This document shows, one piece after another, positions 1 to 64,000 of a stretch of 64,000 nucleotides of DNA. The position numbers and the translations under genes were made by a program. Numbering within the stretch: the first letter of the stretch is position 1; every line of letters starts with the position of its first letter. The notes under the pieces were generated by a model, which worked only from the letters and a program-made list of their open reading frames with translations, made no database searches and had not been told where the DNA came from. Source of the stretch: an uncultured Rickettsiales bacterium (lineage in GTDB: Bacteria; Myxococcota_A; UBA796; UBA9615); contig CAZEKB010000024.1 of assembly GCA_964512225.1 (NCBI GenBank), positions 678-64,677 on the forward strand. Direction: 5' to 3'.

Positions 1-2
1 CC

Positions 3-3000
3 GCCTGCGCCGCCCTGACCACCTGCACGGCCGAGGTCTGCGACGACGGCCTGGACAACGACGGCGACGGCTTCATCGACTGCGGCGACGCCGACTGCGC
101 CACCACCTCGGGCTGCGTCGTGGAGATCTGCGACAACTCCGCGGACGACGACGGCGACGGCTTCATCGACTGCACCGACTCCGAGTGCGCCACCGACCCC
201 GAGTGCGTCGTCGAGGTGTGCGACGACCTCCTGGACAACGACGCCGACGGCGCGATCGACTGCGCCGACTCCGAGTGCATCGCGGACCCGACGTGCATCG
301 TCGAGGCCTGCAACAACGGCTCCGACGACGACGCCGACGGGCTGGTCGACTGCGCCGATCCCGAATGCGCCACGTCCACCTTCTGCGCCACCGCCGAGAT
401 CTGCGACGACGGCCTGGACAACGACGGCGACGGCAGCACCGACTGCCAGGACACCGAGTGCACCTGGACGTTCATCCCGACCTGCACGTCCGAGGACTGC
501 ACCAACGCGATCGACGACGACGGCGACGGCGACGTGGACTGCGACGACCTGCAGTGCGCCAACGCCCCGTCCTGCGCCCTCGAGATCTGCGACAACGGCG
601 TCGACGACGACGCCAACGGCCTCGTGGACTGCCTCGACGTCGCCGACTGCGCGACCGCGGCGAACTGCATCGTGGAGATCTGCGACAACGGGATCGACGA
701 CGACGGCGACAGCTTCATCGACTGCACGGACGCCGAGTGCATCGCCGGCGATCCCGCCTGCACCGTGGAGATCTGCACCAACTCGGTCGACGACAACGGC
801 GACGGCTTCGTCGACTGCGCCGACCCCCAGTGCGCGACCGAGACGATCTGTCTCGTGGAGATCTGCGACAACGGGATCGACGACAACGGCGACCTGTTCA
901 TCGACTGCGCCGACGCCACCTGCCAGATCCAGGCGACCTGCCAGACCGAGAACTGCATCAACGGCGTGGACGACGACGGCGACGGCGACGTGGACTGCGC
1001 CGATACGTCCTGCATCCCCCAGGCGGTGTGCCTCGCCACCGGCGAAGCGGGCCTGTGCGACAACACGCTGGACGACGACGGCGACTACTACATCGACTGC
1101 GTGGACACCGAGTGCGTCGCGGACCCGGTCTGCAACCCCGAGATCTGCGACGACGGCTTCGACAACGACGGCGACGGCCTCGTGGACTGCACCGACACCG
1201 ACTGCGCCGCGTTCGCGGGCTGCGCGGTGGAGGTCTGCGACAACGGGACCGACGACGACGGCGACCTCTTCATCGACTGCGTCGATCCCGACTGCATCGC
1301 CGAGGCCGTGTGCATCGTCGAGATCTGCACCAACACCGTGGACGACGACGGCGACGGCCTCGTGGACTGCGCCGACAGCGAGTGCACCGCGGACCCGGCC
1401 TGCATCCCCGAGATCTGCAACAACGGCCTCGACGACGACAGCGACGGCGACGTCGACTGCCTCGACTTCGACTGCTTCTTCGACGCAGCGTGCAGCCTCG
1501 AGACCTGCGACAACGGCCTCGACGACGACGGCGACGGCCTCGTGGACTGCGACGACGTCATCGACTGCGGCCTGTTCACCGGGTGCATCGTCGAGAACTG
1601 CGGCAACGGGATCGACGACGACTACGACAACCTGGTCGACTGCCTCGACCCCGAGTGCGCGGCCGCGGCCGTGTGCATCGTCGAGGTCTGCGACAACACG
1701 ATCGACGACGACGGCGACGGCGACGCCGACTGCGACGACTCCGAGTGCACGACCAACGCCGCCTGCATCGTCGAGATCTGCGACAACGGGTTGGACGACG
1801 ACGGCGACGGCACCATCGACTGCACCGACTCCGAGTGCGCCGCCGAGCCCGCCTGCATCCCCGAGCTCTGCACCAACACGATCGACGACGACGGCGACGG
1901 CTTCGTGGACTGCGCCGACCCCGAGTGCACGGGCGTCGCGGCCTGCACGTCCGAGGTCTGCGACAACAACGCCGACGACGACGGCGACGGCCTCGTCGAC
2001 TGCCTCGACCCCGGCTGCTTCGGCGCCGCGGTGTGCGTCTCCGGCGGCACGGAGAACTGCACCGACGGCACGGACGACGACAACGACGGCCTCATCGACT
2101 GCCTCGACCCCGACTGCTTCCAGGACTCGGCATGCCTGACCGAGCTCTGCGCCGACGGCTTCGACAACGACCTCGACGGCGACGTGGACTGCGCGGACTC
2201 CGACTGCACCAACGACCCCGCGTGCATCGCCGAGGTCTGCGACAACGGGGTGGACGACGACGGCGACGGCGCCGTCGACTGCCTCGACGGCGACTGCGCG
2301 GGGTCCCCGGCCTGCACCCCCGAGATCTGCAACAACAACCTCGACGACGACAACGACGGCCTGGTCGACTGCGCGGACAGCGAGTGCCTCGCCGACCCGG
2401 CCTGCGCAACCGAGAACTGTACGAACGGCGTGGACGACGACGGGGACGGCGACATCGACTGCCTCGACTTCGACTGCTTCAACACGCTGACCTGCGGCGA
2501 GGTCTGCGACAACGGGGTGGACGACGACGGCGACGGGGCCGTGGACTGCCTCGACACCGACTGCGCGCAGCACAACGCCTGCATCACCGAGATCTGCAAC
2601 GACGGGATCGACAACGACGGCGACGGCACCGTCGACTGCGACGACACCGAGTGCGCGACGGATACGTACTGCAGCACCTGCTCGTCCACCGGCGCCGTCG
2701 CGTGCGGCGGCAACGCGGCCTCCAACAACGACGACCCGGGCTCCACGGACGCCGTCGACTCCTATGCCTGCGGCGGCTGGGACGCAACCGGCCCGGAGAT
2801 GGTCTTCGAGTACGTCGCCACCGAGGCGGGCACGCACTTCGTCGCCCTCGCGGGGCTGACCGCCAACCTCGACCTGTACATCATCGACGAGACCGCCGCG
2901 GGGGGCGCCTGCGACAGCAACCAGTGCATCGCGTTCGGCGACCAGTCGGCGTCGTTCACCGCGGTCGTGGGGAACACCTACCTGCTGGTGGTCGACGGCC

Positions 3001-6000
3001 GCTTCGGCGCCAAGTCGGACTTCGTGGTGAACGTGTTCTGCCCGAGCAACCTCGTGGAGAACTGCACCAACGGCATCGACGACGACTTCGACGGGGACGT
3101 CGACTGCGCCGACACCGAGTGCTCCTGCGCGGTCACCTGCTCGGCCACGTCGACCCTGACCTGCGGGCAGCAGCTGACCGCCACCACCGTGGGCAGCCCG
3201 TCGCAGATCTCCACCTACTCCTGCGGCGTCCCGGCCACCGGGCCCGAGGAGTTCTTCACGTTCATCGGCCCGCCCGGCGGCGGCACCGTCGACTTCCAGC
3301 TCGCCAGCCTCAGCACGGCCGATCTCGACCTGTACGCCCTCGAGTCCAACGCCGGGGCCTGCGATCCCACGGTCTGCGCCGACGCGGCGACGGGCTCGGG
3401 CTCCACCGAGCTCCTGTCCCTCGCGACCACCGCCGGGACGGAGTACTTCATCGGCGTGGAGGGCTTCTCCGGCGACTCCGGCGCGTTCGTGCTCGACGTC
3501 CTCTGCCCCACCACGACGCTGGAGATCTGCGGCAACTTCATCGACGACGACGGCGACGGCGACGTGGACTGCGCCGACTCCGAGTGCTTCGGCGACGCGG
3601 GCTGCTCCGTGGAGGTCTGCGACAACAGCTTCGACGACGACGGCGACGCCCTCATCGACTGCGCCGACCCGGACTGCAGCACGGCCCCGTCCTGCGCGGT
3701 GGAGATCTGCAACGACTTCATCGACAACAACGGCGACGGGCTGACCGACTGCGCGGACGCCCAGTGCATCAACGCGACGCTGTGCATCCCCGAGGTCTGC
3801 AACAACGGCGTGGACGACGACTCCGACGGCGACACCGACTGCGACGACCTCGAGTGCGAGAACGACCCCGGCTGTCCGCCCCCCACGTGCTCGTCGGTGG
3901 TGAGCACGATCGCTTGCGGCGGCTCCGTCGTGGGGACCACGACCACGGCCGCGAACTCCCTCACGAGCTACTCCTGCGGCAACGTCAGCCCCGGGCCCGA
4001 CGTCACCTACGAGTTCACGGCGACGGCCACCCAGCTCGCCACGATCTCGCTGCAGATCGACACCCCGAACACCGACCTCGACATCGTCGTCGTATCGGAC
4101 CAGGGCAACGGCTGCGAGCCCGGCGCCTGCGACGCGTTCGCGGGCAGCACCACGCTCAACCCCGAGCTGCTCGCGTTCCCCGTCAACCAGGGCGACACCT
4201 ACTACCTGCTGGTCGAGTCGAAGCTGCCGAGCGTGTCCGGCGACTTCACGATGTCGCTGACCTGCGGCAGCACCCCCGGCACCGAGCTGTGCGGCAACGG
4301 CATCGACGACGACGGCAACGGCCTCGTCGACTGCAACGACCCGGTGTGCGCGACCAACCCCGCGTGCGTGACGCCTCCCGAGAACTGCGCCAACAACCTG
4401 GACGACGACGGCGACGGCCTCGTGGACTGCCTCGACACCGACTGCTTCGGCTCCCCGGTGTGCGTCCTGACGGAGAACTGCGCCAACGGCGTCGACGACG
4501 ACACCGACGGCCTGATCGACTGCCAGGACAGCGACTGCGTGGGCGACATCAACTGCATCGGCATCGAGAACTGCGGCGACGGCATCGACAACTCCGGCAA
4601 CGGCCTCGTCGACTGCCAGGACCCGACGTGCAACGGCACCGCCTTCTGCTCCACGGAGGTCAGCTGCACCAACGGGTTCGACGACGACGGTGACGGCGCC
4701 GTGGACTGCCTCGACACCGACTGCACCACCCAGTCCGTGTGCATCCCCGAGGTGTGCAGCAACGGCGTCGACGACGACAACGACGGCCTCGTGGACTGCA
4801 ACGACACCGAGTGCACCCTCGATCCGGCGTGCATCCCCGAGCTCTGTCAGAACGGCATCGACGACGACGGCGACGGCTTCGTCGACTGCCTCGACACCGA
4901 GTGCAGCACGCAGCCGTTCTGCATCGCCGAGATCTGCGGCAACGGCATCGACGACGACGGCGACGGCGACATCGACTGCACCGATCTCGAGTGCGCGGCC
5001 GACCCCGCCTGCATCACGGAGCTCTGCGCCAACGGCCTCGACGACGACGGCGACGGCTTCGTGGACTGCGCCGACAGCGAGTGCTTCACCGACGCGGCCT
5101 GCACCACCGAGAACTGCACGAACGGCGTGGACGACGACGGCGACGGCCTCGTCGACTGCGCCGACCCGGGCTGCTTCGGGAACATCGCGTGCGCCCTGGG
5201 CGGGACCGAGGTCTGCACCGACGGCACCGACGACGACAACGACGGGTTCATCGACTGCCTCGACCCGGACTGCTTCACCGACCCGGTGTGCATCCCCGAG
5301 AACTGCGCCAACGGGTTCGATGACGACGGCGACGGCCTCGTGGACTGCAACGATCCCGAGTGCACGACCGCCGCGGCCTGCACGCCCGAGATCTGCACGA
5401 ACGCCGTGGACGACGACGGCGACGGCCTGATCGACTGCGCGGACCCGGACTGTACCGGCGCGGGGGCGTGCACGCCCGAGAACTGCACCAACGGCATCGA
5501 CGACGACGGCGACGGCCTCGTCGACTGCTTCGATCCCGAGTGCCCGCTCGACCCGAGCTGCATCGTCGAGAACTGCACCAACGGCATCGATGACGACGGC
5601 GACGGCACCGTCGACTGCAACGACCTCGAGTGCATCAACAACATCGCCTGCGGCGAGGTCTGCACCGACAACATCGACAACGACGGCGACGGCCTCGTCG
5701 ACTGCGCGGACAACGACTGCGCGGGCAACTCGGCGTGCATCCCCGAGGTGTGCGACGACGGCCTGGACAACGACAACGACGCCTTCATCGACTGCGACGA
5801 CACCGAGTGTGTGGCCGCCGCGTACTGCACGACGTGCGTCGAGCTCCCGACGCCGGTCCTCGGCTGCACGGGCGCGGTGAGCGGCCTGAACATCGCCGCC
5901 GGCTCCACCGACGCCAACAACTCCTACACCTGCGGCGGCTGGGACGCGACGGGCAGCGAGATCGTCTACGAGTGGACGGCCACGGAGTCCGGCAACCACG

Positions 6001-9000
6001 TCGTGGCGCTGTCCGGTCTCGCGGCGAACCTCGACCTGTACGTGATGGACGACTCGGCGCCGGGCTGCGACGCGAGCTCCTGCGTGGCCTTCGGCGACCA
6101 GTCGGTCTCCTTCACCGCGGTCGCGGGCAATACGTACTACGTGGCCGTCGACGGTCGGTTCGGGGCGGTCAGCGCCTACAACCTGCTGACGTACTGCCCG
6201 TCGGACCTGGTCGAGAACTGCACCGACGGGGTGGACAACGACCTCGACGGCGACATCGACTGCGCGGACTCCGACTGCACCTGCCAGGTCACCTGCAGCA
6301 CCACGATCGCGCTCTCCTGCGGCGACTCGATCGGGGGCACGACGACCGGCGCGGCGGACCTGATCGACACGTACTCCTGCGGGGTCCCGGCCACCGGTCC
6401 CGAGGTCTTCTACTCGTTCGTCGGCCCCGCGGGCGGCGGCAACGTCGAGTTCCAGCTCAGCACGACGGATCCCGGCGCGGACCTCGATCTGTACGCGCTC
6501 GACGACAACACCGGCGCCTGCGACCCGACCCTCTGCCTCGACGCGGCGACGGCCAGCGGCAACAGCGACACGCTGATCCTCGCGACCGTGGCGGGCGACG
6601 ACTACGCCGTGGGCGTCGAGGGCTACGCGAACACGTCGGGGACCTACATCCTGGACGTGGTCTGCCCGTCGACCACGCTGGAGAATTGCTCGAACGCGAT
6701 CGACGACGACGGCGACGGCGACATCGACTGCGGCGACAGCAACTGCTTCGGCGACGCGGCCTGCGCCACGGAGACCTGCGACAACGGCTTCGACGACGAC
6801 GGCGACGGTCTCGTCGACTGCCTGGACCCGGCCTGCGCGCTGAACCTGCTGTGCACGCCCGAGAACTGCAGCGACGGCATCGACAACGACGGCGACGGCG
6901 ACGTGGACTGCGACGACTCGGAGTGCACGGCGGCGACGTTCTGCATCGTCGAGAACTGCACGAACCTCCTCGACGACGACCAGGACGGCGCCGTGGACTG
7001 CGCGGACAGCGAGTGCGTCGCCGATCCCGCCTGCATCACGGGCACGTGTCCGGCGGCCCAGTCCACGCTGGTATGTCCGTCCACGACCACGGACACGACC
7101 ACCGGGTCCACCGACTCGGTCAGCGGCTACGGTTGCCTCAACAGCCAACTCGGCCCCGAGGTGGTGTTCGAGTACACGGCCGTCGCCACCCAGCTCATCA
7201 CGGCCGAGCTCACGATCATCACGGCGGGCATCGACCTCGACCTCGTGGTCGTGGAGGACGCCGGCACCGGGTGCGACCCGCTGAACTGCACCACCGTCGC
7301 GGGCGCCACCACCAACCCCGACACCGTGGCGTTCGCGGCCGTCGCGGGCGGCGTGTACCACCTGTTCGTGGACGGCAAGACCGCCCTGGACGTGGGGGAC
7401 TTCACACTCGACCTGGCCTGCGGCACCACGACCACGTCGGAGGTGTGCACCAACGGCCTCGACGACGACAACGACGGCGACATCGACTGCGCCGACAGCG
7501 AGTGCGTGGCCGATCCCAGCTGCCTGGTGCCCTCCGAGATCTGCACCGACAACATCGACAACGACGGCGACGGGCTCGTCGACTGCTTCGACGCGGACTG
7601 CGTCGGCTCCCCCGCCTGCGCCCTCGTCGAGCTGTGCGCGGACAACGTGGACAACGACCTCGACAACCTCGTCGACTGCCAGGACCCGGACTGCTTCACG
7701 GACATCAACTGCATCCTCGTGGAGGTCTGCACCAACGGCATCGACGACAACAACAACGGCCTCGTGGACTGCGCCGACCTGTCGTGCTTCGGTGGCCCGT
7801 CGTGCCAGACGGAGGTCTCCTGCACGAACGCCTTCGACGACGACGGCGACGGCGACGTGGACTGCCTCGACGCGGACTGCGGGCTCGATCCGGCGTGCCT
7901 GTTCGAGGTCTGCACGGACGGCGTGGACAACGACAACGACGGCCTGATCGACTGCGTGGATCCCGACTGCATCCCCGCCACGAACTGCCCGGAGATCTGC
8001 ACGGACGGCGTGGACAACGACGGCGACGGGCTCATCGACTGCGCCGACGGCTCCTGCGCGGGCAACGCGGCCTGCACGGAGAACTGCACGGACGGCATCG
8101 ACAACGACGGCGACGGGCTCATCGACTGCGCCGACGTCGTCGACTGCGGCACCAACGCGGCGTGCATCACCGCCGAGGTGTGCGACGACGGCATCGACAA
8201 CGACGGCGACGGCCTCGTGGACTGCCTGGACACGGCGGACTGCGCCACGGCGGTCGCGTGCCTCGCCGAGGTGTGCAACGACGGGACCGACGACGACGGC
8301 GACGGCCTCGCCGACTGCCTGGACCCGGACTGCGCGGGCGACCCGGCCTGCCCGGCGACCTTCTGCGCGATCCAGTCGGTCATCGGCTGCGGGTCGAGCA
8401 TCACGGACGCGACGGTCGCGCTCTCCGAGGTGACGGGCTACGGCTGCGGCAACCTCGAGCTGGGCGGCGAGCTCTTCTACCGGCTGAGCACGGCGGCCCC
8501 CGAGACGGTCCAGCTCACGCTCACCGCGACCGATCCCTCGGACGACTTCGACCTCGTGGTCCTGGACGACTCCGGCGGCGGCTGCGTCCCGGCGAACTGC
8601 TCGGCCTACTCGGCCACGGCCGGCAACCCCGAGTCGCTGGTCTTCAGCACGGTCGCGGGCGACACCTACTACGTGGGCGTCGACGGCTTCGGCGCGTCCG
8701 ACTTCGGCGGGTTCCAGCTCGACGTCGTGTGCGGCACGCCCACCGCCGAGATCTGCAACAACGGCGTCGACGACGACGGCGACGGCGACGTCGACTGCGC
8801 CGACGCGAACTGCGCGAACGCCGCCGTGTGCAACCAGACGGAGATCTGCAACAACGGCATCGACGACGACGGCGACTCCGCGATCGACTGCGCGGACGGC
8901 GACTGCTCCACGGATTCGGCCTGCATCGTCGAGATCTGCACGGGCGGCGTGGACGACGACGGCGACGGCCTCATCGACTGCGCCGATACGGAGTGCGTGC

Positions 9001-10748
9001 TGGACCCGGCCTGCACCGGCCTCGAGAACTGCAGCAACGGCGTGGACGACGACGGCGACGGCGTCGTCGACTGCGACGACTCGGACTGCTTCCAGGACCT
9101 GTCCTGTCCGGGCGTCGCCTGCACGGTCGTCTCGACGCTGATCTGCGACACGCCCGTGGGCGGCTCGACCATCGGCCAGGCCGACGGCATCCCCCAGTAC
9201 GGCTGCCAGAACTTCGTGGCCCCGGGGCCGGACCAGGTCTACGCGTTCGTGACGCCCGCGCAGGGCACGTACGGCGTGGAGGTGACGTCCGGTTCGGGCG
9301 CGGACCTGGACCTCGCGCTGTTGTTCAACCAGGGCGCGGGCTGCGATCCGTCCTCGTGCGGGGCCATCGCCGCGACGACCCAGAACCCCGAGAGCCTGCT
9401 CTTCGGCGGCCAGGCGAACGAGGTCTTCTACTTCGGCGTCGACTCCGCCGCGGCGGGGGTGTCCGACACCTTCACCATCGAGGTGCAGTGCGCGACGATC
9501 ACCGTCGAGGACTGCGGCAACGGCATCGACGACGACGGCGACGGCCTCGTCGACTGCCTCGACCCGAACTGCGCGTCCGCCACCCCCTGCCTGCCTCCCG
9601 AGAACTGCACCAACGGGGTCGACGACGACGGCGACTTCGACATCGACTGCGCGGACTCCGACTGCTCGACGGACCCGGCGTGCGTCGTCGAGGTCTGCAA
9701 CAACGGGCAGGACGACGACGCCGACGGTCTCGTGGACTGCGACGACGCCGCGGACTGCGCGAACAGCCCCTTCTGCCAGCCCGAGCTGTGCGCCAACGGG
9801 ATCGACGACGACCTCGACGGAGACACGGACTGCGCGGACGCGGACTGCATCCTCGACATCGCCTGCGGCGCCCCCGCCCAGGAGGTCTGCACCAACGGCG
9901 TGGACGATGACGGCGATACGTACATCGACTGCGCGGACGCGGGCTGCTCCGGCGCCGCGAACTGCGCCGAGGAGGTGTGCGGGGACAACATCGACAACGA
10001 CGCCGACGGGCTCGTGGACTGCGCCGATCCCGACTGCGGCCCGGACCCCGGCTGCATCACCGGGACGTGCGCGAGCGGCACGGTGATCACGTGCCCCGCG
10101 GGCGGCGGCACCACGTCGGTCACGAATACGACCGCGGGGACGTCGGCCACGGACCACTACGCGTGCGGGCCGGGAATCTCCCAGTTCGGGCCCGAGCACG
10201 TGTACCAGTTCGCGTCCAACGGAGACGCGCTGGTGATCTCCCTGACGCACACGTCGAGCGCGAACCTCGACCTGATCGTCCTGGAGAACCCGGGCACGAC
10301 CTGCGACCCGGCGTCGTGCCTGGCGGCCTCGACCGTCTACCAGTCACCCGAGTCGCTCGTGGTCACGACGCAGCAGTTCTCGACGTACCACATCATCGTG
10401 GACGGGCCCGCGACCTACGACGCCGACACCTACACCCTCACGTGGGAGTGCAACCCGCCCGGCGCGCCGGGGTTCGAGGAGTGCACCAACACCGTCGACG
10501 ACGACGGCGACACGCTCGTGGACTGCGCGGACCCGGACTGCGCGATCTTCCCCACGTGCATCCCCGGGGAGATCTGCAACGACCAGATCGACAACGACTT
10601 CGACACGGGCATCGACTGCGGCGACGCGGACTGCGCGGCGGCCACGAACTGCACGCCGGAGGTGTGCACGAACGGCGTGGACGACGACGGGGACGGGGCC
10701 ATCGACTGCGCCGACATCGACTGCTTCGTCGCCCCCACCTGTCCCTAG
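3..10748 (+). CDS. Giant secreted Cys/Asp-rich repeat protein. 5' end truncated by the window; more than 3,580 aa in-window. Tandem ~41-aa MopE-like putative metal/Ca-binding repeats (E-x-C-x-N-G-x-DDDGDG-x-x-DC-x-D-x-x-C) interspersed with 9 pre-peptidase C-terminal (PPC) domains.
   Basis: The same reading frame is open from nt 3 (A-C-A-A-L-T-T-C-T-A-E-V-C-D-D-G-L-D-N-D-G-D-G-F-I-D-C...) with no stop until TAG at 10746-10748. The track start at 120 is just the first GTG inside the window. The repeat consensus matches the myxobacterial MopE-like motif (CNGxDDDCDG), but with G in place of the second Cys. The nine ~125-aa inserts each carry the C-x-C...Y-x-C-G...TGPE...(D/N)LDL(Y/V)...G-x-C(D/E)P...C...Y...V-x-G...C pattern typical of PPC domains. 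Confidence 0.85.
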   Translation, partial: ACAALTTCTAEVCDDGLDNDGDGFIDCGDADCATTSGCVVEICDNSADDDGDGFIDCTDSECATDPECVVEVCDDLLDNDADGAIDCADSECIADPTCIVEACNNGSDDDADGLVDCADPECATSTFCATAEICDDGLDNDGDGSTDCQDTECTWTFIPTCTSEDCTNAIDDDGDGDVDCDDLQCANAPSCALEICDNGVDDDANGLVDCLDVADCATAANCIVEICDNGIDDDGDSFIDCTDAECIAGDPACTVEICTNSVDDNGDGFVDCADPQCATETICLVEICDNGIDDNGDLFIDCADATCQIQATCQTENCINGVDDDGDGDVDCADTSCIPQAVCLATGEAGLCDNTLDDDGDYYIDCVDTECVADPVCNPEICDDGFDNDGDGLVDCTDTDCAAFAGCAVEVCDNGTDDDGDLFIDCVDPDCIAEAVCIVEICTNTVDDDGDGLVDCADSECTADPACIPEICNNGLDDDSDGDVDCLDFDCFFDAACSLETCDNGLDDDGDGLVDCDDVIDCGLFTGCIVENCGNGIDDDYDNLVDCLDPECAAAAVCIVEVCDNTIDDDGDGDADCDDSECTTNAACIVEICDNGLDDDGDGTIDCTDSECAAEPACIPELCTNTIDDDGDGFVDCADPECTGVAACTSEVCDNNADDDGDGLVDCLDPGCFGAAVCVSGGTENCTDGTDDDNDGLIDCLDPDCFQDSACLTELCADGFDNDLDGDVDCADSDCTNDPACIAEVCDNGVDDDGDGAVDCLDGDCAGSPACTPEICNNNLDDDNDGLVDCADSECLADPACATENCTNGVDDDGDGDIDCLDFDCFNTLTCGEVCDNGVDDDGDGAVDCLDTDCAQHNACITEICNDGIDNDGDGTVDCDDTECATDTYCSTCSSTGAVACGGNAASNNDDPGSTDAVDSYACGGWDATGPEMVFEYVATEAGTHFVALAGLTANLDLYIIDETAAGGACDSNQCIAFGDQSASFTAVVGNTYLLVVDGRFGAKSDFVVNVFCPSNLVENCTNGIDDDFDGDVDCADTECSCAVTCSATSTLTCGQQLTATTVGSPSQISTYSCGVPATGPEEFFTFIGPPGGGTVDFQLASLSTADLDLYALESNAGACDPTVCADAATGSGSTELLSLATTAGTEYFIGVEGFSGDSGAFVLDVLCPTTTLEICGNFIDDDGDGDVDCADSECFGDAGCSVEVCDNSFDDDGDALIDCADPDCSTAPSCAVEICNDFIDNNGDGLTDCADAQCINATLCIPEVCNNGVDDDSDGDTDCDDLECENDPGCPPPTCSSVVSTIACGGSVVGTTTTAANSLTSYSCGNVSPGPDVTYEFTATATQLATISLQIDTPNTDLDIVVVSDQGNGCEPGACDAFAGSTTLNPELLAFPVNQGDTYYLLVESKLPSVSGDFTMSLTCGSTPGTELCGNGIDDDGNGLVDCNDPVCATNPACVTPPENCANNLDDDGDGLVDCLDTDCFGSPVCVLTENCANGVDDDTDGLIDCQDSDCVGDINCIGIENCGDGIDNSGNGLVDCQDPTCNGTAFCSTEVSCTNGFDDDGDGAVDCLDTDCTTQSVCIPEVCSNGVDDDNDGLVDCNDTECTLDPACIPELCQNGIDDDGDGFVDCLDTECSTQPFCIAEICGNGIDDDGDGDIDCTDLECAADPACITELCANGLDDDGDGFVDCADSECFTDAACTTENCTNGVDDDGDGLVDCADPGCFGNIACALGGTEVCTDGTDDDNDGFIDCLDPDCFTDPVCIPENCANGFDDDGDGLVDCNDPECTTAAACTPEICTNAVDDDGDGLIDCADPDCTGAGACTPENCTNGIDDDGDGLVDCFDPECPLDPSCIVENCTNGIDDDGDGTVDCNDLECINNIACGEVCTDNIDNDGDGLVDCADNDCAGNSACIPEVCDDGLDNDNDAFIDCDDTECVAAAYCTTCVELPTPVLGCTGAVSGLNIAAGSTDANNSYTCGGWDATGSEIVYEWTATESGNHVVALSGLAANLDLYVMDDSAPGCDASSCVAFGDQSVSFTAVAGNTYYVAVDGRFGAVSAYNLLTYCPSDLVENCTDGVDNDLDGDIDCADSDCTCQVTCSTTIALSCGDSIGGTTTGAADLIDTYSCGVPATGPEVFYSFVGPAGGGNVEFQLSTTDPGADLDLYALDDNTGACDPTLCLDAATASGNSDTLILATVAGDDYAVGVEGYANTSGTYILDVVCPSTTLENCSNAIDDDGDGDIDCGDSNCFGDAACATETCDNGFDDDGDGLVDCLDPACALNLLCTPENCSDGIDNDGDGDVDCDDSECTAATFCIVENCTNLLDDDQDGAVDCADSECVADPACITGTCPAAQSTLVCPSTTTDTTTGSTDSVSGYGCLNSQLGPEVVFEYTAVATQLITAELTIITAGIDLDLVVVEDAGTGCDPLNCTTVAGATTNPDTVAFAAVAGGVYHLFVDGKTALDVGDFTLDLACGTTTTSEVCTNGLDDDNDGDIDCADSECVADPSCLVPSEICTDNIDNDGDGLVDCFDADCVGSPACALVELCADNVDNDLDNLVDCQDPDCFTDINCILVEVCTNGIDDNNNGLVDCADLSCFGGPSCQTEVSCTNAFDDDGDGDVDCLDADCGLDPACLFEVCTDGVDNDNDGLIDCVDPDCIPATNCPEICTDGVDNDGDGLIDCADGSCAGNAACTENCTDGIDNDGDGLIDCADVVDCGTNAACITAEVCDDGIDNDGDGLVDCLDTADCATAVACLAEVCNDGTDDDGDGLADCLDPDCAGDPACPATFCAIQSVIGCGSSITDATVALSEVTGYGCGNLELGGELFYRLSTAAPETVQLTLTATDPSDDFDLVVLDDSGGGCVPANCSAYSATAGNPESLVFSTVAGDTYYVGVDGFGASDFGGFQLDVVCGTPTAEICNNGVDDDGDGDVDCADANCANAAVCNQTEICNNGIDDDGDSAIDCADGDCSTDSACIVEICTGGVDDDGDGLIDCADTECVLDPACTGLENCSNGVDDDGDGVVDCDDSDCFQDLSCPGVACTVVSTLICDTPVGGSTIGQADGIPQYGCQNFVAPGPDQVYAFVTPAQGTYGVEVTSGSGADLDLALLFNQGAGCDPSSCGAIAATTQNPESLLFGGQANEVFYFGVDSAAAGVSDTFTIEVQCATITVEDCGNGIDDDGDGLVDCLDPNCASATPCLPPENCTNGVDDDGDFDIDCADSDCSTDPACVVEVCNNGQDDDADGLVDCDDAADCANSPFCQPELCANGIDDDLDGDTDCADADCILDIACGAPAQEVCTNGVDDDGDTYIDCADAGCSGAANCAEEVCGDNIDNDADGLVDCADPDCGPDPGCITGTCASGTVITCPAGGGTTSVTNTTAGTSATDHYACGPGISQFGPEHVYQFASNGDALVISLTHTSSANLDLIVLENPGTTCDPASCLAASTVYQSPESLVVTTQQFSTYHIIVDGPATYDADTYTLTWECNPPGAPGFEECTNTVDDDGDTLVDCADPDCAIFPTCIPGEICNDQIDNDFDTGIDCGDADCAAATNCTPEVCTNGVDDDGDGAIDCADIDCFVAPTCP
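1940..4275 (+). repeat. Copy 1 of a ~2.3-kb intragenic segmental duplication
   Basis: The block begins with the unique signature GCFG..V..GGTE.C-TDGTDDDNDG-.IDCLDPDCF. It is followed by about 4 repeats, a short GEVC repeat, TEC....YC.TC and three consecutive PPC domains. The same order recurs at about 5100-7430 with roughly 60-70% aa identity. Confidence 0.6.
5100..7430 (+). repeat. Copy 2 of the ~2.3-kb intragenic segmental duplication
   Basis: It reads CTTENCTNGVDDDGDGLVDCADPGCFGNIACALGGTEVCTDGTDDDNDGFIDCLDPDCF ... CVELPTPVLGCTG ... three PPC domains. This is collinear with the 1940-4275 block. Confidence 0.6.
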
Positions 10749-10752
10749 CAAG

Positions 10753-10768
10753 CTCGCCGAGGCGAGCC
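10753..10768. terminator. Short GC hairpin (gctcgc-cgag-gcgagc) between convergent genes
   Basis: Inverted repeat immediately after the TAG of the giant gene and before the stop of the convergent deiminase gene. There is no U-tract, which is usual for high-GC genomes. Confidence 0.25.
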
Positions 10769-10856
10769 GCCCGGCGTGGCGTGGTTCGTCCGCGCTCGGA
10801 AGCGGGCGACATCCGGGATCTGGCCGAGGACCGCGCGCCCCCCATCCCGTCGGGCC

Positions 10857-11885
10857 CTACTCGGGCTGGTCGTTCGTGACGCAGTGCACGCCGCCGCCGT
10901 TGGCCCACAGCGCGTCGACGTCCACGAACCGCACCTCGCGACCCGGGAACCACCCCTCGAGCAGCGCGCGCGCTACGTCGTCGTCGCCGGCGGCGGCGGT
11001 GACGACGAAGCCGTCGCCGACCAGCCAGTTCAGGTAGCGCGACGCGTCCGGCAGGTCCATGCGCTCGATGTTCAGGTCGGGTCGCTGCTCGGCGATCTGG
11101 GCGGCTACGTCGTCCATCAGCCGGGACCCGTCTCGGCCCACGACGATCGTGTCCTCGGAGACGAAGCGCGCCATCCCGTCCACGTGCCCGCGCGTCCCGT
11201 CGAGCGGGTCGAATCCCTCGGTGTAGATGACCGACGTCACCCCCAGGACCTCCCCCAGCGCGGCGGTCATCGCCTCGCGGGTCATCGCCGGGTTCCGGTC
11301 GGACAGGACGCTCCAGCTCACGAGCGCGGTGTCCGTCCCGTTGACCTCCAGATCGCCCCGCTCGTGGACGATGCGCACCTGCTCGTTCTGCAGGCCCAGG
11401 TACTCGGCCACGGCGTCGGGCACGACGTTGTCGGCCGCGTAGGGGATGTCCCCGCCGAAGCCCCCGCCCCAGGCGTCGAACTCCCAGTTCTGGCTCACGA
11501 GGACGCCGTCGACCTCCACGTAGCGGGGTCCGTTGTCGCGCATCCACGAGTTGTCGTTGGCGATGCGGTGCCAGGTGATCCGGTCGACGCCCGCCAGCGC
11601 CGCGCGGCCGGAGTCCTCCGTGCGGGCGTCGGCGGCGAGCAGGTGGACGTCCTCGTAGTCGGCGATCGCGGTCACGATCTCCGCGAACGATCGCTCGACG
11701 GCGGCCCCTTCGTAGGCCTGCGGCCACTGCAGCCACACCGCCGCCTGGGGCTCCCACTCGGCGGGCGTGCGCCGAACGTCCCCGTCGACGCGCTCGGTGA
11801 AGGGGGACTCGTCGGGCTGAAGCATGGGCGTGCATCCGGCGGCGGAGGTGGCGAGGAGGGCGGCGAGCAGGGGGAGTCGGGTCAT
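10857..11885 (-). CDS. Agmatine deiminase / Porphyromonas-type peptidyl-arginine deiminase family (PF04371) protein with lipoprotein signal peptide
   Basis: The C-terminus ends in GGGVHCVTNDQPE, the catalytic Cys signature of the agmatine deiminase family. The body contains WMRDNGP, DAWGGGFGG and YTEGFDPLDGTRGHVDG. The N-terminus MTRLPLLAALLATSAAGC is a lipobox, and GGAG sits 6 nt upstream of the ATG. The ORF track extends to a GTG at 11909, which is less likely. Confidence 0.8.
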   Translation of the reverse strand: MTRLPLLAALLATSAAGCTPMLQPDESPFTERVDGDVRRTPAEWEPQAAVWLQWPQAYEGAAVERSFAEIVTAIADYEDVHLLAADARTEDSGRAALAGVDRITWHRIANDNSWMRDNGPRYVEVDGVLVSQNWEFDAWGGGFGGDIPYAADNVVPDAVAEYLGLQNEQVRIVHERGDLEVNGTDTALVSWSVLSDRNPAMTREAMTAALGEVLGVTSVIYTEGFDPLDGTRGHVDGMARFVSEDTIVVGRDGSRLMDDVAAQIAEQRPDLNIERMDLPDASRYLNWLVGDGFVVTAAAGDDDVARALLEGWFPGREVRFVDVDALWANGGGVHCVTNDQPE

Positions 11886-11941
11886 GGGGGCTCCGGGGTT
11901 CGACTGCACACTGCGAGCGCTTTCTGAACTGGACCTGATTT

Positions 11942-12613
11942 ATGGTCCGCTCCGTGAGAATTCTTCTCGTCGAGGACCAGAATCTGCTCCGCGAGGGCCT
12001 GGCGCGGGCCCTGCGAGGCGCCGGGCACGCCGTGGACGAGGCCGGGAGCCGCGAGGACGCCGAGGTCGCCGTGGACGTGCGGGACTACGGCCTGATCATC
12101 CTCGACCGCGGGCTCCCCGACGGCGACGGCCTCGACTCCGCGCGCCGCTGGCGTCGCGCCGGCGACCACACGCCCGTCCTCGTCCTCACGGCCCGAGACA
12201 GCGTCGACGACCGGGTCTCGGGCCTCGACGCCGGGGCCGACGACTACGTCGTGAAGCCCGTGGACATCGCCGAGCTCCTGGCCCGGGTCCGCTCCATCGC
12301 CCGTCGCGGCCCGGCCACGCGGGACGTCGTCCTGCGCGTCGCCGACCTGGAGCTCGACACCGCCCGGGCGGAGGTGAGGCGCGCCGGGGTCCTCCTCCCG
12401 ATGCGGACGAAGGAGCTCGCCGTCCTGCAGGTGCTGATGGAGCGCGCGGGGCGCGTCGTCAGCCGCGAACAGCTCCGGGACGCCTGCTGGGACGACGCCC
12501 GCTCCTCGGACTCGAACGTGGTCGAGGCGGCCGTCTCCGCCGTGCGACGGAAGCTCGGGGCGCCGCCCCTGATCCGCACCCGCCGGGGCCTCGGGTGGGT
12601 GCTCGATGGTTGA
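11942..12613 (+). CDS. OmpR-family two-component response regulator (REC + winged-helix)
   Basis: ILLVEDQ...LIILDRGLPDGDG...YVVKP receiver motifs. The C-terminal winged-helix trans-reg domain shows LTxKEFxLL-type spacing (MRTKELAVLQVLMERAGRVVSREQL). Confidence 0.9.
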   Translation: MVRSVRILLVEDQNLLREGLARALRGAGHAVDEAGSREDAEVAVDVRDYGLIILDRGLPDGDGLDSARRWRRAGDHTPVLVLTARDSVDDRVSGLDAGADDYVVKPVDIAELLARVRSIARRGPATRDVVLRVADLELDTARAEVRRAGVLLPMRTKELAVLQVLMERAGRVVSREQLRDACWDDARSSDSNVVEAAVSAVRRKLGAPPLIRTRRGLGWVLDG

Positions 12614-13748
12614 GCGCCTCGGGGCCCGGCGACGGGCGGACCTCGTCGCGCGCCGCATCGCGACCGCGACCGCCGGGGCGTGGATCGTGGGGGTCGTCGC
12701 CCTCACCGCGCTGTGCATCGTCGTCGCCGCGCGCGGGCACGACGCCGAGGTCGACAGCCGCCTCCGGGCCCACGCGCTGGCGGCCTACGGGCTCGGCTGG
12801 TTCGACGCGTCGGGCGCCTTCCACGGGGAGGTCCTGGAGAAGGAGACGGCGCTCCTGGCCGGGGATGTCCGGATCTCGATCGCCACGCCCTCGGCCACGG
12901 TCTTCGGGCCCGCCGACCCCGACGCCGTGGGGCTGGTCGATGACGCCCTGCAGGCCGGGGACGAGGTGTGGAGGGACCGGGCCTCGGAGCGGGTCCTCGC
13001 GCTCCCCACCTTCGACGACGCGGACCGCCCCGCGGGGGCCGTGATCGTGGCGACGCCCGTCGGTCCGGCGAGGGCCGCGACCCTCCGCTTCGGGCTCATG
13101 GCCGCCGCCATCGCGCTGGGGTTCGCGGGGCTCGGGGTGGCCTTCAGCCGTCGCCTGTCGGCCCGCGTGCTGGGCGCGATGCTCGAGTCGATCGCCGAGC
13201 GCGAGCGGATCCTCGCGGGCGCGGCCCACGAGCTGCGGACCCCGCTGGCGACCCTCACCACCCTCGCCGACTCTCCCCTGGAGGACCTCGAGGCGACCCT
13301 CGCCCAGGTCGGCGCCACCGCCCGCGACGCCGCGGAGCTGGTCGATCGCCTCCTGACCTGGAGCCGACTCGCCGAGGCCGCGCCGCAGCGGGAGGCCGTC
13401 CGCCTGGACCTCCTGGTCGAGCTCTGTCTGGGGGACGACGAGCCCTTGGACGCCGAAGAGGCGACCCTCCACGCCGACCCGCGCCTCGTGCGGATCGCGG
13501 TGTCGAACCTGGTCGAGAACGCGCGTCGCCACGGCGGGGGCGTGAAGCTCGTGCGCGTGCGGCCGGGGGTCGTGGAGGTGCACGACCACGGCCCCGGGAT
13601 CGGCGATCGTCGGCTCCTCGCTCCGTTCACGAAGCGCGGGGCCGGACCGGGCACGGGGCTGGGGCTGGCCGTCGTGGAGCGGATCGCCGAGGCCCACGGC
13701 GGTCGCCTCGACCTCGGGCCTCCGGTGACCCTCCGGTTGCCGTCCTAG
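12606..13748 (+). CDS. Sensor histidine kinase (2 TM, HisKA + HATPase_c)
   Basis: H-box AAHELRTPLATL, N-box NLVENARRHGG, and DHGPGIG / GLGLAVV G-boxes. The start overlaps the RR stop by 8 nt (ATGGTTGA). Confidence 0.9.
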   Translation: MVERLGARRRADLVARRIATATAGAWIVGVVALTALCIVVAARGHDAEVDSRLRAHALAAYGLGWFDASGAFHGEVLEKETALLAGDVRISIATPSATVFGPADPDAVGLVDDALQAGDEVWRDRASERVLALPTFDDADRPAGAVIVATPVGPARAATLRFGLMAAAIALGFAGLGVAFSRRLSARVLGAMLESIAERERILAGAAHELRTPLATLTTLADSPLEDLEATLAQVGATARDAAELVDRLLTWSRLAEAAPQREAVRLDLLVELCLGDDEPLDAEEATLHADPRLVRIAVSNLVENARRHGGGVKLVRVRPGVVEVHDHGPGIGDRRLLAPFTKRGAGPGTGLGLAVVERIAEAHGGRLDLGPPVTLRLPS

Positions 13749-14458
13749 GGGAAGACCACGGGAGCGGTCACGAGGAACTCGAAGTCCTCGTGGGAGCAGT
13801 CGCTGTCGTCGTTGTCTCCGGTGGTCACGAACCCGAACACGTAGCGCTCGAGCTGGACCGCCCGCAGGGACAGGGCGTCCACCAGCGGGCCGTCGAACTC
13901 GAGCGAGATCGGGCCGGGGGTCTCCGGCACCGGGATGGTGCAGTCCGACAGTCCGTCCTCTTCGCCGAGGCAGTAGTTGGGGGTCTCCCCGAAGTCGAAC
14001 TCGAGACCCACGACGTCGTCCCATTCGTAGAGCAGGAGGTCCTGTTCGTCGGTCCCCAGCTCGTCGGTGACCTGCGCGTTGTTGGACGCGAGCACGACGT
14101 CGTTGAACGTGAGGAGGAAGTTGTCGTCGTACTCCATGATCTGCTCGGTCGACGGGTCGATCCCCTGGAAGTCGAACTCGAGATCGCAGGCCAGCCCGCC
14201 TGCGGGCAGCTCGACCTCGGCCGTCTGCTCGATCCGCGCGGTCATCACGCCCTGCTCCCGGCGGAGGTTGTCGCCCTCCCCGAACGGGCACATGCGATCG
14301 GGGTCTTCGAAGAAGATCTCGAGCTCCACGTCCTGCGGTTCGCCGGCCTCGCAGGCCGAGCGCAGGTCTTCGACGGTCTCGATGCTGCCGAGGAGGCCGC
14401 TCCCGTCGCATCCGGCGATGAGGAGGGCGAAGATCAGCCACGCGAGTCGAACAGTCAT
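13745..14458 (-). CDS. Acidic hypothetical lipoprotein
   Basis: MTVRLAWLIFALLIAGCDGS lipobox. Compositionally protein-like and acidic. The upstream 180 codons of the track ORF (13745..14998) are R/S/P-rich junk, so the start is placed at the ATG at 14458. Confidence 0.6.
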   Translation of the reverse strand: MTVRLAWLIFALLIAGCDGSGLLGSIETVEDLRSACEAGEPQDVELEIFFEDPDRMCPFGEGDNLRREQGVMTARIEQTAEVELPAGGLACDLEFDFQGIDPSTEQIMEYDDNFLLTFNDVVLASNNAQVTDELGTDEQDLLLYEWDDVVGLEFDFGETPNYCLGEEDGLSDCTIPVPETPGPISLEFDGPLVDALSLRAVQLERYVFGFVTTGDNDDSDCSHEDFEFLVTAPVVFP

Positions 14459-14507
14459 TGTTCCTCCGGGGGAATTGGTGGACCTCCCCAAAAGGTACCA
14501 TCGCGCC

Positions 14508-16613
14508 GTGCGGCTCCCTTGCCTTCTCGTGCTCGCGGGCATCCTCGCCGCGTCCCCCGTTCGGGCGGAGGACGACGAGTCCGGATCGGAGGAGGCTCCC
14601 GCCGACTCGTCGGCGGACGAGACCGTCGTCACGAGCGCGCGGCCCTGGCGAGGCAACCGTCGCGCGACGATGTCGCTGGACTCGGGGGCGTCGTCGGGGC
14701 GGTATCGGCTGACGCGCCGCGACCTCGACTGGCGCCCCGGCACGTACGGGGACCTCCAGCGCGCGCTGCATCGGCTGCCCGGGATCACCGGGGACACCGG
14801 CAACCTCTCCGCGTTCCGCATCCGGGGCGGCGAGCCCCGCGAAGCCTGGGTCGAGCTCGACGGCATCCGGATCAAGCGCGCGACGCACCTCGCCGGGTTC
14901 ACGTCGCTGTTCGACCCGGACCTCGTCGCGGGGGTGGACGTGTACACGGGGGCGGGCCCGGCCTTCGTCCGCAGCGGCCTGTCCGGGGCCGTGCACATCG
15001 ACTACATCGACGGTCCGCACGACCGCGTCGACGGGCTCCTGGACCTGAACTTCCTCCAGCTGTCGGGGCATGTGGCGGTCGACCTCGACAAGCGCGAGCA
15101 CGGCCGCGCGTCGGTGGTGGCGGGCGCGCGCTACTCGCTGCTCGACCTGTACCTCCTCGCGTGGAAGGCCACCGGCGAGATCGACCCCGAGTTCGACACC
15201 CTGCGCTACGTCGACGGGTTCCTGCGCACCACGATCCGCCCCACGGCGCAGGACCGGGTCCGCGTGTCCGGGCTCTTCTCCACCGACCGCATGCTGCTCG
15301 ACGACGTCAACGAGCAGACCCACGTCGGCGGGGCGTCCGCCGACTGGCGACGGCAGGGCGAGGCGACGACCTTCGACGTCGGCCTGAGCTGGTCCCTGAA
15401 CCGCGCCGCGGAGCCCGACTCGGGAGACTTCGTCTATCCGGACCCGCGGCGGTGGGTGGAGACCGAGCACCGGATCGCGGGGCGCGTGGGGGTGTCCCGA
15501 GCGGTGTCGGACCGGGTGACGCTGCACGCGGGCATCGACGGCGCGGCGGTGTACGTGCGCGGCGACGGGACGTTCCTGGAGACGTCGGCCCTGCCGACCT
15601 GGGCCCCGCTCCCGCTGGCCGACTACGGCCTCGACCGCATCGACATGGCCGCGGGGTGGTGGCGCCCCGACGTGGCGTTCTACCTGCAGGCCGACGCGCG
15701 CCGCGTGGCCGGCCCGTTGCGCGTCGACGGCGGACTCCGGGTGTCGATCCAGGGCCTCGGGTGGATCGACCTGCAGCCGCGGCTCAGCGTCGCGCTCCCG
15801 TTGCCGACGTCCACCGTCCTGTCGGCGTCGGTCGGCGTGGTCACCCAGCAGCGGCTCGAGGCCGAGATCCTCCACCCGCGGTTCGGGAACCCCCAGCTCG
15901 CCCCGGAGCGGGCGGTGGTCGCCGACGTCTCCGTGGCCCAGTCCCTCCCCGGGTCGGGCCTCCTGCGGCTCACGGGCTTCGGAAAGCGCTACGACCGGCT
16001 CGTGGTGTCCGCCGGGGGCGCGGGCGCGGACTGGGAGCCGCTCTACGAGGACGCGCCCACGTATACGAACGACGGGGTCGGCTGGGCGGCGGGGCTCGAG
16101 GCGTCGATCGAGGGTCGCGTCGATCGCTTCGGGGGTTCGGTCTCCTACACGCTGATGCGGACGGAGCGCACGAGCCCGTTCGCGGCCCGGTTCTCCGATC
16201 CGCTCGCGCCGTTCGGCGACCAGCGGCACGGCGTGAACGCGTCGATGGACGTGGTCGTGGGCAAGAAGCGGAACTTCCGGATCTCGCTGATGTACCTGTT
16301 CAAGAGCGGGTGGCCCATCGCGGACGTGGAGTCGATCGCCCACGACGACGACACCTGGACCTGGCGCGTGGTGGAGGTCGGGACCCGTCGATTCGCGTCG
16401 GCGCACCGCGTGAACCTGCGGCTGGAGCACACGATCGCGCGCAAGAAGGTCCTCGTGCGAGGCATCGCCGAGATCAACGCGGAGCCGCTCGGCACGGGCT
16501 TCGTGGAGAACTGCGACTCCGTGCGCGACGAAGACGGCAACGACCCCGCGTGCGCCCCGTTCGGGTTCCTCCCGCCCGTGCGCCCCTGGCTCGGTCTCAA
16601 GATCGAGTTCTAG
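14508..16613 (+). CDS. TonB-dependent receptor-like outer-membrane protein (plug + beta-barrel)
   Basis: GTG start giving signal peptide MRLPCLLVLAGILAASPVRA|EDDE, then a TonB-box-like DETVVTSA. Plug motifs NLSAFRIRGGEPREAWVELDGIRI. About 600 aa of beta-rich sequence ending in the aromatic residue ...GLKIEF. The track ORF start at 14067 lies in an antisense overlap with the preceding gene. Confidence 0.75.
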   Translation: MRLPCLLVLAGILAASPVRAEDDESGSEEAPADSSADETVVTSARPWRGNRRATMSLDSGASSGRYRLTRRDLDWRPGTYGDLQRALHRLPGITGDTGNLSAFRIRGGEPREAWVELDGIRIKRATHLAGFTSLFDPDLVAGVDVYTGAGPAFVRSGLSGAVHIDYIDGPHDRVDGLLDLNFLQLSGHVAVDLDKREHGRASVVAGARYSLLDLYLLAWKATGEIDPEFDTLRYVDGFLRTTIRPTAQDRVRVSGLFSTDRMLLDDVNEQTHVGGASADWRRQGEATTFDVGLSWSLNRAAEPDSGDFVYPDPRRWVETEHRIAGRVGVSRAVSDRVTLHAGIDGAAVYVRGDGTFLETSALPTWAPLPLADYGLDRIDMAAGWWRPDVAFYLQADARRVAGPLRVDGGLRVSIQGLGWIDLQPRLSVALPLPTSTVLSASVGVVTQQRLEAEILHPRFGNPQLAPERAVVADVSVAQSLPGSGLLRLTGFGKRYDRLVVSAGGAGADWEPLYEDAPTYTNDGVGWAAGLEASIEGRVDRFGGSVSYTLMRTERTSPFAARFSDPLAPFGDQRHGVNASMDVVVGKKRNFRISLMYLFKSGWPIADVESIAHDDDTWTWRVVEVGTRRFASAHRVNLRLEHTIARKKVLVRGIAEINAEPLGTGFVENCDSVRDEDGNDPACAPFGFLPPVRPWLGLKIEF

Positions 16614-16668
16614 GGTTCGAGGGGGCGCAGGACGCCGCCCGCCGACCGAGCCGGCCCTACAATCGCCC

Positions 16669-17067
16669 ATGCTCCACGGGTCGCCCTTCCTCCCGGCGTC
16701 GGGGACGACGACCGCCCTCGCGTCCTTCAATCAGCCCCTCTTCGACTCGGAAGACCTCCGCGCCCTGCTCCTCTGGGTCGCGCTGATCGCGGCCGTCCTC
16801 ACGGTCGTCTTCGCCGTGACGCACGCGTTCGTTGCCCGGCCCGCCGGGGCGCGCTCCCCCGGGTGGTCGCTCTCCTCCGGATGTGCGGGCGCGATCGTGG
16901 CGGGGCCGGCCATGGTGATCGGGTTCATCGCGGGCGCGGGCTCCCCCGGAGGAGCCCTCCTCGCGCTGGGATTGGTGTACGCCCTCTTCCTCGGGGGCTG
17001 CTTCCTTGCGCGCCGAAGCAAGCCGGGTTCGGCATCGAAGAGTGGAGGGCGCCGGGGGAGGTCGTGA
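16669..17067 (+). CDS. Small hypothetical membrane protein (2-3 TM)
   Basis: Hydrophobic segments LLLWVALIAAVLTVVFAV and GAIVAGPAMVIGFIAGAG...ALLALGLVYALFLGGCF with a basic C-terminal tail. No family recognised. Confidence 0.4.
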   Translation: MLHGSPFLPASGTTTALASFNQPLFDSEDLRALLLWVALIAAVLTVVFAVTHAFVARPAGARSPGWSLSSGCAGAIVAGPAMVIGFIAGAGSPGGALLALGLVYALFLGGCFLARRSKPGSASKSGGRRGRS

Positions 17068-17164
17068 GTCCTGTGGTGCCGTCGAAACTCTGTTGGAGAT
17101 TCTCGAAGCGATTCGGCCGGCTACGGCGTTGGACAGAGCAGACCAGCCACAAGGAGGAGCCGAA

Positions 17165-18376
17165 ATGGTCCGCTTCAACCTCGTCCGTCCCGTCAGCACC
17201 CCCATCGCAACCCTCGGCCTGGCCATCGTGGTCTTCGCCTGCCTGTCGCCTTCGACCGCCGCCGCCGCGGAGGACTGCGACTCCGCGCGCCTGGACTCCC
17301 TGGCGGGCGACGTCGCCTACAACTCCCTCGTCGAGTTCGACGACGTCGTCGCCGGCGACATCACGAAGTGCCGCATGGACGGCACGACGTCGTCCTTCCG
17401 GCTCCAGAACCACCTGTTCATCAACTGCCAGGGGCCCTGCGAGGTCGAAGTCTGGGTCCAGGACCGGGCGGTGAAGGTCTTCGCCGACGGCTCGCTGCTG
17501 CGGAAGTACGGCAACAGCAGCCGCTGGATCAAGCAGATCCACATGGAGGGCACGAGCGCCGAGGACGACGTCTTCGTGGTCGACGACGCCACCCAGTGCC
17601 TGGACACGTTCACCAGCACCTACGGCGGCGAGGACGTGGTCGTCACCGGCTGCGGGGACGACCGCGTGAACTCGGGCCACGACGACGACTTCGTGAGCAC
17701 CCTCGGCGGGGACGACTCCATCTGGGCGAGCCGCGGCGCCGACGTCGTATTCGCGGGCGGCGGCGACGACTACGTCAACGGCTACTACGGCGACGACCTG
17801 GTGTACGGGGGCTCCGGCAACGACGCCCTGTACCTGGGCGAGGACGACGATCTCGCCTTCGGCGGCGACGGCCACGACGACCTGCACGGGAACAGCGGCG
17901 ACGACATCCTGTACGGCGGGAACGGCGACGACGACCTGTACGGGAACAGCGGCAGCGACGTGCTCGTGGGTGAGGACGACGACGACGACATGGACGGCGA
18001 CACGAGCCGGGACCTGCTGTGGGGCGGCGACGGAAGCGACGAGGCCGACGGCGGCTCGGGCAACGACAAGTGCTCGAGCGAGAACAAGTCCGGGTGCGAC
18101 AGCAACGTGAGCAACGGCGTCAAGGACGACATCCGGGCCCTGCGCACGGCCGGATACGACTTCGCGGACGACATGGCCGACGCCGCAGGGGCCACGGGGA
18201 ACTGGGCCACGGGGGCCGGAGAGTCGGGCTGGAGCTGGAGCGTGGGTGCGTGCAGGAGCACGGTCAACTGGTGGTACGGCGCCATGGCTTCGGCGGGCAA
18301 CGCGACGAACCCCGTGTTCGGGACGATCGGGTCGGGCCTGATCTCGGCGGAGAACTGGATCAGCGGGCTCTTCTAG
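17165..18376 (+). CDS. Secreted calcium-binding protein with hemolysin-type (RTX-like) GGxGxDxUx nonapeptide repeats
   Basis: A strong SD (AAGGAGG) sits 8 nt upstream of the ATG. Signal peptide MVRFNLVRPVSTPIATLGLAIVVFACLSPSTAAAAED. Repeats GGDGHDDLHGNSGDDILYGGNGDDDLYGNSGSDVLVG. The track ORF begins further upstream, at 17006. Confidence 0.75.
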   Translation: MVRFNLVRPVSTPIATLGLAIVVFACLSPSTAAAAEDCDSARLDSLAGDVAYNSLVEFDDVVAGDITKCRMDGTTSSFRLQNHLFINCQGPCEVEVWVQDRAVKVFADGSLLRKYGNSSRWIKQIHMEGTSAEDDVFVVDDATQCLDTFTSTYGGEDVVVTGCGDDRVNSGHDDDFVSTLGGDDSIWASRGADVVFAGGGDDYVNGYYGDDLVYGGSGNDALYLGEDDDLAFGGDGHDDLHGNSGDDILYGGNGDDDLYGNSGSDVLVGEDDDDDMDGDTSRDLLWGGDGSDEADGGSGNDKCSSENKSGCDSNVSNGVKDDIRALRTAGYDFADDMADAAGATGNWATGAGESGWSWSVGACRSTVNWWYGAMASAGNATNPVFGTIGSGLISAENWISGLF

Positions 18377-18399
18377 CCCGCGGGCGAGGACCACTCCCA

Positions 18400-18425
18400 G
18401 GGGGAGGGGCGTGTGCTCCTCCCCC
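18400..18425. terminator. Bidirectional GC-rich hairpin (GGGGGAGGGG-cgtgtg-CTCCTCCCCC) between convergent genes
   Basis: A 10-bp stem with one G-U pair and a 6-nt loop, located in the 69-bp gap between the RTX-like gene stop (18376) and the ECF sigma gene stop (18446). Confidence 0.4.
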
Positions 18426-18445
18426 TCGCCGTTCTTCCCTCCCGG

Positions 18446-18931
18446 TCAGCCGGCGAGCTCTCGTGCCAGCAGAGCCCGACCGAAGCGCCAGTGCCGCTCC
18501 ACCCGGGACTTCGACATCCCCGTGACGTCCACGATCTCCGGCACGCTCATGCCTGCGAGCAGGCGGTGCACCACGACGAGAGCGCACTCCGCGTCGATGG
18601 ACTCCAGCTTCGTGAGCGCGTCGTTCAGGGCCACGATGTCCACCGTTCGAGCGCCCTCCCCCAGCCCCGTGAGCGTCGTCTGGACGGCGCCGCCCCCGCG
18701 CTTCGCGGCGGTGCGAGCTCGGGCCCTGTCGATGATGACCTGTCGCATGGCCCGCGCCGCGACGGCGATGAAGTGCACTCGATCGTTGTACCGACTCCGG
18801 TCGTCGAGCTTCAGCCACGCCTCGTGCAGGAGGTCGGTGGGAAAGAGCGACGCGGGCCTGCCGCGCTCCGAGTGGATGCGCTCCGCGAGTGTGGTCAGCT
18901 GGCGATACGTCCGGTCCGTGATGTCGTCCAC
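18446..18931 (-). CDS. ECF-type RNA polymerase sigma factor, of the Sig-70_X6/TIGR02999-like class usually paired with Ser/Thr kinases
   Basis: Region-2-like LLHEAWLKL...HFIAVAARAMRQVIIDRARARTAAKRGGG and region-4 HTH LVVVHRLLAGMSVPEIVDVTGMSKSRVERHWRFGRALLAREL. The gene sits 13 nt downstream of the kinase gene on the same strand. Confidence 0.8.
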   Translation of the reverse strand: MDDITDRTYRQLTTLAERIHSERGRPASLFPTDLLHEAWLKLDDRSRYNDRVHFIAVAARAMRQVIIDRARARTAAKRGGGAVQTTLTGLGEGARTVDIVALNDALTKLESIDAECALVVVHRLLAGMSVPEIVDVTGMSKSRVERHWRFGRALLARELAG

Positions 18932-18944
18932 GAAGCGAATCTAC

Positions 18945-21692
18945 TCACTCCTCGGGCTCTCGGGCGAGGCGGAAGCCCTGCGCGGCGCCGCGCACCCACG
19001 GGTAGTTGCCTCCTCGGTAGGCGCACCGTGCGTTTCGGGGGACGCTGTTCCACGACCCGCCTCGGAGTCCCCGCCGGCCCTTGGACGTGGGATCGCCGAG
19101 TACGGGAATCGCGACGCGCCGCGACGACAGGTCGGGGCCCTCGGGGGTGTAGCCGTCCAGACACCAGTCGCGCACCCCGCCCGCCACGCCGCGCACCCCG
19201 AACGGACTCTCATCGACCGGATGGCTCGTGACCGACTTCGGTGTCGCCCTGCTCTGGTGGCTGAAACGCCCACAGCTCCACGCCGAGTCGTGCGTATCCC
19301 CCCAGGGGAAGAACCGGCCGTCCACCCCGCGCGCGGCCTTCTCCCTCTCCAGCTCGCCCAAGAGCCGGTAGGGGAGCCCCGTACGAGCGCTCAGCCACTC
19401 GGCGTACGCCACTGCGCCCAGCCAGCCGACCATCATCACCGGATGATCCGCGTACCACTGGTCCCCGTCGCTGTCGATCGTCAGCTCGAACCGGCCGTCG
19501 GCCCCGCGCCCATAGAGCATCGCCCCGGACTCACCCAGGGACGCGGATCGCTCCCTCGGGACGTGCAGGAGGGCCTCTTGTTCGCGGCCCCGCGCGACCA
19601 GATCGTCGAGGAACGCCAGGTACTGCTCGTTGGTCACCGGGAATCGCTGGACGATGAGGTCGTGGCACCACAGTCGCCTCCGAGGCAAGGCCTCCGAGGC
19701 TTCGGAGTCGCCCCCGCACCAGAACCAACCGGCCGGCATCCACTGTTCGTGCGGACCGAGCGTGCCGGGAGTCGGTAGTCGCACCGGTTCCGGCGTGGTC
19801 GAGCCCGGCGGGATCCCGTCCCAGTGCTCTCCTCGGCCGATGCACACCGGGTAGCGGACCGGGCGGCCCCCGTCCGGGAGCCCCGGACGACGCACAGTGC
19901 AGAGGTAGCTGCCCCGATGTAGAGGGACCTCGACGAGGGGGGTTCGGCCGAGCGAGCGCTGGAACACCGGTACCAGCCGACGGTTGTGGAGCTCGTACCG
20001 GTGGAGGTCCACCTCCGCCCCCGGCGGGTCGGTGACGAGGGTGAGGGCGCCGTCCCCGCGCAGGTACGCCGCGTGGTCGGCGCGGTCGGGGTGGTGCTCG
20101 GGCAGCGCCGCGGTGTGCAGCCGCAGGAGCGTCTCGGGCCGAGTGGTCTCTCCTCGGTCCCGCTCGGCGGCGGCGTGCTCCGCGCGATAGCGAGCCGCGA
20201 GAGCGGCGTGCGCCTCCGGCAAGCGGGGCGCGTGGCTGAGCGCGGCGTGAAGCTGCAGCTCCTGCTCCAACTCGACCAGGTCCCCGCTCCGCTCGAGGGA
20301 GCGCGCCTCGTCTTCCTTCGTCCACCCGGCGGCCTTGTCCTCCTCCGGTCTCCAGCGCTCGACGCCCTTCAGGAGCGCGCCGGCCTCCTTCCGGAGCACG
20401 GCCGCCCGAGCCCGAAGCGCGTCGGCCTCCGAGGCCTTCGTCGCAGCCTTGTTCACGACGGCGAGCGCCTGCTCTCGTCTCCGGGATCCGGCGAGCCAAC
20501 TCGCGATGGCCGAGCTCAACGAGGACGCGTCGGGGAACCGATCGTCGGGGTCTCGCTCCATGGCTCGCAGACACGCCGCGAGCAACTCGGCGGGCACCGC
20601 GGGACCCGTCGCCGTGCGGATGTCCTGGGTCGTCTCCGGGGGGAGCCCGGCCGAGACCCGGTCGGCGGGCCGCGCGGGAGGCTCCGGGGGTCCGGCGAGC
20701 ACCTTGCGCAGCACGGCCATGGAGTCCCGAGCGTCGTACGGGGCGCGCCCGCTCAGGACCTCGTACAGGATGGCTCCCAGGGCATAGACATCGCTACGTC
20801 GGTCGATGCGGGCCACCTCCCCGCGGGCCTGCTCGGGGGCCATGTACGCGGGGGTCCCGGCCACGGCGCCGACGCGAGTGGCGTGAAGGCCCATCCGAGA
20901 CCGCTCCGTGACCACAGGATCGAGATCGCCTGCCTCGGCCGCCCAGTCGCGCCGGCCGAGGACCTTCGCGACCCCCCAATCGACGACCAGGACCGTGCCG
21001 TGCGGTCCGACCATCACGTTCGCCGGCTTGAGGTCCCGGTGGATCACGCCCCGCTCGTGGGCGTAGGCCATCGCGTCGCACACCTTGGCGAACGCCTCGA
21101 CGAGCCCGCGGAAGGTCCACTCGCGATCGCCATCCTCGAGGCCGCCCTCGTGTACCTCTTCGATGATCTCCCCGAGCGTTCGCCCGTGCACCACCTGCAT
21201 CGTGAAGTAGGAGCGTCCATCGGGCAGGGTCCCGATCTCATGGACGGGGACGATGCCGGGGTGCTGCAGCTGGGCCGCGCACTGCGCCTCCTGCACGAAT
21301 CGGGCGACGATGGAGGATCGAGTCATCAGCTCCGCTCGACAGAGTTTCATCGCCATGACCCGGTTCAGGTCCGGGTCCCGCACCCTGCGGACTTCGCCCA
21401 TGCCTCCCTGCCCGAGCGGCCCGAGGTCCTCGTATCGGCCGTAGTCGGCCTGTGGCCTGAGGGGTGCGGGCGGCGTGGCGTGGGGAGCTTCCGTGTCGTC
21501 GGGGACCGGGCTCAGGTCGAGCGTGTGCTCGAGACCCGGGGACTCGTCGCCCTCGAGGAGCGACAGGACCGCGACCTCGAGCCTGCGGTCCCCGGAGCAC
21601 AGCTCTCGGAGCCGCTCCTCACGGTCTTCCGGAGGCAGGGACACGACCTCGTCGAAGACAGGGCGGCAGCGCTTGTAAAGGTCCGTCTCCAC
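18945..21692 (-). CDS. Ser/Thr protein kinase with a C-terminal FGE-sulfatase (formylglycine-generating enzyme / SUMF1-like) domain
   Basis: Kinase subdomains LGQGGMGEV, AMK, HRDLKPANVMV, DWGVAK and GTPAYMAPE. The C-terminal ~300 aa read ...WMPAGWFWCGGD...VTNEQYLAFL...GGSWNSVPRNARCAYRGGNYP...GFRLAREP, which is typical of PF03781. GTG start. Confidence 0.85.
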   Translation of the reverse strand: METDLYKRCRPVFDEVVSLPPEDREERLRELCSGDRRLEVAVLSLLEGDESPGLEHTLDLSPVPDDTEAPHATPPAPLRPQADYGRYEDLGPLGQGGMGEVRRVRDPDLNRVMAMKLCRAELMTRSSIVARFVQEAQCAAQLQHPGIVPVHEIGTLPDGRSYFTMQVVHGRTLGEIIEEVHEGGLEDGDREWTFRGLVEAFAKVCDAMAYAHERGVIHRDLKPANVMVGPHGTVLVVDWGVAKVLGRRDWAAEAGDLDPVVTERSRMGLHATRVGAVAGTPAYMAPEQARGEVARIDRRSDVYALGAILYEVLSGRAPYDARDSMAVLRKVLAGPPEPPARPADRVSAGLPPETTQDIRTATGPAVPAELLAACLRAMERDPDDRFPDASSLSSAIASWLAGSRRREQALAVVNKAATKASEADALRARAAVLRKEAGALLKGVERWRPEEDKAAGWTKEDEARSLERSGDLVELEQELQLHAALSHAPRLPEAHAALAARYRAEHAAAERDRGETTRPETLLRLHTAALPEHHPDRADHAAYLRGDGALTLVTDPPGAEVDLHRYELHNRRLVPVFQRSLGRTPLVEVPLHRGSYLCTVRRPGLPDGGRPVRYPVCIGRGEHWDGIPPGSTTPEPVRLPTPGTLGPHEQWMPAGWFWCGGDSEASEALPRRRLWCHDLIVQRFPVTNEQYLAFLDDLVARGREQEALLHVPRERSASLGESGAMLYGRGADGRFELTIDSDGDQWYADHPVMMVGWLGAVAYAEWLSARTGLPYRLLGELEREKAARGVDGRFFPWGDTHDSAWSCGRFSHQSRATPKSVTSHPVDESPFGVRGVAGGVRDWCLDGYTPEGPDLSSRRVAIPVLGDPTSKGRRGLRGGSWNSVPRNARCAYRGGNYPWVRGAAQGFRLAREPEE

Positions 21693-21776
21693 AGCCGAAG
21701 CTCCGAGGTCGCCCCCTGTTCAGCGCGGAAGCTACCACCGGATGGAGGGGGACACCGTGCCGCGACGGTGCGGGCG

Positions 21777-22802
21777 TCAGAGCCGGGGCTCGACGCGCAC
21801 CATCCAGGCGTCGTCGCCTTCGTCGTCGAAGTCGATCGACACCGGCAGAAACCGCTCGACCATGGTGGCGTTCGTGCGCGTGTGCAGCGACGGCTCGACC
21901 GTGCGGAAGCGTCCGCCGCCCGCCAGGGCCATGGGGATGAGGAGCTGATCGGCGAGGTACTCGTCCACGGGCACGTCGGCGGCCATCCAGGCTTTCGCCG
22001 CCTCGATCACTTCGTCGGCGACCTCTTCGGCGGGCTTGCCCTTGCGGCCCACGCCGTCGAACACGACGGTCCCGTGCTTGAAGTCCACCTGGAGGAAGAC
22101 GGCGTTGCCGGGGCCGAACGCGTCCACCTCCTCCACGGACATCCGGCTGCGCACGAGCCCCAGGGCCGCCTTGAACCGCTTCATCTCGCGGTGCCCGATG
22201 CGGGGCGACAGGTTCGCCACGACCGCCCACGCCTTCAGCGTGCGGATCGGCCCGCGTCGCAGCAGATCGACCCGCTGGAGGCCGTCGGCCGGGGGCGTGA
22301 TCGCGGCGCTGAACCGTCCGCCCCCGGCGGGCGCGAAGCCCACGCGGTCCAACGTCACGCCGACCCGCGCGCCCATTCGACGCAGCACCGCCAGGAACGA
22401 CAGCTCCAGGAAGGGGATCGGGGGAGCCCAGGGGTTGTGGGTGCCGCCCTCGAGCTCGACGGTGCTCGGCCCGTCGGCCAGCAGCAGGGCGGGGAGGATG
22501 GTCTGCAGCACGAGCGTCGTGGAGCCCGCGCTGCCGATGGAGAACCGGAAGGTCCCCCCGTGCAGGCCCGACGGCTCGAAACGCAGGCGCCCGGAGCCGA
22601 GCTCGTCGCCTTCGACGTACGCCGCGCCCACGCGCGTGGCGGCCCGCACGCACGTGAGGTGCTGGCGCATGAGCCCCGGCTTCTTCCGCCCGGCCCGGAT
22701 GTTCTCCAGGACGAACGGCGTGCCGGTGACGACGGACAGGCCCAACGCCGTGCGCAGGACCTGTCCGCCGCCTTCTCCTTCGGAGCCGTCGATGGTCAGC
22801 AT
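21777..22802 (-). CDS. rtcA: RNA 3'-terminal phosphate cyclase
   Basis: MLTIDGSEGEGGGQVLRTALGLSVVTGTPFVLENIRAGRKKPGLMRQHL...GSAGSTTLVLQT...EYLADQLLIPMALAGGG is collinear with E. coli RtcA, including the conserved H in ...RQHLT. Confidence 0.92.
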   Translation of the reverse strand: MLTIDGSEGEGGGQVLRTALGLSVVTGTPFVLENIRAGRKKPGLMRQHLTCVRAATRVGAAYVEGDELGSGRLRFEPSGLHGGTFRFSIGSAGSTTLVLQTILPALLLADGPSTVELEGGTHNPWAPPIPFLELSFLAVLRRMGARVGVTLDRVGFAPAGGGRFSAAITPPADGLQRVDLLRRGPIRTLKAWAVVANLSPRIGHREMKRFKAALGLVRSRMSVEEVDAFGPGNAVFLQVDFKHGTVVFDGVGRKGKPAEEVADEVIEAAKAWMAADVPVDEYLADQLLIPMALAGGGRFRTVEPSLHTRTNATMVERFLPVSIDFDDEGDDAWMVRVEPRL

Positions 22803-22815
22803 GTCCGACTCCAGC

Positions 22816-24387
22816 TTAGGCCGCGCTCGCCGGAGCGAGCTCGACCGCTTCGATGGCCGCGACGTGCCGCTCGGGCCCGCCGGTGCCGTTCGTGAACGCG
22901 GCCACGACGTCGAACACCGCGTCGGAGAAGCCCCCGACGTTGAGGATGTCCGTCGCCTCGGTCGCCTGGACCGTCCGGTGCGGCTGGATGTCGACGCACA
23001 CCAGCCGCGCCTTCGGGTTCCGAGCCTTGAGCTTGCGCCACTGGTCCATCGTCGCCGTGGCGCCGGATCGAGCGTCGACCCAGCTCTCGTTGTCGGAGAC
23101 GAAGACGACCGTGTCGACCTTCGCCTTCCGGCGGTTCAGCTCGGCCAGGGGCGCGCTGCAGGACGTCCCGCCGCCCCCCACGGACGCCAGCTTCTCCGCG
23201 TTCGTCATCACCGAGTCGCGCGCGTTCAGTCGAACGTCCACGACGCGGTGCTCGAACGGGAGGACGGTCGCCCGCGGGTTGTTGCGGAGGATCGCCGCCG
23301 CGAACAGGCCCGCGACGTCGACGCAGCGCACCTTCGACGTGGACCCCTTGCGGTAGCCCGTCGCCGCGCACCGCATCGAGCCGGACACGTCTGGGCAGAC
23401 GACGACGCGCCCGGGCAGGCCCGGGACGTTGTGGAGCGCGTGCTCCATCGCCGTCTGCAGCGCGTCGCGCACGACCGGAGGGACCCCCTCGCCCGCCGCC
23501 TTGTAGGCCATCAGGAGCTGGTACGGGAAGACGCGAGCGCGCCGCACCTGCCGCTCGTCGCCGAGCCGCTTCGCGATCTTCTCGGTCATCCCGTCCACCT
23601 CGAAGACGCCGTGGCGCGCGAAGGTGTTCAGGTTCATCCGCGTCGTCTGCCAGGTCGCCGTCTCTGCGATCCGCGCCCAGCCCCGTCGCCCGATGGGCAG
23701 CGAGGTGAGCATGGAGAACGGGACGTCCGGGATCGGCGCCGAGGCCGGGTCGGCCTTGAACGCCTCGAACGCCTGGAGCTCCTCGGGGAGCGCCGAGACC
23801 TCGACGTCCTTGCCGATGAGCCGCCCGTAGAGCGCCGAGCGCGTGGCGGTCTTCGGCTTCGGGTGGACCATCTTGACGATGTCCGCGAGGGACGGATCGG
23901 AGCCCATGGACGCGGCCAGGATCCGGCGATCCGAGCGCGCGTCCAGCCACTCGCGGATCAGCCGCTTCGGGCGCGTGCCGAAGGACTTCCGCCCCACGAC
24001 GCCCGAGCGCACGATCTGCACGTAGTTCCGCAGCATGCGGCCGTTGTCGACGACGCGCGGGAAGACGATCGGCAGGAGCTCGGGCGCGCGGACCGTGAGG
24101 ACCGCGACCAGGAGCGCCGGCATGTCCTTCATGTGGCCGCGCTCGCGGGCGAAGATCGCCGTCTTGGCCAGGAACTCCACCGGGACGTCGCACGCCATCT
24201 CGAGCGTCGCCTTCAGGTGGTCGGCGTCGGTCGCGTAGAAGGTCCCGTTCAGGCAGCCCGTGGCCGCGAACTGCGCCAGGGCCTCGCGGGCCGTCCGCTC
24301 GTACGCCGCCCCGCCCGCCTCGTTCCTGGTGGACGCGCGCTCGAGGAGTCGGCCGAAGTAGGAGCTGAAGAGGTTCTTGTTCGCCAT
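22816..24387 (-). CDS. rsr: Ro60-related protein Rsr (TROVE domain + C-terminal vWA/MIDAS domain)
   Basis: MANKNLFSSYFGRLL...TROVE-like N-terminal ~350 aa, then a vWA motif VVVCPDVSGSM...GGGTSCSAP. GGGAG lies 7 nt upstream of the ATG. The gene sits 13 nt upstream of rtcA on the same strand. The track ORF runs on to 25449, but the extra 354 codons are R/P junk. Confidence 0.85.
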   Translation of the reverse strand: MANKNLFSSYFGRLLERASTRNEAGGAAYERTAREALAQFAATGCLNGTFYATDADHLKATLEMACDVPVEFLAKTAIFARERGHMKDMPALLVAVLTVRAPELLPIVFPRVVDNGRMLRNYVQIVRSGVVGRKSFGTRPKRLIREWLDARSDRRILAASMGSDPSLADIVKMVHPKPKTATRSALYGRLIGKDVEVSALPEELQAFEAFKADPASAPIPDVPFSMLTSLPIGRRGWARIAETATWQTTRMNLNTFARHGVFEVDGMTEKIAKRLGDERQVRRARVFPYQLLMAYKAAGEGVPPVVRDALQTAMEHALHNVPGLPGRVVVCPDVSGSMRCAATGYRKGSTSKVRCVDVAGLFAAAILRNNPRATVLPFEHRVVDVRLNARDSVMTNAEKLASVGGGGTSCSAPLAELNRRKAKVDTVVFVSDNESWVDARSGATATMDQWRKLKARNPKARLVCVDIQPHRTVQATEATDILNVGGFSDAVFDVVAAFTNGTGGPERHVAAIEAVELAPASAA

Positions 24388-24402
24388 GTCCGGCTCCCGT
24401 TC

Positions 24403-24499
24403 GAAAGCGACGGTCGGCGAGTCTTGGTCGAGACACTTACGCGGGGTTCGAACCCGCCGTACCAGGGTGTAGTCCCGACGGCATCCGACCGTCGCTCCT
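24403..24499 (-). ncRNA. Candidate Y-RNA-like / tRNA-like element in the rsr leader, carrying a canonical T-arm
   Basis: On the minus strand: a 12-bp helix AGCGACGGUCGG (24485-24496) pairs with CCGACCGUCGCU (24406-24417). An inner 8-bp helix follows. The apical hairpin GCGGG-UUCGAAC-CCCGC (24441-24457) is a textbook tRNA T-arm with a G53-C61 closing pair and a T54-T55-C56-G57-A58 loop. It lies 16 nt upstream of the rsr ATG. Bacterial rsr loci commonly encode YrlA-type Y RNAs with tRNA-like modules. Confidence 0.35.
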
Positions 24500-24505
24500 T
24501 CTCTC

Positions 24506-24522
24506 TTCACCGGGCGTGCCAA
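24506..24522 (-). promoter_or_regulatory. Possible sigma-54 -24 element (TTGGCACG) upstream of rsr with a poor -12 (GTGAA)
   Basis: Minus strand TTGGCACGcccgGTGAA. The -24 half is perfect but GC at -12 is absent, so this is weak. Confidence 0.2.
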
Positions 24523-24553
24523 CTTCGGGAAACGCACGACGTCGGCGTGATCG

Positions 24554-24601
24554 TTCGATTCGCGGCGATCGAAAGCTATCCAACTGGCTAGTGAGCTAGC
24601 C
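24554..24601. promoter_or_regulatory. Two palindromes in the rtcR/rsr divergent region: TTCGAT-N8-ATCGAA (24554-24573) and GGCTAG-tgag-CTAGCC (24586-24601)
   Basis: Perfect inverted repeats seen in the sequence. The second ends 8 nt before the rtcR ATG. They are candidate operator / UAS sites or parts of the RNA element. Confidence 0.25.
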
Positions 24602-24609
24602 TGCTGGCC

Positions 24610-26202
24610 ATGCGCGACAACGTCTTCGTGGGGATCGTCGGCACCCAGCTCGACCGGGGGACCGGGGCGAAGCGCTGGAGCAAGTGGCGGCCGACGGTCT
24701 CGGCGTTCCAGCACGACGAGCTGCTGTTCCGGCGCGCCGAGCTGATCGTGGAGCGTCGCTGGAAGCGGCTGGGGGAGCAGATCGCCGAGGACATCCGCAC
24801 GACGTCGCCGGAGACGGACGTCCGGATCACGCTCGTGGAGTTCAAGGACGCGTGGGACTTCGAGGAGGTGTGGGAGGTCCTGTACGGGTTCTCGCGGGAG
24901 CTGCGGATCGACCCCGAGCGCGAGGACTGCATGGTCCACATCACGACCGGGACGCACGTCGCGCAGATCTGCCTGTTCCTGCTGGCCGAGTCCCGTCACC
25001 TGCCGGGCCGCCTCCTGCAGACGTCGCCCCGGGGCGGCAAGACGGACTCCCGGGACCCGAGCTGGACGGCGATCGACCTCGACCTCTCCCGCTACGACCG
25101 CATCGCCGCGCGGTTCCGCGAGGAGCAGAGGGCGGGCGTCTCGTTCCTGAAGTCCGGGATCGATACGCGCAACGTCGTCTTCAACCAGCTGATCGATCGG
25201 GTCGAGCAGGTCGCGATCGCGACGACCGCGCCGCTGCTGCTCATGGGGCCGACGGGCGCCGGCAAGACGCGGCTCGCGCGTCGCATCTACGAGCTGAAGC
25301 GGTCGCGTCGGCAGGTGACGGGGAACTACGTCGAGGTGAACTGCGCGACCCTGCGCGGCGACCTCGCCATGTCGACCCTGTTCGGGCACACGCGGGGCGC
25401 CTTCTCGGGGGCGCAGTCCGAGCGGGCCGGGCTGCTGCGCACGGCCCACGGCGGGGTGCTCTTCCTGGACGAGATCGGAGAGCTGGGCGCCGACGAGCAG
25501 GCGATGCTGCTCCGCGCGCTCGAGTCGCGGACGTTCCTGCCCGTGGGGTCGGACGAGGAGGCGTCGTCGGACTTCCAGCTGCTGGCGGGGACGAAGCGAG
25601 ACCTCTACGAGGCGGTGGCCGACGGGGACTTTCGGGAGGACCTCCTGGCGCGGATCAACCTCTGGACGGTGAAGCTCCCGGGCCTGCGGGAGCGCCCCGA
25701 GGACATCGAGCCCAACCTGGACTACGAGTTGGAGGAGTACGCGCGCAAGAACGGCCGACGCATCTCCATGAACAAGGAGGCCCGGGCGGACTTCCTGGCC
25801 TTCGCCCGGGGCTCCAACGCGGCTTGGCGGGGCAACTTCCGTGACCTGAACGCGGCGGTCCTTCGCATGGGCACCCTCGCGCCGGGCGGACGGATCGACG
25901 TCCGCGTCGTGGACGAAGAGTTGGGTCGGCTCCGCGACGCTTGGCGCCGCCCGGACCGCCGGACGGGTCGCGACGACCTGCTCCAGGCGGCGCTCGGGGA
26001 CCGGGTCGCGGAGCTCGACCGCTTCGACCGCGTGCAGCTCGCCGAGGTGCTCGAGGTGTGCGGCCGGTCCCGCACCCTGGCCGAGGCCGGCCGGGAGCTC
26101 TTCGCGGTCTCGCGCCTGCGACGTTCCACGCGCAACGACGCCGACCGCGTGCGCAAGTACTTGGCCAAGTGGGGCCTCTCCAAGGAGGACGTGCTGCGCT
26201 GA
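24610..26202 (+). CDS. rtcR: Sigma-54-dependent transcriptional regulator RtcR (N-terminal CARF-like domain + AAA+ sigma-54 activation domain + C-terminal HTH)
   Basis: The N-terminus MRDNVFVGIVGTQLDRG matches E. coli RtcR MRKTVAFGFVGTVLD. Walker A LMGPTGAGKT, the GAFTGA-like segment FGHTRGAFSGA, and an arginine finger. Confidence 0.88.
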   Translation: MRDNVFVGIVGTQLDRGTGAKRWSKWRPTVSAFQHDELLFRRAELIVERRWKRLGEQIAEDIRTTSPETDVRITLVEFKDAWDFEEVWEVLYGFSRELRIDPEREDCMVHITTGTHVAQICLFLLAESRHLPGRLLQTSPRGGKTDSRDPSWTAIDLDLSRYDRIAARFREEQRAGVSFLKSGIDTRNVVFNQLIDRVEQVAIATTAPLLLMGPTGAGKTRLARRIYELKRSRRQVTGNYVEVNCATLRGDLAMSTLFGHTRGAFSGAQSERAGLLRTAHGGVLFLDEIGELGADEQAMLLRALESRTFLPVGSDEEASSDFQLLAGTKRDLYEAVADGDFREDLLARINLWTVKLPGLRERPEDIEPNLDYELEEYARKNGRRISMNKEARADFLAFARGSNAAWRGNFRDLNAAVLRMGTLAPGGRIDVRVVDEELGRLRDAWRRPDRRTGRDDLLQAALGDRVAELDRFDRVQLAEVLEVCGRSRTLAEAGRELFAVSRLRRSTRNDADRVRKYLAKWGLSKEDVLR

Positions 26203-26219
26203 TCCGGCATGATCCGGCC

Positions 26220-27317
26220 ATGAAGATCGCCGTCGCCGTCCTGCCCGTCGCCCTGGCCACCTGCTTCGGGGCCGAAGACCCGTACGACGACGACGACGAC
26301 GCCGCCCCCCTCTTCGATCCGGTCCTCGCGGCGGAGCTGGAGGCGACCCTGCAGGACCGGTTCGGCGAGCACGACCCGCTGGGCATCGTCGCCGCCGTCC
26401 AGATGCCGGACGGGACCCGCTGGATCGGCGCGGTGGGGGACGCCGACCTGGACGGCACGGCCCTCGCCGGCGACGAGGCGTTCAAGGTCGCGAGCGTGAG
26501 CAAGACGTTCGTCGCGGCGCTGGTATTGGAGGCGGGGCTCGACCTCGACGGGACGATCGAGGAGCACATCGACCACCCGCGCGCGGGCGAGATCACGGTG
26601 CGGATGCTCCTGAACCACTCGGCGGGGGTGCCCGAGTTCAGCACGACCCCGGCGTTTCAGAACGCGGGCCTGGTCGAGTGGACGGACGACGAGCTCCTGG
26701 GGCTGGTGGTCGACGCGCCGCTGCAGTTCGAGCCGGGATCGGGCTACGCGTACTCGAACACGCACTACGTGATGCTCTCGATGATCGTGGAGGCGACGGC
26801 CGGGAGCCCGTGGCAGGGGGAGCTGCAGACGGAGCTCGCCGACCGGCTCGGCCTGGTGGGGACCTACGCGCCGGACGGGACCGACGGCTGGGGCGACGTC
26901 GTGCGCGGGGAGCTGAGCGGGCAGGACCTCACGGACTCGATCCGGCCGAGCGGCATCGGCGGGGCGGGCAACGTGGTGTCCACCGCCTGCGACCTGGGCG
27001 CCTGGGCCCGCGGCCTGTGGGGCGGGTTCCTGCTGGGCGACGAGACCACCGCGCTGCTCGCCGAGGACCCGATGCCCCTGGGGCCCGGGATCGGGTACGG
27101 CCTCGGCACGCTCGTCCTCGAGGACGACACGGGGCTCCAGCTGGCGCACAACGGCGCCCTGAACGGGTACGTCTCCTGGGTCGGGTACCGGCCGGAGCAG
27201 GACGTGGGGTTGGCCGTCCTGGCCAACTCCTGGTTGCCGGGCAACCCCCCGAACGTGGCGTACTCGGCGGACATCGCAGACGCCCTGTGGGCCGACGTTC
27301 TGGAGCAGTCGGAGTAG
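26220..27317 (+). CDS. Serine hydrolase of the beta-lactamase / penicillin-binding-protein (class C-like) family, lipoprotein
   Basis: MKIAVAVLPVALATCFG lipobox, SxxK motif ASVSKTF and YxN motif YSNTHY. It starts 18 nt after the rtcR stop. Confidence 0.8.
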   Translation: MKIAVAVLPVALATCFGAEDPYDDDDDAAPLFDPVLAAELEATLQDRFGEHDPLGIVAAVQMPDGTRWIGAVGDADLDGTALAGDEAFKVASVSKTFVAALVLEAGLDLDGTIEEHIDHPRAGEITVRMLLNHSAGVPEFSTTPAFQNAGLVEWTDDELLGLVVDAPLQFEPGSGYAYSNTHYVMLSMIVEATAGSPWQGELQTELADRLGLVGTYAPDGTDGWGDVVRGELSGQDLTDSIRPSGIGGAGNVVSTACDLGAWARGLWGGFLLGDETTALLAEDPMPLGPGIGYGLGTLVLEDDTGLQLAHNGALNGYVSWVGYRPEQDVGLAVLANSWLPGNPPNVAYSADIADALWADVLEQSE

Positions 27318-27326
27318 GCTGTCTTC

Positions 27327-29000
27327 GTGACGGAGACAAACGAATCCGGGCGTCGCCTGGCGCTCGTCCAACTCGCCGCCGCGGCGATCGGGCGCGACGA
27401 CTACCTCGAGATCATCATCCGGTGCCTCGCCGATGCGCTCGAGGTGAGGTGGGCGTTCGTATCCGAGCTCGTGGTGACGGACCCGACCACGGCCCGCACC
27501 CTCGCGTTCTGGGGAGACGGGGGCTACCTGGACAACGTCGCCTATCCGCTCGAGGGGACGCCCTGCGCGGACGTATACGACCACTCGGTGTGCGTGGTCA
27601 CGGCCGGCGTGCAGGCCGCCTACCCCGACGACCACATGCTCGCCGAGATGGGGGCCGAGGCGTACGTGGGCCTGCCGTTCCGGGACGAAGGCGGGCGCGC
27701 GATCGGGCACCTGGGCGTCATGCACGACGGTCCGGTGGAGGCCGACCTGGTCGACACCGCGCTGTTCCGAGTATTCGCGGCCTTGGCCGGCTCCGAGTTC
27801 TCGCGCCGCCGGGCCGAGGAGGAGAAGGCGCGCGTCGAGCGTCGGCTCATGGAGGCCGAGCGGCGCGAGCACCTGGGGCTGCTCGCGGGCACGATCGCGC
27901 ACGACCTGAACAACCTGCTGGTGGGCATCACCGCGAACGTCGGGCTGGCCGAGGGGGAGCTCCCCGCGGCGTCCGAGGCGCGGCCCTACCTGCGGGCCAT
28001 CGAAGAGACCGGGCAACGCGCCGCCGAGCTCGCCCGGCAGATGCTCGCGTACAGCGGGCGCGGGCGCTTCGAGGTGGGGCCGGTGGACCTCGCGCGCCTC
28101 GTTCGGGAGACGACCGATCTGCTTCGCTCGTCGCTCCCCCGCACGGCCGCGATCGACTGCCACGTGGAGGCCGCGGTCCCCCCGGTGCAGGGCGACACGA
28201 CCCAGCTGCGGCAGCTCGTCATGAACCTCGTCGTCAACGGCGTCGAGGCCCTGGAGGGCAGCCCGGGACAGATCTCGGTGCGCCTCCGTCCCCATCGGTT
28301 CGACCCCGCGAAGGCGCGCGCCCAGGTCGTCGCCCGCGACGCCGTGGAGGGGACCTACGTCGCGCTCGAGGTGAAGGACGACGGCATGGGCATGGACGAC
28401 GCGACCCTGAACCGCGTCTTCGACCCCTTCTTCACCACCAAGCCGAAGGGCAACGGGCTCGGGCTCGCGGCCGTGCAGGGCATCGTCCAGGGCAACCACG
28501 GCGCCCTGCTCGTGGACAGCGCGCCGGGCGAGGGCACCACCTTCCGCGTCTTGCTGCCGACCAGCTCGGACGCCCCCGCGCCCGCGCCGAAGGCTCCCGC
28601 CGCCGCCGAGTTCCCCGCCGGGCTGCGCGCGCTCGTCGTCGACGACGAGGCGATGGTCCGCGCCGCCCTCACCTCCGTCCTGAAGCGCAACGGGTTCTCC
28701 GTGGTCCAGGCCGCGGACGGCACCCAGGCGGTGACCGTGCTGCAGGCGTCCACCGACGCGTTCGACGTGGTGCTCATGGACCTCTCGATGCCCCACATGG
28801 GGGGCGACGAAGTCGTGGACTGGATGACCGAGCGGATGGCTCGGATCCCGATCGTGCTCATGAGCGGCTACGACCGGCACGAGCTCGCGCAGCGGTTCCC
28901 GCCCGACTCGGTCACCGCGTTCCTGCAGAAGCCGTTCACGCTGCAGGGGGCTCTCGGCGCGGTGCGGGTGGCGCTCCAAGCAGAGACCGCCGACCCGTAG
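27327..29000 (+). CDS. Hybrid sensor histidine kinase (GAF - HisKA - HATPase_c - REC), cytoplasmic
   Basis: GTG start. H-box AHDLNNLL, N-box NLVVNGVEA and DDGMGMD...GNGLGLAAV. C-terminal receiver LVVDDE...VLMDLSMPHMGG...KPF. Confidence 0.85.
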   Translation: MTETNESGRRLALVQLAAAAIGRDDYLEIIIRCLADALEVRWAFVSELVVTDPTTARTLAFWGDGGYLDNVAYPLEGTPCADVYDHSVCVVTAGVQAAYPDDHMLAEMGAEAYVGLPFRDEGGRAIGHLGVMHDGPVEADLVDTALFRVFAALAGSEFSRRRAEEEKARVERRLMEAERREHLGLLAGTIAHDLNNLLVGITANVGLAEGELPAASEARPYLRAIEETGQRAAELARQMLAYSGRGRFEVGPVDLARLVRETTDLLRSSLPRTAAIDCHVEAAVPPVQGDTTQLRQLVMNLVVNGVEALEGSPGQISVRLRPHRFDPAKARAQVVARDAVEGTYVALEVKDDGMGMDDATLNRVFDPFFTTKPKGNGLGLAAVQGIVQGNHGALLVDSAPGEGTTFRVLLPTSSDAPAPAPKAPAAAEFPAGLRALVVDDEAMVRAALTSVLKRNGFSVVQAADGTQAVTVLQASTDAFDVVLMDLSMPHMGGDEVVDWMTERMARIPIVLMSGYDRHELAQRFPPDSVTAFLQKPFTLQGALGAVRVALQAETADP

Positions 29001-29011
29001 GCCGGCGGTCT
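28984..29011. terminator. GC hairpin (AGACCGCCG-N10-CGGCGGTCT) spanning the HK stop codon, between convergent genes
   Basis: A 9-bp perfect stem seen in the sequence. The 24-bp gap runs to the rtcB stop. Confidence 0.3.
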
Positions 29012-29024
29012 CGAGGGGCTCGGG

Positions 29025-30293
29025 TCAGCCCTTTACGCAGACGACCTGCTTGAGGGTGTGCACGATCTCGACGAGGTCGGACTGCGCGGCCATCACCGCG
29101 TCGATGTCCTTGTACGCCGCGGGCGTCTCGTCGATCACTCCTCGGTCCTTGCGGCACTCCACCCCGGCCGTGGCCGCGCGGTGGTCCTTGAGCGTGAAGC
29201 GCTTCTTCGCCTCGGTCCGAGACATCGCCCGCCCCGCTCCGTGGGAGCAGGAGTGGAAGCTCTCGGGGTTGCCCTTGCCGCGGACGATGTAGCTCTTCGC
29301 GCCCATGCTGCCCGGGATGATGCCGAGGTCGCCCTCGCCCGCCCGGACCGCGCCCTTGCGCGTCAGCCACACCTTCTTGCCGTAGTGCACCTCCTGCTGC
29401 ACGTAGTTGTGGTGGCAGTTCACGGCCATCGCGTCGGTCGTCCACTTCTTGCGGATCAGCTTCACGCCGCGCACCGCCTTGATCACCGCCGCCATCATCA
29501 GGTTGCGGTTCTCGCGCGCGAATCGCTGCGCCCAGCCGACCGCCTGCACGTAGTCGTCGAAGTGCTCCGTGCCCTCCGTCAGGTACGCCAGGTCGCGGTG
29601 CGGCAGGTTGATGAAGAAGCGCTCCATCTCCTTCTGAGCGACGCGGATGAAGTGGCTCCCGATCCGGTTCCCGACGCCGCGGGAGCCGCTGTGCAGCATG
29701 AACCAGACACGATCCGCTTCGTCGAGGCACACCTCCACGAAGTGGTTGCCGGACCCGAGCGTCCCCAGGTGAACCCGGTGGTTCGAGCTGCGGATCCTCG
29801 GGTGCTTGTCGCAGATGACGTCGAACTCGTCGTCGAGCGTCTTCCACACCTGGTCCACCGCCTTCGGGACGCGGTCCCGCCACGACCCCTTGTCGCCGCG
29901 TCGCCCGCCGGACGTCCGCCCGTGGGGGACGGCCGCCTCGATCGCGTTGCGCACGGGGGAGAGGTCCGTGGGCAGGTCCGACGCCGTCAGCGACGTCTGG
30001 ACTGCCATCATCCCGCACCCGAGATCGACGCCGACCGCGGCCGGGATGATCGCCTTGTGCGTGGGGATGACCGAGCCGATCGTCGCGCCGCGACCGATGT
30101 GCGTATCCGGCATCGCCGCCACCCACTTGTGGATGAACGGCATCGACGCGGTCTGCTTGAGCTGCGTGATCGCGCCGCTCTCGACGGGCACGCCGCGAAC
30201 CCACGCCTTCACGACGGCGTCGCCGTTCGCGGAGTGGCGGGGCGTCTTGTAGACCTCGTAGCTGCGGGACGAATCTCGGTGGGTCGTCGTCAT
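29025..30293 (-). CDS. rtcB: RNA-splicing ligase RtcB (3'-phosphate / 5'-OH RNA ligase)
   Basis: Motifs DTHIGRGATIGSV, GSGNHFVEV, NCHHNYV and SCSHGAGRAMSR (His-GMP site). GAGGAG lies 7 nt upstream of the ATG at 30293. The track ORF adds 13 spurious codons. Confidence 0.92.
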   Translation of the reverse strand: MTTTHRDSSRSYEVYKTPRHSANGDAVVKAWVRGVPVESGAITQLKQTASMPFIHKWVAAMPDTHIGRGATIGSVIPTHKAIIPAAVGVDLGCGMMAVQTSLTASDLPTDLSPVRNAIEAAVPHGRTSGGRRGDKGSWRDRVPKAVDQVWKTLDDEFDVICDKHPRIRSSNHRVHLGTLGSGNHFVEVCLDEADRVWFMLHSGSRGVGNRIGSHFIRVAQKEMERFFINLPHRDLAYLTEGTEHFDDYVQAVGWAQRFARENRNLMMAAVIKAVRGVKLIRKKWTTDAMAVNCHHNYVQQEVHYGKKVWLTRKGAVRAGEGDLGIIPGSMGAKSYIVRGKGNPESFHSCSHGAGRAMSRTEAKKRFTLKDHRAATAGVECRKDRGVIDETPAAYKDIDAVMAAQSDLVEIVHTLKQVVCVKG

Positions 30294-30323
30294 GGTCGGC
30301 TCCTCGTTTCGCCGAATCTCGTG

Positions 30324-30340
30324 TGCGAGCACCGTGCCGG
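30324..30340 (-). promoter_or_regulatory. Sigma-54 promoter for rtcB (minus strand CGGCACG-gtgc-TCGCA, GG-N10-GC)
   Basis: Matches the TGGCACG-N4-TTGCW consensus at 10 of 12 positions, with correct -24/-12 spacing, about 30 nt upstream of the rtcB ATG. This fits RtcR (a sigma-54 activator) control. Confidence 0.55.
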
Positions 30341-30403
30341 CGTCGTCGATCGCGCGACGTCGTGCGATCGGCCTCTCCGGGCGCCGTCACACACTAGACA
30401 TAT

Positions 30404-30465
30404 GGATAGAGAACTATCCGATTCACCGACCCGTTCACAATGCGTCGGGCGTTTCACCTTGAAAG
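30404..30465. promoter_or_regulatory. AT-rich regulatory island: palindrome GGATAG-agaa-CTATCC (30404-30419) plus three TTCAC direct repeats (30422, 30434, 30453)
   Basis: GC content drops markedly at 30385-30470 in an otherwise ~70% GC window. The island lies 65-140 nt upstream of the rtcB sigma-54 promoter, and is a candidate RtcR UAS and/or the promoter of the divergent lipoprotein gene. Confidence 0.3.
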
Positions 30466-30587
30466 GGTTTTCGGTGACGCTTTTCGGGCCGGTGCGGCGA
30501 CGTCGGCCGTTCAGCTTCGCCGGCACGGATGGTGCTTCGTACCGCGGCACGACGGCAGTTCCCCTGCCGCCCCCGACCGAGGCCGCA

Positions 30588-31229
30588 ATGACTCGCATCC
30601 CCGTCCGACTCCTCGCCCTCTTCGCCCTGCTCCTGGCGGGCTGCGCTCCCTTCGACGGCGACGGAGGCGATGCGTTCCGACCCTCGGACGACGGCGTCGA
30701 CGCGCCCGACGTGGATCCCGTGGACGGCTCGGACCTGGGCGACGACGACGACGACGACGGCGGCAACGAGCACCGGCCCGCGGACGACGACGACGACGAC
30801 GACGAGGGCGGCGGCGGCGACGACGCCTGGGACGCGAGCCCGCCCGAGGGCCTCGCCGACGGCTCCGAGCTGCACATCGACCTGAGCTGCGGCCTGCTCG
30901 ACGGCCTGCACCGCAAGGTCTTCGAGAAGGACGGCGACGAGTGGCTCGAGGTCGACGGCGAGGGCGCCGGGCCGATCGCGGAGCTCCGAGCGTGCTTCGT
31001 GGGGAGCGACGAGAAGTTCCTCACCTGGGACGACACCCCCGAGATGTACATCTTCGCGGGCGGCCTGCACCACGACATCACGCCGACGTCGGTCGAGGAC
31101 CGGTGGATGGGCCTCGTATACCCGGAGGAGGATTCGTCGCGGGAGTGCCTCGAGGCGCTGGCCGACGCGAACCTCGAGTGGCCGATCCGCATGACCCTCA
31201 CGGTCACGAACGTCATTCCGGCTCCGTAG
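30588..31229 (+). CDS. Hypothetical lipoprotein with poly-Asp low-complexity linker
   Basis: MTRIPVRLLALFALLLAGCAPFDG lipobox, then DDDDDDGGNEHRPADDDDDDDEGGGGDD, then a folded C-terminal domain. The track ORF start at 29058 is antisense junk. Confidence 0.6.
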   Translation: MTRIPVRLLALFALLLAGCAPFDGDGGDAFRPSDDGVDAPDVDPVDGSDLGDDDDDDGGNEHRPADDDDDDDEGGGGDDAWDASPPEGLADGSELHIDLSCGLLDGLHRKVFEKDGDEWLEVDGEGAGPIAELRACFVGSDEKFLTWDDTPEMYIFAGGLHHDITPTSVEDRWMGLVYPEEDSSRECLEALADANLEWPIRMTLTVTNVIPAP

Positions 31230-31869
31230 CCTCCGGGCGCAGCTCCGGAAGGAGCGGGCTGAGGGAGTGCAGCGAGGCGAGCAGGTGCATCTGCTCGGCG
31301 GCCAGCTGCTCCTCGGGGACCACCCCCACCGCGTGCAGCAGCCGCGCCTCGTGGATCGCCAGCACGGCCCAGCCGTGCATCGGCACCCCCCGATACACCT
31401 GCGTGAACTCCGCGAGGACGCCGGGCAGCCCCGAGTCGAGCATCACCTCCTGCTCGCCGAGCCACCGCAGATCGCGGATCGGCCCGGACACGCGTCGGGC
31501 CTGGATGTCCGCGAGGGCGAGGCGCGGGTCGGGGTCGCGGGCGAGGCGCGCCGAGACGGTGAGGGACGCGCGGCGGTCGCCGTCGTCGCCGGGGCGGATG
31601 AAGGAGCCGTCGCGGTCGTCGATCCGATCGGTCCAGCCGGGGGGCGGCGCGATCGAGAAGCCGGCCAGGGAGTTCACGTGCTCGACGGGCGGGGGCCCCG
31701 GCCGGGACAGCATCGCGACGATGTAGACGGCGACCGCGGCGAGCGCGAGGCCCGCGGCCGTGGCCGTGCGCCAGGACCAGGTGACCGCGCGACGCGGCGG
31801 GAGCGGGGGCGGCCCGGCCTCGGGGAGCCGGTCCGTGATCTCGTCATGCAGGCTCAGCGTCGTCTCCAC
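31213..31869 (-). CDS. Hypothetical single-pass membrane protein
   Basis: N-terminal cytoplasmic Pro-rich stretch, TM segment AAGLALAAVAVYIVAML, and a balanced C-terminal domain. No family recognised. Confidence 0.45.
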   Translation of the reverse strand: METTLSLHDEITDRLPEAGPPPLPPRRAVTWSWRTATAAGLALAAVAVYIVAMLSRPGPPPVEHVNSLAGFSIAPPPGWTDRIDDRDGSFIRPGDDGDRRASLTVSARLARDPDPRLALADIQARRVSGPIRDLRWLGEQEVMLDSGLPGVLAEFTQVYRGVPMHGWAVLAIHEARLLHAVGVVPEEQLAAEQMHLLASLHSLSPLLPELRPEATEPE

Positions 31870-31903
31870 GGTCGGTCAACATGGGGCTGATATCGTGCGA
31901 GGC

Positions 31904-32233
31904 GTGCTGATCCGCAGCCCCGCTCCGTGTCCCCGGCGTCCCCCAGGCGGGAACGCGCTCGTGGAGTACATCATCCTCCTGTGCGCCGTGGGGGTGTTGC
32001 TGCTGACCATCGTCGTCGAGTACGGCGACTCGGTGGAGGCGGAGTGGTCCCGCGCCGACGACTCCTCGGTGTGGTCGGACGTCGAGAGCGGCCTCGACGC
32101 GGACGGTGACGGCGGCGACGCGGCCGACGACGGCTGCGCGGGCTACTACTACAACAGCGCGACGGGGCGCTGGCACGACGCCGAGACCCACCTGTTCGTC
32201 TCCTTCGCCGACGCCGAGGCCGCCGGCTGTTGA
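31904..32233 (+). CDS. TadE/TadG-like (Flp pilus assembly, pseudopilin-like) small protein. Start uncertain: GTG candidates at 31904, 31913 and 31961.
   Basis: GGNALVEYIILLCAVGVLLLTIVVEYGDSVEAEW matches the TadE-like N-terminal consensus (G-x-A-x-VEFAL...hydrophobic...). The C-terminus CAGYYYNSATGRWHDAETHLFVSFADAEAAGC is bracketed by Cys residues. Confidence 0.35.
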   Translation: MLIRSPAPCPRRPPGGNALVEYIILLCAVGVLLLTIVVEYGDSVEAEWSRADDSSVWSDVESGLDADGDGGDAADDGCAGYYYNSATGRWHDAETHLFVSFADAEAAGC

Positions 32234-32994
32234 TGCGCCTGGCCGTCGTCGCCGCCGTCGCATTGCAGGTCGCAGGGTGCGCGTGCGGACCCTCCGCCCC
32301 GGCGCCTGCGCCCCCGCCCTCGACGTCGGGCATCCCGGATCCCGAGCCCGGCGACCCCACGGCCGAAGATCTGGGCCCTGGCGAGCTGGAGGACATCATC
32401 GACCGCAGCGCGGAGGCGATGGACCGGGCGGACGTGGACACCGCGCGTAGGTGGGCTCGCGAGGCGTTGAGGCGGGCCCCGGGCGACGCCGGCGCGTGGC
32501 TGCACTGGTGCATCTTCAGCTACGACGCCACGGACTTCGCCGAGTCCGAGCGCGCCTGCACCATCGCGATCGGGCTGCGGGAGCCCCGGCCCGAGTACCA
32601 CGCCCTCCTCAACCGCGGCCTCGCCCGGATCAAGCTCGGCAAGCTCGACGGGGCCGAGGCGGACTTCCAGCGGTGCAAGAAGCAGGAGCCCGAGAACGCC
32701 GAGGCCTGGTACGACGAGTCGTGGGTGTGGGCCGCCCGGGGAGCGCGGGACGAGACGATCATGAACCTGCGCAAGGCGGGCAAGTACGACAGCTACTACG
32801 CGGTCCGCGAGGTCGTGGACGGCGACGAGGCCTTCGACGCGTTCCAGAACGACGCCGTGTGGAGGGCGTTCATCGAGGAGCTCCCGGACGTCCCCTTCGA
32901 GCGTCGGGTCCCCGGGCTCCACACGATCCAGCCCATCCCGGGCGTGCCCATGTCGAAGGAGAAGCCCTTCGACCCGAACGGGGAGCGGCGGTGA
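32233..32994 (+). CDS. TPR-repeat lipoprotein (TadD-like)
   Basis: MRLAVVAAVALQVAGCAC lipobox and TPR helices. It shares the motif NAEAWYDESWVWAARG with the next gene. The ATG overlaps the preceding stop (TGATG). Confidence 0.7.
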   Translation: MRLAVVAAVALQVAGCACGPSAPAPAPPPSTSGIPDPEPGDPTAEDLGPGELEDIIDRSAEAMDRADVDTARRWAREALRRAPGDAGAWLHWCIFSYDATDFAESERACTIAIGLREPRPEYHALLNRGLARIKLGKLDGAEADFQRCKKQEPENAEAWYDESWVWAARGARDETIMNLRKAGKYDSYYAVREVVDGDEAFDAFQNDAVWRAFIEELPDVPFERRVPGLHTIQPIPGVPMSKEKPFDPNGERR

Positions 32995-33728
32995 AGCGCG
33001 TCCTGGCGGCCCTGCTGCTCGTCGCCGTCGTCGGTTGCCGCCCGGAGGCCGAGCGCCGGAAGCCCGACGTCCTCACCTACGGGCCCCTGCCCGATCCGGC
33101 GAAGCTGAAGACCCAGGAGCAGCGCGACGCGGAGGCGGAGCGGATGATGGTGGCGGGGTCCGAGGCCCGGGAGGCGGGCCTCGCGAACGAGGCGAGCCGG
33201 TACCTGCGCGCGGGCCTCGAGCTCGACCCCGACGGGGAGATGCTCTGGCTGCAGATGTGCATCCTGCGGTACGACGTGGATGAGCCCGCGGCCGCCGAAG
33301 AGGCCTGCACGAAGGCCATCGCGGGCGCCGAAGACCCGAAGAACCCGAACTACGACTCGGTGCTCAACCGCGGGCTGGCGCGGGTCCTGCTCGGCAAGCT
33401 CGACGAGGCCGAGGCCGACTTCCAGTGGAACAAGCGGATGCAGCCCAGGAATGCCGAGGCGTACTACGACGAGTCGTGGGTGTGGGCGGCCCGGGGGAAC
33501 CTCGACAAGGTCCTCGAGAACGTGAAGATCGCGGGCGAGTACGACCCCTACTACCGGAACATCGAGGTCGTGGGCAGCGACCGCCCCTACGACAGGTTCC
33601 GGGGCGAGCCGCGCTGGGAGGAGTTCCTCTCCACCCTCGATCCGGGTCCGCCGCCCGAGGAGAAGATGTCGACGCTGCTCCAGCAGGAGGGGATCTCCGG
33701 CGTCCCCCAGGGGACCTCAGGGCCCTGA
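32991..33728 (+). CDS. TPR-repeat lipoprotein, tandem paralog of the previous gene
   Basis: GTG start overlapping the previous stop (GTGA). VKRVLAALLLVAVVGC lipobox. ...NAEAYYDESWVWAARGNLDKVLENVKIAGEYDPYY aligns with the previous gene's ...NAEAWYDESWVWAARGARDETIMNLRKAGKYDSYY. Confidence 0.7.
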   Translation: MKRVLAALLLVAVVGCRPEAERRKPDVLTYGPLPDPAKLKTQEQRDAEAERMMVAGSEAREAGLANEASRYLRAGLELDPDGEMLWLQMCILRYDVDEPAAAEEACTKAIAGAEDPKNPNYDSVLNRGLARVLLGKLDEAEADFQWNKRMQPRNAEAYYDESWVWAARGNLDKVLENVKIAGEYDPYYRNIEVVGSDRPYDRFRGEPRWEEFLSTLDPGPPPEEKMSTLLQQEGISGVPQGTSGP

Positions 33729-35405
33729 GTCGACGGCCACCGGCCCGAGCACGTGCGGCTTGGCGTCGGGCCCCGGGAACACCGCCTCCATGTTCTGGAC
33801 GATCAGCCCGGTCGGCGTGCGCGCCACCATGGGCAGGCCCCCGTCCGTGCCCGCGCGCCGCCCCGCCGCGAGGGGGGCGAGGTAGGGGCGGTCCTGCTCG
33901 CCGGTGGCGGCGCCGAGGTCGCGCAGGGTGCGCCGGTCGACGTGCTGGAACATGAGCGAGAGCACGGGCGTCTCGGTCCCGTCGAGGGCCCGCCACACCG
34001 CGTCCGCGGGCCGGGGCAGCGTCCCCTCGGACGACCGCCCCATGCGGCGTACGACGAGGATCCGCTCCGCGCCCGACGCGCGCTGGACGGCCGCGACCTC
34101 CCGGGCGAAGCGCTTCGGCGGCAGCGTCCTGGGGGGGCTCACGGTCCACAGCGACAGGCGCCCCTCCCAGTTGGACTGGATCGCGCCCCGGGCGTGACCG
34201 TTGGAGGCCGCGAGCTCCTTGCGGGGCACCCGGGACATCACGAAGCTGCGGACCCAGCCGTCGTCGACCAGGGTCACGGGCTGCGAGGCGACCCCTTCGA
34301 AGTCGTACTCGAACCCGCCCGCCTGACCTCGCCGGGCCGACCGGGGATCGTCCACGACGCTCCAGCCGTCGGGCAGCAGCTTGCGTCCGAGGCGGGGTCC
34401 GCTCCGGGTGCTGCGCTCGTAGGACTCGCCGGGGCGGTCGAGGGGCGGCGTGCCCCGGAGCTCGGGAGGCAGCAGGTAGCGGAAGAAGTCGGCGGCGGCC
34501 TGGCCCTCGAAGACCACGGGGCCCTCGTAGTAGGTCACGGGCTCGGCCTGCGAGCGGGCCAGGATCGAGCGTCCCAGGGCCTCGATCTCCGCCGTGAGGA
34601 CGTCCACCGGGGGGAGGTCCGCGACGGTGCGGGCGACCCACTGCAGCTCGTCGTCGACGTCCACTCCGTCGGGGCGCCGCAGCGACGCGTAGGCGCGCAC
34701 CACCGCGTATCCGTGCGGCTGCACGACGGCGACGCCGCCCGAGTCCACGATCGTGTAGCGGCCCTCGATCGTGTTCACCCGCACCGACGCTCGGTGGAGC
34801 CCGCCGAGGGCCCGCAGCGCGTCGGACGTCGCCTCGGCGATGTGCCGCAGCGTGGCGTCGTCGGGGTCGGGGATGGGCTCCGCCGCGGCCGAACGGACCG
34901 CCGGCGCGGGGCTCCAATCGGGGGGCGACTCTCCGCCCACGGCCGCGCGCCCGGCGCGCTTCGCCTGCAGGATCCCCACGGCCGTCTTGTACGACCGGTC
35001 CGTCGCCATCCACAGATCGCGCTCGATGGCGATGGGGACGTCCTCCACCACGAGGCTCAGGCGCTGCCAGGCGGCGGCGGGGCCGCGGGAGCGTCCCGAC
35101 GGGCGGAACCGGGTGGAGTCGAGGGTGTCGTCGCCGACCACGACCTCGACCTTGGTCGGGCGCGCCCGTCCCGACCGCTCCGAGACGAGCGCCCCGAACG
35201 ACGCGCGCGCCACGTAGTAGCGGTAGTCGAACGTCGCCATCGACGTGCGGGACGGCGGCGGCGCGCCCTCGAGGCGAAGCTCGTTCAGCGCTCGGCTCGA
35301 CCAGCGCTCGAACAGGTCCACGAGCACCGGGGCGTCGTCGGCGGCGGCCGGAGGCGTCGCCGTGAGGGCGACCGCGGCGAGGGCGACCAGGGCGAGCCGC
35401 TTCAC
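33717..35405 (-). CDS. TldE/PmbA-family metalloprotease-partner protein with signal peptide
   Basis: GTG start overlapping the tldD stop (GTGA). VKRLALVALAAVALTATPPAAA signal peptide. Roughly 540 aa of TldD/PmbA-fold sequence with no HExxxH. The first 490 codons of the track ORF are junk. Confidence 0.7.
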   Translation of the reverse strand: MKRLALVALAAVALTATPPAAADDAPVLVDLFERWSSRALNELRLEGAPPPSRTSMATFDYRYYVARASFGALVSERSGRARPTKVEVVVGDDTLDSTRFRPSGRSRGPAAAWQRLSLVVEDVPIAIERDLWMATDRSYKTAVGILQAKRAGRAAVGGESPPDWSPAPAVRSAAAEPIPDPDDATLRHIAEATSDALRALGGLHRASVRVNTIEGRYTIVDSGGVAVVQPHGYAVVRAYASLRRPDGVDVDDELQWVARTVADLPPVDVLTAEIEALGRSILARSQAEPVTYYEGPVVFEGQAAADFFRYLLPPELRGTPPLDRPGESYERSTRSGPRLGRKLLPDGWSVVDDPRSARRGQAGGFEYDFEGVASQPVTLVDDGWVRSFVMSRVPRKELAASNGHARGAIQSNWEGRLSLWTVSPPRTLPPKRFAREVAAVQRASGAERILVVRRMGRSSEGTLPRPADAVWRALDGTETPVLSLMFQHVDRRTLRDLGAATGEQDRPYLAPLAAGRRAGTDGGLPMVARTPTGLIVQNMEAVFPGPDAKPHVLGPVAVDSGP

Positions 35406-37084
35406 GATCCACCCCCGAGGGACGCGGGCGTGGGGGGCGGCAGCAGCGGGGGGGTGTCCTGGCCCCGGCGCTTGCGCTGCGTCTCGACCTGCTGGAGGAG
35501 CAGGGCGGGGGCGATGGCGCTCACCGGCACCCAGCCCGACTCCGCGCCGCAGTTGCCGTTGAACACCCGCTTGCGTTCCCCCGCGGCGACGATGTTGGAG
35601 AAGGCCTCCAGGGGAGTGCCGATGAGGTCGACGCCCCGCACGAGCTCGTCGGGGCGCCCGTCGACGTAGACGCGGTACGCGATCACGGCGTTGACGTTGA
35701 AGGCGTTGGGGATCGTGCGCCCGGTGAACGTGAAGCCGCCCGCGATCTCGTCGATGAGCAGCCCGTACTCCAGGCCCGCGCCCTTCGCGCGTCGGCGCAG
35801 CCTGCGGCGCAGCTCTTCGTCGGACGTGGACACGCCCGGGACGACGTGCAGGTTGCCCTGCCTCGCCACCGCGTCCCTCCCCGCCTGCTTGCGGCCGTGC
35901 CCGTTGGACGGGTCCCCCTGGGCGACGGGCGAGCGGCTCTGCAGGAACCCCTGCAGCACGCCGTCCTCCACGAGCACCACCCGCTCGCCCGGCACGCCCT
36001 GGTTGTCGAACCGGTAGTGCCCGCGCAGGGGCGTGCCGGACGCGACGTCGAGCGTGGGGTCGTCGTACACGCTGAGGAACGACGGCAGGATCGGCTCGCC
36101 GACGCGGTTGCGGAAGGTCTGGGCGTCCGTCACCTGCTTGAGGCGATGGCCCTCGACGCGGTGCCCGAACACCTCGTGGAAGAAGACGCCCGCCGCCCGG
36201 TCGCTCAGGATCGCGGGCCCGTTGTAGGGCTCCTCGAGGGGGGCGGCGAGCACGGCGTCGACCTCGGCGGACAGCTCCCCCGCGCGCTCGAGCAGGAAGT
36301 CGAGGCTCGGCAGGTCCGCGGCGGTGCGGCCGTCCCAGGAGCGGAAGAGGCGGATCGAGTCGCCGTTGTCGGCGCGGGCCGTGGCGGACGCGGACGCGCG
36401 GAACCGGGACTCGGTGTGGCGCAGCCGGGTGCCCTCGGACGAGACGAACCAGCGGGTGTCGACGCTGCCGCCGTATCGCACCGAGGCGTCCAGGATCGCG
36501 GGCGACGACGCGAGCACGGCGGACGCGTCGCGGGCCGCGACCTCCCACGCCTCGGCGGGGAAGACCAGCTCCCCGACGTCGCCCAGGTGTTCGACGGGTT
36601 CGACCGCCACCAGGTCTTCGGCGGGCTCTTCGTCCACGAGCGTGCGCGCCTCGGCCTGGACCTTCGCCCACCGCTCCTTCGCGGCCTGGTAGCGGGTGTC
36701 GATCTCCTGCCAGATCAGGTGCCGGTACACGGCCTCGTCGGCGTCCCAGGGCAGGGCGGCCCCCGACGTGCCGAAGCGGGACTCCGACTCCTTGCGCAGC
36801 GCGTGCGACGAGTCCAGCGCGCGCGAGCCGACGCGTACGTCTACGTCGATGCGCAGGAACCGGTCGGGCGTCCACGAGTGGAGGGCGCCGTCCTCCCCGG
36901 AGATCGTCACGCGGCGGCCCTCGTGGGCTTCGATCGCGATGAAGTACGGCGCCTCCGCCCCCTGGGTGGCGGCGAGGTGCTTCATCGCCCGGTCGACCTC
37001 GGCCGTCATGGCGTCGAGCAGGGGATCCGCGAATGCGCTCGACGGCAGCAGGAGCGCGAGGACGGCGGCGGCGGTGCGGATCAT
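35402..37084 (-). CDS. tldD: TldD-family zinc metalloprotease with signal peptide
   Basis: MIRTAAAVLALLLPSSAFA signal peptide. HEVFGHRVEGHR is the TldD HExxxH...H active-site motif. ...GGFTFTG and NGNCGAESGWVP are TldD C-terminal motifs. The ATG overlaps the cca stop (ATGA). Confidence 0.8.
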   Translation of the reverse strand: MIRTAAAVLALLLPSSAFADPLLDAMTAEVDRAMKHLAATQGAEAPYFIAIEAHEGRRVTISGEDGALHSWTPDRFLRIDVDVRVGSRALDSSHALRKESESRFGTSGAALPWDADEAVYRHLIWQEIDTRYQAAKERWAKVQAEARTLVDEEPAEDLVAVEPVEHLGDVGELVFPAEAWEVAARDASAVLASSPAILDASVRYGGSVDTRWFVSSEGTRLRHTESRFRASASATARADNGDSIRLFRSWDGRTAADLPSLDFLLERAGELSAEVDAVLAAPLEEPYNGPAILSDRAAGVFFHEVFGHRVEGHRLKQVTDAQTFRNRVGEPILPSFLSVYDDPTLDVASGTPLRGHYRFDNQGVPGERVVLVEDGVLQGFLQSRSPVAQGDPSNGHGRKQAGRDAVARQGNLHVVPGVSTSDEELRRRLRRRAKGAGLEYGLLIDEIAGGFTFTGRTIPNAFNVNAVIAYRVYVDGRPDELVRGVDLIGTPLEAFSNIVAAGERKRVFNGNCGAESGWVPVSAIAPALLLQQVETQRKRRGQDTPPLLPPPTPASLGGGS

Positions 37085-38457
37085 GCGGGGTCTCCGAGGG
37101 TGGGCAGGACGGCGTCGAGGATGGCGTCGGGATCGTCTGCGCCGGTCTCGTCCTGGTGGTGTCGGCAGGCCGCGAGGATCCGGCTGAAGGAGGGCCCGGG
37201 TGTGAACCCCCGGGCCACGAGGTGGCGTCCCTGGACCACGTCCCGGGGGCCCGAAGGGGGCACCGCGGCGCCGCTCATGGCGAGGAAGCGATCGCCGTGG
37301 GGGAAGCGTCGTCGGCGGGCGTTCTCGGTGGTCCGGCCCCAGGCGTCGGCGCGCGCGGTGCGCTCCAACAGGGCCATGGAGACGCCCTTGGGGACGATCC
37401 TCCGGGCGAGTCGCCGGTAGGCCGCGGGGCCCGCGTCGGCGGTGCCCAGGAGCATCGGCGCGAGGTGCTCGAGCACCAGGACCACGACCCGCTGCTCGAG
37501 CCTGCGGGGGGCGCGCATGCGCCGCAGGAACCGCCGCGTGGGTCCCTCTCCGGCAGCTTCGTGTCCGCGGGACGTCAGGCGCCCGTCGACCTTCGTCGTC
37601 GTCGAGGGCTTGCCGAAGTCGTGGCAGAGGACGCCGAACATGAAGGCGAGGTCCTCGTCGTCGTCGCCGGTTCGGAGCTCGACGGCCGCGTCGAGGGACA
37701 GGGCCGTGTGGGTGTAGACGTCGCCCTCGGGGTGCCACCGGGGCTCCTGGGGCACGCCGCGGAGGGCGTCGATCTCGGGGAAGTGGCTCAGGAGGCCGGC
37801 GTCGCGGAGCAGGTGCAGGCCCCGAGACGGCTCCGCGCCGCGCAGCAGGAGCTTGCGGAACTCCTGGAAGATGCGCTCGCCGGGCAGCTCGGCGAGGTCC
37901 TGGGCCGCGAGGATGGGGAGCAGGTCCTCGTCCGGGCGGAGCTGGAAGCGCGCCACGAACTGGGCGGCGCGGACCGCGCGCAGCGGATCCTCCCCGAAGG
38001 TCGCCCGGTCGACGGCGCGGAGGATCCCCGCTTCGAGGTCGTCGCGCCCCCGGACCGGATCGACGATCTCCTCGGTGAGCGGGTCGAAGCTGATCGCGTT
38101 GATGGTGAAGTCCCGGCGCCGCGCGGCCTCGGCGAGGGTCATGGTGGGGTCGGCGACGACCTCGAACGCCGTGTGGCCGGGGCCGAGGTTCCGGTCCCGA
38201 CGGGGCAGGGAGAAGTCGACGTCGAGGCCGCTCACCCGGAACACCCCGAACGAGGCCCCGACCGCGTCGACCCGACCGTGGGTGGCAAGCACGTCCTTCA
38301 GGGCGGGGGCGCCGAGGCCGAACACCTCCACGTCGATGTCCTTGTCGGCCCGGCCCAACAGGCGATCTCGGACCCAGCCGCCCACGATGTAGGCCCGCCC
38401 GCCCAGGTCGGCGACCTCCTGCGCGATGCGGACCACGACGTCGTACTCGCTCGTCAC
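37081..38457 (-). CDS. cca: CCA-adding tRNA nucleotidyltransferase (PolyA_pol head + HD domain)
   Basis: YIVGGWVRDRLLGR...DIDV and RRDFTINA head-domain motifs, and a C-terminal HD domain (HDFGK). The GTG start is chosen by alignment with the about 20 aa that precede GGAVRD in B. subtilis CCA. The track ORF extends 111 codons further upstream. Confidence 0.8.
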   Translation of the reverse strand: MTSEYDVVVRIAQEVADLGGRAYIVGGWVRDRLLGRADKDIDVEVFGLGAPALKDVLATHGRVDAVGASFGVFRVSGLDVDFSLPRRDRNLGPGHTAFEVVADPTMTLAEAARRRDFTINAISFDPLTEEIVDPVRGRDDLEAGILRAVDRATFGEDPLRAVRAAQFVARFQLRPDEDLLPILAAQDLAELPGERIFQEFRKLLLRGAEPSRGLHLLRDAGLLSHFPEIDALRGVPQEPRWHPEGDVYTHTALSLDAAVELRTGDDDEDLAFMFGVLCHDFGKPSTTTKVDGRLTSRGHEAAGEGPTRRFLRRMRAPRRLEQRVVVLVLEHLAPMLLGTADAGPAAYRRLARRIVPKGVSMALLERTARADAWGRTTENARRRRFPHGDRFLAMSGAAVPPSGPRDVVQGRHLVARGFTPGPSFSRILAACRHHQDETGADDPDAILDAVLPTLGDPA

Positions 38458-38497
38458 CCCTCCGATGGTAGCCCCCGCGCCGTCCCGAGGAGCCGGG

Positions 38498-39385
38498 CTA
38501 CTCGTTGCAGGTCGTGCTGAAGAACTCCAGCATGGGGCCGTTGCCGGTCTCGGGGACCCACTCGTGGCCGTGGGGGTAGTCGTACCAGGTCTCGGCGCGC
38601 TGCCCGCCGCCCTCCCAGGCCGCGACCATGCCCTCGACGGCGGGCCGCGGCACGATGTTGTCGTCGGGGCCGTGGACGAACAGCCCGGGGACCTCGCCGG
38701 GCCACGGCTCGGGCGCGCCGCCGTTGCCCCAGGGGGACCCGCCGGCGTGGGCGAGGATCGAGGCGACGCGGTCGGCGTGGGCGTGGCCAAGCAGGGCGGC
38801 GGCCCGGGCTCCCGCGGAGCTGCCCCACAAGAAGATGCGGTCGCGGTCCACGTCGTACCTCGTCTCGAGCTCGTCGAGCGTGGCGCGGAAGAAGTCGTAG
38901 TCGTTCTGGGAGTCGGTCCAGTTGTTGCCGTTGCCGCCCGCGGGTCCGGGCACGACCATCGCCACCAGGAAGCCCTCGCCCCCCGCGAAGTCCCCGAAGT
39001 CGAGGAAGTCCGAGACGACCTCGGCGACGGTCTCGCGATCGTCCGGCATGCGGCGGGCCATGAGCACGAGCACCTGCAGGCCCGTCTCCGGGGGCGCGCC
39101 GGAGGGGACGATCAGGAAGCTGGCGTACTGCGACGAGCTCGGCCCGACCGTGAAGCCGGGGGTGTCGAGCCAGACCTCTCCGGTGGGTCCGCCGGAGCCG
39201 CCCGACGGGTCGCCGCAGCCCGCGACGTCGTCGTCGTCGGCTGCGTCGTCGTCGTCGGTCGCGTCGTCGTCGTCGGTCGCGTCGTCGTCGTCGGCTGCGT
39301 CGTCGTCGTCGTCGCCCCGAGGCTCGCAGGCGATCCCCGAGCACAGGAGGATCAGGGCCGCGATTCGACACGTACGAATGGACAT
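38498..39385 (-). CDS. Secreted esterase/lipase of the alpha/beta-hydrolase fold (PHB-depolymerase-like esterase family), lipoprotein with poly-Asp linker
   Basis: MSIRTCRIAALILLCSGIAC lipobox, then DDDDDAADDDDATDDDDATDDDDAADDDD linker. Nucleophile elbow LWGSSAGA (GxSxG) and HGPDDNIVP. Confidence 0.7.
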   Translation of the reverse strand: MSIRTCRIAALILLCSGIACEPRGDDDDDAADDDDATDDDDATDDDDAADDDDVAGCGDPSGGSGGPTGEVWLDTPGFTVGPSSSQYASFLIVPSGAPPETGLQVLVLMARRMPDDRETVAEVVSDFLDFGDFAGGEGFLVAMVVPGPAGGNGNNWTDSQNDYDFFRATLDELETRYDVDRDRIFLWGSSAGARAAALLGHAHADRVASILAHAGGSPWGNGGAPEPWPGEVPGLFVHGPDDNIVPRPAVEGMVAAWEGGGQRAETWYDYPHGHEWVPETGNGPMLEFFSTTCNE

Positions 39386-39421
39386 CGGGGCAGGTTAGAG
39401 CACCGGCTTCGGCGTCGTGGG

Positions 39422-41272
39422 ATGATCCCCGCCCCGATGGAGCCCATGGACCCCAAGTCGCCCCCGGATCTGGACGAGTTCGACCTCTCCCCCGAGGAGC
39501 TGAAGGCGCGCCGCGGGGGGGGCCTGCACGAGGGGACGACCAAGCCGTCGCCGCGACCCCAGCGGGAGGCGGCCGCGCTCGACGAGTTCGACGTCCCGCT
39601 CCCCGGGAAGACGCCGCCGACGCCGGCGAAGCTGCCCCCGCGCCGTGGTCACGTCCGCACCCCCGCGGGGCGAGCCCCCGATCCGGCCGCGGATCCGCCG
39701 TCGCGAGCGAAGCCGGGTCGAGCCGCCCGGGCCCGCGCCGACGGGCACCGGACGTACGCGGAGACGGGCGCCGGCCCCGACGTGTCCCGGCTGTTTCACC
39801 GGCTGCTCGCCCTGAACTTCCTCCTCGCGTTCTGGTCCCTCGGCCGCCAGGTCGAGGTCCTGATCGGACCCCGCGGCCTGCTGCCCGTGGCGGAGTTCGT
39901 GGACGTGGTGCGCATGCGCCCCGACACCGGGTTCGCGCAGTTCCCCACCTTCTTCCTGTGGGGCCCCGACGAGGCGTGGATCGCCGGGGGCATCACGCTG
40001 GGCATCGCTCTGTCCGTGGCGGCCCTGATCGGCGCGTTCCCCCGGATCCTGCTCGTCGCGCTCGTGCCGCTCTACCTCGGCTACGCCGTCGCCTGCCGCT
40101 CGTTCTTGGCCTTTCAGTGGGACAGCATGCTGATCGAGGCGGGCTTTCTGGCCATCTTCCTTCCCCGCGACGTGCGATCGCCGGTGATGCTGCTCGGGTT
40201 CCGTCTACTGCTGTTCAAGCTGTATTTCGAATCGGGGCTAGCGAAGTGGCAGAGTCACCTCGGGGACTGGCAGGACGGCAGCGCGATGGTCCTGTACTAC
40301 CAAACGGCCCCGCTGCCGACGCCGATGGCGTGGTTCGCCCACCACATGCCCGCCGCCTGGCACCACATCGAGTCCTACGGGGCCTTGGCGCTCGAGCTGG
40401 TCGTGCCCTTCTTCGTCTTCGGCCCGCGGGGGCTGCGACGGGTGGCGTTCGTGGCCCTGACGGGCTTCCAGATCCTGAACTTCGCGACGGCGAACTACGG
40501 CTTCTTCATCACCCTGAGCCTCGCCCTGCACGTCTTCCTGCTCGACGACGCCGACCTGCGCGCCGCGGGGGCGAGCGTCCGCAGCCTCTTCGGGATGCAC
40601 GGCAAGCTGGGGGTCGCGCGGGCCGACTGGCGTTCCCCGGGCGTGCGCACGCTCGGCGCCTGGGGAGCCCTCCTCGTGGTCCTCTCCTGGGGGGCCCTGT
40701 CGGCGACGATGGCCTCCGATCGGTTCCTCGAAGGCAGCCGCGCCCGCTCGTCGACGCCGCTGCTGGCCGACCTCGCGGAGGCCGCGTCCCCCTTCCGCAT
40801 CGCCAACAACTACCACCTGTTCGGGCACATCACGACCACGCGGGTGGAGCCCGAGTTCCAGACGCAGAAGGGCGGGGAGTGGCGCACCCACCACCTCCGC
40901 TACAAGCCCGGAGATCCGTCGCGGACGGGGCCCTGGGTCGCGCCGCACCAGCCTCGCGTGGACTTTCGGCTGTGGTTCTACGGCCTGAGCTTCGAGCACG
41001 GAACGCCGGAGTACGTGCAGACCCTCCTGCGCCGCATCTGCCACGATCCGGCGGCGGTGCAGTCGCTGTTCGCGCGGCCGCTGCCCGCCGACGCCGACGC
41101 CGTGCGGATCCGGTTCCTGGACTACCGCTACACCGACGGGCCCACGAAGCGCGCGACGGGCGACCGCTGGGCGACGGAGGAGGTGGCCACGAGCGCTCCG
41201 ATGGCCTGCAGCGACGCGGTGGGGCTCGGGGCGGCGGCGCGCGAGGTCGACGAGCGAGGGGGTGAGCCGTGA
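39422..41272 (+). CDS. Lipase maturation factor (LMF) family polytopic membrane protein
   Basis: Multi-TM N-terminal half, then the LMF-type C-terminal domain ANNYHLFGHITTTRVEPEF...WRTHHLRYKPGD...VAPHQPRVDFRLWF. There are three possible Met starts within the first 9 codons. Confidence 0.65.
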   Translation: MIPAPMEPMDPKSPPDLDEFDLSPEELKARRGGGLHEGTTKPSPRPQREAAALDEFDVPLPGKTPPTPAKLPPRRGHVRTPAGRAPDPAADPPSRAKPGRAARARADGHRTYAETGAGPDVSRLFHRLLALNFLLAFWSLGRQVEVLIGPRGLLPVAEFVDVVRMRPDTGFAQFPTFFLWGPDEAWIAGGITLGIALSVAALIGAFPRILLVALVPLYLGYAVACRSFLAFQWDSMLIEAGFLAIFLPRDVRSPVMLLGFRLLLFKLYFESGLAKWQSHLGDWQDGSAMVLYYQTAPLPTPMAWFAHHMPAAWHHIESYGALALELVVPFFVFGPRGLRRVAFVALTGFQILNFATANYGFFITLSLALHVFLLDDADLRAAGASVRSLFGMHGKLGVARADWRSPGVRTLGAWGALLVVLSWGALSATMASDRFLEGSRARSSTPLLADLAEAASPFRIANNYHLFGHITTTRVEPEFQTQKGGEWRTHHLRYKPGDPSRTGPWVAPHQPRVDFRLWFYGLSFEHGTPEYVQTLLRRICHDPAAVQSLFARPLPADADAVRIRFLDYRYTDGPTKRATGDRWATEEVATSAPMACSDAVGLGAAAREVDERGGEP

Positions 41273-42051
41273 GCGACGTACAGCCCCTGGTCGACGCCGA
41301 GGGTCACGAGGTCATCATCCGCTTCCAGGACATCTGGAAGGCGTTCGGCCGGAACGTCATCTACGAGGGCCTCGACCTCGACGTGCGGCGCGGCGAGACG
41401 CTGACGGTCGTGGGGGGCTCGGGGACGGGCAAGTCCGTGCTCCTGAAGTGCCTGCTGCGCCTGCTGATCCCCGACCGGGGCACGATCACGGCGTTCGGGG
41501 AGACGGTCACGGGTCGGAACGAGCGCGAGATGCTCCCGATCCGACGACGCATCGGGATGCTGTTCCAGGGCGGGGCGCTGTTCGACTCGTTGACCGTGCG
41601 CGAGAACGTCGCCTACCCCCTGCGCGAGCACGGGTGGACGGACGAAGACGAGATCGGCTCGCGGGTGGCCGACGTCCTCAAGATGGTCAACATGCCGGGC
41701 ATCGAAGAGAAGTGGCCCGCCGAGCTGTCCGGGGGCATGAAGAAGCGCGTGGGGCTCGCCCGCGCCATCGCGATGCGCCCGGAGGTCATCCTCTACGACG
41801 AGCCCACGACGGGCCTCGATCCCACCAACGTGCGGCACATCGACGACCTGATCATGGACCTGCAGAAGCGCCTGGGGGTGACCTCGATCGTGGTCACGCA
41901 CGACATGGCGTCGGCCTTCCGGATCTCGGACCGCATCGCCCTGCTCCTGGACCGGCGGATCGTGTGGGTGGGGCCCAAGGAGGACGTCGACACCTGCCCC
42001 GACCAGCGGGTGAAGGGGTTCGTGGACGGCACCCTGCCGATCGGCGACTAA
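41269..42051 (+). CDS. ABC transporter ATP-binding protein (MlaF/Ttg2A-like)
   Basis: Walker A GGSGTGKS, signature LSGGMKKRVGLARA and Walker B ILYDEPTTGLD. GTG start overlapping the LMF stop. No permease gene is adjacent. Confidence 0.85.
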   Translation: MSDVQPLVDAEGHEVIIRFQDIWKAFGRNVIYEGLDLDVRRGETLTVVGGSGTGKSVLLKCLLRLLIPDRGTITAFGETVTGRNEREMLPIRRRIGMLFQGGALFDSLTVRENVAYPLREHGWTDEDEIGSRVADVLKMVNMPGIEEKWPAELSGGMKKRVGLARAIAMRPEVILYDEPTTGLDPTNVRHIDDLIMDLQKRLGVTSIVVTHDMASAFRISDRIALLLDRRIVWVGPKEDVDTCPDQRVKGFVDGTLPIGD

Positions 42052-42083
42052 AGACTCCCGGCGATCCGACCGATGGGTGCGCC

Positions 42084-43043
42084 ATGTCCGCGTCCTTGCG
42101 CCTCTCCGTGCCCACGATCGATGCCCCCGACTTCGACCTCGACCGGGCGATCCGCGACAAGGACCTCTCCGGCAAGGACCTCCAGGGCGCCGACTTCACC
42201 GGGCGCGACCTGTCCGGCACTCGGTTCGTGGGCTGCGATCTGCGGGGCGCGACCTTCTATCAGGCCGTCCTCGACGACGCCGAGTTCCTGCAGTCGGACC
42301 TCCGCGGCGCGGAGTTCACCCACGCGCGGGGCGCCCGAGTGGGCTTCGGGGCCACCGACCTCCGGGACGCGAAGCTGCTGGACGTGGAGATGCCCGAGGC
42401 GTCGTTCACCGACGCGCGCATGGACGACGCCGACCTGCGCGCCGCCCGCCTCCCCCGCTCGCGCTTCCGCGGGACCGTCCTGCACGGGACCGAGTGCCAC
42501 AGCGCGGACCTCTCGGGCGCCGACCTGCGCGGGGCCGACGTGAGGGGCGCGAGCTTCCGCGCGGCGAGCTTCCGCGACGCCGTCTTCACCGGCATCGCCG
42601 GGCACCGGTCGGCGGACTGGACCGGCGTGTGCCTCCAGGGGGCCGACTTCACCGGCGCGTACATGGTCCGCAGGCACGTCATGGACGTGAACTACCTGCA
42701 CGAGTTCCGTTCCCAGAGCGTCGCCTCGGAGATCCTCTACCGGATCTGGTGGCTCACCTCGGACTGCGGTCGCAGCCTCGGCCGCTGGATCGTCTTCACG
42801 GCCGCCGTCATCGCGATCTTCGGCGGCCTCTACACGGTCGTCGACGTGGACTTCGGGGCGTACGAGACGGCCCTGTCCCCCTGGTACTACTCCGTCGTCA
42901 CCTTCACGAGCCTCGGCTACGGCGAGGTGCTGCCCGTCTCCACGGGGGCGAAGGCGGTGGCCATGGTCGAGGTGCTCCTCGGCTACGCCGCGCTCGGGGG
43001 AGGCCTGAGCATCTTCGCCGAGAAGATGGCCCGCCGGGCCTGA
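42084..43043 (+). CDS. Pentapeptide-repeat domain fused to a two-TM K+-channel-like pore domain (Ion_trans_2)
   Basis: About 180 aa of A(D/N)LxG pentapeptide repeats (DLSGKDLQGADFTGRDLSGTRFVGCDLRGATF...). Then TM1, the pore helix and selectivity-filter-like TFTSLGYGEV (TxGYG), then TM2. Confidence 0.7.
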   Translation: MSASLRLSVPTIDAPDFDLDRAIRDKDLSGKDLQGADFTGRDLSGTRFVGCDLRGATFYQAVLDDAEFLQSDLRGAEFTHARGARVGFGATDLRDAKLLDVEMPEASFTDARMDDADLRAARLPRSRFRGTVLHGTECHSADLSGADLRGADVRGASFRAASFRDAVFTGIAGHRSADWTGVCLQGADFTGAYMVRRHVMDVNYLHEFRSQSVASEILYRIWWLTSDCGRSLGRWIVFTAAVIAIFGGLYTVVDVDFGAYETALSPWYYSVVTFTSLGYGEVLPVSTGAKAVAMVEVLLGYAALGGGLSIFAEKMARRA

Positions 43044-43059
43044 TGGGTCGGGCCGCCTG

Positions 43060-43872
43060 ATGTTCGGCGTCTTCCGCCGCCGCGACCCGACCGCGGACCT
43101 GCGCCGCGCCCTCGGAGACTTCGAGCCGCCCGCCTTCCCGGCGTCCGTGCTCGCCGCGCTCGCCGAGGTGCGGGACCCCGACTCCTCCCCCGCCCGCATC
43201 GCCGCCGCCGTCGCCCTGGACCCGGGCCTCACCGCGCGGATCCTCGTGCGCGTCAACAGCCCCGCGTTCGGGCTGCGGCGGCGCGTCGACTCGGTCCCCC
43301 ACGCCGTCTCGCTCCTCGGCCGGGGCCCCCTGGAGTCGATCCTGATCTCGGTCGGGGTGCGTCGCGTCCTGCCGTCACGCCGGGTCCGCGGCTTCGACCC
43401 CGCGCGGTTCTGGGCGGCCGCGAGTCGCCGGGCGGCCGTGGCGGGCGAGCTCGCCGGGGTCCTCCACCCGCGCACGCGGGCTCAGTCGGTGACGGCGGCC
43501 CTCCTCCAGGACATGGCCCTGCCGTTCCTCGCTACCGCGGGGCCCGACGGCTACGGCGAGCTCCTCGCCGAGACCGGCGGCTCCCCGGCCCTGCCTCCCC
43601 TCGAGCGCGCCGCCTTCGGCTGGGACCACGCCGAGGTCGCGGGGTGGCTCTGCGACGCGTGGCAGTTCCCGGACCTCCTCGCCACGGCGATCACCGGACA
43701 CCACGGCGCGGACTCCGCGGCGCCGCCCGCCGTCCGCCTGGTGGGCCTGCTCGACGACGACGGCGGCCTCGACGCCCTCGTGGCCCGCGTCGAGTCCGAC
43801 TTCGACCTCGCCCCGGATCGGGCGCTGGCGGTCGTGCGTCGGGGGCTGGAGAGCTCCGACCAGGCCGCCTGA
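43060..43872 (+). CDS. HDOD-domain signal transduction protein
   Basis: The AAAVALDPGLTARILVRVNSPAFGLRRRVDSVPHAVSLLG pattern is typical of HDOD (PF08668), as are ...GWDHAEVAGWL and ITGHH. Confidence 0.7.
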   Translation: MFGVFRRRDPTADLRRALGDFEPPAFPASVLAALAEVRDPDSSPARIAAAVALDPGLTARILVRVNSPAFGLRRRVDSVPHAVSLLGRGPLESILISVGVRRVLPSRRVRGFDPARFWAAASRRAAVAGELAGVLHPRTRAQSVTAALLQDMALPFLATAGPDGYGELLAETGGSPALPPLERAAFGWDHAEVAGWLCDAWQFPDLLATAITGHHGADSAAPPAVRLVGLLDDDGGLDALVARVESDFDLAPDRALAVVRRGLESSDQAA

Positions 43873-43908
43873 CGGAGCCGCCCCGCCCGGGCTGATAGCC
43901 TCGTCGCG

Positions 43909-45564
43909 GTGAAGCGTGGTGCCCTGATCCTGTTGGCGCTGATCGTCGTTCAGCGGCTCGTGATCCTGCTCGCGTGCCCCGATCTCCTGCACGACTGGGA
44001 CGCGGGCGAGCTCAAGCACCTGGACCTCGCGATGTTCGGCCTCCCCGCCGTCGAGGGCGGCTTCCTCGACGCCCTGACGCGGTGGCTGTCGGCGCCCGAG
44101 AACATCCACCACGGGGGGTACGTCGTGCTCTCCGTGGGGTACGCCGCGGCGAGCGCGGTCTTCGGTCACTCCCTGCTCCTGCTGCGCTGCTTCCCGCTCC
44201 TCGCGGGCACCGGAGCGGCCGTCTGCGCCTGGCTCTTCCTGCGGCGCCGGTTCGACGATCGCGCCGCGATCCTGGCGCTCGTGCTGTTCGTCGGCGCGCC
44301 CCCGATCCTGCTCAAGTGGTCGCTGACCGCCCGGGGCGGGCACACCGAGGCCATCGTCCTGGTCCCGCTGCTCGCGCTGCTGTGCGACGCGGCCCTGCGC
44401 GACGATCGACCCTGGCGCTGGGGCCTGGCGGGCGCCGTCGCGGGCTTCGGCGTCTACTACACCTACCTCGCCGCGCCCGCCGCCGCCCTCATCGGCGTCG
44501 CCGCGCTCGCCGAGCGGGCCCTGCGGGGTCGGGGGCCGCGGCTGCGGCGGGCGACGGGGGCGGCGCTCGTGGGGGTGGTGTTCGGCTTCTCGCCCTGGCT
44601 GCTGGGCTGGCTCGTGCTCGATCTGCCCTACCTCGGGGCGACGATCCACGCGTCGGCGCGCCCCGACGAGGCCTCGGAGGTGCTGGGCCGCGGCTTCATC
44701 GACCTCGCGCGCGGGGCCGTCGTCGCGCTCCCCCACAACCTCTGGCCGTGGACCGTGGGGAAGGCGACCGCGCCCGCCTACCTCGCGGAGATGCCCGACC
44801 AGCTCGACTACGCCCCGACCGTCGTGGAGTGGGCCGCCCGCGCGGTCGTGAACGTGGCCGTCCTGCTCGGCCTGCGGGCCGCGTGGCGTCGCCGGTCCCC
44901 CCTGCTCGCCGGTCTCTTCCTGCTCCCCGCCCTCCACTACCTCTTCGTGATCCGGCTCGCCAACCAGGGCGGCTGGCCGGAGGTCCCGCACCGCTACCTC
45001 GCGATCGCGTGGCCCGCGGTGGTCATGGCGGCCGCCGCGGGGGTGTCCGAGCTCCGCGGACCGGCCCTGCGCGCGGGCACGGCGGCCCTCGCGGGGGTGG
45101 CGCTCGCCGCGCTGACGGTGACCGTGACCTGGCTCGGGCCGCCTGCGCCCGCCATCGACATCGAGGCGCTCCGAGACAACTCGCTCGGTCGGATCCGCGC
45201 CTCCGAGGCGGCCGACATGAAGGCGCTCCTGGAGCGCCTCGACGCGGCGGACCCGGACGAGAGCCAGTCGTCCCGTCGGGGGGTCGGGCTCGTGTACTCG
45301 CCCATCGCCGACTACTTCCTGCTGTTCCGGACCGATCGGCGGCGGCCGTACCCCGATCGGCTCTTCGAGCGGGAGGACGCGCTGTCGGACACGCCCGCGC
45401 GTCGGGCCGCGCTGGTGCGGGGGGCGCTCGCGGCGACCGAGCTGCGGGTCCGGGACCCCGCCGAGCGGGCTCGCAGGCTCTGTTCGTGGACCCCGACCCC
45501 GGCCTACGAATCCGTCGTGGGCGATGTCCTGGCCGAGGGCGACGTCGGGCGGGATTGTCCCTAG
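43909..45564 (+). CDS. Polytopic membrane protein; possibly a GT39/ArnT-like glycosyltransferase (low confidence)
   Basis: More than 10 predicted TM helices and the large loop pattern of PMT/ArnT-type enzymes. No diagnostic motif was verified. Confidence 0.45.
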   Translation: MKRGALILLALIVVQRLVILLACPDLLHDWDAGELKHLDLAMFGLPAVEGGFLDALTRWLSAPENIHHGGYVVLSVGYAAASAVFGHSLLLLRCFPLLAGTGAAVCAWLFLRRRFDDRAAILALVLFVGAPPILLKWSLTARGGHTEAIVLVPLLALLCDAALRDDRPWRWGLAGAVAGFGVYYTYLAAPAAALIGVAALAERALRGRGPRLRRATGAALVGVVFGFSPWLLGWLVLDLPYLGATIHASARPDEASEVLGRGFIDLARGAVVALPHNLWPWTVGKATAPAYLAEMPDQLDYAPTVVEWAARAVVNVAVLLGLRAAWRRRSPLLAGLFLLPALHYLFVIRLANQGGWPEVPHRYLAIAWPAVVMAAAAGVSELRGPALRAGTAALAGVALAALTVTVTWLGPPAPAIDIEALRDNSLGRIRASEAADMKALLERLDAADPDESQSSRRGVGLVYSPIADYFLLFRTDRRRPYPDRLFEREDALSDTPARRAALVRGALAATELRVRDPAERARRLCSWTPTPAYESVVGDVLAEGDVGRDCP

Positions 45565-45603
45565 AGTCTCAAGGAGCGGCTCGCCCCGCCCGATGAGGAA
45601 CGA

Positions 45604-47353
45604 GTGCCCTTTCGCGTGAAGAAGTCCCCCACGACCGGCGGACCCGGAGCCCCCTCCCGCAGCCTGCGACGCCTGAACCGTCGAGCGCTCGCGATCGAGG
45701 GCAGCGGCGACGGCCTGTGGGATCTCGATCCGGGGGCCGGGCACATCTGGCTGTCTCGACGCGTCGCCGAGCTGCTGCGGATCGGCCACCGGGACATGAT
45801 CCTGTCCCTGGGCGCCGCCGCGCACCACGCGCACGAACCGGGCATCGCCCGCCTCCGCGCGAAGGTCGGCTCGGTTCGCCCCCCCGGCGGTCGGATCGAG
45901 GCCGAGCTGCGGCTCCGCACCAGCGACGGGCGCGACCTCTGGGTCGACATCCGGGCGGGCGTCAAGACCGACATCCACGGCCGTCTCCTGCGCGTCTCGG
46001 GCTCGATGCGCGACATCACGAGCAAGAAGAAGGGGGAGTTCGAGCTGCGCCACGCGGCCGTGCACGACGAGCTCACCGGCCTGCCGAATCGAACGCTCCT
46101 CACGCAGCGGCGTCGAGGACGCGGTGGGCGCGCTGCGTCGCGACCCGGCCCGCACCTTCGCCGTGCTCTATCTCGACCTCGACCGCTTCAAGCTGGTCAA
46201 CGACAGCGCCGGGCACGAGGTGGGCGACCAGCTCCTGTGCGCGGTCGCCCGCCGGGTCCGCAAGGCGCTGCGCCCGACGGACTTCTTCGCCCGCATCGGG
46301 GGCGACGAGTTCGCCGCGATCGTCTACGACGTCGACCGCGCCGAGCAGGCGCAGGCGGTCACGCGCCGGATCCACGGGGTGCTGGAGTCGCCGTTCCGGT
46401 TGGGGGAGCTGAGGCTGTACACGTCGACGTCGATCGGCATCGTGCTCGGCGACGCCACGCGGGCTCCCGACCAGCACCTGCGGCAGGCCGACACGGCGAT
46501 GTACAGCGCGAAGCAGGGCGGGGCGGGGGCGAACCGCGTCTACCGCGACGGTCTCCGCATGGAGGCCCGGGGGCGCCTGCACCTCGAGAGCGACCTCCAC
46601 CGCGCGGTGGAGGAAGAGGCGTTCGAGCTGCACTACCAGCCGATCATCGACCTGCGCACCGCGCAGCTGCGGGGCTTCGAGGCGCTGATCCGCTGGGAGC
46701 ACCCCGAGCGGGGCTGGATCTCTCCGTGTGAGTTCATCCCCATCGCCGAAGAGACGGGCCTGATCCGCCCGATCGGGCAGTGGGTCCTGGGGGCCGCCTG
46801 CCGCGCCGCGGCGAGCTGGAGCACCATCCACGAGCGCGCCCCGACCGTCTCGATCAACGTCTCGCCCCGGGAGTTCCGGGAGCCCGGGCTGCCGGACCGG
46901 GTCGCGGCCGTCCTGGACGAGACCGGCCTCGACCCCTCGCGCCTCCTCATCGAGATCACCGAAGGCTGCATGATCGACGAGGAGGCGACCATCGCGCTCC
47001 TGGACGACCTCAAGGACCTGGGCATCCGCCTCGCCGTGGACGACTTCGGCACCGGCTACAGCTCCCTCAGCTACCTCAGTCGGCTCCCCCTGGACATGCT
47101 CAAGATCGACCACACCTTCGTGGCCGCCCTGGGGACCGGGCACCACGACGAGACCGTCGTCCGCGCCATCGTCACGCTCGCGCACGAGCTCGAGATGTCG
47201 GTCGTCGCCGAGGGGATCGAGACCCCCGCGCAGCTCGGGTTCCTGTCCCGACAGGGCTGCGAGCTCGGCCAGGGCTACCTCATCGGCCGGCCGCAGGCGC
47301 TCACCTCCCTCGCGGATCTCCCGAAGCACCTCGAGGGGGTAAGCGCTCTGTAA
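45604..47353 (+). pseudogene. PAS-GGDEF-EAL c-di-GMP turnover protein disrupted by a +1 frameshift near 46108-46112
   Basis: The frame beginning at 45604 encodes PAS then the start of GGDEF (HDELTGLPNRTLLTQR) and then degenerates (RRGRGGRAASR...). The +1 frame picks up exactly where GGDEF should continue (VEDAVGALRRDPARTFAVLYLDLDRFKLVNDSAGHEVGD ... RIGGDEF) and carries a complete EAL domain (EALIRWEHP...DDFGTGYSSL) through to 47353. Confidence 0.6.
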
Positions 47354-47402
47354 AGCCCGAGATCTCGGGAACCCGCCGGGCGCGGCGAGGTCGGACGGGA
47401 TC

Positions 47403-49910
47403 GTGCGCCCCCCCACGTCCCCCTTCGCGGCTCTCGCCGTGGTGCTCTCGCTCGCCTCGACCGCGTCGGCCGAGCCCGCCGTCGGGCAGATCGAGGTGCC
47501 GCTGGCGCTCTACGAGAGCCTCCAGCCGACCCCCGCCCCCGCGTCCGACCCGATCGCCCCCTTCGTGGAGGCGCGGCACGTCATGCTCACGAGGGCGGAG
47601 GGGACGGCCGTGGACATCGAGGTGGTGTGGGAGCTCGACACGATCGAGCCCGGACTCTTCGAGGGCATCCTCGCGGGCGACCCGATCCACGTCGACGAGG
47701 TGCTGTGGGACGGCGCGCCCGCCTCCGCCGCCTGGGAAGTCGGCGGGCTCCGGGTCTCCGGCCACGTCTCCGGCCCCTCGACCATCGTCCTGCGGGGCTC
47801 CATCCCCCGCGGCGCCCGCGAGGGCGGCTACAGCCTGTTCCTGCTCCCCGCCGCCACGGGCACCGCCCGCTGGGTCGGCGACGGCGTGCCGCGCTTCGAC
47901 GGCGGGGAGGCCCCCGTCGGCCCCGACGGCGCGGCCTGGACCTCCGACCGCACCCTCGGCTTCTCGGTGCGATCCGCCGTCGAACGTGCCCCCCGCGAGG
48001 CGCTCCTGGTCGCGTCCGTCGGCATCGGCCTCAGCCTCGACGACGTCGACCTTCGGGGCCGCGCCCGGATCCGGTGGGCCCTGCGGCGCGGGGAGGTCTC
48101 GGCCTTCGCGCTCGACGCGCGGGGCCTCGGCGACGACCTCGAGCTGACGGGCCCGGGCGTCCGGTCCTGGCGCCGGGCGGGTGCGCGCGTCCACGTCGAG
48201 ATGCAGGCGCCCGTGCGCGGGGCCGCCACCGTGGAGCTGGCCTGGACCGCCCGGCTGCCCCCGGGCGCCGAGGCGGCCGTCGCCATCCCCGAGATCCGGC
48301 CGGTCGACGTCTTCCGCACGTCCAGCGCCCTCCAGATCGCCCGGGACGACGGCGTGGAGGCCGTCCCCGATCTGGACGGCTGGAACCCCGCGCCCGCCGC
48401 CGCCCTGCCGCGGTGGGCCCGCGATCTCGTCGACGGAACCCCCACGGCCGCGTTCGGCACGTCGACCGCGGGCGCCCCCGGGACGCTCCGGCTGCTGCGC
48501 TTCGAGCCCGTCGCGGGGCCCCCCGCGGTCGTCGACATCGCCGATGTCGTGGTGGCCGCCACCCAGGAGGGTCGGATGCTCATCCGGGGCCGCTACGAGG
48601 TCCTGAACGACCGCGCCCCCCACCTGGACGTGCTCCTGCCCGACGGCGGGAGCCCCCTGTCCGCGCGGGTCGACGGCGAGGCGGTCCGTCCCGTCTTGAT
48701 CGACGGCGGCCTCCGCATCCCGCTGCTCCGCTCGGTGGAGACGGTGGAAGGACTCATCACCTTCCCGGTGGAGGTCGCGGTGCTCGTCGACGGCTCGGAC
48801 GACTGGTCCCGCCGCGAGCGCCGAGGTCTCCCGCTCCTCCGCTTGAGCGTCCCGATCGCGGTGCATCGCACCACCCTGCACCTGCCGCCCGGCTGGTCCG
48901 ACGACGAACGGGGCACGCCCGACGGCCGCGTGAACGCCTTCTCCCGGGGGGAGGGCGTGGCCTACGGGCTCGGCGGCGGCGAGGCCGTGACCGGCGAGGA
49001 GCGCGAGAAGGTCGACGAGGCCGACGCGCTGTTCCAGTCCGCCGTCGGCGCCTGGAAGGACAACCGCTTCGACGAGGCCCAGGGCTACCTCGACGACCTG
49101 GGGACGCTCGGCGCGGGCAACGCGAACACGGTGCGGCTGCAGTCGAACCTCGACGCACTCGCGGTCGTGGACCTCCCCCCGACCGGGGGGGAGGACGAGG
49201 ACGACGACGGCGACCTGGGCCTCGACGGCCTGCTGAGCGACGAGACCGGCGCCCTGAACGGCGCGTCCGGGTTCGGCGCGGTCGGCGATGGCGAGGAGGC
49301 CGAGTTCCGCAGCTACTACGAGGCGCCCGCCCGGACGCCGGAGGTCGCCAACGCCCCGAAGCCCGCGTCCCCCAAGAGCGAGGGCCGTGTCCTCCGTCGG
49401 ATCAAGGACCAGGCGATGGCGCGCGCCGAGCGCGACCGCCGGACCCTGGAGGAAGCGACCCGGGAGGCCGAGGAGGCCGAGCGCGCGGGCGACTACGAGA
49501 AGGCGCAGGAGCAGTACGCCGTGGCCCTCGAAGCGGGCAAGAAGGTCGGGCGCCTCGCCCAGACGGAGTCGGTGGACCTCGTGGCCAAGGTCCGGGAGGT
49601 CGACCTCAAGGGCCGCTCGTCCCGCCGCAAGGCCAAGAAGCAGAAGGCCGCCGACCCCGAGCCGCGATTCCGCAACCCCGCCGCCGCCACCGTCGAGGCG
49701 CCCCCGCCGGACGACGATCGCGTCGTCTTCGACTTCGCCGTCGAGCGGGGGCCGCGCCCCTTCCGGCAGCTCCGGGCGACTACCCGCGCCGTCCTCACCC
49801 CGGAGGTCGGCGAGGTCGTCCTCTACCAACACCTCCTCCTGCCCGCCGCCGCGCCCGTGAGCGTGGACGTGCGGGCCGTGCGTTCCCCCCGACCCTGGAG
49901 TTCCAGATGA
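47403..49910 (+). CDS. Large secreted hypothetical protein, possibly DUF4140/DUF4139 (MuiA-like) beta-rich domains; C-terminal coiled-coil/acidic region
   Basis: Signal peptide MRPPTSPFAALAVVLSLASTASA. There is no enzymatic motif. The stop overlaps the next start (ATGA). Confidence 0.6.
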   Translation: MRPPTSPFAALAVVLSLASTASAEPAVGQIEVPLALYESLQPTPAPASDPIAPFVEARHVMLTRAEGTAVDIEVVWELDTIEPGLFEGILAGDPIHVDEVLWDGAPASAAWEVGGLRVSGHVSGPSTIVLRGSIPRGAREGGYSLFLLPAATGTARWVGDGVPRFDGGEAPVGPDGAAWTSDRTLGFSVRSAVERAPREALLVASVGIGLSLDDVDLRGRARIRWALRRGEVSAFALDARGLGDDLELTGPGVRSWRRAGARVHVEMQAPVRGAATVELAWTARLPPGAEAAVAIPEIRPVDVFRTSSALQIARDDGVEAVPDLDGWNPAPAAALPRWARDLVDGTPTAAFGTSTAGAPGTLRLLRFEPVAGPPAVVDIADVVVAATQEGRMLIRGRYEVLNDRAPHLDVLLPDGGSPLSARVDGEAVRPVLIDGGLRIPLLRSVETVEGLITFPVEVAVLVDGSDDWSRRERRGLPLLRLSVPIAVHRTTLHLPPGWSDDERGTPDGRVNAFSRGEGVAYGLGGGEAVTGEEREKVDEADALFQSAVGAWKDNRFDEAQGYLDDLGTLGAGNANTVRLQSNLDALAVVDLPPTGGEDEDDDGDLGLDGLLSDETGALNGASGFGAVGDGEEAEFRSYYEAPARTPEVANAPKPASPKSEGRVLRRIKDQAMARAERDRRTLEEATREAEEAERAGDYEKAQEQYAVALEAGKKVGRLAQTESVDLVAKVREVDLKGRSSRRKAKKQKAADPEPRFRNPAAATVEAPPPDDDRVVFDFAVERGPRPFRQLRATTRAVLTPEVGEVVLYQHLLLPAAAPVSVDVRAVRSPRPWSSR

Positions 49911-51757
49911 CCCGCGCCCTCCGCCTGCCCGTGCTCGTCGCCCTCGCGTCGCTGCTCGCCTCGCCCGCCTCGGCGGCCGACGAGACCGTGGTGATGAACC
50001 TCGAAGAGTTCCTCAAGCTCTACGAGCAGACCCGCAACCCGACCACGCCGGACCCGGTCGCCCCCCACGAGTTCACCGTCACGTCGGCGAGCTACGACGG
50101 CACCGTCCTGCGGGACGACGCGGGGGAGCCCACGTCGGCCGTGTTCGACGCCGTGTTCCACGTGGAAGTCCTCAAGGACGAGGGCTGGGTGAAGATCCCG
50201 CTGCTCCCCAGGGACGTGGCCGTGCAGTCCGCCACGATCGGGGGCCGCGAGGCCTCCGTGATGGCCGTGGACCGTCGCCTCGCGCTCGTCACCGACCGGC
50301 GGGGTTCCTTCGACGTGAAGGTCCGCTTCGCGGCCAAGGTACACACCAAGGAGGGGCGGTCGTCCTTCCAGTTCACGCCCGCGCACGCCGCGGCGGCGTC
50401 GATCAAGCTGTCCGTCCCGTCCCACGACTCCCTCGACTTCAGCGTCGCCCAGGCGAAGCTGCAGAGCGACGAGGTGCGCGGGGACCTGCGGGTCGTCGAG
50501 GCGTCCATCCCGGGCACGGCCCCGGTGTCGGTGTCCTGGCAGCGCGAGATCCCCGAGACCGAGGCCGCCGAGGCGCGCCTCAACGCGATCGTGTACACGC
50601 TCGTCGGCTTCGGCGACGGTCTGCTGACGGCCCGCGCGTCCATCGACTACGCGATCGCGGAGGCGGGCGTGAACCGGTTCGACGTGCGCCTCCCCGAAGG
50701 CACCACGCTGCTCGACGTTCACGGCGCCGCCATCCGGGACTGGGCCGTGGCCGACGGGCTCGCCTCTGTGACCCTGAACTACGCCGCCGAGGGGTCCTAC
50801 CGCCTCGGGCTGACGCTCGAGCAGGTCATCGGGGAAGGCGACGCCGCGGCGGGCGCCCCGCTCGTCCAGCCCGTGGGCGTGACCCGCAGCAAGGGGTGGG
50901 TCGGCGTGGAGGCGCGCGGCACGCTGGAGGTGGCGGCGGGCGAACACTCCGGCGTGACCCCGGTGGATGTGAGGGCGCTGCCCGCGCGGATCCTCGGCAT
51001 CACCGACCAGCCCGTGCTCCTCGGCTTCAAGTACCTCGGCGAGGGCGCGAGCCTGCCCCTGCACATCACCGAGCACGACGACGTCGACGTCCTCGTGACG
51101 CTCCTGGACACGGCCGACGCGCGCACGATGTTCACCGACGACGGCCGTCGCCTGACGTCGGTGGAGTACACCGTCCGCAACAACCGCAAGCAGTTCCTGC
51201 GGCTCAAGCTGCCGGAGGGCGCCGAGCTGTGGAGCGCGTCGGTGGCGGGCAAGGCCGTCCAGCCCGCGGCGGCGGCCGACGGCCGGATCCTGCTCCCCCT
51301 CGTGCGGTCCCAGGCGAGCGGCGGCTCCCTCGCCGCGTTCAGCGTCGGCCTCGTCTACGTCGAGCAGGGCGCCGCCCCGGCCGCGTCGGGCGTGGGCTCC
51401 TTCCGGGCCGAGCTGCCCACCGCGGACGTCCCGATCACGCACGTGGGCTGGACCGTCTACGCGCCCGACCGCGCGAAGATCCGCAAGAAGAGTCGCGACG
51501 GCTCCCTGCGCGCCGTCGACCACCGCAGCAACCCGTTCCGCGGCTCGGCGATCCAGGCGCTCGGCAACGTCGCGCCGAACGAGGCCCAGGCGGTGCAGCG
51601 CGGCGGCGGCGGTCAGCTCGCGGGCGACGCGATGGGCGAGGGCGCGGTCCCCGTGGCGGTGCACGTCCCGCTCGAGGGCACGCCGGTCCACTTCGAGAAG
51701 CTCCTCGCCCTCGGCGAGACGCTCTGGGTGGGCTTCGACTACCGCGGACTCCGATAA
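49907..51757 (+). CDS. Large secreted hypothetical protein (DUF4139-like?), translationally coupled to the previous gene
   Basis: Signal peptide MTRALRLPVLVALASLLASPASA. The segments TSVEYTVRNNRKQFLRLKLPEGAELW and GRILLPLVRSQASGGSLAAFSVGLVYVEQ resemble the DUF4139 core. Confidence 0.6.
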   Translation: MTRALRLPVLVALASLLASPASAADETVVMNLEEFLKLYEQTRNPTTPDPVAPHEFTVTSASYDGTVLRDDAGEPTSAVFDAVFHVEVLKDEGWVKIPLLPRDVAVQSATIGGREASVMAVDRRLALVTDRRGSFDVKVRFAAKVHTKEGRSSFQFTPAHAAAASIKLSVPSHDSLDFSVAQAKLQSDEVRGDLRVVEASIPGTAPVSVSWQREIPETEAAEARLNAIVYTLVGFGDGLLTARASIDYAIAEAGVNRFDVRLPEGTTLLDVHGAAIRDWAVADGLASVTLNYAAEGSYRLGLTLEQVIGEGDAAAGAPLVQPVGVTRSKGWVGVEARGTLEVAAGEHSGVTPVDVRALPARILGITDQPVLLGFKYLGEGASLPLHITEHDDVDVLVTLLDTADARTMFTDDGRRLTSVEYTVRNNRKQFLRLKLPEGAELWSASVAGKAVQPAAAADGRILLPLVRSQASGGSLAAFSVGLVYVEQGAAPAASGVGSFRAELPTADVPITHVGWTVYAPDRAKIRKKSRDGSLRAVDHRSNPFRGSAIQALGNVAPNEAQAVQRGGGGQLAGDAMGEGAVPVAVHVPLEGTPVHFEKLLALGETLWVGFDYRGLR

Positions 51758-51766
51758 GATCGGGGG

Positions 51767-52288
51767 ATGCAGACCGAAGCGGCGATCCTGTGGTTCGACT
51801 CATCCCGCGGCACCGGCGCGATCCAGACCGACGAGGGTCGTCACTTCCGATTCTTCGGCACGCTCCCGTTCCGGCCGCGACCCGGTCGCAAGGTGGCGGT
51901 GACGCTCGATCCGGACGCGTCCGACGTCGCCTCCCAGGTGCGCGTCTCGCCGCTGCCGAACGGGCGGTTCGACGAGGTGGAGATCGAGGAGGTGACGGTG
52001 GAGTACGCGCTCGCCGTCGAGGGCCTCCCCTCCGTCTCGCGGCCCCGGGGGGTCGAGGCGCCGCAGCCGGATCGGTCGACGCCGAGCCCGTCCGGCGGTC
52101 GTCGCCGGGGGCCTCGGAGCAAGTACCCGCCGAAGAAGCCGGGCGAGGCCTTCTCCCGGGGCCGGTCCGTGCGACACCCCGTGCACGGGCAGGGATTCGT
52201 GCAGATGTCGACGTCGAACATCGCCCGCGTGCAGTTCGGGATCCAGGAGCGTCAGGTCCGGGTGGCGGACCTCACGGCGCTGGACTGA
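51767..52288 (+). CDS. DUF3553-like domain protein
   Basis: The C-terminal GRSVRHPVHGQGFVQMSTSNIARVQFGIQERQVRVADLTAL fits the G-x-x-V-x-H-x-x-F-G-x-G-x-V...V-x-F...K-x-L pattern. The gene starts 9 nt after the previous stop. Confidence 0.45.
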   Translation: MQTEAAILWFDSSRGTGAIQTDEGRHFRFFGTLPFRPRPGRKVAVTLDPDASDVASQVRVSPLPNGRFDEVEIEEVTVEYALAVEGLPSVSRPRGVEAPQPDRSTPSPSGGRRRGPRSKYPPKKPGEAFSRGRSVRHPVHGQGFVQMSTSNIARVQFGIQERQVRVADLTALD

Positions 52289-53951
52289 CCGGCTCGGCGG
52301 CGCGCCTCCGGTCGCCCAGGATGAAGGCGACGCACACGCTCACGAACATCACGGCGGCCCCGTAGTTGAAGAACAGATACTGGGCCGTGGGTCCGCCCGG
52401 GGCGTAGAAGAGCGCGCCCAGGAGGAGCAGGAAGAAGGTGGCGAGGGCCCCCGGGGGCGCGCGCTGCCCGGCGACGTAGGTCGGCAGGGCGAACAGCAGC
52501 ACCCAGACCGACGCGTAGTACCGGCTGGACACCGAGATCAGCCACACGGCGAAGAGCATCAGCAGCATCGCCTCGACGTCCGAGCGGCCCCGCAGGGCGG
52601 CGAGCAGGAGCAGCCCCCCGACGACCAGGGCGACTCGCTTCACGCGCTTCCGCGGCGCCTCCTTCTTCTCGTTCTGGAGCTTGCGCGCCCGCCAGAACTT
52701 CCCCTCGCGGGGGGAGTGGCGGACGAGTCGGCCGAGCCCCACGCGGCGGGTCCCGCTCGTGGCGTGGAGGCTGCTGTGCTTGCTGATCTTGGCCTCCCAC
52801 TCCATCCAGGTGTCGGCGCCGCGGCCCGTGAAGTGGCTGCCCACGAAGAGGACCGCGCACGCGGCGATGAAGACGAGCGAGAAGGTGCGACGCACCGGCA
52901 CCGTCGGGCGACGTCGCGCCGTGTTCCAGGCCCAGCGCGCGATCAGGGGGAGCACGAGGACCCCCGGGAAGACCCGGGTCATGCCCGCGTAGGCCATCGC
53001 CAAGGCCGACAGCACCGGCTTCTCGCGGCGGTAGGCGGCGACGCCCAGGAGGGTCGCGCCGAGCCAGTCGTAGTTGAGGAAGCCGCCGATGACGAGGCGC
53101 CCGTTGAGCGGCGACGTGTGGATCCACAGGGCGGCCAGGGCCGCCGCCCGGGGGCCGAACCCCCACCACATGGCCAGGATCGCGAGGAGGTGCACCAAGA
53201 AGTCGGACGTCGTGATGAGGCCGTACGCCGGGCTGCCGAGGGGGATGGCGTTGGCGAGCGCGGTCCCGAAGATCGTCCACGGGGGCGCGGGGTTGAAGCC
53301 GTAGTCGAGCACCCAGCGGCGGGCCCAGTTGTCGTCCCGGGCGCGGGCACGCAGCCACCGGGAGTCTCGGCCGAGCTCGTCGAGCCGCGCCTGGGTCCAC
53401 CCCGACGGGTCGTAGCCCGCCACCTCGTCGTCGCGCGCTCCGATGCGGTACGTCGTCATCGAGCGGGCCTGGTGCGCGTGGGCGAAGTCCGGCTCCGCCC
53501 TCATCTCCTTGCGCTCCTCGCGCGACGCAATCTTCTTGAGCGCCTGCCGCTCGTCGTCCGCGTACAGGACGGCGCGGTAGAGGTCGTGCCAGCCGACCTC
53601 CTCGAAGTACTTCGCCCCCAGGTAGTAGTGGAACTGGTTCCAGGTGCGGACGTGCTCGCCCGCGATCGCGGCGGGCACGTACGGCAGCGTGTTGAGGCTG
53701 AACGCCGCGATCGCGAAGCCCACCAGGAACCGGGTGTACAGCGGGTTCTCGCGCCCGGTCTTCCTCTCCTCGCGGTAGGCCGAGAGCCAGATCAGGACCG
53801 CGACGGCCGCGAGCGGTACCGCCCACCAGCTGCGCCACGAGAGCTCGAGATCGAAGGCATGCCCCACGGCGACGAGCGCGGGGGGCAGGAGGAGGGCGGG
53901 GACGAGGAGCGCGGCCCTCAGCTCCCAGCGTGGGGACTCTTCGTCGGTCAC
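52272..53951 (-). CDS. Hypothetical polytopic membrane protein (about 12 TM)
   Basis: Long hydrophobic helices throughout. The GTG start at 53951 overlaps the upstream HK stop (GTGA). The track ORF begins 9 codons earlier, at 53978. Confidence 0.5.
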   Translation of the reverse strand: MTDEESPRWELRAALLVPALLLPPALVAVGHAFDLELSWRSWWAVPLAAVAVLIWLSAYREERKTGRENPLYTRFLVGFAIAAFSLNTLPYVPAAIAGEHVRTWNQFHYYLGAKYFEEVGWHDLYRAVLYADDERQALKKIASREERKEMRAEPDFAHAHQARSMTTYRIGARDDEVAGYDPSGWTQARLDELGRDSRWLRARARDDNWARRWVLDYGFNPAPPWTIFGTALANAIPLGSPAYGLITTSDFLVHLLAILAMWWGFGPRAAALAALWIHTSPLNGRLVIGGFLNYDWLGATLLGVAAYRREKPVLSALAMAYAGMTRVFPGVLVLPLIARWAWNTARRRPTVPVRRTFSLVFIAACAVLFVGSHFTGRGADTWMEWEAKISKHSSLHATSGTRRVGLGRLVRHSPREGKFWRARKLQNEKKEAPRKRVKRVALVVGGLLLLAALRGRSDVEAMLLMLFAVWLISVSSRYYASVWVLLFALPTYVAGQRAPPGALATFFLLLLGALFYAPGGPTAQYLFFNYGAAVMFVSVCVAFILGDRRRAAEPVSPAP

Positions 53952-55945
53952 GCGTCCGGCGCCTCGCTCGGCAGCCACCGGTCCAGCGTCGCCTGGAGTG
54001 TGCGCATGCGGACGGGCTTGGCGAGGTAGTCGCTCATGCCCGCCTCGAGGCCCCGGCGACGGGCGTCCTCACCGGCGTGCCCCGACAGCCCGATGATGGG
54101 CACGTCGGCGCGCTCCCCGCCGCGCGCGCGCAGCGCCTCCGTGGTCTCGAGACCGTCCATCCGCGGCATGTCGCAGTCCATGAACACGAGATCGTAGGCG
54201 TTCTCATCCGCCAGCTCCAAGGCGGTCCGGCCCCCTTCGGCCACATCCACCGCGTACCCCAGGCGCTCGAGCAGACCCCCGATCACGCGTCGGTTCGTCT
54301 CGTTGTCGTCCACCACCAGCAGGTAACCCCGGTGCTCGGACAGCGTCTTCAGGCTGGGGTCGGTGAGCCGGATCGAGCCGGACATGGCGGGCGCGCCCGC
54401 GAGCGCTCGTCGCAGCCCGCGGGGGCGGATCGGGCCGGGCAGCAGGTTCGGGCGGTAGGGGGCGTTGGGGTCTTCGTGCGCGCCCAGGGGGGCGAGGTGG
54501 AGGACCCGCACCCCACCCAGCGGGGTGCCGTCCGGGATCGACTCGACGGCCTCCCCGCCCAGGCCCCAGGCCTCCAGCTGCTCGGTGGCGAGGCAGGTCT
54601 TCTCCGGCGGCCCGACGACGAGGAAGGGGCCGGGGTCGGTGCGCAGGGGAGCTCGCGCGGACTCCAGCGGCAGCTCGAAGTGGAAGCTGGAGCCCACCCC
54701 GAGCGTGGAGTCGAGGCCGATCGTGCCCCCCATGGCCTCCACGAGGCGACGGCAGATCGCGAGGCCGAGGCCGGTGCCCCCGTGGCTGCGGGCGCGGGAG
54801 GAGTCCACCTGCTCGAAGGCCTCGAAGACGCGGGACACGTCGTCGGCCGACAGGCCGGGGCCGGTGTCTTCCACGGACCACCGCACGAACCCCGAGCGCC
54901 ACCCCACCCGCACGACGACCCGGCCCTCGTCCGTGAACTTCACGGCGTTGCCCACGAGGTTGACGAGCACTTGCCGGATGCGGTTCTCGTCGCCCACGAC
55001 GAGGGCGGGGAGGTCCGCGCCCGCGAGCACGGCGAGGGTCACGCCGCGCTCCTCCGCCGCGGCCGCGAACAGGAGGGCGACGCCGTCGAGCATGGCCTCG
55101 ATGTCGAACGGCTCGGCGACGAGATCGAGGTGGCCCGCTTCGAACCGCGACAGGTCGAGCACGTCGTTGATGAGGCGCAGCAGGGCCTCTCCGCCGGACC
55201 GGATGACCTCCAGGTGATCGAGCTGCTCCGCCCGCAGCGGCGTCCCCCCCAGGAGCTCCGCGGTGCCCAGGATCGCGGTCATCGGGGTGCGGATCTCGTG
55301 GGAGACCGTCGCCAGGAAGTCGGACTTCGCCGCCGACGCGCGCGCCTCGGCTCGGCGCGCGGCCTCCGTCTCCATGAGGGCCTGCTCGAGCTGCTCGCGC
55401 ATCCGCTCGGCGACGCGTCCGCGGGCCCGGACGAGCACCAGCAGCACGAGCATCGCGGTGGCCAGTAGGCAGGCGCCCATGGCGATGCGCTCGATGGCCG
55501 CCCACTGGGCCGACAGCTGGATCGAGACGTCGCGGTTGAGGCCGCGGACGGCGATCACGAGATCGTCGATGGCGACGAAGAGCTCGGTCCTCGCTTCGGT
55601 GCGGAGCCCGGGATCGTTCAGCGACGCCTCGAGCTTCCGCGACGCCGCGCGGAGGGTCCCGGCGCGCACCGCGAGGTCGGGCACCGTGGCCCGGAGCTCG
55701 GCCACGGTCTCGTTGAGGAGGTCGAACGCGAGGGGGAGCTCGGGGCTCGAGGGGTGGTTCGTCTGGAACGTGCGCTGGACCTTCGACAGGTCGGACAGCC
55801 AGCCGATGCGGACCCGCAGATCGTCCTGCAGCCGGTCCGACGTGTCGATGACGCGGATGGTGTACATGGCGAAGAGAATCAGGAGCATCGCCGCAGCGAT
55901 GTACCTCAGGTCGCTGAACCGAGCCGCTCCGCCGCGCTGCGCCAT
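53948..55945 (-). CDS. Hybrid sensor histidine kinase (2 TM periplasmic sensor, HisKA, HATPase_c, C-terminal REC)
   Basis: H-box VSHEIRTPMTAIL, N-box NLVGNAVKFT, DTGPGL and GGTGLGLAI. Receiver LLVVDDNETNRRV...VFMDCDMPRMDG...KPV. The ATG at 55945 is preceded by 37 junk codons in the track ORF. Confidence 0.85.
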   Translation of the reverse strand: MAQRGGAARFSDLRYIAAAMLLILFAMYTIRVIDTSDRLQDDLRVRIGWLSDLSKVQRTFQTNHPSSPELPLAFDLLNETVAELRATVPDLAVRAGTLRAASRKLEASLNDPGLRTEARTELFVAIDDLVIAVRGLNRDVSIQLSAQWAAIERIAMGACLLATAMLVLLVLVRARGRVAERMREQLEQALMETEAARRAEARASAAKSDFLATVSHEIRTPMTAILGTAELLGGTPLRAEQLDHLEVIRSGGEALLRLINDVLDLSRFEAGHLDLVAEPFDIEAMLDGVALLFAAAAEERGVTLAVLAGADLPALVVGDENRIRQVLVNLVGNAVKFTDEGRVVVRVGWRSGFVRWSVEDTGPGLSADDVSRVFEAFEQVDSSRARSHGGTGLGLAICRRLVEAMGGTIGLDSTLGVGSSFHFELPLESARAPLRTDPGPFLVVGPPEKTCLATEQLEAWGLGGEAVESIPDGTPLGGVRVLHLAPLGAHEDPNAPYRPNLLPGPIRPRGLRRALAGAPAMSGSIRLTDPSLKTLSEHRGYLLVVDDNETNRRVIGGLLERLGYAVDVAEGGRTALELADENAYDLVFMDCDMPRMDGLETTEALRARGGERADVPIIGLSGHAGEDARRRGLEAGMSDYLAKPVRMRTLQATLDRWLPSEAPDA

Positions 55946-55986
55946 AAGGCAATACCCTAGCCCCGCGCGCGTAACGGTGGGCAACG

Positions 55987-56736
55987 ATGGAGTCTCACCG
56001 AACGTCTGGTCCCTCTCCTCCCCCTCGACACCTGGCACTCTGCATCGCGTCGGCAATCGCCGCCGCCGTCATCGTCAAGTTCCCGCTGCTCGGTCTCATC
56101 GGCGCCCTGACCCTCGGGCCGCTCGTCTATCAAGCCATTCAAGACGGACCCATCCAGCTCTCCGCCCCGACCGACGACCCGAAGCTGGTCGAGGTCCTCC
56201 GGGGCGAGCTGCTCCGACACCGACCCGCCCGCAAGGCGGCCGAGCCCCCCAGCTCCCGACGCCTGAGGCGGGTGGCCGAGGCCTTCACCAAGACCCGGGC
56301 GGTCGTCCTCGCCACCCACGAGCTCTCCCCCCAGCGCCGCACCGACATCCTGGCCGCCCTGGTGCAGGCCCGGACCGAGGTCGAGCGGACGCTCGAGCAG
56401 CAGCGAGCGGTCGAAGAGGCGCTGCTCGACGGGGTGCCCTACGACCCGACGACCCTGGACGCCCTGACGGATCTGACGAAGCTCGGAGACGCCCGGGCGG
56501 TCTGGTTCGAAGACGAGTGTGCGCGGGTCCGCACCTCCCTCGCGGCGCTGACCCTCGACGCTTGCGAGAGCGAAGCCCTCGACCACCTGGCTCGGGCCGC
56601 GGAGGAGCTCGAAGCCCACCTCCCCGCCCGGACGGAGATACGACGGGCGCTCGCTAGCAGCAGCCCTCGGGACCGCACTCCCCGTCGAACGTCGCGCGGT
56701 ACTCGAGCCCCTTGGACTCCCGAGCGTTCCGCCTAG
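55987..56736 (+). CDS. Hypothetical membrane-anchored protein
   Basis: One TM segment (ALCIASAIAAAVIVKFPLLGLIGALTLGPLV) followed by an E/L/A-rich helical region. The last ~30 codons are R/P/S-rich and overlap the arsM 3' end by 83 nt, so the 3' end or the gene itself is doubtful. Confidence 0.3.
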   Translation: MESHRTSGPSPPPRHLALCIASAIAAAVIVKFPLLGLIGALTLGPLVYQAIQDGPIQLSAPTDDPKLVEVLRGELLRHRPARKAAEPPSSRRLRRVAEAFTKTRAVVLATHELSPQRRTDILAALVQARTEVERTLEQQRAVEEALLDGVPYDPTTLDALTDLTKLGDARAVWFEDECARVRTSLAALTLDACESEALDHLARAAEELEAHLPARTEIRRALASSSPRDRTPRRTSRGTRAPWTPERSA

Positions 56737-57877
56737 GGGCGCCCGCGCTCAGACCCGCCCAGCCCGCCGCCGCGGTGTGGGCGTGGGCCGGGGGCGCGCA
56801 GTCGAAGGGCTTCGCGTCCTCCGGGGAGACGGGCTCCCGGGGCTCGATGAAGACGAAGGCGTCGGCGTAGGGGCCGCGCCGCAGCAGATCGAAGGTCTTC
56901 TTGCACACCGCCATCCGCTCGCCGCGCGGGTAGGTGTGGCCGTCGTCGTCCAGGACCGACTTGAACGGGCCCTTGTAGACGACCGACTGGTTGTGGTCCC
57001 AGCACGCGCCCTGCTTGCCCTTGTAGGCGACGACCGTCATGGAGCGGAACTCGATGCCGTCGACGGTCCGCCACGGCTGCTCCTGGCGCTCGGCGACGGC
57101 GATGCCGTGGAAGCCGGCCTCCTCGAAGACCCGCAGGAACTCGCTCTCCTCCCACGCTCCGGAGATGCAGCCGGACCACAGCTCGGGGTCCGCCTTCATG
57201 TGGGTGGGCACCACCTCGTCGCTGACGATGTCGGAGATGGCGGCCTTTCCGCCCTTCTTCAGCACGCGGAAGATCTCGCGGATCATCCCCGCGCGGTTCT
57301 CTTCGCCCACGAGGTTGAGCACGCAGTTCGACACCACCACGTCCACGGATCCGTCCGCGATCATGGGTGCGGCCTCGAAGCGCTTCTTCCACCTCTCGAA
57401 CGCCTGGGCGTCGGCGACGCTCGTGATCGGGTTGTCGCGGAGGTGGGCCTCGACCTGGTCGAGGTCGGTGCGGAGGTCCTGGATGTAGCCCTTGTGGAAC
57501 GTCGTATTGGCCCACCCGACCCTGTCGGCGACGGCCGCCTGGTGCCGACGCGCGAGGGCGAGCATGTCGTCCGTCATGTCGACGCCGTGGACGTGGCCCT
57601 CGGGTCCGACGATCTGGCTGGCGATGTAGCAGATCTTGCCCCCGCCGCTGCCGAGGTCGACGACCACGTCGCCCTCCTTGCAGTACTTGCTCGGGTCGCC
57701 GCAGCCGTAGTCGCGCTCGAGGATCTCCTCCGGCAGCACCTTCAGCCACCGGGGGTCGTAGTCGATCGGGCAGCACAGGGCCGCCTCGGCCTCCCTGCTC
57801 GCCGCGGAGTAGCGGTCGCGGACGGCCTCCGCGACGGTGGCGGGGGTGGCGAGCTCGGTGTCGTGGTGGACGGTCAT
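56654..57877 (-). CDS. arsM: Arsenite S-adenosylmethionine methyltransferase
   Basis: N-terminal Cys pair ALCCPIDYD, SAM motif VVDLGSGGG, conserved Cys in ...NCVLNLV... and ...WSGCISGA..., and a Cys-rich C-terminus (CGPEGCC). These are typical of ArsM/AS3MT. Confidence 0.8.
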   Translation of the reverse strand: MTVHHDTELATPATVAEAVRDRYSAASREAEAALCCPIDYDPRWLKVLPEEILERDYGCGDPSKYCKEGDVVVDLGSGGGKICYIASQIVGPEGHVHGVDMTDDMLALARRHQAAVADRVGWANTTFHKGYIQDLRTDLDQVEAHLRDNPITSVADAQAFERWKKRFEAAPMIADGSVDVVVSNCVLNLVGEENRAGMIREIFRVLKKGGKAAISDIVSDEVVPTHMKADPELWSGCISGAWEESEFLRVFEEAGFHGIAVAERQEQPWRTVDGIEFRSMTVVAYKGKQGACWDHNQSVVYKGPFKSVLDDDGHTYPRGERMAVCKKTFDLLRRGPYADAFVFIEPREPVSPEDAKPFDCAPPAHAHTAAAGWAGLSAGAPRRNARESKGLEYRATFDGECGPEGCC

Positions 57878-58638
57878 TCGACGGCTCCTGGGACGTGGGC
57901 GGACGCGAGGGTATCAGTCCGCGTACATGGTCTTCGATGCGCGGGGGCGGCGTCGGTTGCAATCCGCCGCGCGTGCTCCAGGTCGCCGGGGGTGTCGATG
58001 TCGGGGCCGGCGTTCGCGACCTCGACGACCGCGAAGCGCATGCCCAGCCCCAGCGGCCGGAGCTGCTCGAGGCGCTCGCGGACCTCGTCGTCGGCGGGGG
58101 GCGCGGCGGTCCAGCGCTGCAGCGCCCGGTTGCGGAACCCGTAGACGCCGAGGTGGCGGCGGGCCCCCGGCAGGGGGCGCCGGGAGAACCGACGGCCGTC
58201 CGTCTTGACGACGTTCGGGTCGCCCTGCTCGTCGGCTCCGAGGGGCACCGACGCCGTGGCGACGTCCACGCGCGGGTCGTCCAGGGCTCGGGCGACGGCG
58301 ACGACGACCGCCGGGTCGAGGAGCGGCGCGTCCCCCTGGATGTTCACGATCCGCGCGTCGGCGGCCCGCCCCCGGGTCACCTCGGCCACCCGATCGGTGC
58401 CCGAGGTGTGCTCCCCGGTGAGGACCACGTCGAAGCCGCGCGCGCGGGCGACGGCCTCGACCCGGGCGTCGTCCACGGCGACCACCACGGAGGTCGCCCC
58501 CGCCGCGAGCGCCACGTCGTGCACCCACGCCAGCACCGGCCGCCCCCCCAGGTCGGCGAGCACCTTCCCCGGGAATCGGGTGGCGCCCCACCTCGCGGGG
58601 ATGACGACGTGGAACTCGGGGTGGTTTGATCCGCGCAT
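57874..58638 (-). CDS. kdsB: 3-deoxy-manno-octulosonate cytidylyltransferase (CMP-KDO synthetase)
   Basis: FHVVIPARWGATRFPGKVLADLGGRPVL aligns with E. coli KdsB VVIIPARYASTRLPGKPL. ...IVNIQGDAPL... The track ORF has 94 upstream junk codons. Confidence 0.8.
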   Translation of the reverse strand: MRGSNHPEFHVVIPARWGATRFPGKVLADLGGRPVLAWVHDVALAAGATSVVVAVDDARVEAVARARGFDVVLTGEHTSGTDRVAEVTRGRAADARIVNIQGDAPLLDPAVVVAVARALDDPRVDVATASVPLGADEQGDPNVVKTDGRRFSRRPLPGARRHLGVYGFRNRALQRWTAAPPADDEVRERLEQLRPLGLGMRFAVVEVANAGPDIDTPGDLEHARRIATDAAPAHRRPCTRTDTLASAHVPGAVE

Positions 58639-59380
58639 GCCGCGGCGAACCCTAACCGAACCGGTGCGACTCGCCGGCGTCGGCGTCCACTCCGGGCGGC
58701 CGTGCGCGGCGACCGTGCGGCCCGGCGCCGGAGGTCTGCGGTTCCGCGCCGCGGGCGTGGAGGTCCCCGCGACCGTCGAGCACGTCGTGGACACGTCCAT
58801 GAGCACGACGCTGGGTCGCGACGGGGCGCGGGTGGGCATGGTCGAGCACGTGCTCTCGGCGCTGTGGGGGCTGGGGATCCACGACGCGGAGATCGCGGTG
58901 GACGGCCCCGAGGTGCCCATCCTCGACGGGTCCGCGCGGCCGTGGGTCGACGCGCTCCTGCCCGTCGCGGCGACGATCGCGGAGGCGGTGGCGCCTCGGC
59001 GCGTGGTCGTCGAGCTGTCCGCCCGCGGCGGACTGGACGCCCTGGGCCCCCGCCGCGTCGCCTTCGACTTCGGGACGGGGGACTACGCCCGGGACGTGGC
59101 CTGGGCCCGCACGTTCGTGCACGCCGCGGACGTCGACCGGCTGCTCGCGGCGGGCATGGGGGCGGGGGCGACCGCGGAGAACACCCTCGTGGTCCCCGCC
59201 GTCGGGGAGCCGCCCCCGCCGGTGCGCGGGCCGTCCGAGCCCGCTCGCCACAAGCTCCTGGACGCCATCGGCGATCTCGCCCTGCTGGGGCGGCCGCACG
59301 CGGGCACGATCGTGTTCGTCGATTCGGGCCACGCGGGCCACGTCGAGGCCGTCCGGCGCATCGCCGCGGGGCGGGACTAG
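58637..59380 (+). CDS. lpxC: UDP-3-O-acyl-N-acetylglucosamine deacetylase (short form, 247 aa)
   Basis: [22 protein letters not shown] aligns with E. coli [33 protein letters not shown] and ...DSGHAGH... are zinc-binding motifs. Confidence 0.75.
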   Translation: [247 protein letters not shown]

Positions 59381-61050
59381 GGGCAGCCCCCGAGGCCGTT
59401 GCAGGCCTGGATCGTCCCGCTCGGCCACTGGATCTTCGCGACCCAGTACTGGTCGCCGTCGCCCGACATCGTGAAGTTGTAAGTCTGGGTGAGGACGCCG
59501 TTGAGGTAGATGTTCAGGGTCCCGTCGGTGTCGTTCCAGTTGTCGGTCGTGCTGCCGGTGTAGTCGTGCACCATCACGCGGTACCAGCCGTCGTAGGGCG
59601 CGAGGGCGGGGTCGGTGATGTTGATGTTCTCGGGGCCCGTGCCGGGGATGTCGTCGAGGTCGAGGTAGGGGTTGTCCAGGATGTCGCCCGGCACGCCCCA
59701 GTCCAGCGACAGGCTCGCGCAGTTCGCGAAGTAGCAGTCGCCCGCGGTGTTCGGGCTGCCCTGGTTGCCGCTGCCGTCGTTGGCCTCGAGGAGGTGCAGG
59801 TCGAAGTCGTCCTGCTGGGACCAGAACAGCTCCACCCGGAAGTTCTCGGGGGGCAGAACCTGGATCGTCTGGGTGCAGGTGTCGGACAGGCCCGCCGAGT
59901 CGGTGACGGTCAGGGTGCCGACGTACGCCCCCACGAGATCGACGTACGGCGACGTGGTGGGCGTCGCCGTGTTCGCGTTCGCGAGCGTGGTCGTGGAGCC
60001 CGCGGGTCGCGTCGTGAGCACCCAGGAGTGCTGCAGCGACAGCGTCTGCGCGATGCCCCCGGTGTGGAGCGAGAACGAGTCCAGCTGCGCGACCTCGAGG
60101 GGGTTGGCGAAGATCGTCGAGCCGCACATGGCGATGGGGAAGCCGCCGCCGGGGGCCGCGTCGTCGTCGTCGGCCGCGTCGTCGTCGTCGCCGGGATCGG
60201 GGATGTCCTCGGGGTCGGCGACGCCGTACATCGGGACCCGCAGCGACGGCTCGTCCGCGTCGTTGCTGGCGATCACGAGGTTGGCGGTGTGGATGCCCTG
60301 GGTCTGCGGCGTGTAGGTGAGCGTGACGAAGTCGTACTGACCCTGGCCCAGCGACGACCCGGCGGCCCCCCCGGTGTCGACCGTGAAGTGCGTCGCGGGC
60401 TCCACGTGGATCGTCCCGACCTCGAGCGTCCCGGGGCCGGCGTTGCCGATGAGCACCTGCTCGGGCGGGGCGGGGACGGTGAGCAGCGTCGTGCCGAAGT
60501 CGACCAGCTCGGGCTGGGTGTAGATGTCCGGGACGGGCTCGCCCTGCCCCGAGCCCAGCACCGGGAAGTACAGCGCGCTGCCCGCGTCGGCCTCGCAGTC
60601 CCAGTTGAGCTGGTGCTTCACGACGAGGTGCAGGCCGTCCTCCAGCGCGCCGCCGAGCAGCGGCGTGTACCCCAGGCGCAGGGACCGCGCGTTCTCGGGC
60701 GGGAGGATCCCCGGGGGGAAGGGCGGCGACAGCGACAGCTCGAGGTGCTGGACGACCGTCACCTCGTTGACGGCGTCTCCGTCCGCGTCGAACGATACGA
60801 CCGCGAGGCCGACCTCGCAGATCTCGAGGGAGCCCTGGCCCACGTTCGCGATCGTCACGTCGATCGAGCGGAACTCCCCGGTGGTGACGTCTCCCAGCGC
60901 GAGGACGGCCCGCGCGTAGTCGGGATCCCACCCGTCGGCCGACGGCCAGGTGATGCGGAACTCGGGCTCGAGTGCTTGCAGGACCTCTTCGCTGCACCCC
61001 AGGGGCGCGAGGAGGGCGGCGGCCAGGGCGACTCCGGTGCGAACGCGCAT
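59377..61050 (-). CDS. Hypothetical secreted lipoprotein with central poly-Asp linker
   Basis: MRVRTGVALAAALLAPLGCSEE lipobox, and DPGDDDDAADDDDAAPGG linker between two beta-rich domains. No family recognised. Confidence 0.6.
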   Translation of the reverse strand: MRVRTGVALAAALLAPLGCSEEVLQALEPEFRITWPSADGWDPDYARAVLALGDVTTGEFRSIDVTIANVGQGSLEICEVGLAVVSFDADGDAVNEVTVVQHLELSLSPPFPPGILPPENARSLRLGYTPLLGGALEDGLHLVVKHQLNWDCEADAGSALYFPVLGSGQGEPVPDIYTQPELVDFGTTLLTVPAPPEQVLIGNAGPGTLEVGTIHVEPATHFTVDTGGAAGSSLGQGQYDFVTLTYTPQTQGIHTANLVIASNDADEPSLRVPMYGVADPEDIPDPGDDDDAADDDDAAPGGGFPIAMCGSTIFANPLEVAQLDSFSLHTGGIAQTLSLQHSWVLTTRPAGSTTTLANANTATPTTSPYVDLVGAYVGTLTVTDSAGLSDTCTQTIQVLPPENFRVELFWSQQDDFDLHLLEANDGSGNQGSPNTAGDCYFANCASLSLDWGVPGDILDNPYLDLDDIPGTGPENINITDPALAPYDGWYRVMVHDYTGSTTDNWNDTDGTLNIYLNGVLTQTYNFTMSGDGDQYWVAKIQWPSGTIQACNGLGGCP

Positions 61051-61096
61051 GGGCGCACGATACGCCCGGAAGCGGGGACCGTTGCGGGGAAGTCGC

Positions 61097-62008
61097 TCAG
61101 CCCAGGTGCTTGGCCACCTCGTCGCGGATGGCGGCGGCCAGATCGTCGGCGGGGGGCGACTCGGTGGCCCGGGAGAGCGCTCCCGGGGACCCGTACACGA
61201 CGCCGCAGGCGCCCTCGGACCGACCGCCGGACCAGGCGTCGGCGGCGGGAGGGGGGCCCGCCGGGGTCCAGGTGGGGGACGACTCGGGGGTGGGGCCCGT
61301 GATCACGATCTCCGGGGTCGGCGCGGTCCGTTCGACGTCGGTCGCGCCCGCGAGGGCGGCCGCGGCGCCCAGGGTGGGGGCGGCCTTGCGGCGCTTCGCC
61401 AGCAGCGTCTCGAGGACGTCCGCGGGCAGCGGCTTCACGCCGCCGTGGGGGACGGCGAGCGTCCGGATCTTCGCGAGGTGCTCGACCAGCTCCATGCGCA
61501 GCATCGCCTGCTCGAGATCGCGCCCGACGGTGATGACGCCGTGGCGGCACAGCAGGATCGCGTCGTAGCGGTCGACCAGCTCCTCCACGACGGCCGATCC
61601 CTCCGCGCCGAAGGGGAGGGCGAACCGGCTGAGCGGGACCCGCGCGCCCAGGGACACGATCGCTTCGGGGAGGAAGACGTCGATGGCGTGTCCGGCGCAG
61701 GCCAGCGCCGTCGCGTACGGCGGGTGGGCGTGCACGACGGCGTTCACGTCGCTGCGCACCCGGAAGGCGCCCAGGTGGAGCGCGAACTCGGACGGGGGCC
61801 GAGCGTCGCCTTCGACGGGCTTGCCGGACGCGTCGGTGACGGCGAGGTTCCCCTCCGTCGCGTCGGCCTTCGACGTGGCGGTCGGGGTCACGAGGAAGCG
61901 GTCGTTCCAGCGCGCGGAGACGTTTCCGTCGTGGTTCGCGACCCAGCCCCGGTCGTGCAGGGCGCGGGACGTGGCGACGATCCGGGCGGCGAGGTGGGCG
62001 CGGCTCAT
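61097..62008 (-). CDS. Class II aldolase/adducin-family protein (fuculose-phosphate aldolase / ribulose-5-P 4-epimerase-like) with a ~90-aa Pro/Ala-rich C-terminal extension
   Basis: GNVSAR...LVTPT substrate/phosphate-binding motif, and Zn-ligand histidines in HAHPPYATAL. Confidence 0.7.
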   Translation of the reverse strand: MSRAHLAARIVATSRALHDRGWVANHDGNVSARWNDRFLVTPTATSKADATEGNLAVTDASGKPVEGDARPPSEFALHLGAFRVRSDVNAVVHAHPPYATALACAGHAIDVFLPEAIVSLGARVPLSRFALPFGAEGSAVVEELVDRYDAILLCRHGVITVGRDLEQAMLRMELVEHLAKIRTLAVPHGGVKPLPADVLETLLAKRRKAAPTLGAAAALAGATDVERTAPTPEIVITGPTPESSPTWTPAGPPPAADAWSGGRSEGACGVVYGSPGALSRATESPPADDLAAAIRDEVAKHLG

Positions 62009-63987
62009 GGGGTCGGAACCCTATCACCGGGGTAGGCGGTCCCGCCCCCGAGCTCGTCCAGTCCCCGTCGAGCCGCCTCGCGGAGCCACGCGTCCGGCGA
62101 ATCGTCGAGCACCCGCTGGTACATCGTCTTCGCGTCGTCCATCGCCCCGCGGTCGCGGGCGGCGTCGGCCAGCCCGAGGGTGGCCTGGAGCCGCTCCGAC
62201 GGGTCGAGGGTCGGGTCCGCGGCGACCTCCGTCCACAGCGGCATCGCCTTCTGGACCTCGCCCGCCTTCTGGAAGGAGGCCGCCCGCTCCACCTTGGCGA
62301 GGGCCGCGAGCGACCGATCGGGGCCCATCATCGCGGCGTCCAGATCCTCCTCGCTGCCGAGGCGTCCCAGCTCGAGCTCGGCGGCCTGGCGACCCACCTC
62401 GGGCACGTCGCCGTCGCGCACCGAGCGCAGGATCGCGAGGGCGTCTTCGACCCGCCCCCCTTCCACGAGCAGGTCCGCCGCGGCGGGGAGCTCGGCCACG
62501 AGGAAGCGGGGGCTCCGGCAGGTCGCGAACACCGCGGTGAAGAGCTCCGCCGCGGAGATCGCCTGCCCGGAATCGAGCCTGCCCCGGGCCAGCGACATCT
62601 GAGCGAGGCACGTGTCCGCGGCCTCCCCCGACGTCATCGCGGACAGGGGGGTGCGGTCGAGCAGGGCGTCGGCCTGGTCCTTGCGGCCCAGCGCCATGAG
62701 GGCGGCGACCTGGCCCTCCACGGCGGCGTGCTTGAGCGACGGATCGTCGGCGGCGGCCACGGAGTCGCCCACGCGCTGGAAGGTCTGCAGGGCGTCGTCG
62801 TGGCGCTCGGCGCCGGCGAGCGCCTGGGCGAGGTAGAGCAGCAGGTGCGTGTACGCCGACGGCTGCTCGTCCTCGAGGCCGGCGTCGCGGGCCTCGGACA
62901 GCATCGCCTGGAGCTCCGCGGGCGAGCCCGCCCCCATCTCCATGAGCAGCTCGCTGCGCTCGATCGCGATCGCCCCGCGCATCGTGTGCTGCTTGGGCAG
63001 CGCGTCGAGGGCGGCGTCCATCAGCGGCAGCGCGCCCTCCAGGTCGCCCCGGCGACGCATGAGGGTCGCCTGGCCGAAGAAGGCGGCGGCCGTCATGCCC
63101 GAGTCGACGTGCGCTCGCGCGACCGCGCGGTACAAGTCCACCGCCTCCGCGAAGAGCCCGCGCTTGTCGGCGATCCCGGCCTGGGCCAGCGTGGCGCGGG
63201 CGCGGAACACGGCGTTGTCGGGGTACTCGTCGTGGATGCGCTGCAGCGCGGCGCCCGCCCCCTCCCAGTCGCCCTGCTGCTGCAGTCGGCCGGCGATGTC
63301 CTCCCGGAGCTGGACGCGGTGTTCGTCGAGCTCGCAGCGCTCCTCGCCGCGCCGGAGCAGCTCCAGGGCGGCGGCCATGTCGCCCGCGGCCCAGTAGAGC
63401 GAGGCGAGCTCGCGGGTCGCGGGGAGGATCTTGTCCGGGCGGTCGGAGAACTTCTCGTGGATGAGGAGGTAGCGGCCGAAGGCTCGCTCGCGTTCGCCGT
63501 TGCGCATGAAGAGGCGCGCGAGGCCGAGGTCGCCCTGGAGCGCGATCCGGGGGACGTCGGAGCGGGCGAGGGCTGCGAGGCCGGCCTCGAGGGTCACCGG
63601 GTCCGGCTCGGACGCGAGCAGGCGGGCCCGCTCGTCCCGGGCCCGGGCGACGACGAGCTGCAGATCGGGGAACGACTCCACCACGCCGTCGTAGGCGGCC
63701 AGCGCGGTGGCGAGGTTGCCGAGGCGCCCGAAGATGGCGGCGCGCGCCAACGCGATCTCGGCGCGGTCGACCATCGAGACGCTGTCGGGGATGTCCTCGA
63801 GCAGCTGCAGCGCGCGGCCGGGGTCCCCGAGCTTCTCGTACTGGGCGGCCGCGTGGATGCGCAGCTTCGGGGTGCCCGACGGGTAGGCGCCGAAGTAGGT
63901 CTGGACGGGCAGGAGCGCCTCCGCCGCGCGCTGGGGGTCGCCCCGCGCGGCCAGCGTCCACGACAGGACGAGGTTGCCTACGGCCAC
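62005..63987 (-). CDS. Large TPR-repeat protein. The N-terminus is at or beyond the window edge.
   Basis: More than 15 TPR-like helix pairs (…LGDPGRALQLLEDI…, …AEAVDLYRAVARAH…). The ORF reaches within 13 nt of the window end, so the true start may lie outside it. Confidence 0.65.
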   Translation of the reverse strand: MAVGNLVLSWTLAARGDPQRAAEALLPVQTYFGAYPSGTPKLRIHAAAQYEKLGDPGRALQLLEDIPDSVSMVDRAEIALARAAIFGRLGNLATALAAYDGVVESFPDLQLVVARARDERARLLASEPDPVTLEAGLAALARSDVPRIALQGDLGLARLFMRNGERERAFGRYLLIHEKFSDRPDKILPATRELASLYWAAGDMAAALELLRRGEERCELDEHRVQLREDIAGRLQQQGDWEGAGAALQRIHDEYPDNAVFRARATLAQAGIADKRGLFAEAVDLYRAVARAHVDSGMTAAAFFGQATLMRRRGDLEGALPLMDAALDALPKQHTMRGAIAIERSELLMEMGAGSPAELQAMLSEARDAGLEDEQPSAYTHLLLYLAQALAGAERHDDALQTFQRVGDSVAAADDPSLKHAAVEGQVAALMALGRKDQADALLDRTPLSAMTSGEAADTCLAQMSLARGRLDSGQAISAAELFTAVFATCRSPRFLVAELPAAADLLVEGGRVEDALAILRSVRDGDVPEVGRQAAELELGRLGSEEDLDAAMMGPDRSLAALAKVERAASFQKAGEVQKAMPLWTEVAADPTLDPSERLQATLGLADAARDRGAMDDAKTMYQRVLDDSPDAWLREAARRGLDELGGGTAYPGDRVPTP

Positions 63988-64000
63988 CTCCCGGGGGGAG

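Follow-up and report, generated by a model that had tools for sequence, protein, structure and literature searches.

A split RtcR-type RNA-repair locus with one rtcR and two candidate enhancer-promoter modules

Genes and Features of the Locus

The stretch of DNA analysed here (the window, 64,000 nucleotides) comes from an uncultured marine bacterium. It encodes the RNA-repair proteins RtcA, Rsr and RtcB and the activator RtcR, surrounded by the features listed in Table 1. The first-pass annotation had placed six genes at this locus (rtcA, rsr, rtcR, a beta-lactamase-family lipoprotein, a kinase and rtcB). Every one of these coordinates is correct, all six genes look intact, and their identities are directly established. 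That annotation had missed several further features: a Y RNA encoded ahead of rsr, the copies of the candidate enhancer, the recurring CGACGTCG element and a sigma-54-type promoter in addition to those of rsr and rtcB.

Table 1. Positions and strands of the features in the window (a dot marks features without strand)
Feature	Position	Strand	Basis or remark
rtcA, RNA 3'-terminal phosphate cyclase	21777-22802	-	Pfam RTC 253 bits + RTC_insert; second gene of Y RNA-rsr-rtcA unit
rsr, Ro60 orthologue	22816-24387	-	Pfam vWA_Ro60 72.6 bits
Truncated YrlA-like Y RNA	24404-24498	-	rsr leader; Rfam YrlA
Sigma-54-type promoter of Y RNA-rsr-rtcA unit, TGGCACG-CCCG-GTGAA	24506-24521	-	Non-canonical -12: TGA for TGC
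CGACGTCG palindrome, rsr side	24537-24544	.	GACGTC core exactly 17 nt upstream of GGCAC
UAS copy 1, GGCTAG-CTCA-CTAGCC-AGTT-GGATAG-CTTT-CGATCG	24566-24601	.	Abuts rtcR start codon; candidate enhancer
rtcR, CARF-AAA+-HTH sigma-54 activator	24610-26202	+	Pfam RtcR 236 bits + Sigma54_activat 163 bits
Beta-lactamase-family (PF00144) lipoprotein	26220-27317	+	Pfam 149 bits; 17 nt past rtcR stop
GAF-HisKA-HATPase-REC hybrid histidine kinase	27327-29000	+	Pfam; 9 nt past beta-lactamase-family gene
10-bp GC-rich hairpin, candidate bidirectional terminator without U-tract	28983-29012	.	24-nt convergent kinase/rtcB junction
rtcB, 3'-phosphate/5'-OH RNA ligase, RtcR-linked clade, monocistronic	29025-30293	-	Pfam RtcB 436 bits
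Sigma-54-type promoter of rtcB, CGGCACG-GTGC-TCGCA	30324-30339	-	Sigma-54 consensus match
CGACGTCG palindrome, rtcB side	30355-30362	.	GACGTC core 17 nt upstream of GGCAC
UAS copy 2, GGATAG-TTCT-CTATCC-ATAT-GTCTAG	30390-30419	.	Inverted-repeat pattern match; candidate enhancer
Mirrored promoter-like module, CGACGTCG then CGGCACG-GATG-GTGCT	30498-30536	+	Sigma-54 consensus, 2 mismatches
Lipoprotein of unknown function, 213 aa	30588-31229	+	Translation; lipobox LLAGC

The rtcA product is 46.7% identical to E. coli RtcA, and its adenylylation histidine aligns (PSCH/PSLH). The rsr product matches the Pfam TROVE family weakly (21.8 bits, under its cutoff of 23) and is 59-63% identical to many database proteins named 60 kDa SS-A/Ro or TROVE-domain. 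The rtcR product shares 56.8% identity with E. coli RtcR and clears the NCBIfam equivalog cutoff (751 vs 650 bits); its GAFTGA loop is replaced by GAFSGA, a variant that occurs in 2 of 120 database homologues and in none of 80 genome loci. RtcB (61% identity to E. coli RtcB) retains D75, C78, H185, H281, H337, R189, K299, R341 and R345. Since it is 62-67% identical to the products of rtcR-adjacent rtcB genes at other loci, the earlier description of this rtcB as relocated is fair. The organism is without a close sequenced relative, with next-best identities of 63% for Rsr and 65% for RtcR.

Given that the source is metagenomic, the split layout could in principle stem from mis-assembly or a chimeric contig. 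This explanation is almost inconceivable: the layout recurs, with identical gene order, in at least 20 independently assembled metagenome contigs from JGI, ENA and Logan. These contigs come from different samples and assemblers and are 99.98-100% identical over >20 kb. The sole discrepancy, in L002, is a stretch of N that fills a scaffold gap.

Promoters and Candidate Enhancers

The near-consensus sigma-54 promoter sequence that had been proposed upstream of rtcB is indeed present. Its predicted transcript start near position 30313 would leave a 20-nt leader with a GAGGAG Shine-Dalgarno sequence. Also confirmed is the description of the rsr promoter as a perfect -24 half without GC at -12: TG is kept at -14/-13, and the -12 C is changed to A. 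The distance of this promoter to the rtcR ATG, approximately 90 nt, resembles that in canonical Myxococcota loci, and its GTGAA recurs in L020, a locus in which rsr also comes first. From the usual -24/-12 geometry, the rsr-unit transcript is predicted to start near 24495, at the foot of the Y RNA stem. Almost all rtc promoters of relatives read TGGCACG-N4-yTGCw; TCGC at -12 and CGGCAC at -24 also occur among them. With no C at -12 of the rsr promoter and a rare GAFSGA loop in RtcR, activity could be weak or altered. The sigma-54 consensus is not enriched in the window (4 sites with at most 2 mismatches vs 5.6 expected), so the promoter matches alone are unconvincing. It is the placement of the promoters together with their associated upstream elements that is far beyond chance.

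In Myxococcota relatives, GGATAG-N4-CTATCC and a third half-site precede the promoter and abut the rtcR start; E. coli has CGATA-N6-TATCG at the equivalent position. We built a position weight matrix (PWM) of this candidate upstream activating element (UAS; GGATA-N6-TATCC plus the third half-site, abutting rtcR) exclusively from RtcR loci outside the window, 80 in all. Most of its weight comes from Myxococcaceae and Archangiaceae sequences that are closely related to one another, and its information content thus exaggerates how many independent observations stand behind it. Across 128 kb the PWM is positive in only two control regions, and the next site scores -0.9 bits. UAS copy 2, upstream of rtcB, is the best match of the window (22.1 bits), and copy 1 scores 14.1, 10.9 and 5.9 bits in overlapping registers. 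The inverted-repeat pattern itself has 2 matches in the window vs 0.23 expected. The repeat centre of copy 1 lies 75 nt from the -24 GG of rsr; for copy 2 the distances are 74 nt to the -24 GG of rtcB and 111 nt to that of the promoter facing the other way. Apart from these motifs the two control regions have diverged (44.5% ungapped identity, Smith-Waterman p ~0.01-0.04). Conservation of the motifs alone within diverged surroundings argues for selection.

A 2016 review lists the RtcR enhancer sequence as not known (PMC4987338), and the papers and passages checked contained no defined sequence, so that we can only infer that the inverted repeat is the RtcR site. It might instead be an operator or promoter feature of rtcR, or the site of another regulator. 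The rtcB-upstream copy would then be silent on RtcR control, and a different enhancer-binding protein could act on rtcB. In canonical loci the repeat does adjoin the start codon of rtcR, which is also the place to expect a promoter or operator of that gene, and the CGACGTCG element common to these promoters suggests that they may be acted on by one or more additional factors. However, the window and two other loci (L018 and L087) carry extra copies before relocated targets with no adjacent rtcR, each at an enhancer-like distance from a sigma-54 promoter; the element therefore accompanies the sigma-54 target rather than rtcR. The repeat also occurs alongside RtcR orthologues in organisms ranging from E. 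coli to Myxococcota, and we consider an identity other than the RtcR enhancer unlikely.

Another reading is that a second, ancestral rtc locus once existed and left the rtcB control region as its decaying remnant, with rtcB now expressed constitutively or from another promoter and free of co-regulation; this is very unlikely. The rtcB -24 box does start with C for T, its -12 element reads TCGC, and rtcA and rtcB are usually unlinked in bacteria according to Das and Shuman (PMC3854526). Yet the identical variant bases occur in the sole rtc promoters of relatives, the GG and GC of the rtcB promoter are intact and correctly spaced, and the UAS before rtcB is the top family-PWM match of the window. 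Motifs have been kept while the flanking sequence diverged, and no RtcR pseudogene remnant was found near rtcB.

The CGACGTCG element is lineage-specific. On the rtcB side it sits in a near-palindrome, GATCGCAC-GACGTC-GCGCGATC. GACGTC-N17-GGCAC has 3 matches in the window vs 0.28 expected, 0 of 100 shuffles reach 3, and all three are the sigma-54-type sites. The third of these belongs to the mirrored module, whose CGGCACG-GATG-GTGCT follows the GACGTC core by 17 nt and precedes the start codon of the lipoprotein gene by 51 nt. Together, this module and the arm carrying the rtcB promoter form a 42-nt inverted repeat that is 71% complementary, with CGACGTCG and CGCCGGCACGG as conserved blocks. 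The 213-aa lipoprotein gene is a possible third sigma-54 unit. Its product has a poly-Asp linker and a beta-rich C-terminal domain, no Pfam match, and only two homologues (73% and 63% identical), neither of which adjoins rtc genes or is preceded by these elements. A structure model (pLDDT 61) gave weak lipocalin/LolA-like matches.

A YrlA-like RNA in the rsr Leader

The rsr leader encodes a long basal stem, the conserved internal-loop motifs AUGC, CUAC and AAGACUCG, and a T-arm (GCGGG-UUCGAAC-CCCGC). The D-arm and acceptor-like stem of full-length YrlA are absent; YrlB-type RNAs that keep the T-arm only are known. YrlA is the top match of the leader among 4227 Rfam families (24408-24491, E = 0.0011), at 25.8 bits and hence far under the gathering score of 69, and YrlB is one of two other weak matches listed. 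The predicted fold has -45.9 kcal/mol (z = -2.35), and alignment with 8 YrlAs shows conservation of the 5' module and T-arm. A same-strand Y RNA just before rsr is also present in M. smegmatis and D. radiodurans (PMC4201824) and in the Sandaracinaceae loci L005 and L007. The Y RNA of the window differs from these cases in its position, after the sigma-54-type promoter but ahead of the ribosome-binding site of rsr. It would therefore make up the 5' end of the mRNA for rsr and rtcA, from which it would presumably be processed.

Comparison with Known Loci and Proposed Regulation

Gene orders were compared directly at approximately 65 informative RtcR loci. Nearly all of them have rtcR divergent from rtcB-rtcA or from rsr-gap-rtcB-rtcA, and none has the order of the window. 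In nearly every other genome one enhancer is paired with one operon (rtcBA or rsr-Y RNA-rtcBA). The split layout is a rearranged form of this known RtcR-controlled RNA-repair operon; the system itself is not new.

The component set (RtcR, sigma-54 promoter, Rsr, Y RNA, RtcB and RtcA) is shared with the rsr-yrlBA-rtcBA locus of Salmonella enterica (PMC7790460, PMC9879122, PMC3854526), as are the divergence of rtcR from an rsr-led unit and the expected signal, RNA ends with 2',3'-cyclic phosphate. Salmonella has one promoter for the whole operon, with the Y RNAs between rsr and rtcB, whereas in the window rtcB is served by a separate enhancer-promoter module at a distance of 5.8 kb and the only Y RNA, a truncated one, stands in the leader before rsr. 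Also unlike in Salmonella, rsr and rtcA are fused, with a 13-nt gap that contains GGAG. The rtcR|rtcBA loci of E. coli and Myxococcota encode orthologous RtcR (57% to E. coli) and RtcB (61%) and, like the window, have a GATA-N8-TATC-type repeat abutting rtcR with a sigma-54 promoter downstream; in contrast to the window they lack rsr and have a single enhancer and a single promoter. The enhancer-promoter spacing of 74-75 nt compares with 61.5 nt in Myxococcaceae, 67.5 nt in Sorangium and ~107 nt in E. coli and other gamma-proteobacteria.

The same principle, one rtcR with two separate sigma-54 units, is found in L018 (Myxococcota MAG), L087 (Polyangiaceae MAG) and L010 (Anaeromyxobacter sp.). 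Each has a consensus sigma-54 promoter upstream of a relocated rsr, accompanied by a second clear PWM match in L018 and L087 and by weak UAS-like repeats in L010. In these loci rtcBA stay together; in the window rtcB is the relocated unit, so that cyclase and ligase are separated.

The conserved UAS of rsr-rtcA and of rtcB, at nearly equal spacing from -24, supports the proposal that these two uncoupled units belong to a single RtcR/sigma-54 regulon. Judging from sequence, the locus is probably a rearranged RNA-repair regulon in uncoupled units, with a single rtcR and the enhancer and promoter module present twice. By analogy with Salmonella and E. coli, RtcR would be activated by RNA fragments that end in a 2',3'-cyclic phosphate (activation mechanism: PMC7790460, PMC9650030), bind the GGATA-N6-TATCC-type enhancer and drive sigma-54 RNA polymerase. 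From UAS copy 1, abutting rtcR, it would direct a transcript with the short Y RNA first, followed by rsr and rtcA. From copy 2 it would direct monocistronic rtcB and probably also, through the mirrored promoter, the divergent lipoprotein gene.

The Genes Downstream of rtcR

The beta-lactamase-family protein has a visible signal peptide and lipobox (LATC); its NCBIfam matches to class C/AmpH/PBP4B are weak and below cutoff. The kinase matches generic hybrid-kinase models under their equivalog cutoffs. Both genes had been described as inserted inside the regulon. A better description is that they form the end of an apparent rtcR-bla-kinase transcription unit, and most likely they are lineage-specific passengers. 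A working role in the system, such as feeding envelope stress into RNA repair, is in our view rather unlikely. The very tight gaps (17 and 9 nt), a GC3 resembling that of the neighbours, the lack of a detectable terminator upstream of the kinase/rtcB hairpin, and the second lipoprotein gene opposite rtcB behind a sigma-54-type promoter speak for such a role. Against it, no homologue of either adjoins rtcR in 80 RtcR loci, and both proteins match generic families only. RtcR is not an obvious partner for the kinase, because it has a CARF input domain and no receiver domain. As passengers or otherwise, the two genes would be co-transcribed behind rtcR, and the apparent unit would end at the hairpin shared with rtcB, which folds with -25.2 kcal/mol (z = -3.5).

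Gene content of the locus

All conclusions below come from sequence analysis of an uncultured organism, in which expression and binding are predicted. Reading frames were picked by third-position GC content (the window has about 71% GC) and then checked with Pfam. Both agree with the gene coordinates and identities proposed in the first-pass annotation, and so does the sequence of the 13-nt gap between rsr and rtcA on the minus strand, which contains a GGAG. The layout could in principle be an assembly artefact, but marine metagenome assemblies from JGI, ENA and Logan contain an identical arrangement in at least 20 contigs, at 99.98–100% identity, which rules this out. At this level of identity, the same assemblies give no signal of population polymorphism. 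In one of these comparison contigs (L002, 6473–6522) the hybrid kinase gene appears as two reading frames; the break comes from a gap in the scaffold, filled with N and poly-G/C, and not from a real frameshift.

Features of the locus and its surroundings (window positions)
Feature	Position	Strand	Evidence or sequence
90-nt coding repeat arrays	32–9848		
RTX (HemolysinCabind) repeat protein	16919–18376		
Ser/Thr kinase–FGE-sulfatase fusion and ECF sigma factor	18446–21692	−	
rtcA	21777–22802	−	Pfam RTC 253 bits, RTC_insert 52 bits
rsr	22816–24387	−	Pfam vWA_Ro60 72.6 bits, above cutoff
YrlA-like match	24408–24491	−	Rfam RF02553
rsr promoter, putative	24506–24521	−	TGGCACG-CCCG-GTGAA
Candidate enhancer, copy 1	24566–24601		GGCTAG-CTCA-CTAGCC-AGTT-GGATAG
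rtcR	24610–26202	+	Pfam RtcR 236 bits, Sigma54_activat 163 bits
Tandem duplication	26200–26219		TGATCCGGCA/TGATCCGGCC
Beta-lactamase-family lipoprotein (bla)	26220–27317	+	Pfam PF00144
GAF-HisKA-HATPase-REC hybrid kinase (HK)	27327–29000	+	Pfam
rtcB	29025–30293	−	Pfam RtcB 436 bits
rtcB promoter, putative	30324–30339	−	CGGCACG-GTGC-TCGCA
Candidate enhancer, copy 2	30390–30419		GGATAG-TTCT-CTATCC-ATAT-GTCTAG
Third promoter, putative	30521–30536	+	CGGCACG-GATG-GTGCT
Lipoprotein	30588–31229	+	

The rtc enzymes look functional, since the residues checked against the E. coli proteins are kept: D75, C78, H185, H281, H337, R189, K299, R341 and R345 of RtcB, which include the metal-binding and GMP-histidine residues, and the adenylylated histidine of RtcA. 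RtcR is full length, with the N-terminal RtcR/CARF, the central sigma-54-interaction AAA+ and the C-terminal DNA-binding regions all present. It matches the NCBIfam RtcR equivalog (751 bits, cutoff 650) and is 56.8% identical to E. coli RtcR in a global alignment that includes the C-terminus. Its sigma-54 contact loop (residues 261–266, window 25390–25410) reads GAFSGA, not GAFTGA, a rare variant that 2 of 120 database homologues have, and none of the 80 genome loci described below. A PspF T86S variant still gives some sigma-54 complexes (PMC3467059). The only other GAFSGA RtcR that we found, P0136, is encoded by an orphan gene (L089, 6959–8569) with no rtcA, rtcB or rsr within 7–10 kb and no clear enhancer repeat or sigma-54 promoter upstream.

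Rsr combines the TROVE HEAT-repeat ring and the vWA domain of Ro60 proteins, though its TROVE score of 21.8 bits lies just under the cutoff of 23. The protein aligns over its full length, at 59–63% identity, with hundreds of proteins containing both domains; against the NCBIfam Rsr equivalog it scores 105 bits, far under the strict cutoff of 900. The window contains no further rtc paralogues or pseudogene remnants.

Gene order in related genomes

The organism has no near sequenced relative: the closest other Rsr is 63% identical and the closest other RtcR 65%. We therefore mapped the window proteins onto 80 RtcR loci (57–63% identity) taken from reference genomes with 10-kb flanks. In about 50 of them, including those of Myxococcus, Corallococcus, Archangium and Sorangium, rtcR faces rtcB-rtcA; in another 16, among them Dyella, Rhodanobacter, Verrucomicrobiota, Planctomycetota and Bryobacteraceae, it faces rsr, a gap and then rtcB-rtcA. 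Variant orders occur in L010, L018 and L087, where rsr lies downstream of rtcR and convergent with it, and in L013, L071 and L076. None of the 80 loci combines rsr fused to rtcA with an rtcB beyond rtcR. The canonical pattern, adjacent and co-oriented rtcB and rtcA divergent from rtcR, is broken in the window: rtcA directly follows rsr, and rtcB lies beyond rtcR-bla-HK and converges with them. The proposed order itself is confirmed.

The displaced RtcB is 62–67% identical to rtcR-adjacent RtcBs, compared with 27–31% (36% in L076) for the other RtcB clade that occurs in some loci; it is therefore the canonical RtcR-linked ligase, moved to another place. That a rearrangement occurs is unsurprising, since Das and Shuman had already recorded variants in order and orientation, and noted that linkage of rtcA with rtcB is exceptional among bacteria (PMC3854526). 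What the window shows is the well-known Rtc system in rearranged form; its components and logic are known and its biology is not new.

Rsr itself was dropped as a synteny anchor. Its nearest homologues, from Sandaracinaceae, are encoded by stand-alone rsr genes with tRNA arrays, which are silent on the split. In these genomes (L005, 9348–9970; L007, 38–2477 and 4247–4458) the tRNA arrays precede rsr and are interleaved with one to three YrlA genes, and L007 also contains an HNH nuclease gene; the set resembles an rsr cassette of a mobile or phage-like kind. In a Bryobacteraceae MAG (L026, 11641–12205), six tRNA genes lie directly downstream of rtcR. In Sorangium sp. So ce1014 (L071, 8866–11605), rtcR and rtcA diverge directly, and rtcB is absent from the surrounding 10 kb. 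This locus is a further candidate for a split regulon, and an rtcB elsewhere in that genome might carry its own enhancer.

A candidate RtcR enhancer at both control regions

In Myxococcota, a conserved inverted repeat, GGATAG-N4-CTATCC, together with a third half-site (GGATAG) after it, abuts the rtcR start codon. Gamma-proteobacterial loci contain GATAG/CTATC repeats at the equivalent place, and in E. coli CGATA-TTTCAT-TATCG abuts rtcR, 107 nt upstream of the GG of its promoter. The window contains two copies of this element, one adjoining rtcR and the other upstream of rtcB. A degenerate pattern of the inverted repeat matches the window exactly twice, at these two places, where 0.23 matches are expected. 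To avoid circularity, we derived a position weight matrix solely from the relatives and ran it over both window strands. It gives 22.1 bits at the rtcB site and, in overlapping registers of the rtcR-rsr region, 14.1, 10.9 and 5.9 bits; no unrelated site in the window exceeds −0.9 bits. The distance from the centre of the repeat to the promoter GG is 75 nt for rsr and 74 nt for rtcB, compared with 61.5 nt in Myxococcaceae, 67.5 nt in Sorangium and about 107 nt in gamma-proteobacteria. The claim that rsr-rtcA and rtcB are uncoupled units of one RtcR regulon is thus supported at both control regions by a matrix that owes nothing to the window.

These two regions could be the product of a recent duplication. 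Outside the motifs their ungapped identity is 44.5%, where the background is 30% (Smith–Waterman p ~0.01–0.04); we reject a recent event on this near-background similarity. The regions are old copies that have retained nothing but their functional-looking blocks.

Scanned across the 80 loci (1.4 Mb), the matrix finds a site near rtcR in 49 and few other matches. In L018 and L087, it matches about 100 nt upstream of the relocated rsr, with a consensus sigma-54 promoter downstream of each match; the relocated rsr of L010 also has a consensus sigma-54 promoter, with weaker enhancer-like repeats. These second units suggest that one rtcR serving two enhancer–promoter units recurs in Myxococcota, and that the window belongs to a small set in this phylum where RtcR serves more than one promoter. 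In the window and in at least two relatives the repeat goes with the sigma-54 target gene rather than with rtcR, which argues against a mere rtcR operator. In a 2016 review the RtcR enhancer is given as not known (PMC4987338), and the passages of a 2022 paper that mention the E. coli UAS do not give its sequence (PMC9650030); we therefore assign this repeat to RtcR by our own inference, and treat it as a candidate. In effect, the split dissects the control region naturally and yields a concrete, testable candidate enhancer, and its consensus is a useful by-product. If RtcR can serve more than one promoter, annotation should seek regulon members away from rtcR.

Putative sigma-54 promoters and a mirrored third site

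Both sigma-54-type sequences reported in the first-pass annotation are present at their places. The rtcB promoter has GG at −24 and GC at −12 with 10-nt spacing. The rsr promoter has a perfect −24 half and the G at −13, and the C at −12 is replaced by A; L020 carries the same GTGAA variant. The divergent intergenic regions of relatives, when anchored at the −24 GG, converge on a near-universal TGGCACG-N4-yTGCw. Consensus matches are not enriched in the window as a whole (4 against 5.6 expected with up to two mismatches, 48 against 66 with three), so we do not use them as lone evidence. Generic scans for sigma-70 promoters and intrinsic terminators returned nothing useful in this 71% GC DNA. 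The GAFSGA loop and the non-canonical −12 elements coincide at this locus; any link is speculative.

The pattern GACGTC-N17-GGCAC occurs three times in the window (0.28 expected; none of 100 shuffles reaches three): at the rsr promoter, at the rtcB promoter and at a third sigma-54-type site, which also has the GG and GC elements and lies 51 nt upstream of a second lipoprotein gene. This lineage-specific pattern is found in none of the relatives' loci. The third site and the rtcB promoter arm form a 42-nt imperfect inverted repeat with the conserved blocks CGACGTCG and CGCCGGCACGG. Candidate enhancer copy 2 lies between these mirrored promoters, at 74 nt from the GG of the rtcB promoter and 111 nt from that of the third site.

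The product of this lipoprotein gene has no Pfam family match, and its predicted structure gave weak lipocalin/LolA-like similarity only in a fold search. Only two homologues were found; neither is near rtc genes or preceded by these elements, which suggests that the third promoter arose together with the arrival of rtcB. We also used these homologues to seek closer relatives and the insertion boundaries, and discarded them for lack of synteny with the window and of the promoter elements.

A YrlA-like RNA in the rsr leader

Between the rsr promoter and start codon, Rfam places a YrlA-like match. Its score of 25.8 bits is far below the gathering threshold of 69, yet it is the top match among 4227 families in this leader (E = 0.0011); YrlB is one of two other weak matches listed. 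The fold has a long stem at its base, a perfect T-arm and an internal loop that contains the conserved AUGC, CUAC and AAGACUCG motifs, which fit the consensus. The element is encoded on the rsr strand 17 nt upstream of the rsr ATG, and Y RNAs are expected on this strand within 4 kb of rsr (PMC4201824). The tRNA-like module is incomplete, with the T-arm only and without D-arm and acceptor-like stem; about 45 nt are missing relative to eight aligned YrlAs. This RNA would work like a Y RNA of the YrlB or minimal type, and we do not class it with the canonical YrlAs. Canonical loci have YrlA between rsr and rtcB; Y RNAs upstream of rsr occur in Sandaracinaceae, and have been described in Mycobacterium smegmatis and Deinococcus radiodurans (PMC4201824). 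Transcription is predicted to start near 24495, where the stem has its foot, so that the rsr-rtcA transcript would begin with the Y RNA.

Proposed function of the split

The ligand that activates RtcR is a 2′,3′-cyclic phosphate made with the help of RtcA, and RtcB has been proposed to remove it (PMC7790460). Activated RtcR would bind both enhancers and switch on sigma-54 polymerase at the promoters of rsr and rtcB, and perhaps at that of the lipoprotein gene; the Y RNA would be released from the leader and then bind Rsr. The split would part the cyclase arm from the ligase arm of the feedback loop. Separate promoters for the ligand-making cyclase and the ligand-consuming ligase offer a natural test of the proposed loop.

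It is conceivable, if on balance doubtful, that the regulon is a three-promoter network. Enhancer 1 would drive Y RNA-rsr-rtcA, and enhancer 2, between its mirrored sigma-54 promoters, would drive rtcB and a recruited extracytoplasmic lipoprotein; all three promoters would need an additional factor on the CGACGTCG palindrome, with its GACGTC core exactly 17 nt upstream of GGCAC. Given the roles of RtcA and RtcB, the split would then place the positive- and negative-feedback arms behind promoters of different strength and, if true, be a natural experiment in response tuning.

Genes between and beside the two units

Only 17 nt separate rtcR from bla and 9 nt bla from HK, and HK and rtcB converge on a 24-nt spacer with a 10-bp GC hairpin (−25.2 kcal/mol, z = −3.5). 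From these gaps and the hairpin spacer after HK, we read rtcR-bla-HK as one predicted transcription unit. The first-pass annotation placed a signalling kinase and a serine hydrolase inside the regulon. Their position between the two units holds, but membership in the regulon does not follow: no bla or kinase homologue lies beside rtcR in the 80 relatives' loci, both proteins match generic NCBIfam families only, and they are most likely lineage-specific passengers. A search for mobile-element scars or flanking repeats at bla-HK or rtcB gave nothing convincing and exposed the mirrored promoter arms. A tandem duplication runs across the rtcR stop codon and ends one base short of the bla start codon, and may be a junction scar of the event that placed bla-HK after rtcR.

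On the other side of the locus, rtcA is followed on the same strand by genes for a 915-aa fusion of Ser/Thr kinase and FGE-sulfatase domains and for an ECF sigma factor; the 84-nt gap between rtcA and these genes contains no detectable terminator. The nearby RTX repeat protein has 27/54-nt coding repeats at 17787–17997. Positions 32–9848 of the window hold several long arrays of a 90-nt (30-aa) Cys/Asp-rich coding repeat with a consensus of roughly EICDNGIDDDGDGxVDCADPEC..., with up to about 29 copies each and higher-order periods of 180, 363 and 459 nt. These arrays probably encode very large repetitive secreted proteins.

Follow-up and report, generated by a model that had tools for sequence, protein, structure and literature searches.

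We identify an unannotated Y-RNA homologue in the 222-nt gap between the divergently oriented rtcR and rsr–rtcA genes of the window, i.e., the whole 64,000-nt stretch of DNA analyzed here, to which all positions refer. On the comparative evidence presented below, this element spans 91 nt (24406–24496, minus strand), has a covarying structure, and belongs to a small subclass of Y RNAs in which a T arm is the only part of the tRNA-like module to be kept. Based on its position and on the predicted promoter upstream, it is likely an Rsr-partner Y RNA that is induced through RtcR and sigma-54, transcribed as the first 91 nt of a Y–rsr–rtcA transcript, and then released.

The rsr locus

The window consists of DNA with ~70% G+C, and the genes relevant to the element are as follows:

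21777–22802, minus strand: rtcA, RNA 3'-phosphate cyclase (Pfam RTC), starting 13 nt past rsr
22816–24387, minus strand: rsr, a Ro60 orthologue of 523 aa (Pfam vWA_Ro60 and TROVE)
24394–24398, minus strand: Shine-Dalgarno-like GGGAG of rsr, predicted from the sequence, 3' of the Y helix
24610–26202, plus strand: rtcR, a sigma-54 enhancer-binding protein with an RtcR/CARF-type N-terminal domain (Pfam RtcR and Sigma54_activat)
29025–30293, minus strand: rtcB, outside the rsr–rtcA operon (62% identity in tblastn to the RtcB of the Magnetococcales locus L048)

At least 20 metagenome contigs, among them JGI 3300007512 and an ENA assembly, encode the exact Rsr protein of the window, and the intergenic DNA is identical in all four retrievable contigs that carry the identical Rsr. 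In a collection of 5.8 billion proteins, the nearest other Rsr is 63% identical. Since the nearest relative is this distant and the four metagenome copies are identical, there is no orthologous intergenic region with which to compare the element. The comparison set consisted of 80 rsr loci from species-representative genomes, with Rsr proteins 54–63% identical to that of the window.

Structure of the 91-nt element

The minimum free energy fold of 24400–24502 (minus strand; RNAfold) gives a T arm, a 12-bp helix, and an 8-bp helix. These are the structures that a first-pass annotation of this DNA had described, and both its T arm at 24441–24457 and its 12-bp helix (24485–24496 with 24406–24417) capped by an inner 8-bp helix proved exact. 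The parts of the element, all on the minus strand, are:

24406–24496: Y-RNA-like gene of the T-arm-only subclass, 91 nt (matched by the family model R2, see below, and by Rfam YrlA below threshold)
24485–24496: 5' strand of the terminal helix (stem 1), AGCGACGGUCGG, pairing with 24406–24417 and holding part of GUCGGAUGC
24481–24489: Rsr-binding-type motif GUCGGAUGC, partly inside the 5' strand of stem 1
24472–24479: 5' strand of stem 2, GUCGGGAC, forming 8 bp with 24427–24434, the equivalent of the YrlA 'anticodon stem'
24468–24473: conserved (A)CUACA after the 5' strand of stem 2, YUAY being a conserved feature of YrlA
24441–24457: tRNA-type T arm GCGGG-UUCGAAC-CCCGC, with a 5-bp stem and a UUCGAAC loop
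24427–24434: 3' strand of stem 2, GUCUCGAC, from the fold and the family alignment
24406–24417: 3' strand of stem 1, CCGACCGUCGCU, a 12-bp pairing with covariation in the family

The motif appears here as GUCGGAUG, with G in place of the first A (fifth motif position) and a compensatory C replacing U on the opposite strand. The same compensated G-C variant of the usual A-U pair is rare, occurring in four of 150 family members. Between the T arm and the 3' strand of stem 2 there is only the hexanucleotide GUAAGU, and the 91-nt element contains neither an acceptor-like hairpin nor a D arm; an L-shaped tRNA mimic can therefore not form in this RNA. On the same strand as rsr, 7 nt separate the end of the helix from the GGGAG Shine-Dalgarno, and 18 nt separate it from the rsr ATG. 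Only a UUU tract follows the helix at its 3' end, which is marked by no terminator or known processing site, and scans of the intergenic region for intrinsic terminators and sigma-70 promoters found nothing.

Two further structural readings were considered and set aside. A 3-bp UAC/GUA extension of the T arm was dropped, as it is not conserved in six relatives. A UGGU in the 5' linker could be read as a mimic of the D-loop G18–G19, but was not adopted as such because it equally matches the 'GGU(C)' of the tRNA/YrlA variable loop before the T stem.

Folding of the 103-nt core gave a z score of -2.1, with 7 of 200 shuffles equally stable, and that of the full 222-nt intergenic region gave -1.08; in GC-rich DNA, thermodynamics by itself is weak evidence for such an element. 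As judged from sequence comparison, the support beyond chance is provided by homology and covariation. Within the window itself, the T-loop motif GGTTCGAAYCC forms one palindromic site (i.e., once per strand) in 64 kb, compared to 0.08 expected.

Curated models do not recover the element at their own cutoffs: no Rfam family matched the window at its gathering threshold. The best match in E-value mode was YrlA, with 25.8 bits against a gathering score of 69 (E of 0.002 in a 401-nt search); this alignment nonetheless spans the full length of the model (24408–24491, minus strand), including its AUGC, ACUAC, and 3' AA-ACU-G-CG motifs. The Rfam YrlB family (RF02565) reached 17.9 bits against a gathering score of 97. 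ARAGORN called no tRNA or tmRNA gene in the window, and the Rfam tRNA model gave no match to the element, even at E values up to 10.

A family of Y-like RNAs in other rsr loci

In the comparison loci, canonical YrlA passes the Rfam threshold in 7 of 15 rsr loci scanned, and a regular-expression survey of motifs in foreign rsr loci, independent of the window, revealed many further related elements and recovered the same element type as that of the window. A covariance model, R1, was built from 20 short elements, the window element being one of the 20 seeds, and yielded 190 matches at E ≤ 1e-3 in the 80 foreign loci, or more than two per locus on average. All of these matches share the strand of rsr, and almost all of them map to the ~1.3 kb that follow the gene. 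The consensus of the family opens with the terminal helix and GNCGAAUGC, continues with a second helix that ends in GGRAC, with CUACA, and with a variable apical domain, and closes with GUYUC, a CUUG internal loop, and UCGNC. Its apical domains fall into four classes: YrlA-like (T arm, acceptor hairpin, and D arm), T arm with one hairpin, YrlB-like with a small loop, and T arm only.

Alignment with MAFFT alone misplaced the 3' strand of stem 2, and we therefore relied on covariance-model alignments and anchor-based tables. Across 150 foreign elements, stems 1 and 2 were 86.3% paired, compared to 34–57% in slid controls, with a covariation score of 0.62 compared to 0.09–0.15; because this alignment was fitted to the model, these figures lean towards the structure, the slid controls being drawn from the same alignment. 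Double changes were observed in 19 of the 20 pairs of the two core helices, including 7 of 8 in stem 2, which was itself 93.6% paired. For the T arm, a test anchored on the loop and G53 only, applied to 45 distinct Y-like T arms, showed the stem to be 96.9% paired (43–60% when slid), again with a covariation score of 0.62. Covariation had been named in the first-pass annotation as a check on its proposal, and, run on this rsr-linked Y-like family, it is seen in stems 1 and 2 as well as in the T stem.

To what extent the window element itself belongs to this family can be read from a second covariance model, R2, which was made from the 150 foreign rsr-linked elements only, without the window sequence, these elements having been recruited by R1 and hence by a model with a window seed. 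Searched against both strands of the 64-kb window, R2 produced a sole match, at 24406–24496 on the minus strand (51.1 bits, E of 4.9e-11). The Rfam YrlA model, which the first-pass annotation had suggested as a check, stayed below threshold, and R2, from foreign elements, finds the element. In addition, stem 2 of the window RNA (GUCGGGAC/GUCUCGAC) is identical to stem 2 of a short Y RNA from a Myxococcales MAG (L021:5615), and short rsr-linked hairpins of other loci have a nearly identical stem 2. Overall, the homology search and the covariation point to 24406–24496 as an unannotated homologue of Y RNAs, in line with the central proposal of the first-pass annotation, which placed a Y-RNA-like gene missing from the annotation, with a T arm and a helix of the Ro/Rsr-binding type, in the divergent rtcR–rsr gap on the strand of rsr.

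Six other T-arm-only members were identified: L010:5567 from a Myxococcaceae MAG, L048:5778 from Magnetococcales, and members in the metagenomic loci L086, L100, and L107, the last with two copies. For the most part, a pattern scan of metagenomes for such forms picked up canonical YrlA with a chance GTCTC in the acceptor hairpin, the true ones being only those of L086, L100, and L107. In all T-arm-only members, the T stem covaries and is preceded by a common linker, UACA(Y)(C)UGGU, while stem 2 is 8 bp long and includes a conserved G-U pair, and these shared features place the RNA of the window in this small subclass. All six relatives lie downstream of rsr, and those of L086 and L107 end in U5–6 tracts. 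Among 47 other divergent rtcR–rsr loci, none had a Y-like match in the rsr leader, and the predicted position at the start of the rsr–rtcA transcript is thus an unusual feature of the window Y RNA.

A predicted sigma-54 promoter and a candidate RtcR enhancer

Upstream of the element, pattern searches and a comparison with the promoter region of rtcB delineated the following features:

24506–24522, minus strand: sigma-54-type promoter TTGGCACGcccgGTGAA, TGGCACG-N4-GTGA, with its GG at 24520/24519
24533–24552, minus strand: conserved promoter-proximal block GATCACGCCGACGTCGTGCG, common to the rsr and rtcB promoters in the form GATC(A)CGC-CGACGTCG-YGCG
24586–24601, both strands: 16-bp palindrome GGCTAG-CTCA-CTAGCC, a probable RtcR enhancer (UAS)
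30324–30339, minus strand: sigma-54-like promoter of rtcB, CGGCACGgtgcTCGCA, from sequence and pattern search
30404–30419, upstream of rtcB: palindrome GGATAG-TTCT-CTATCC, from pattern search

The pattern TGGCACG-N4-KTGM has one match in 64 kb, the window promoter, compared to 0.16 expected. Its -24 half is perfect (TGGCACG), while its -12 half is poor (GTGA as opposed to TTGC); most of the 47 divergent rtcR–rsr loci have TGGCACG-N4-TTGC, -TTGA, or -TTGT, 46–80 nt before the rsr ATG. Taking the GG as -25/-24 and applying the canonical -24/-12 spacing, transcription is predicted to start at ~24495, i.e., at one of the first two bases of the Y helix, A24496 being the first. The predicted leader would therefore be ~108 nt long, 91 nt of which are Y RNA.

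The pattern GGMTAG-N4-CTAKCC occurs twice in 64 kb, once each at the rsr and rtcB promoters, and at both the palindrome lies exactly 81 nt from the -24 GG. The two promoter regions also align collinearly over ~105 nt, and several foreign rsr promoters have similar GGATA..TATCC palindromes 115–125 nt upstream of the GG. Since the palindrome recurs upstream of the separate rtcB promoter at an identical 81-nt spacing, it probably represents an RtcR enhancer site. We found no earlier description of this candidate enhancer sequence in the cited Y RNA and RtcR literature.

Proposed mechanism and alternative interpretations

In Salmonella, RtcR responds to damaged tRNA ends and activates sigma-54 transcription of rsr/Y/rtc operons (PMC7790460), while Y RNAs are known to be cut from rsr-linked precursors and bound by Rsr, including from positions 5' of rsr in M. 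smegmatis and D. radiodurans (PMC4201824). By analogy, RtcR of the window would bind the palindrome at 24586–24601 and switch on the sigma-54 promoter at 24506–24522. Transcription from ~24495, at the Y helix, would then produce a Y–rsr–rtcA transcript with the Y RNA as its first 91 nt, which a cleavage between 24406 and the GGGAG ribosome-binding site (24398–24394) would free. Newly made Rsr may bind this RNA via the motif of its 5' strand, and the T arm may provide TruB recognition, nuclease resistance, or a partner contact. In Deinococcus, a Y RNA tethers Rsr to PNPase (PMC4201824). Like its counterparts in Deinococcus and Salmonella, the Y RNA of the window could be the adaptor or gate of a ribonucleoprotein in which Rsr deals with damaged structured RNA.

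Alternatively, the structure could act in cis as an unreleased leader of rsr–rtcA, through Rsr or Rsr–PNPase binding beside the ribosome-binding site of its own mRNA and autoregulating translation or stability, or through transcriptional attenuation by the long helix and its UUU. Autoregulation by the leader, also raised in the first-pass annotation, is speculative. The short distances from the helix to the GGGAG and to the ATG are compatible with such a role, as are the predicted start site, which puts the element at the very 5' end of the mRNA, its placement without a counterpart among the 47 other divergent loci, and the U5–6 tracts that end the relatives in L086 and L107. However, all characterized bacterial Y RNAs are released and stable, also where the Y RNA gene precedes rsr, as in M. 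smegmatis and D. radiodurans (PMC4201824), and in six other cases the same type of RNA is found downstream of rsr, where it cannot be an rsr leader; the U tract here is also just 3 nt long, and no terminator was called. We consider a purely cis-acting leader unlikely, although this reading is compatible with the main one. The Y module may also act both in cis and in trans, by capturing new Rsr (and possibly PNPase) on its own transcript, an idea that we regard as rather speculative. If true, such a dual module would provide a built-in autoregulation or a one-to-one assembly of RNA and protein, and Y RNA release would be a regulated processing step coupling Y-RNP formation to RNA-damage signaling.

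The first-pass annotation had extended the element over the whole 222 nt as a single tRNA-like RNA, with a D arm (24575–24599) and an anticodon-like arm in addition to the T arm. The corresponding letters, AGCUCA...GUUGGAUAGCU and a UCGAU-N8-AUCGA hairpin, do exist, and the minimum free energy fold draws a hairpin at GGCUAG-CUCA-CUAGCC. Yet this hairpin is a perfect DNA palindrome that is repeated upstream of rtcB at the same 81-nt distance, and the D-arm reading further requires an ad hoc deletion of 7 nt. The would-be anticodon arm (TTCGAT-N8-ATCGAA in the DNA) is matched by no model, lacks a counterpart in the rtcB promoter, and is unsupported as RNA; together with the D-arm region, it lies upstream of the predicted start site. 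ARAGORN, Rfam (at E values up to 10), and R2 all leave 24507–24609 untouched, the z score of -1.08 for the 222-nt fold argues against one continuous structure, and in true YrlA the D arm follows the T arm on its 3' side and does not precede the Rsr-binding helix. A single 222-nt RNA is hence very improbable: the extent supported by the family model is 91 nt, and 24540–24609 appears to be promoter DNA, comprising the sigma-54 promoter and palindrome region.

Finally, the element could be a decayed tRNA gene or a chance GC-rich hairpin without function, given that stable hairpins are common in a genome of ~70% G+C and that tRNA genes flank rsr in other lineages. But it has neither acceptor stem nor anticodon arm and gave no tRNA call, and it directly adjoins rsr on the rsr strand. 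Moreover, strand-specific CGRAUGC, CUACA, GUCUC, and G(Y)CG occur in the right order and spacing, with 51 bits to the family model, which leaves hardly any room for this explanation.

Taken together, these observations favor a Y RNA that is released from the start of the RtcR-controlled transcript and acts as a partner of Rsr. Bacterial Y RNAs are known already, their function being poorly understood and few of them being detected by curated models. The RNA of the window is a true, unannotated Y RNA, in which the structural and positional variation is new while the kind of RNA is known, so that its use will be mainly to specialists and its nature is not surprising; further structural variants of bacterial Y RNAs had been expected in the literature. 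The surveyed rsr loci contain several Y RNA architectures beside rsr, all on the rsr strand, and Rfam thresholds miss among them a recurrent minimal class that keeps the T arm alone of the tRNA-like module. The recurrence of this class suggests that what is conserved as the functional core is the T arm and not the L-shaped mimic in its entirety. In one lineage, the Y RNA appears to have moved to the exact 5' end of a predicted RtcR/sigma-54 transcript, which makes the locus a simple system for studying the release of Y RNAs and their loading onto Rsr; the candidate RtcR enhancer sequence is a by-product of this analysis.

Comparison with known Y RNAs

YrlA (RF02553) is known from Salmonella Typhimurium and about 250 other species (Chen et al. 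2014, PMC4201824), and its crystal structure has been reported (bioRxiv 10.1101/312249). YrlA RNAs have been recognized by a location within ~4 kb of rsr on the same strand, GNCGAA(N0–1)G near the 5' end, and a T stem-loop (PMC4201824). On the 3' side of the T arm they also contain a D stem-loop that hardly varies, GUAGCUCA..GGUAGAGC, with an acceptor-stem-like hairpin between the arms; TruB introduces pseudouridine 55 into these RNAs, and DusA introduces dihydrouridine (PMC4201824). The RNA of the window resembles YrlA in lying beside rsr on the same strand, and in its terminal helix with a GNCGAA(N)G-type motif, here in the variant with G for the first A, followed by AUGC, its second ('anticodon-like') stem, the YUAY (CUAC) at which the variable region opens, and a tRNA-type T arm whose loop contains UUCGA; control by RtcR and sigma-54, as for YrlA in many species, is predicted here from motifs. 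It differs in having neither the acceptor-like hairpin nor the D arm, in its length of 91 nt as opposed to about 115–150 nt, and in its position upstream of rsr at the transcript start, whereas YrlA is encoded downstream, between rsr and rtcB. As two defining features of YrlA are missing, this is not YrlA proper, and the earlier assignment to a YrlA-type RNA does not hold in the strict sense, consistent with the 25.8 bits obtained against a threshold of 69.

The YrlB-type RNAs of S. Typhimurium and M. smegmatis are similar in size class (65–90 nt) and have the same two stacked helices, and YrlB of M. smegmatis is encoded 5' of rsr, processed from a precursor, and 'contains a possible T-arm' (PMC4201824). 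Most YrlB-type RNAs, however, end in a small pyrimidine-rich loop, in place of which the window RNA has a full T arm, and the Rfam YrlB family (RF02565) is Salmonella-specific. Yrn1 of D. radiodurans is likewise located upstream of rsr and stress-induced; it tethers Rsr to PNPase, and it possesses a T arm, whereas a D arm is not convincingly present. In contrast to the window RNA with its YrlA-type motifs, Yrn1 has retained the metazoan-type bulged helix on both strands, as well as an anticodon-arm-like hairpin, and it appears to have evolved independently of YrlA. At the level of the operon, the closest parallel drawn here is rsr–yrlBA–rtcBA of Salmonella (Hughes et al. 2020, PMC7790460), with its divergent rtcR, its sigma-54 promoter, and the co-transcription of rsr, Y RNA, and rtcA, which is predicted for the window as well. 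In the window, by contrast, the order is Y–rsr–rtcA with one Y RNA, and rtcB is found 4.6 kb away, with its own sigma-54-like promoter and the same upstream palindrome.

Promoter architecture of the rtc genes

In the window, rtcB lies apart from rsr–rtcA, with 4.6 kb carrying rtcR, a beta-lactamase-family gene, and a hybrid histidine kinase gene between them, and is preceded by promoter elements of its own:

29025–30293 (−), rtcB, separate from rsr–rtcA
30324–30339, sigma-54-like promoter of rtcB
30404–30419, 16-bp palindrome upstream of rtcB, the same as at the rsr promoter

The palindrome-to-promoter spacing is 81 nt at rtcB, equal to that at rsr. Judged from these sequence elements, the rtc regulon of the window is probably divided between two RtcR-type promoters. 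At the rsr side, the palindrome (24586–24601), a putative RtcR enhancer, ends just 8 nt ahead of the rtcR ATG (24610), a distance that would place it inside the DNA of the rtcR 5′ UTR and would permit negative autoregulation of rtcR. The promoter that drives rtcR must overlap, on the opposite strand, either the sigma-54 promoter of rsr or the DNA of the Y RNA.

Y-like RNAs and gene order at other rsr loci

Across 80 rsr loci from species-representative genomes (L005–L084), covariance model R1 (E ≤ 1e-3) yielded 190 Y-like matches, every one of them (190/190) on the rsr strand. These were located mainly 0–1.3 kb downstream of rsr, and the majority scored under Rfam thresholds; a single locus can carry as many as five paralogues or more. 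In a scan of 15 loci, the Rfam YrlA model identified 9 elements.

In Pyrinomonadaceae and Blastocatellia, long same-strand arrays of tRNA genes stand directly upstream of rsr (~4001), and rtcR was absent near rsr in these loci:

L007 (1–3800; 27 Rfam tRNA matches within about 4 kb), L012, L029, L044, L045, L053, L055, L073, L074, and L077, tRNA arrays on the rsr strand

In two Myxococcota loci (L010 and L038), rtcR runs towards rsr and the associated Y RNAs and is divergently oriented to an rtcA-containing cluster. The RtcR-driven operon of these loci appears to exclude rsr and the Y RNAs.

Flanking tracts and possible tRNA mimicry

Directly 5′ of the terminal helix, the window carries a purine-rich GAAGAGA(GA)AGG tract (24497–24508, −), which overlaps promoter positions −12 to +1. 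The tract also precedes both Y-like RNAs of L010, a Myxococcaceae MAG (5559–5569 and 5751–5761), which are both downstream of rsr; it may represent a processing signal common to the two loci, or a coincidence. At the other end, T-arm-only Y RNAs from two metagenome contigs have U5–6 tracts straight after the terminal helix (L086:5471–5486, −; L107:9134–9149 and 9765–9781, −), resembling intrinsic terminators within an operon, whereas the window Y RNA has UUU only.

A further Y-like subclass, with the four elements below as examples, shows the order CUACA, GGUAGAGC, anticodon-arm-like hairpin, GUUCAAA-type T arm, hairpin, and GUAGCUCAG:

L006:5938–6063
L026:6390–6527
L051:6177–6315
L033:5391–5531

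This arrangement looks like a D arm split around a near-complete tRNA body. On this split-D-arm reading, YrlA looks like a less complete tRNA mimic than the GGUAGAGC/GUAGCUCAG subclass.
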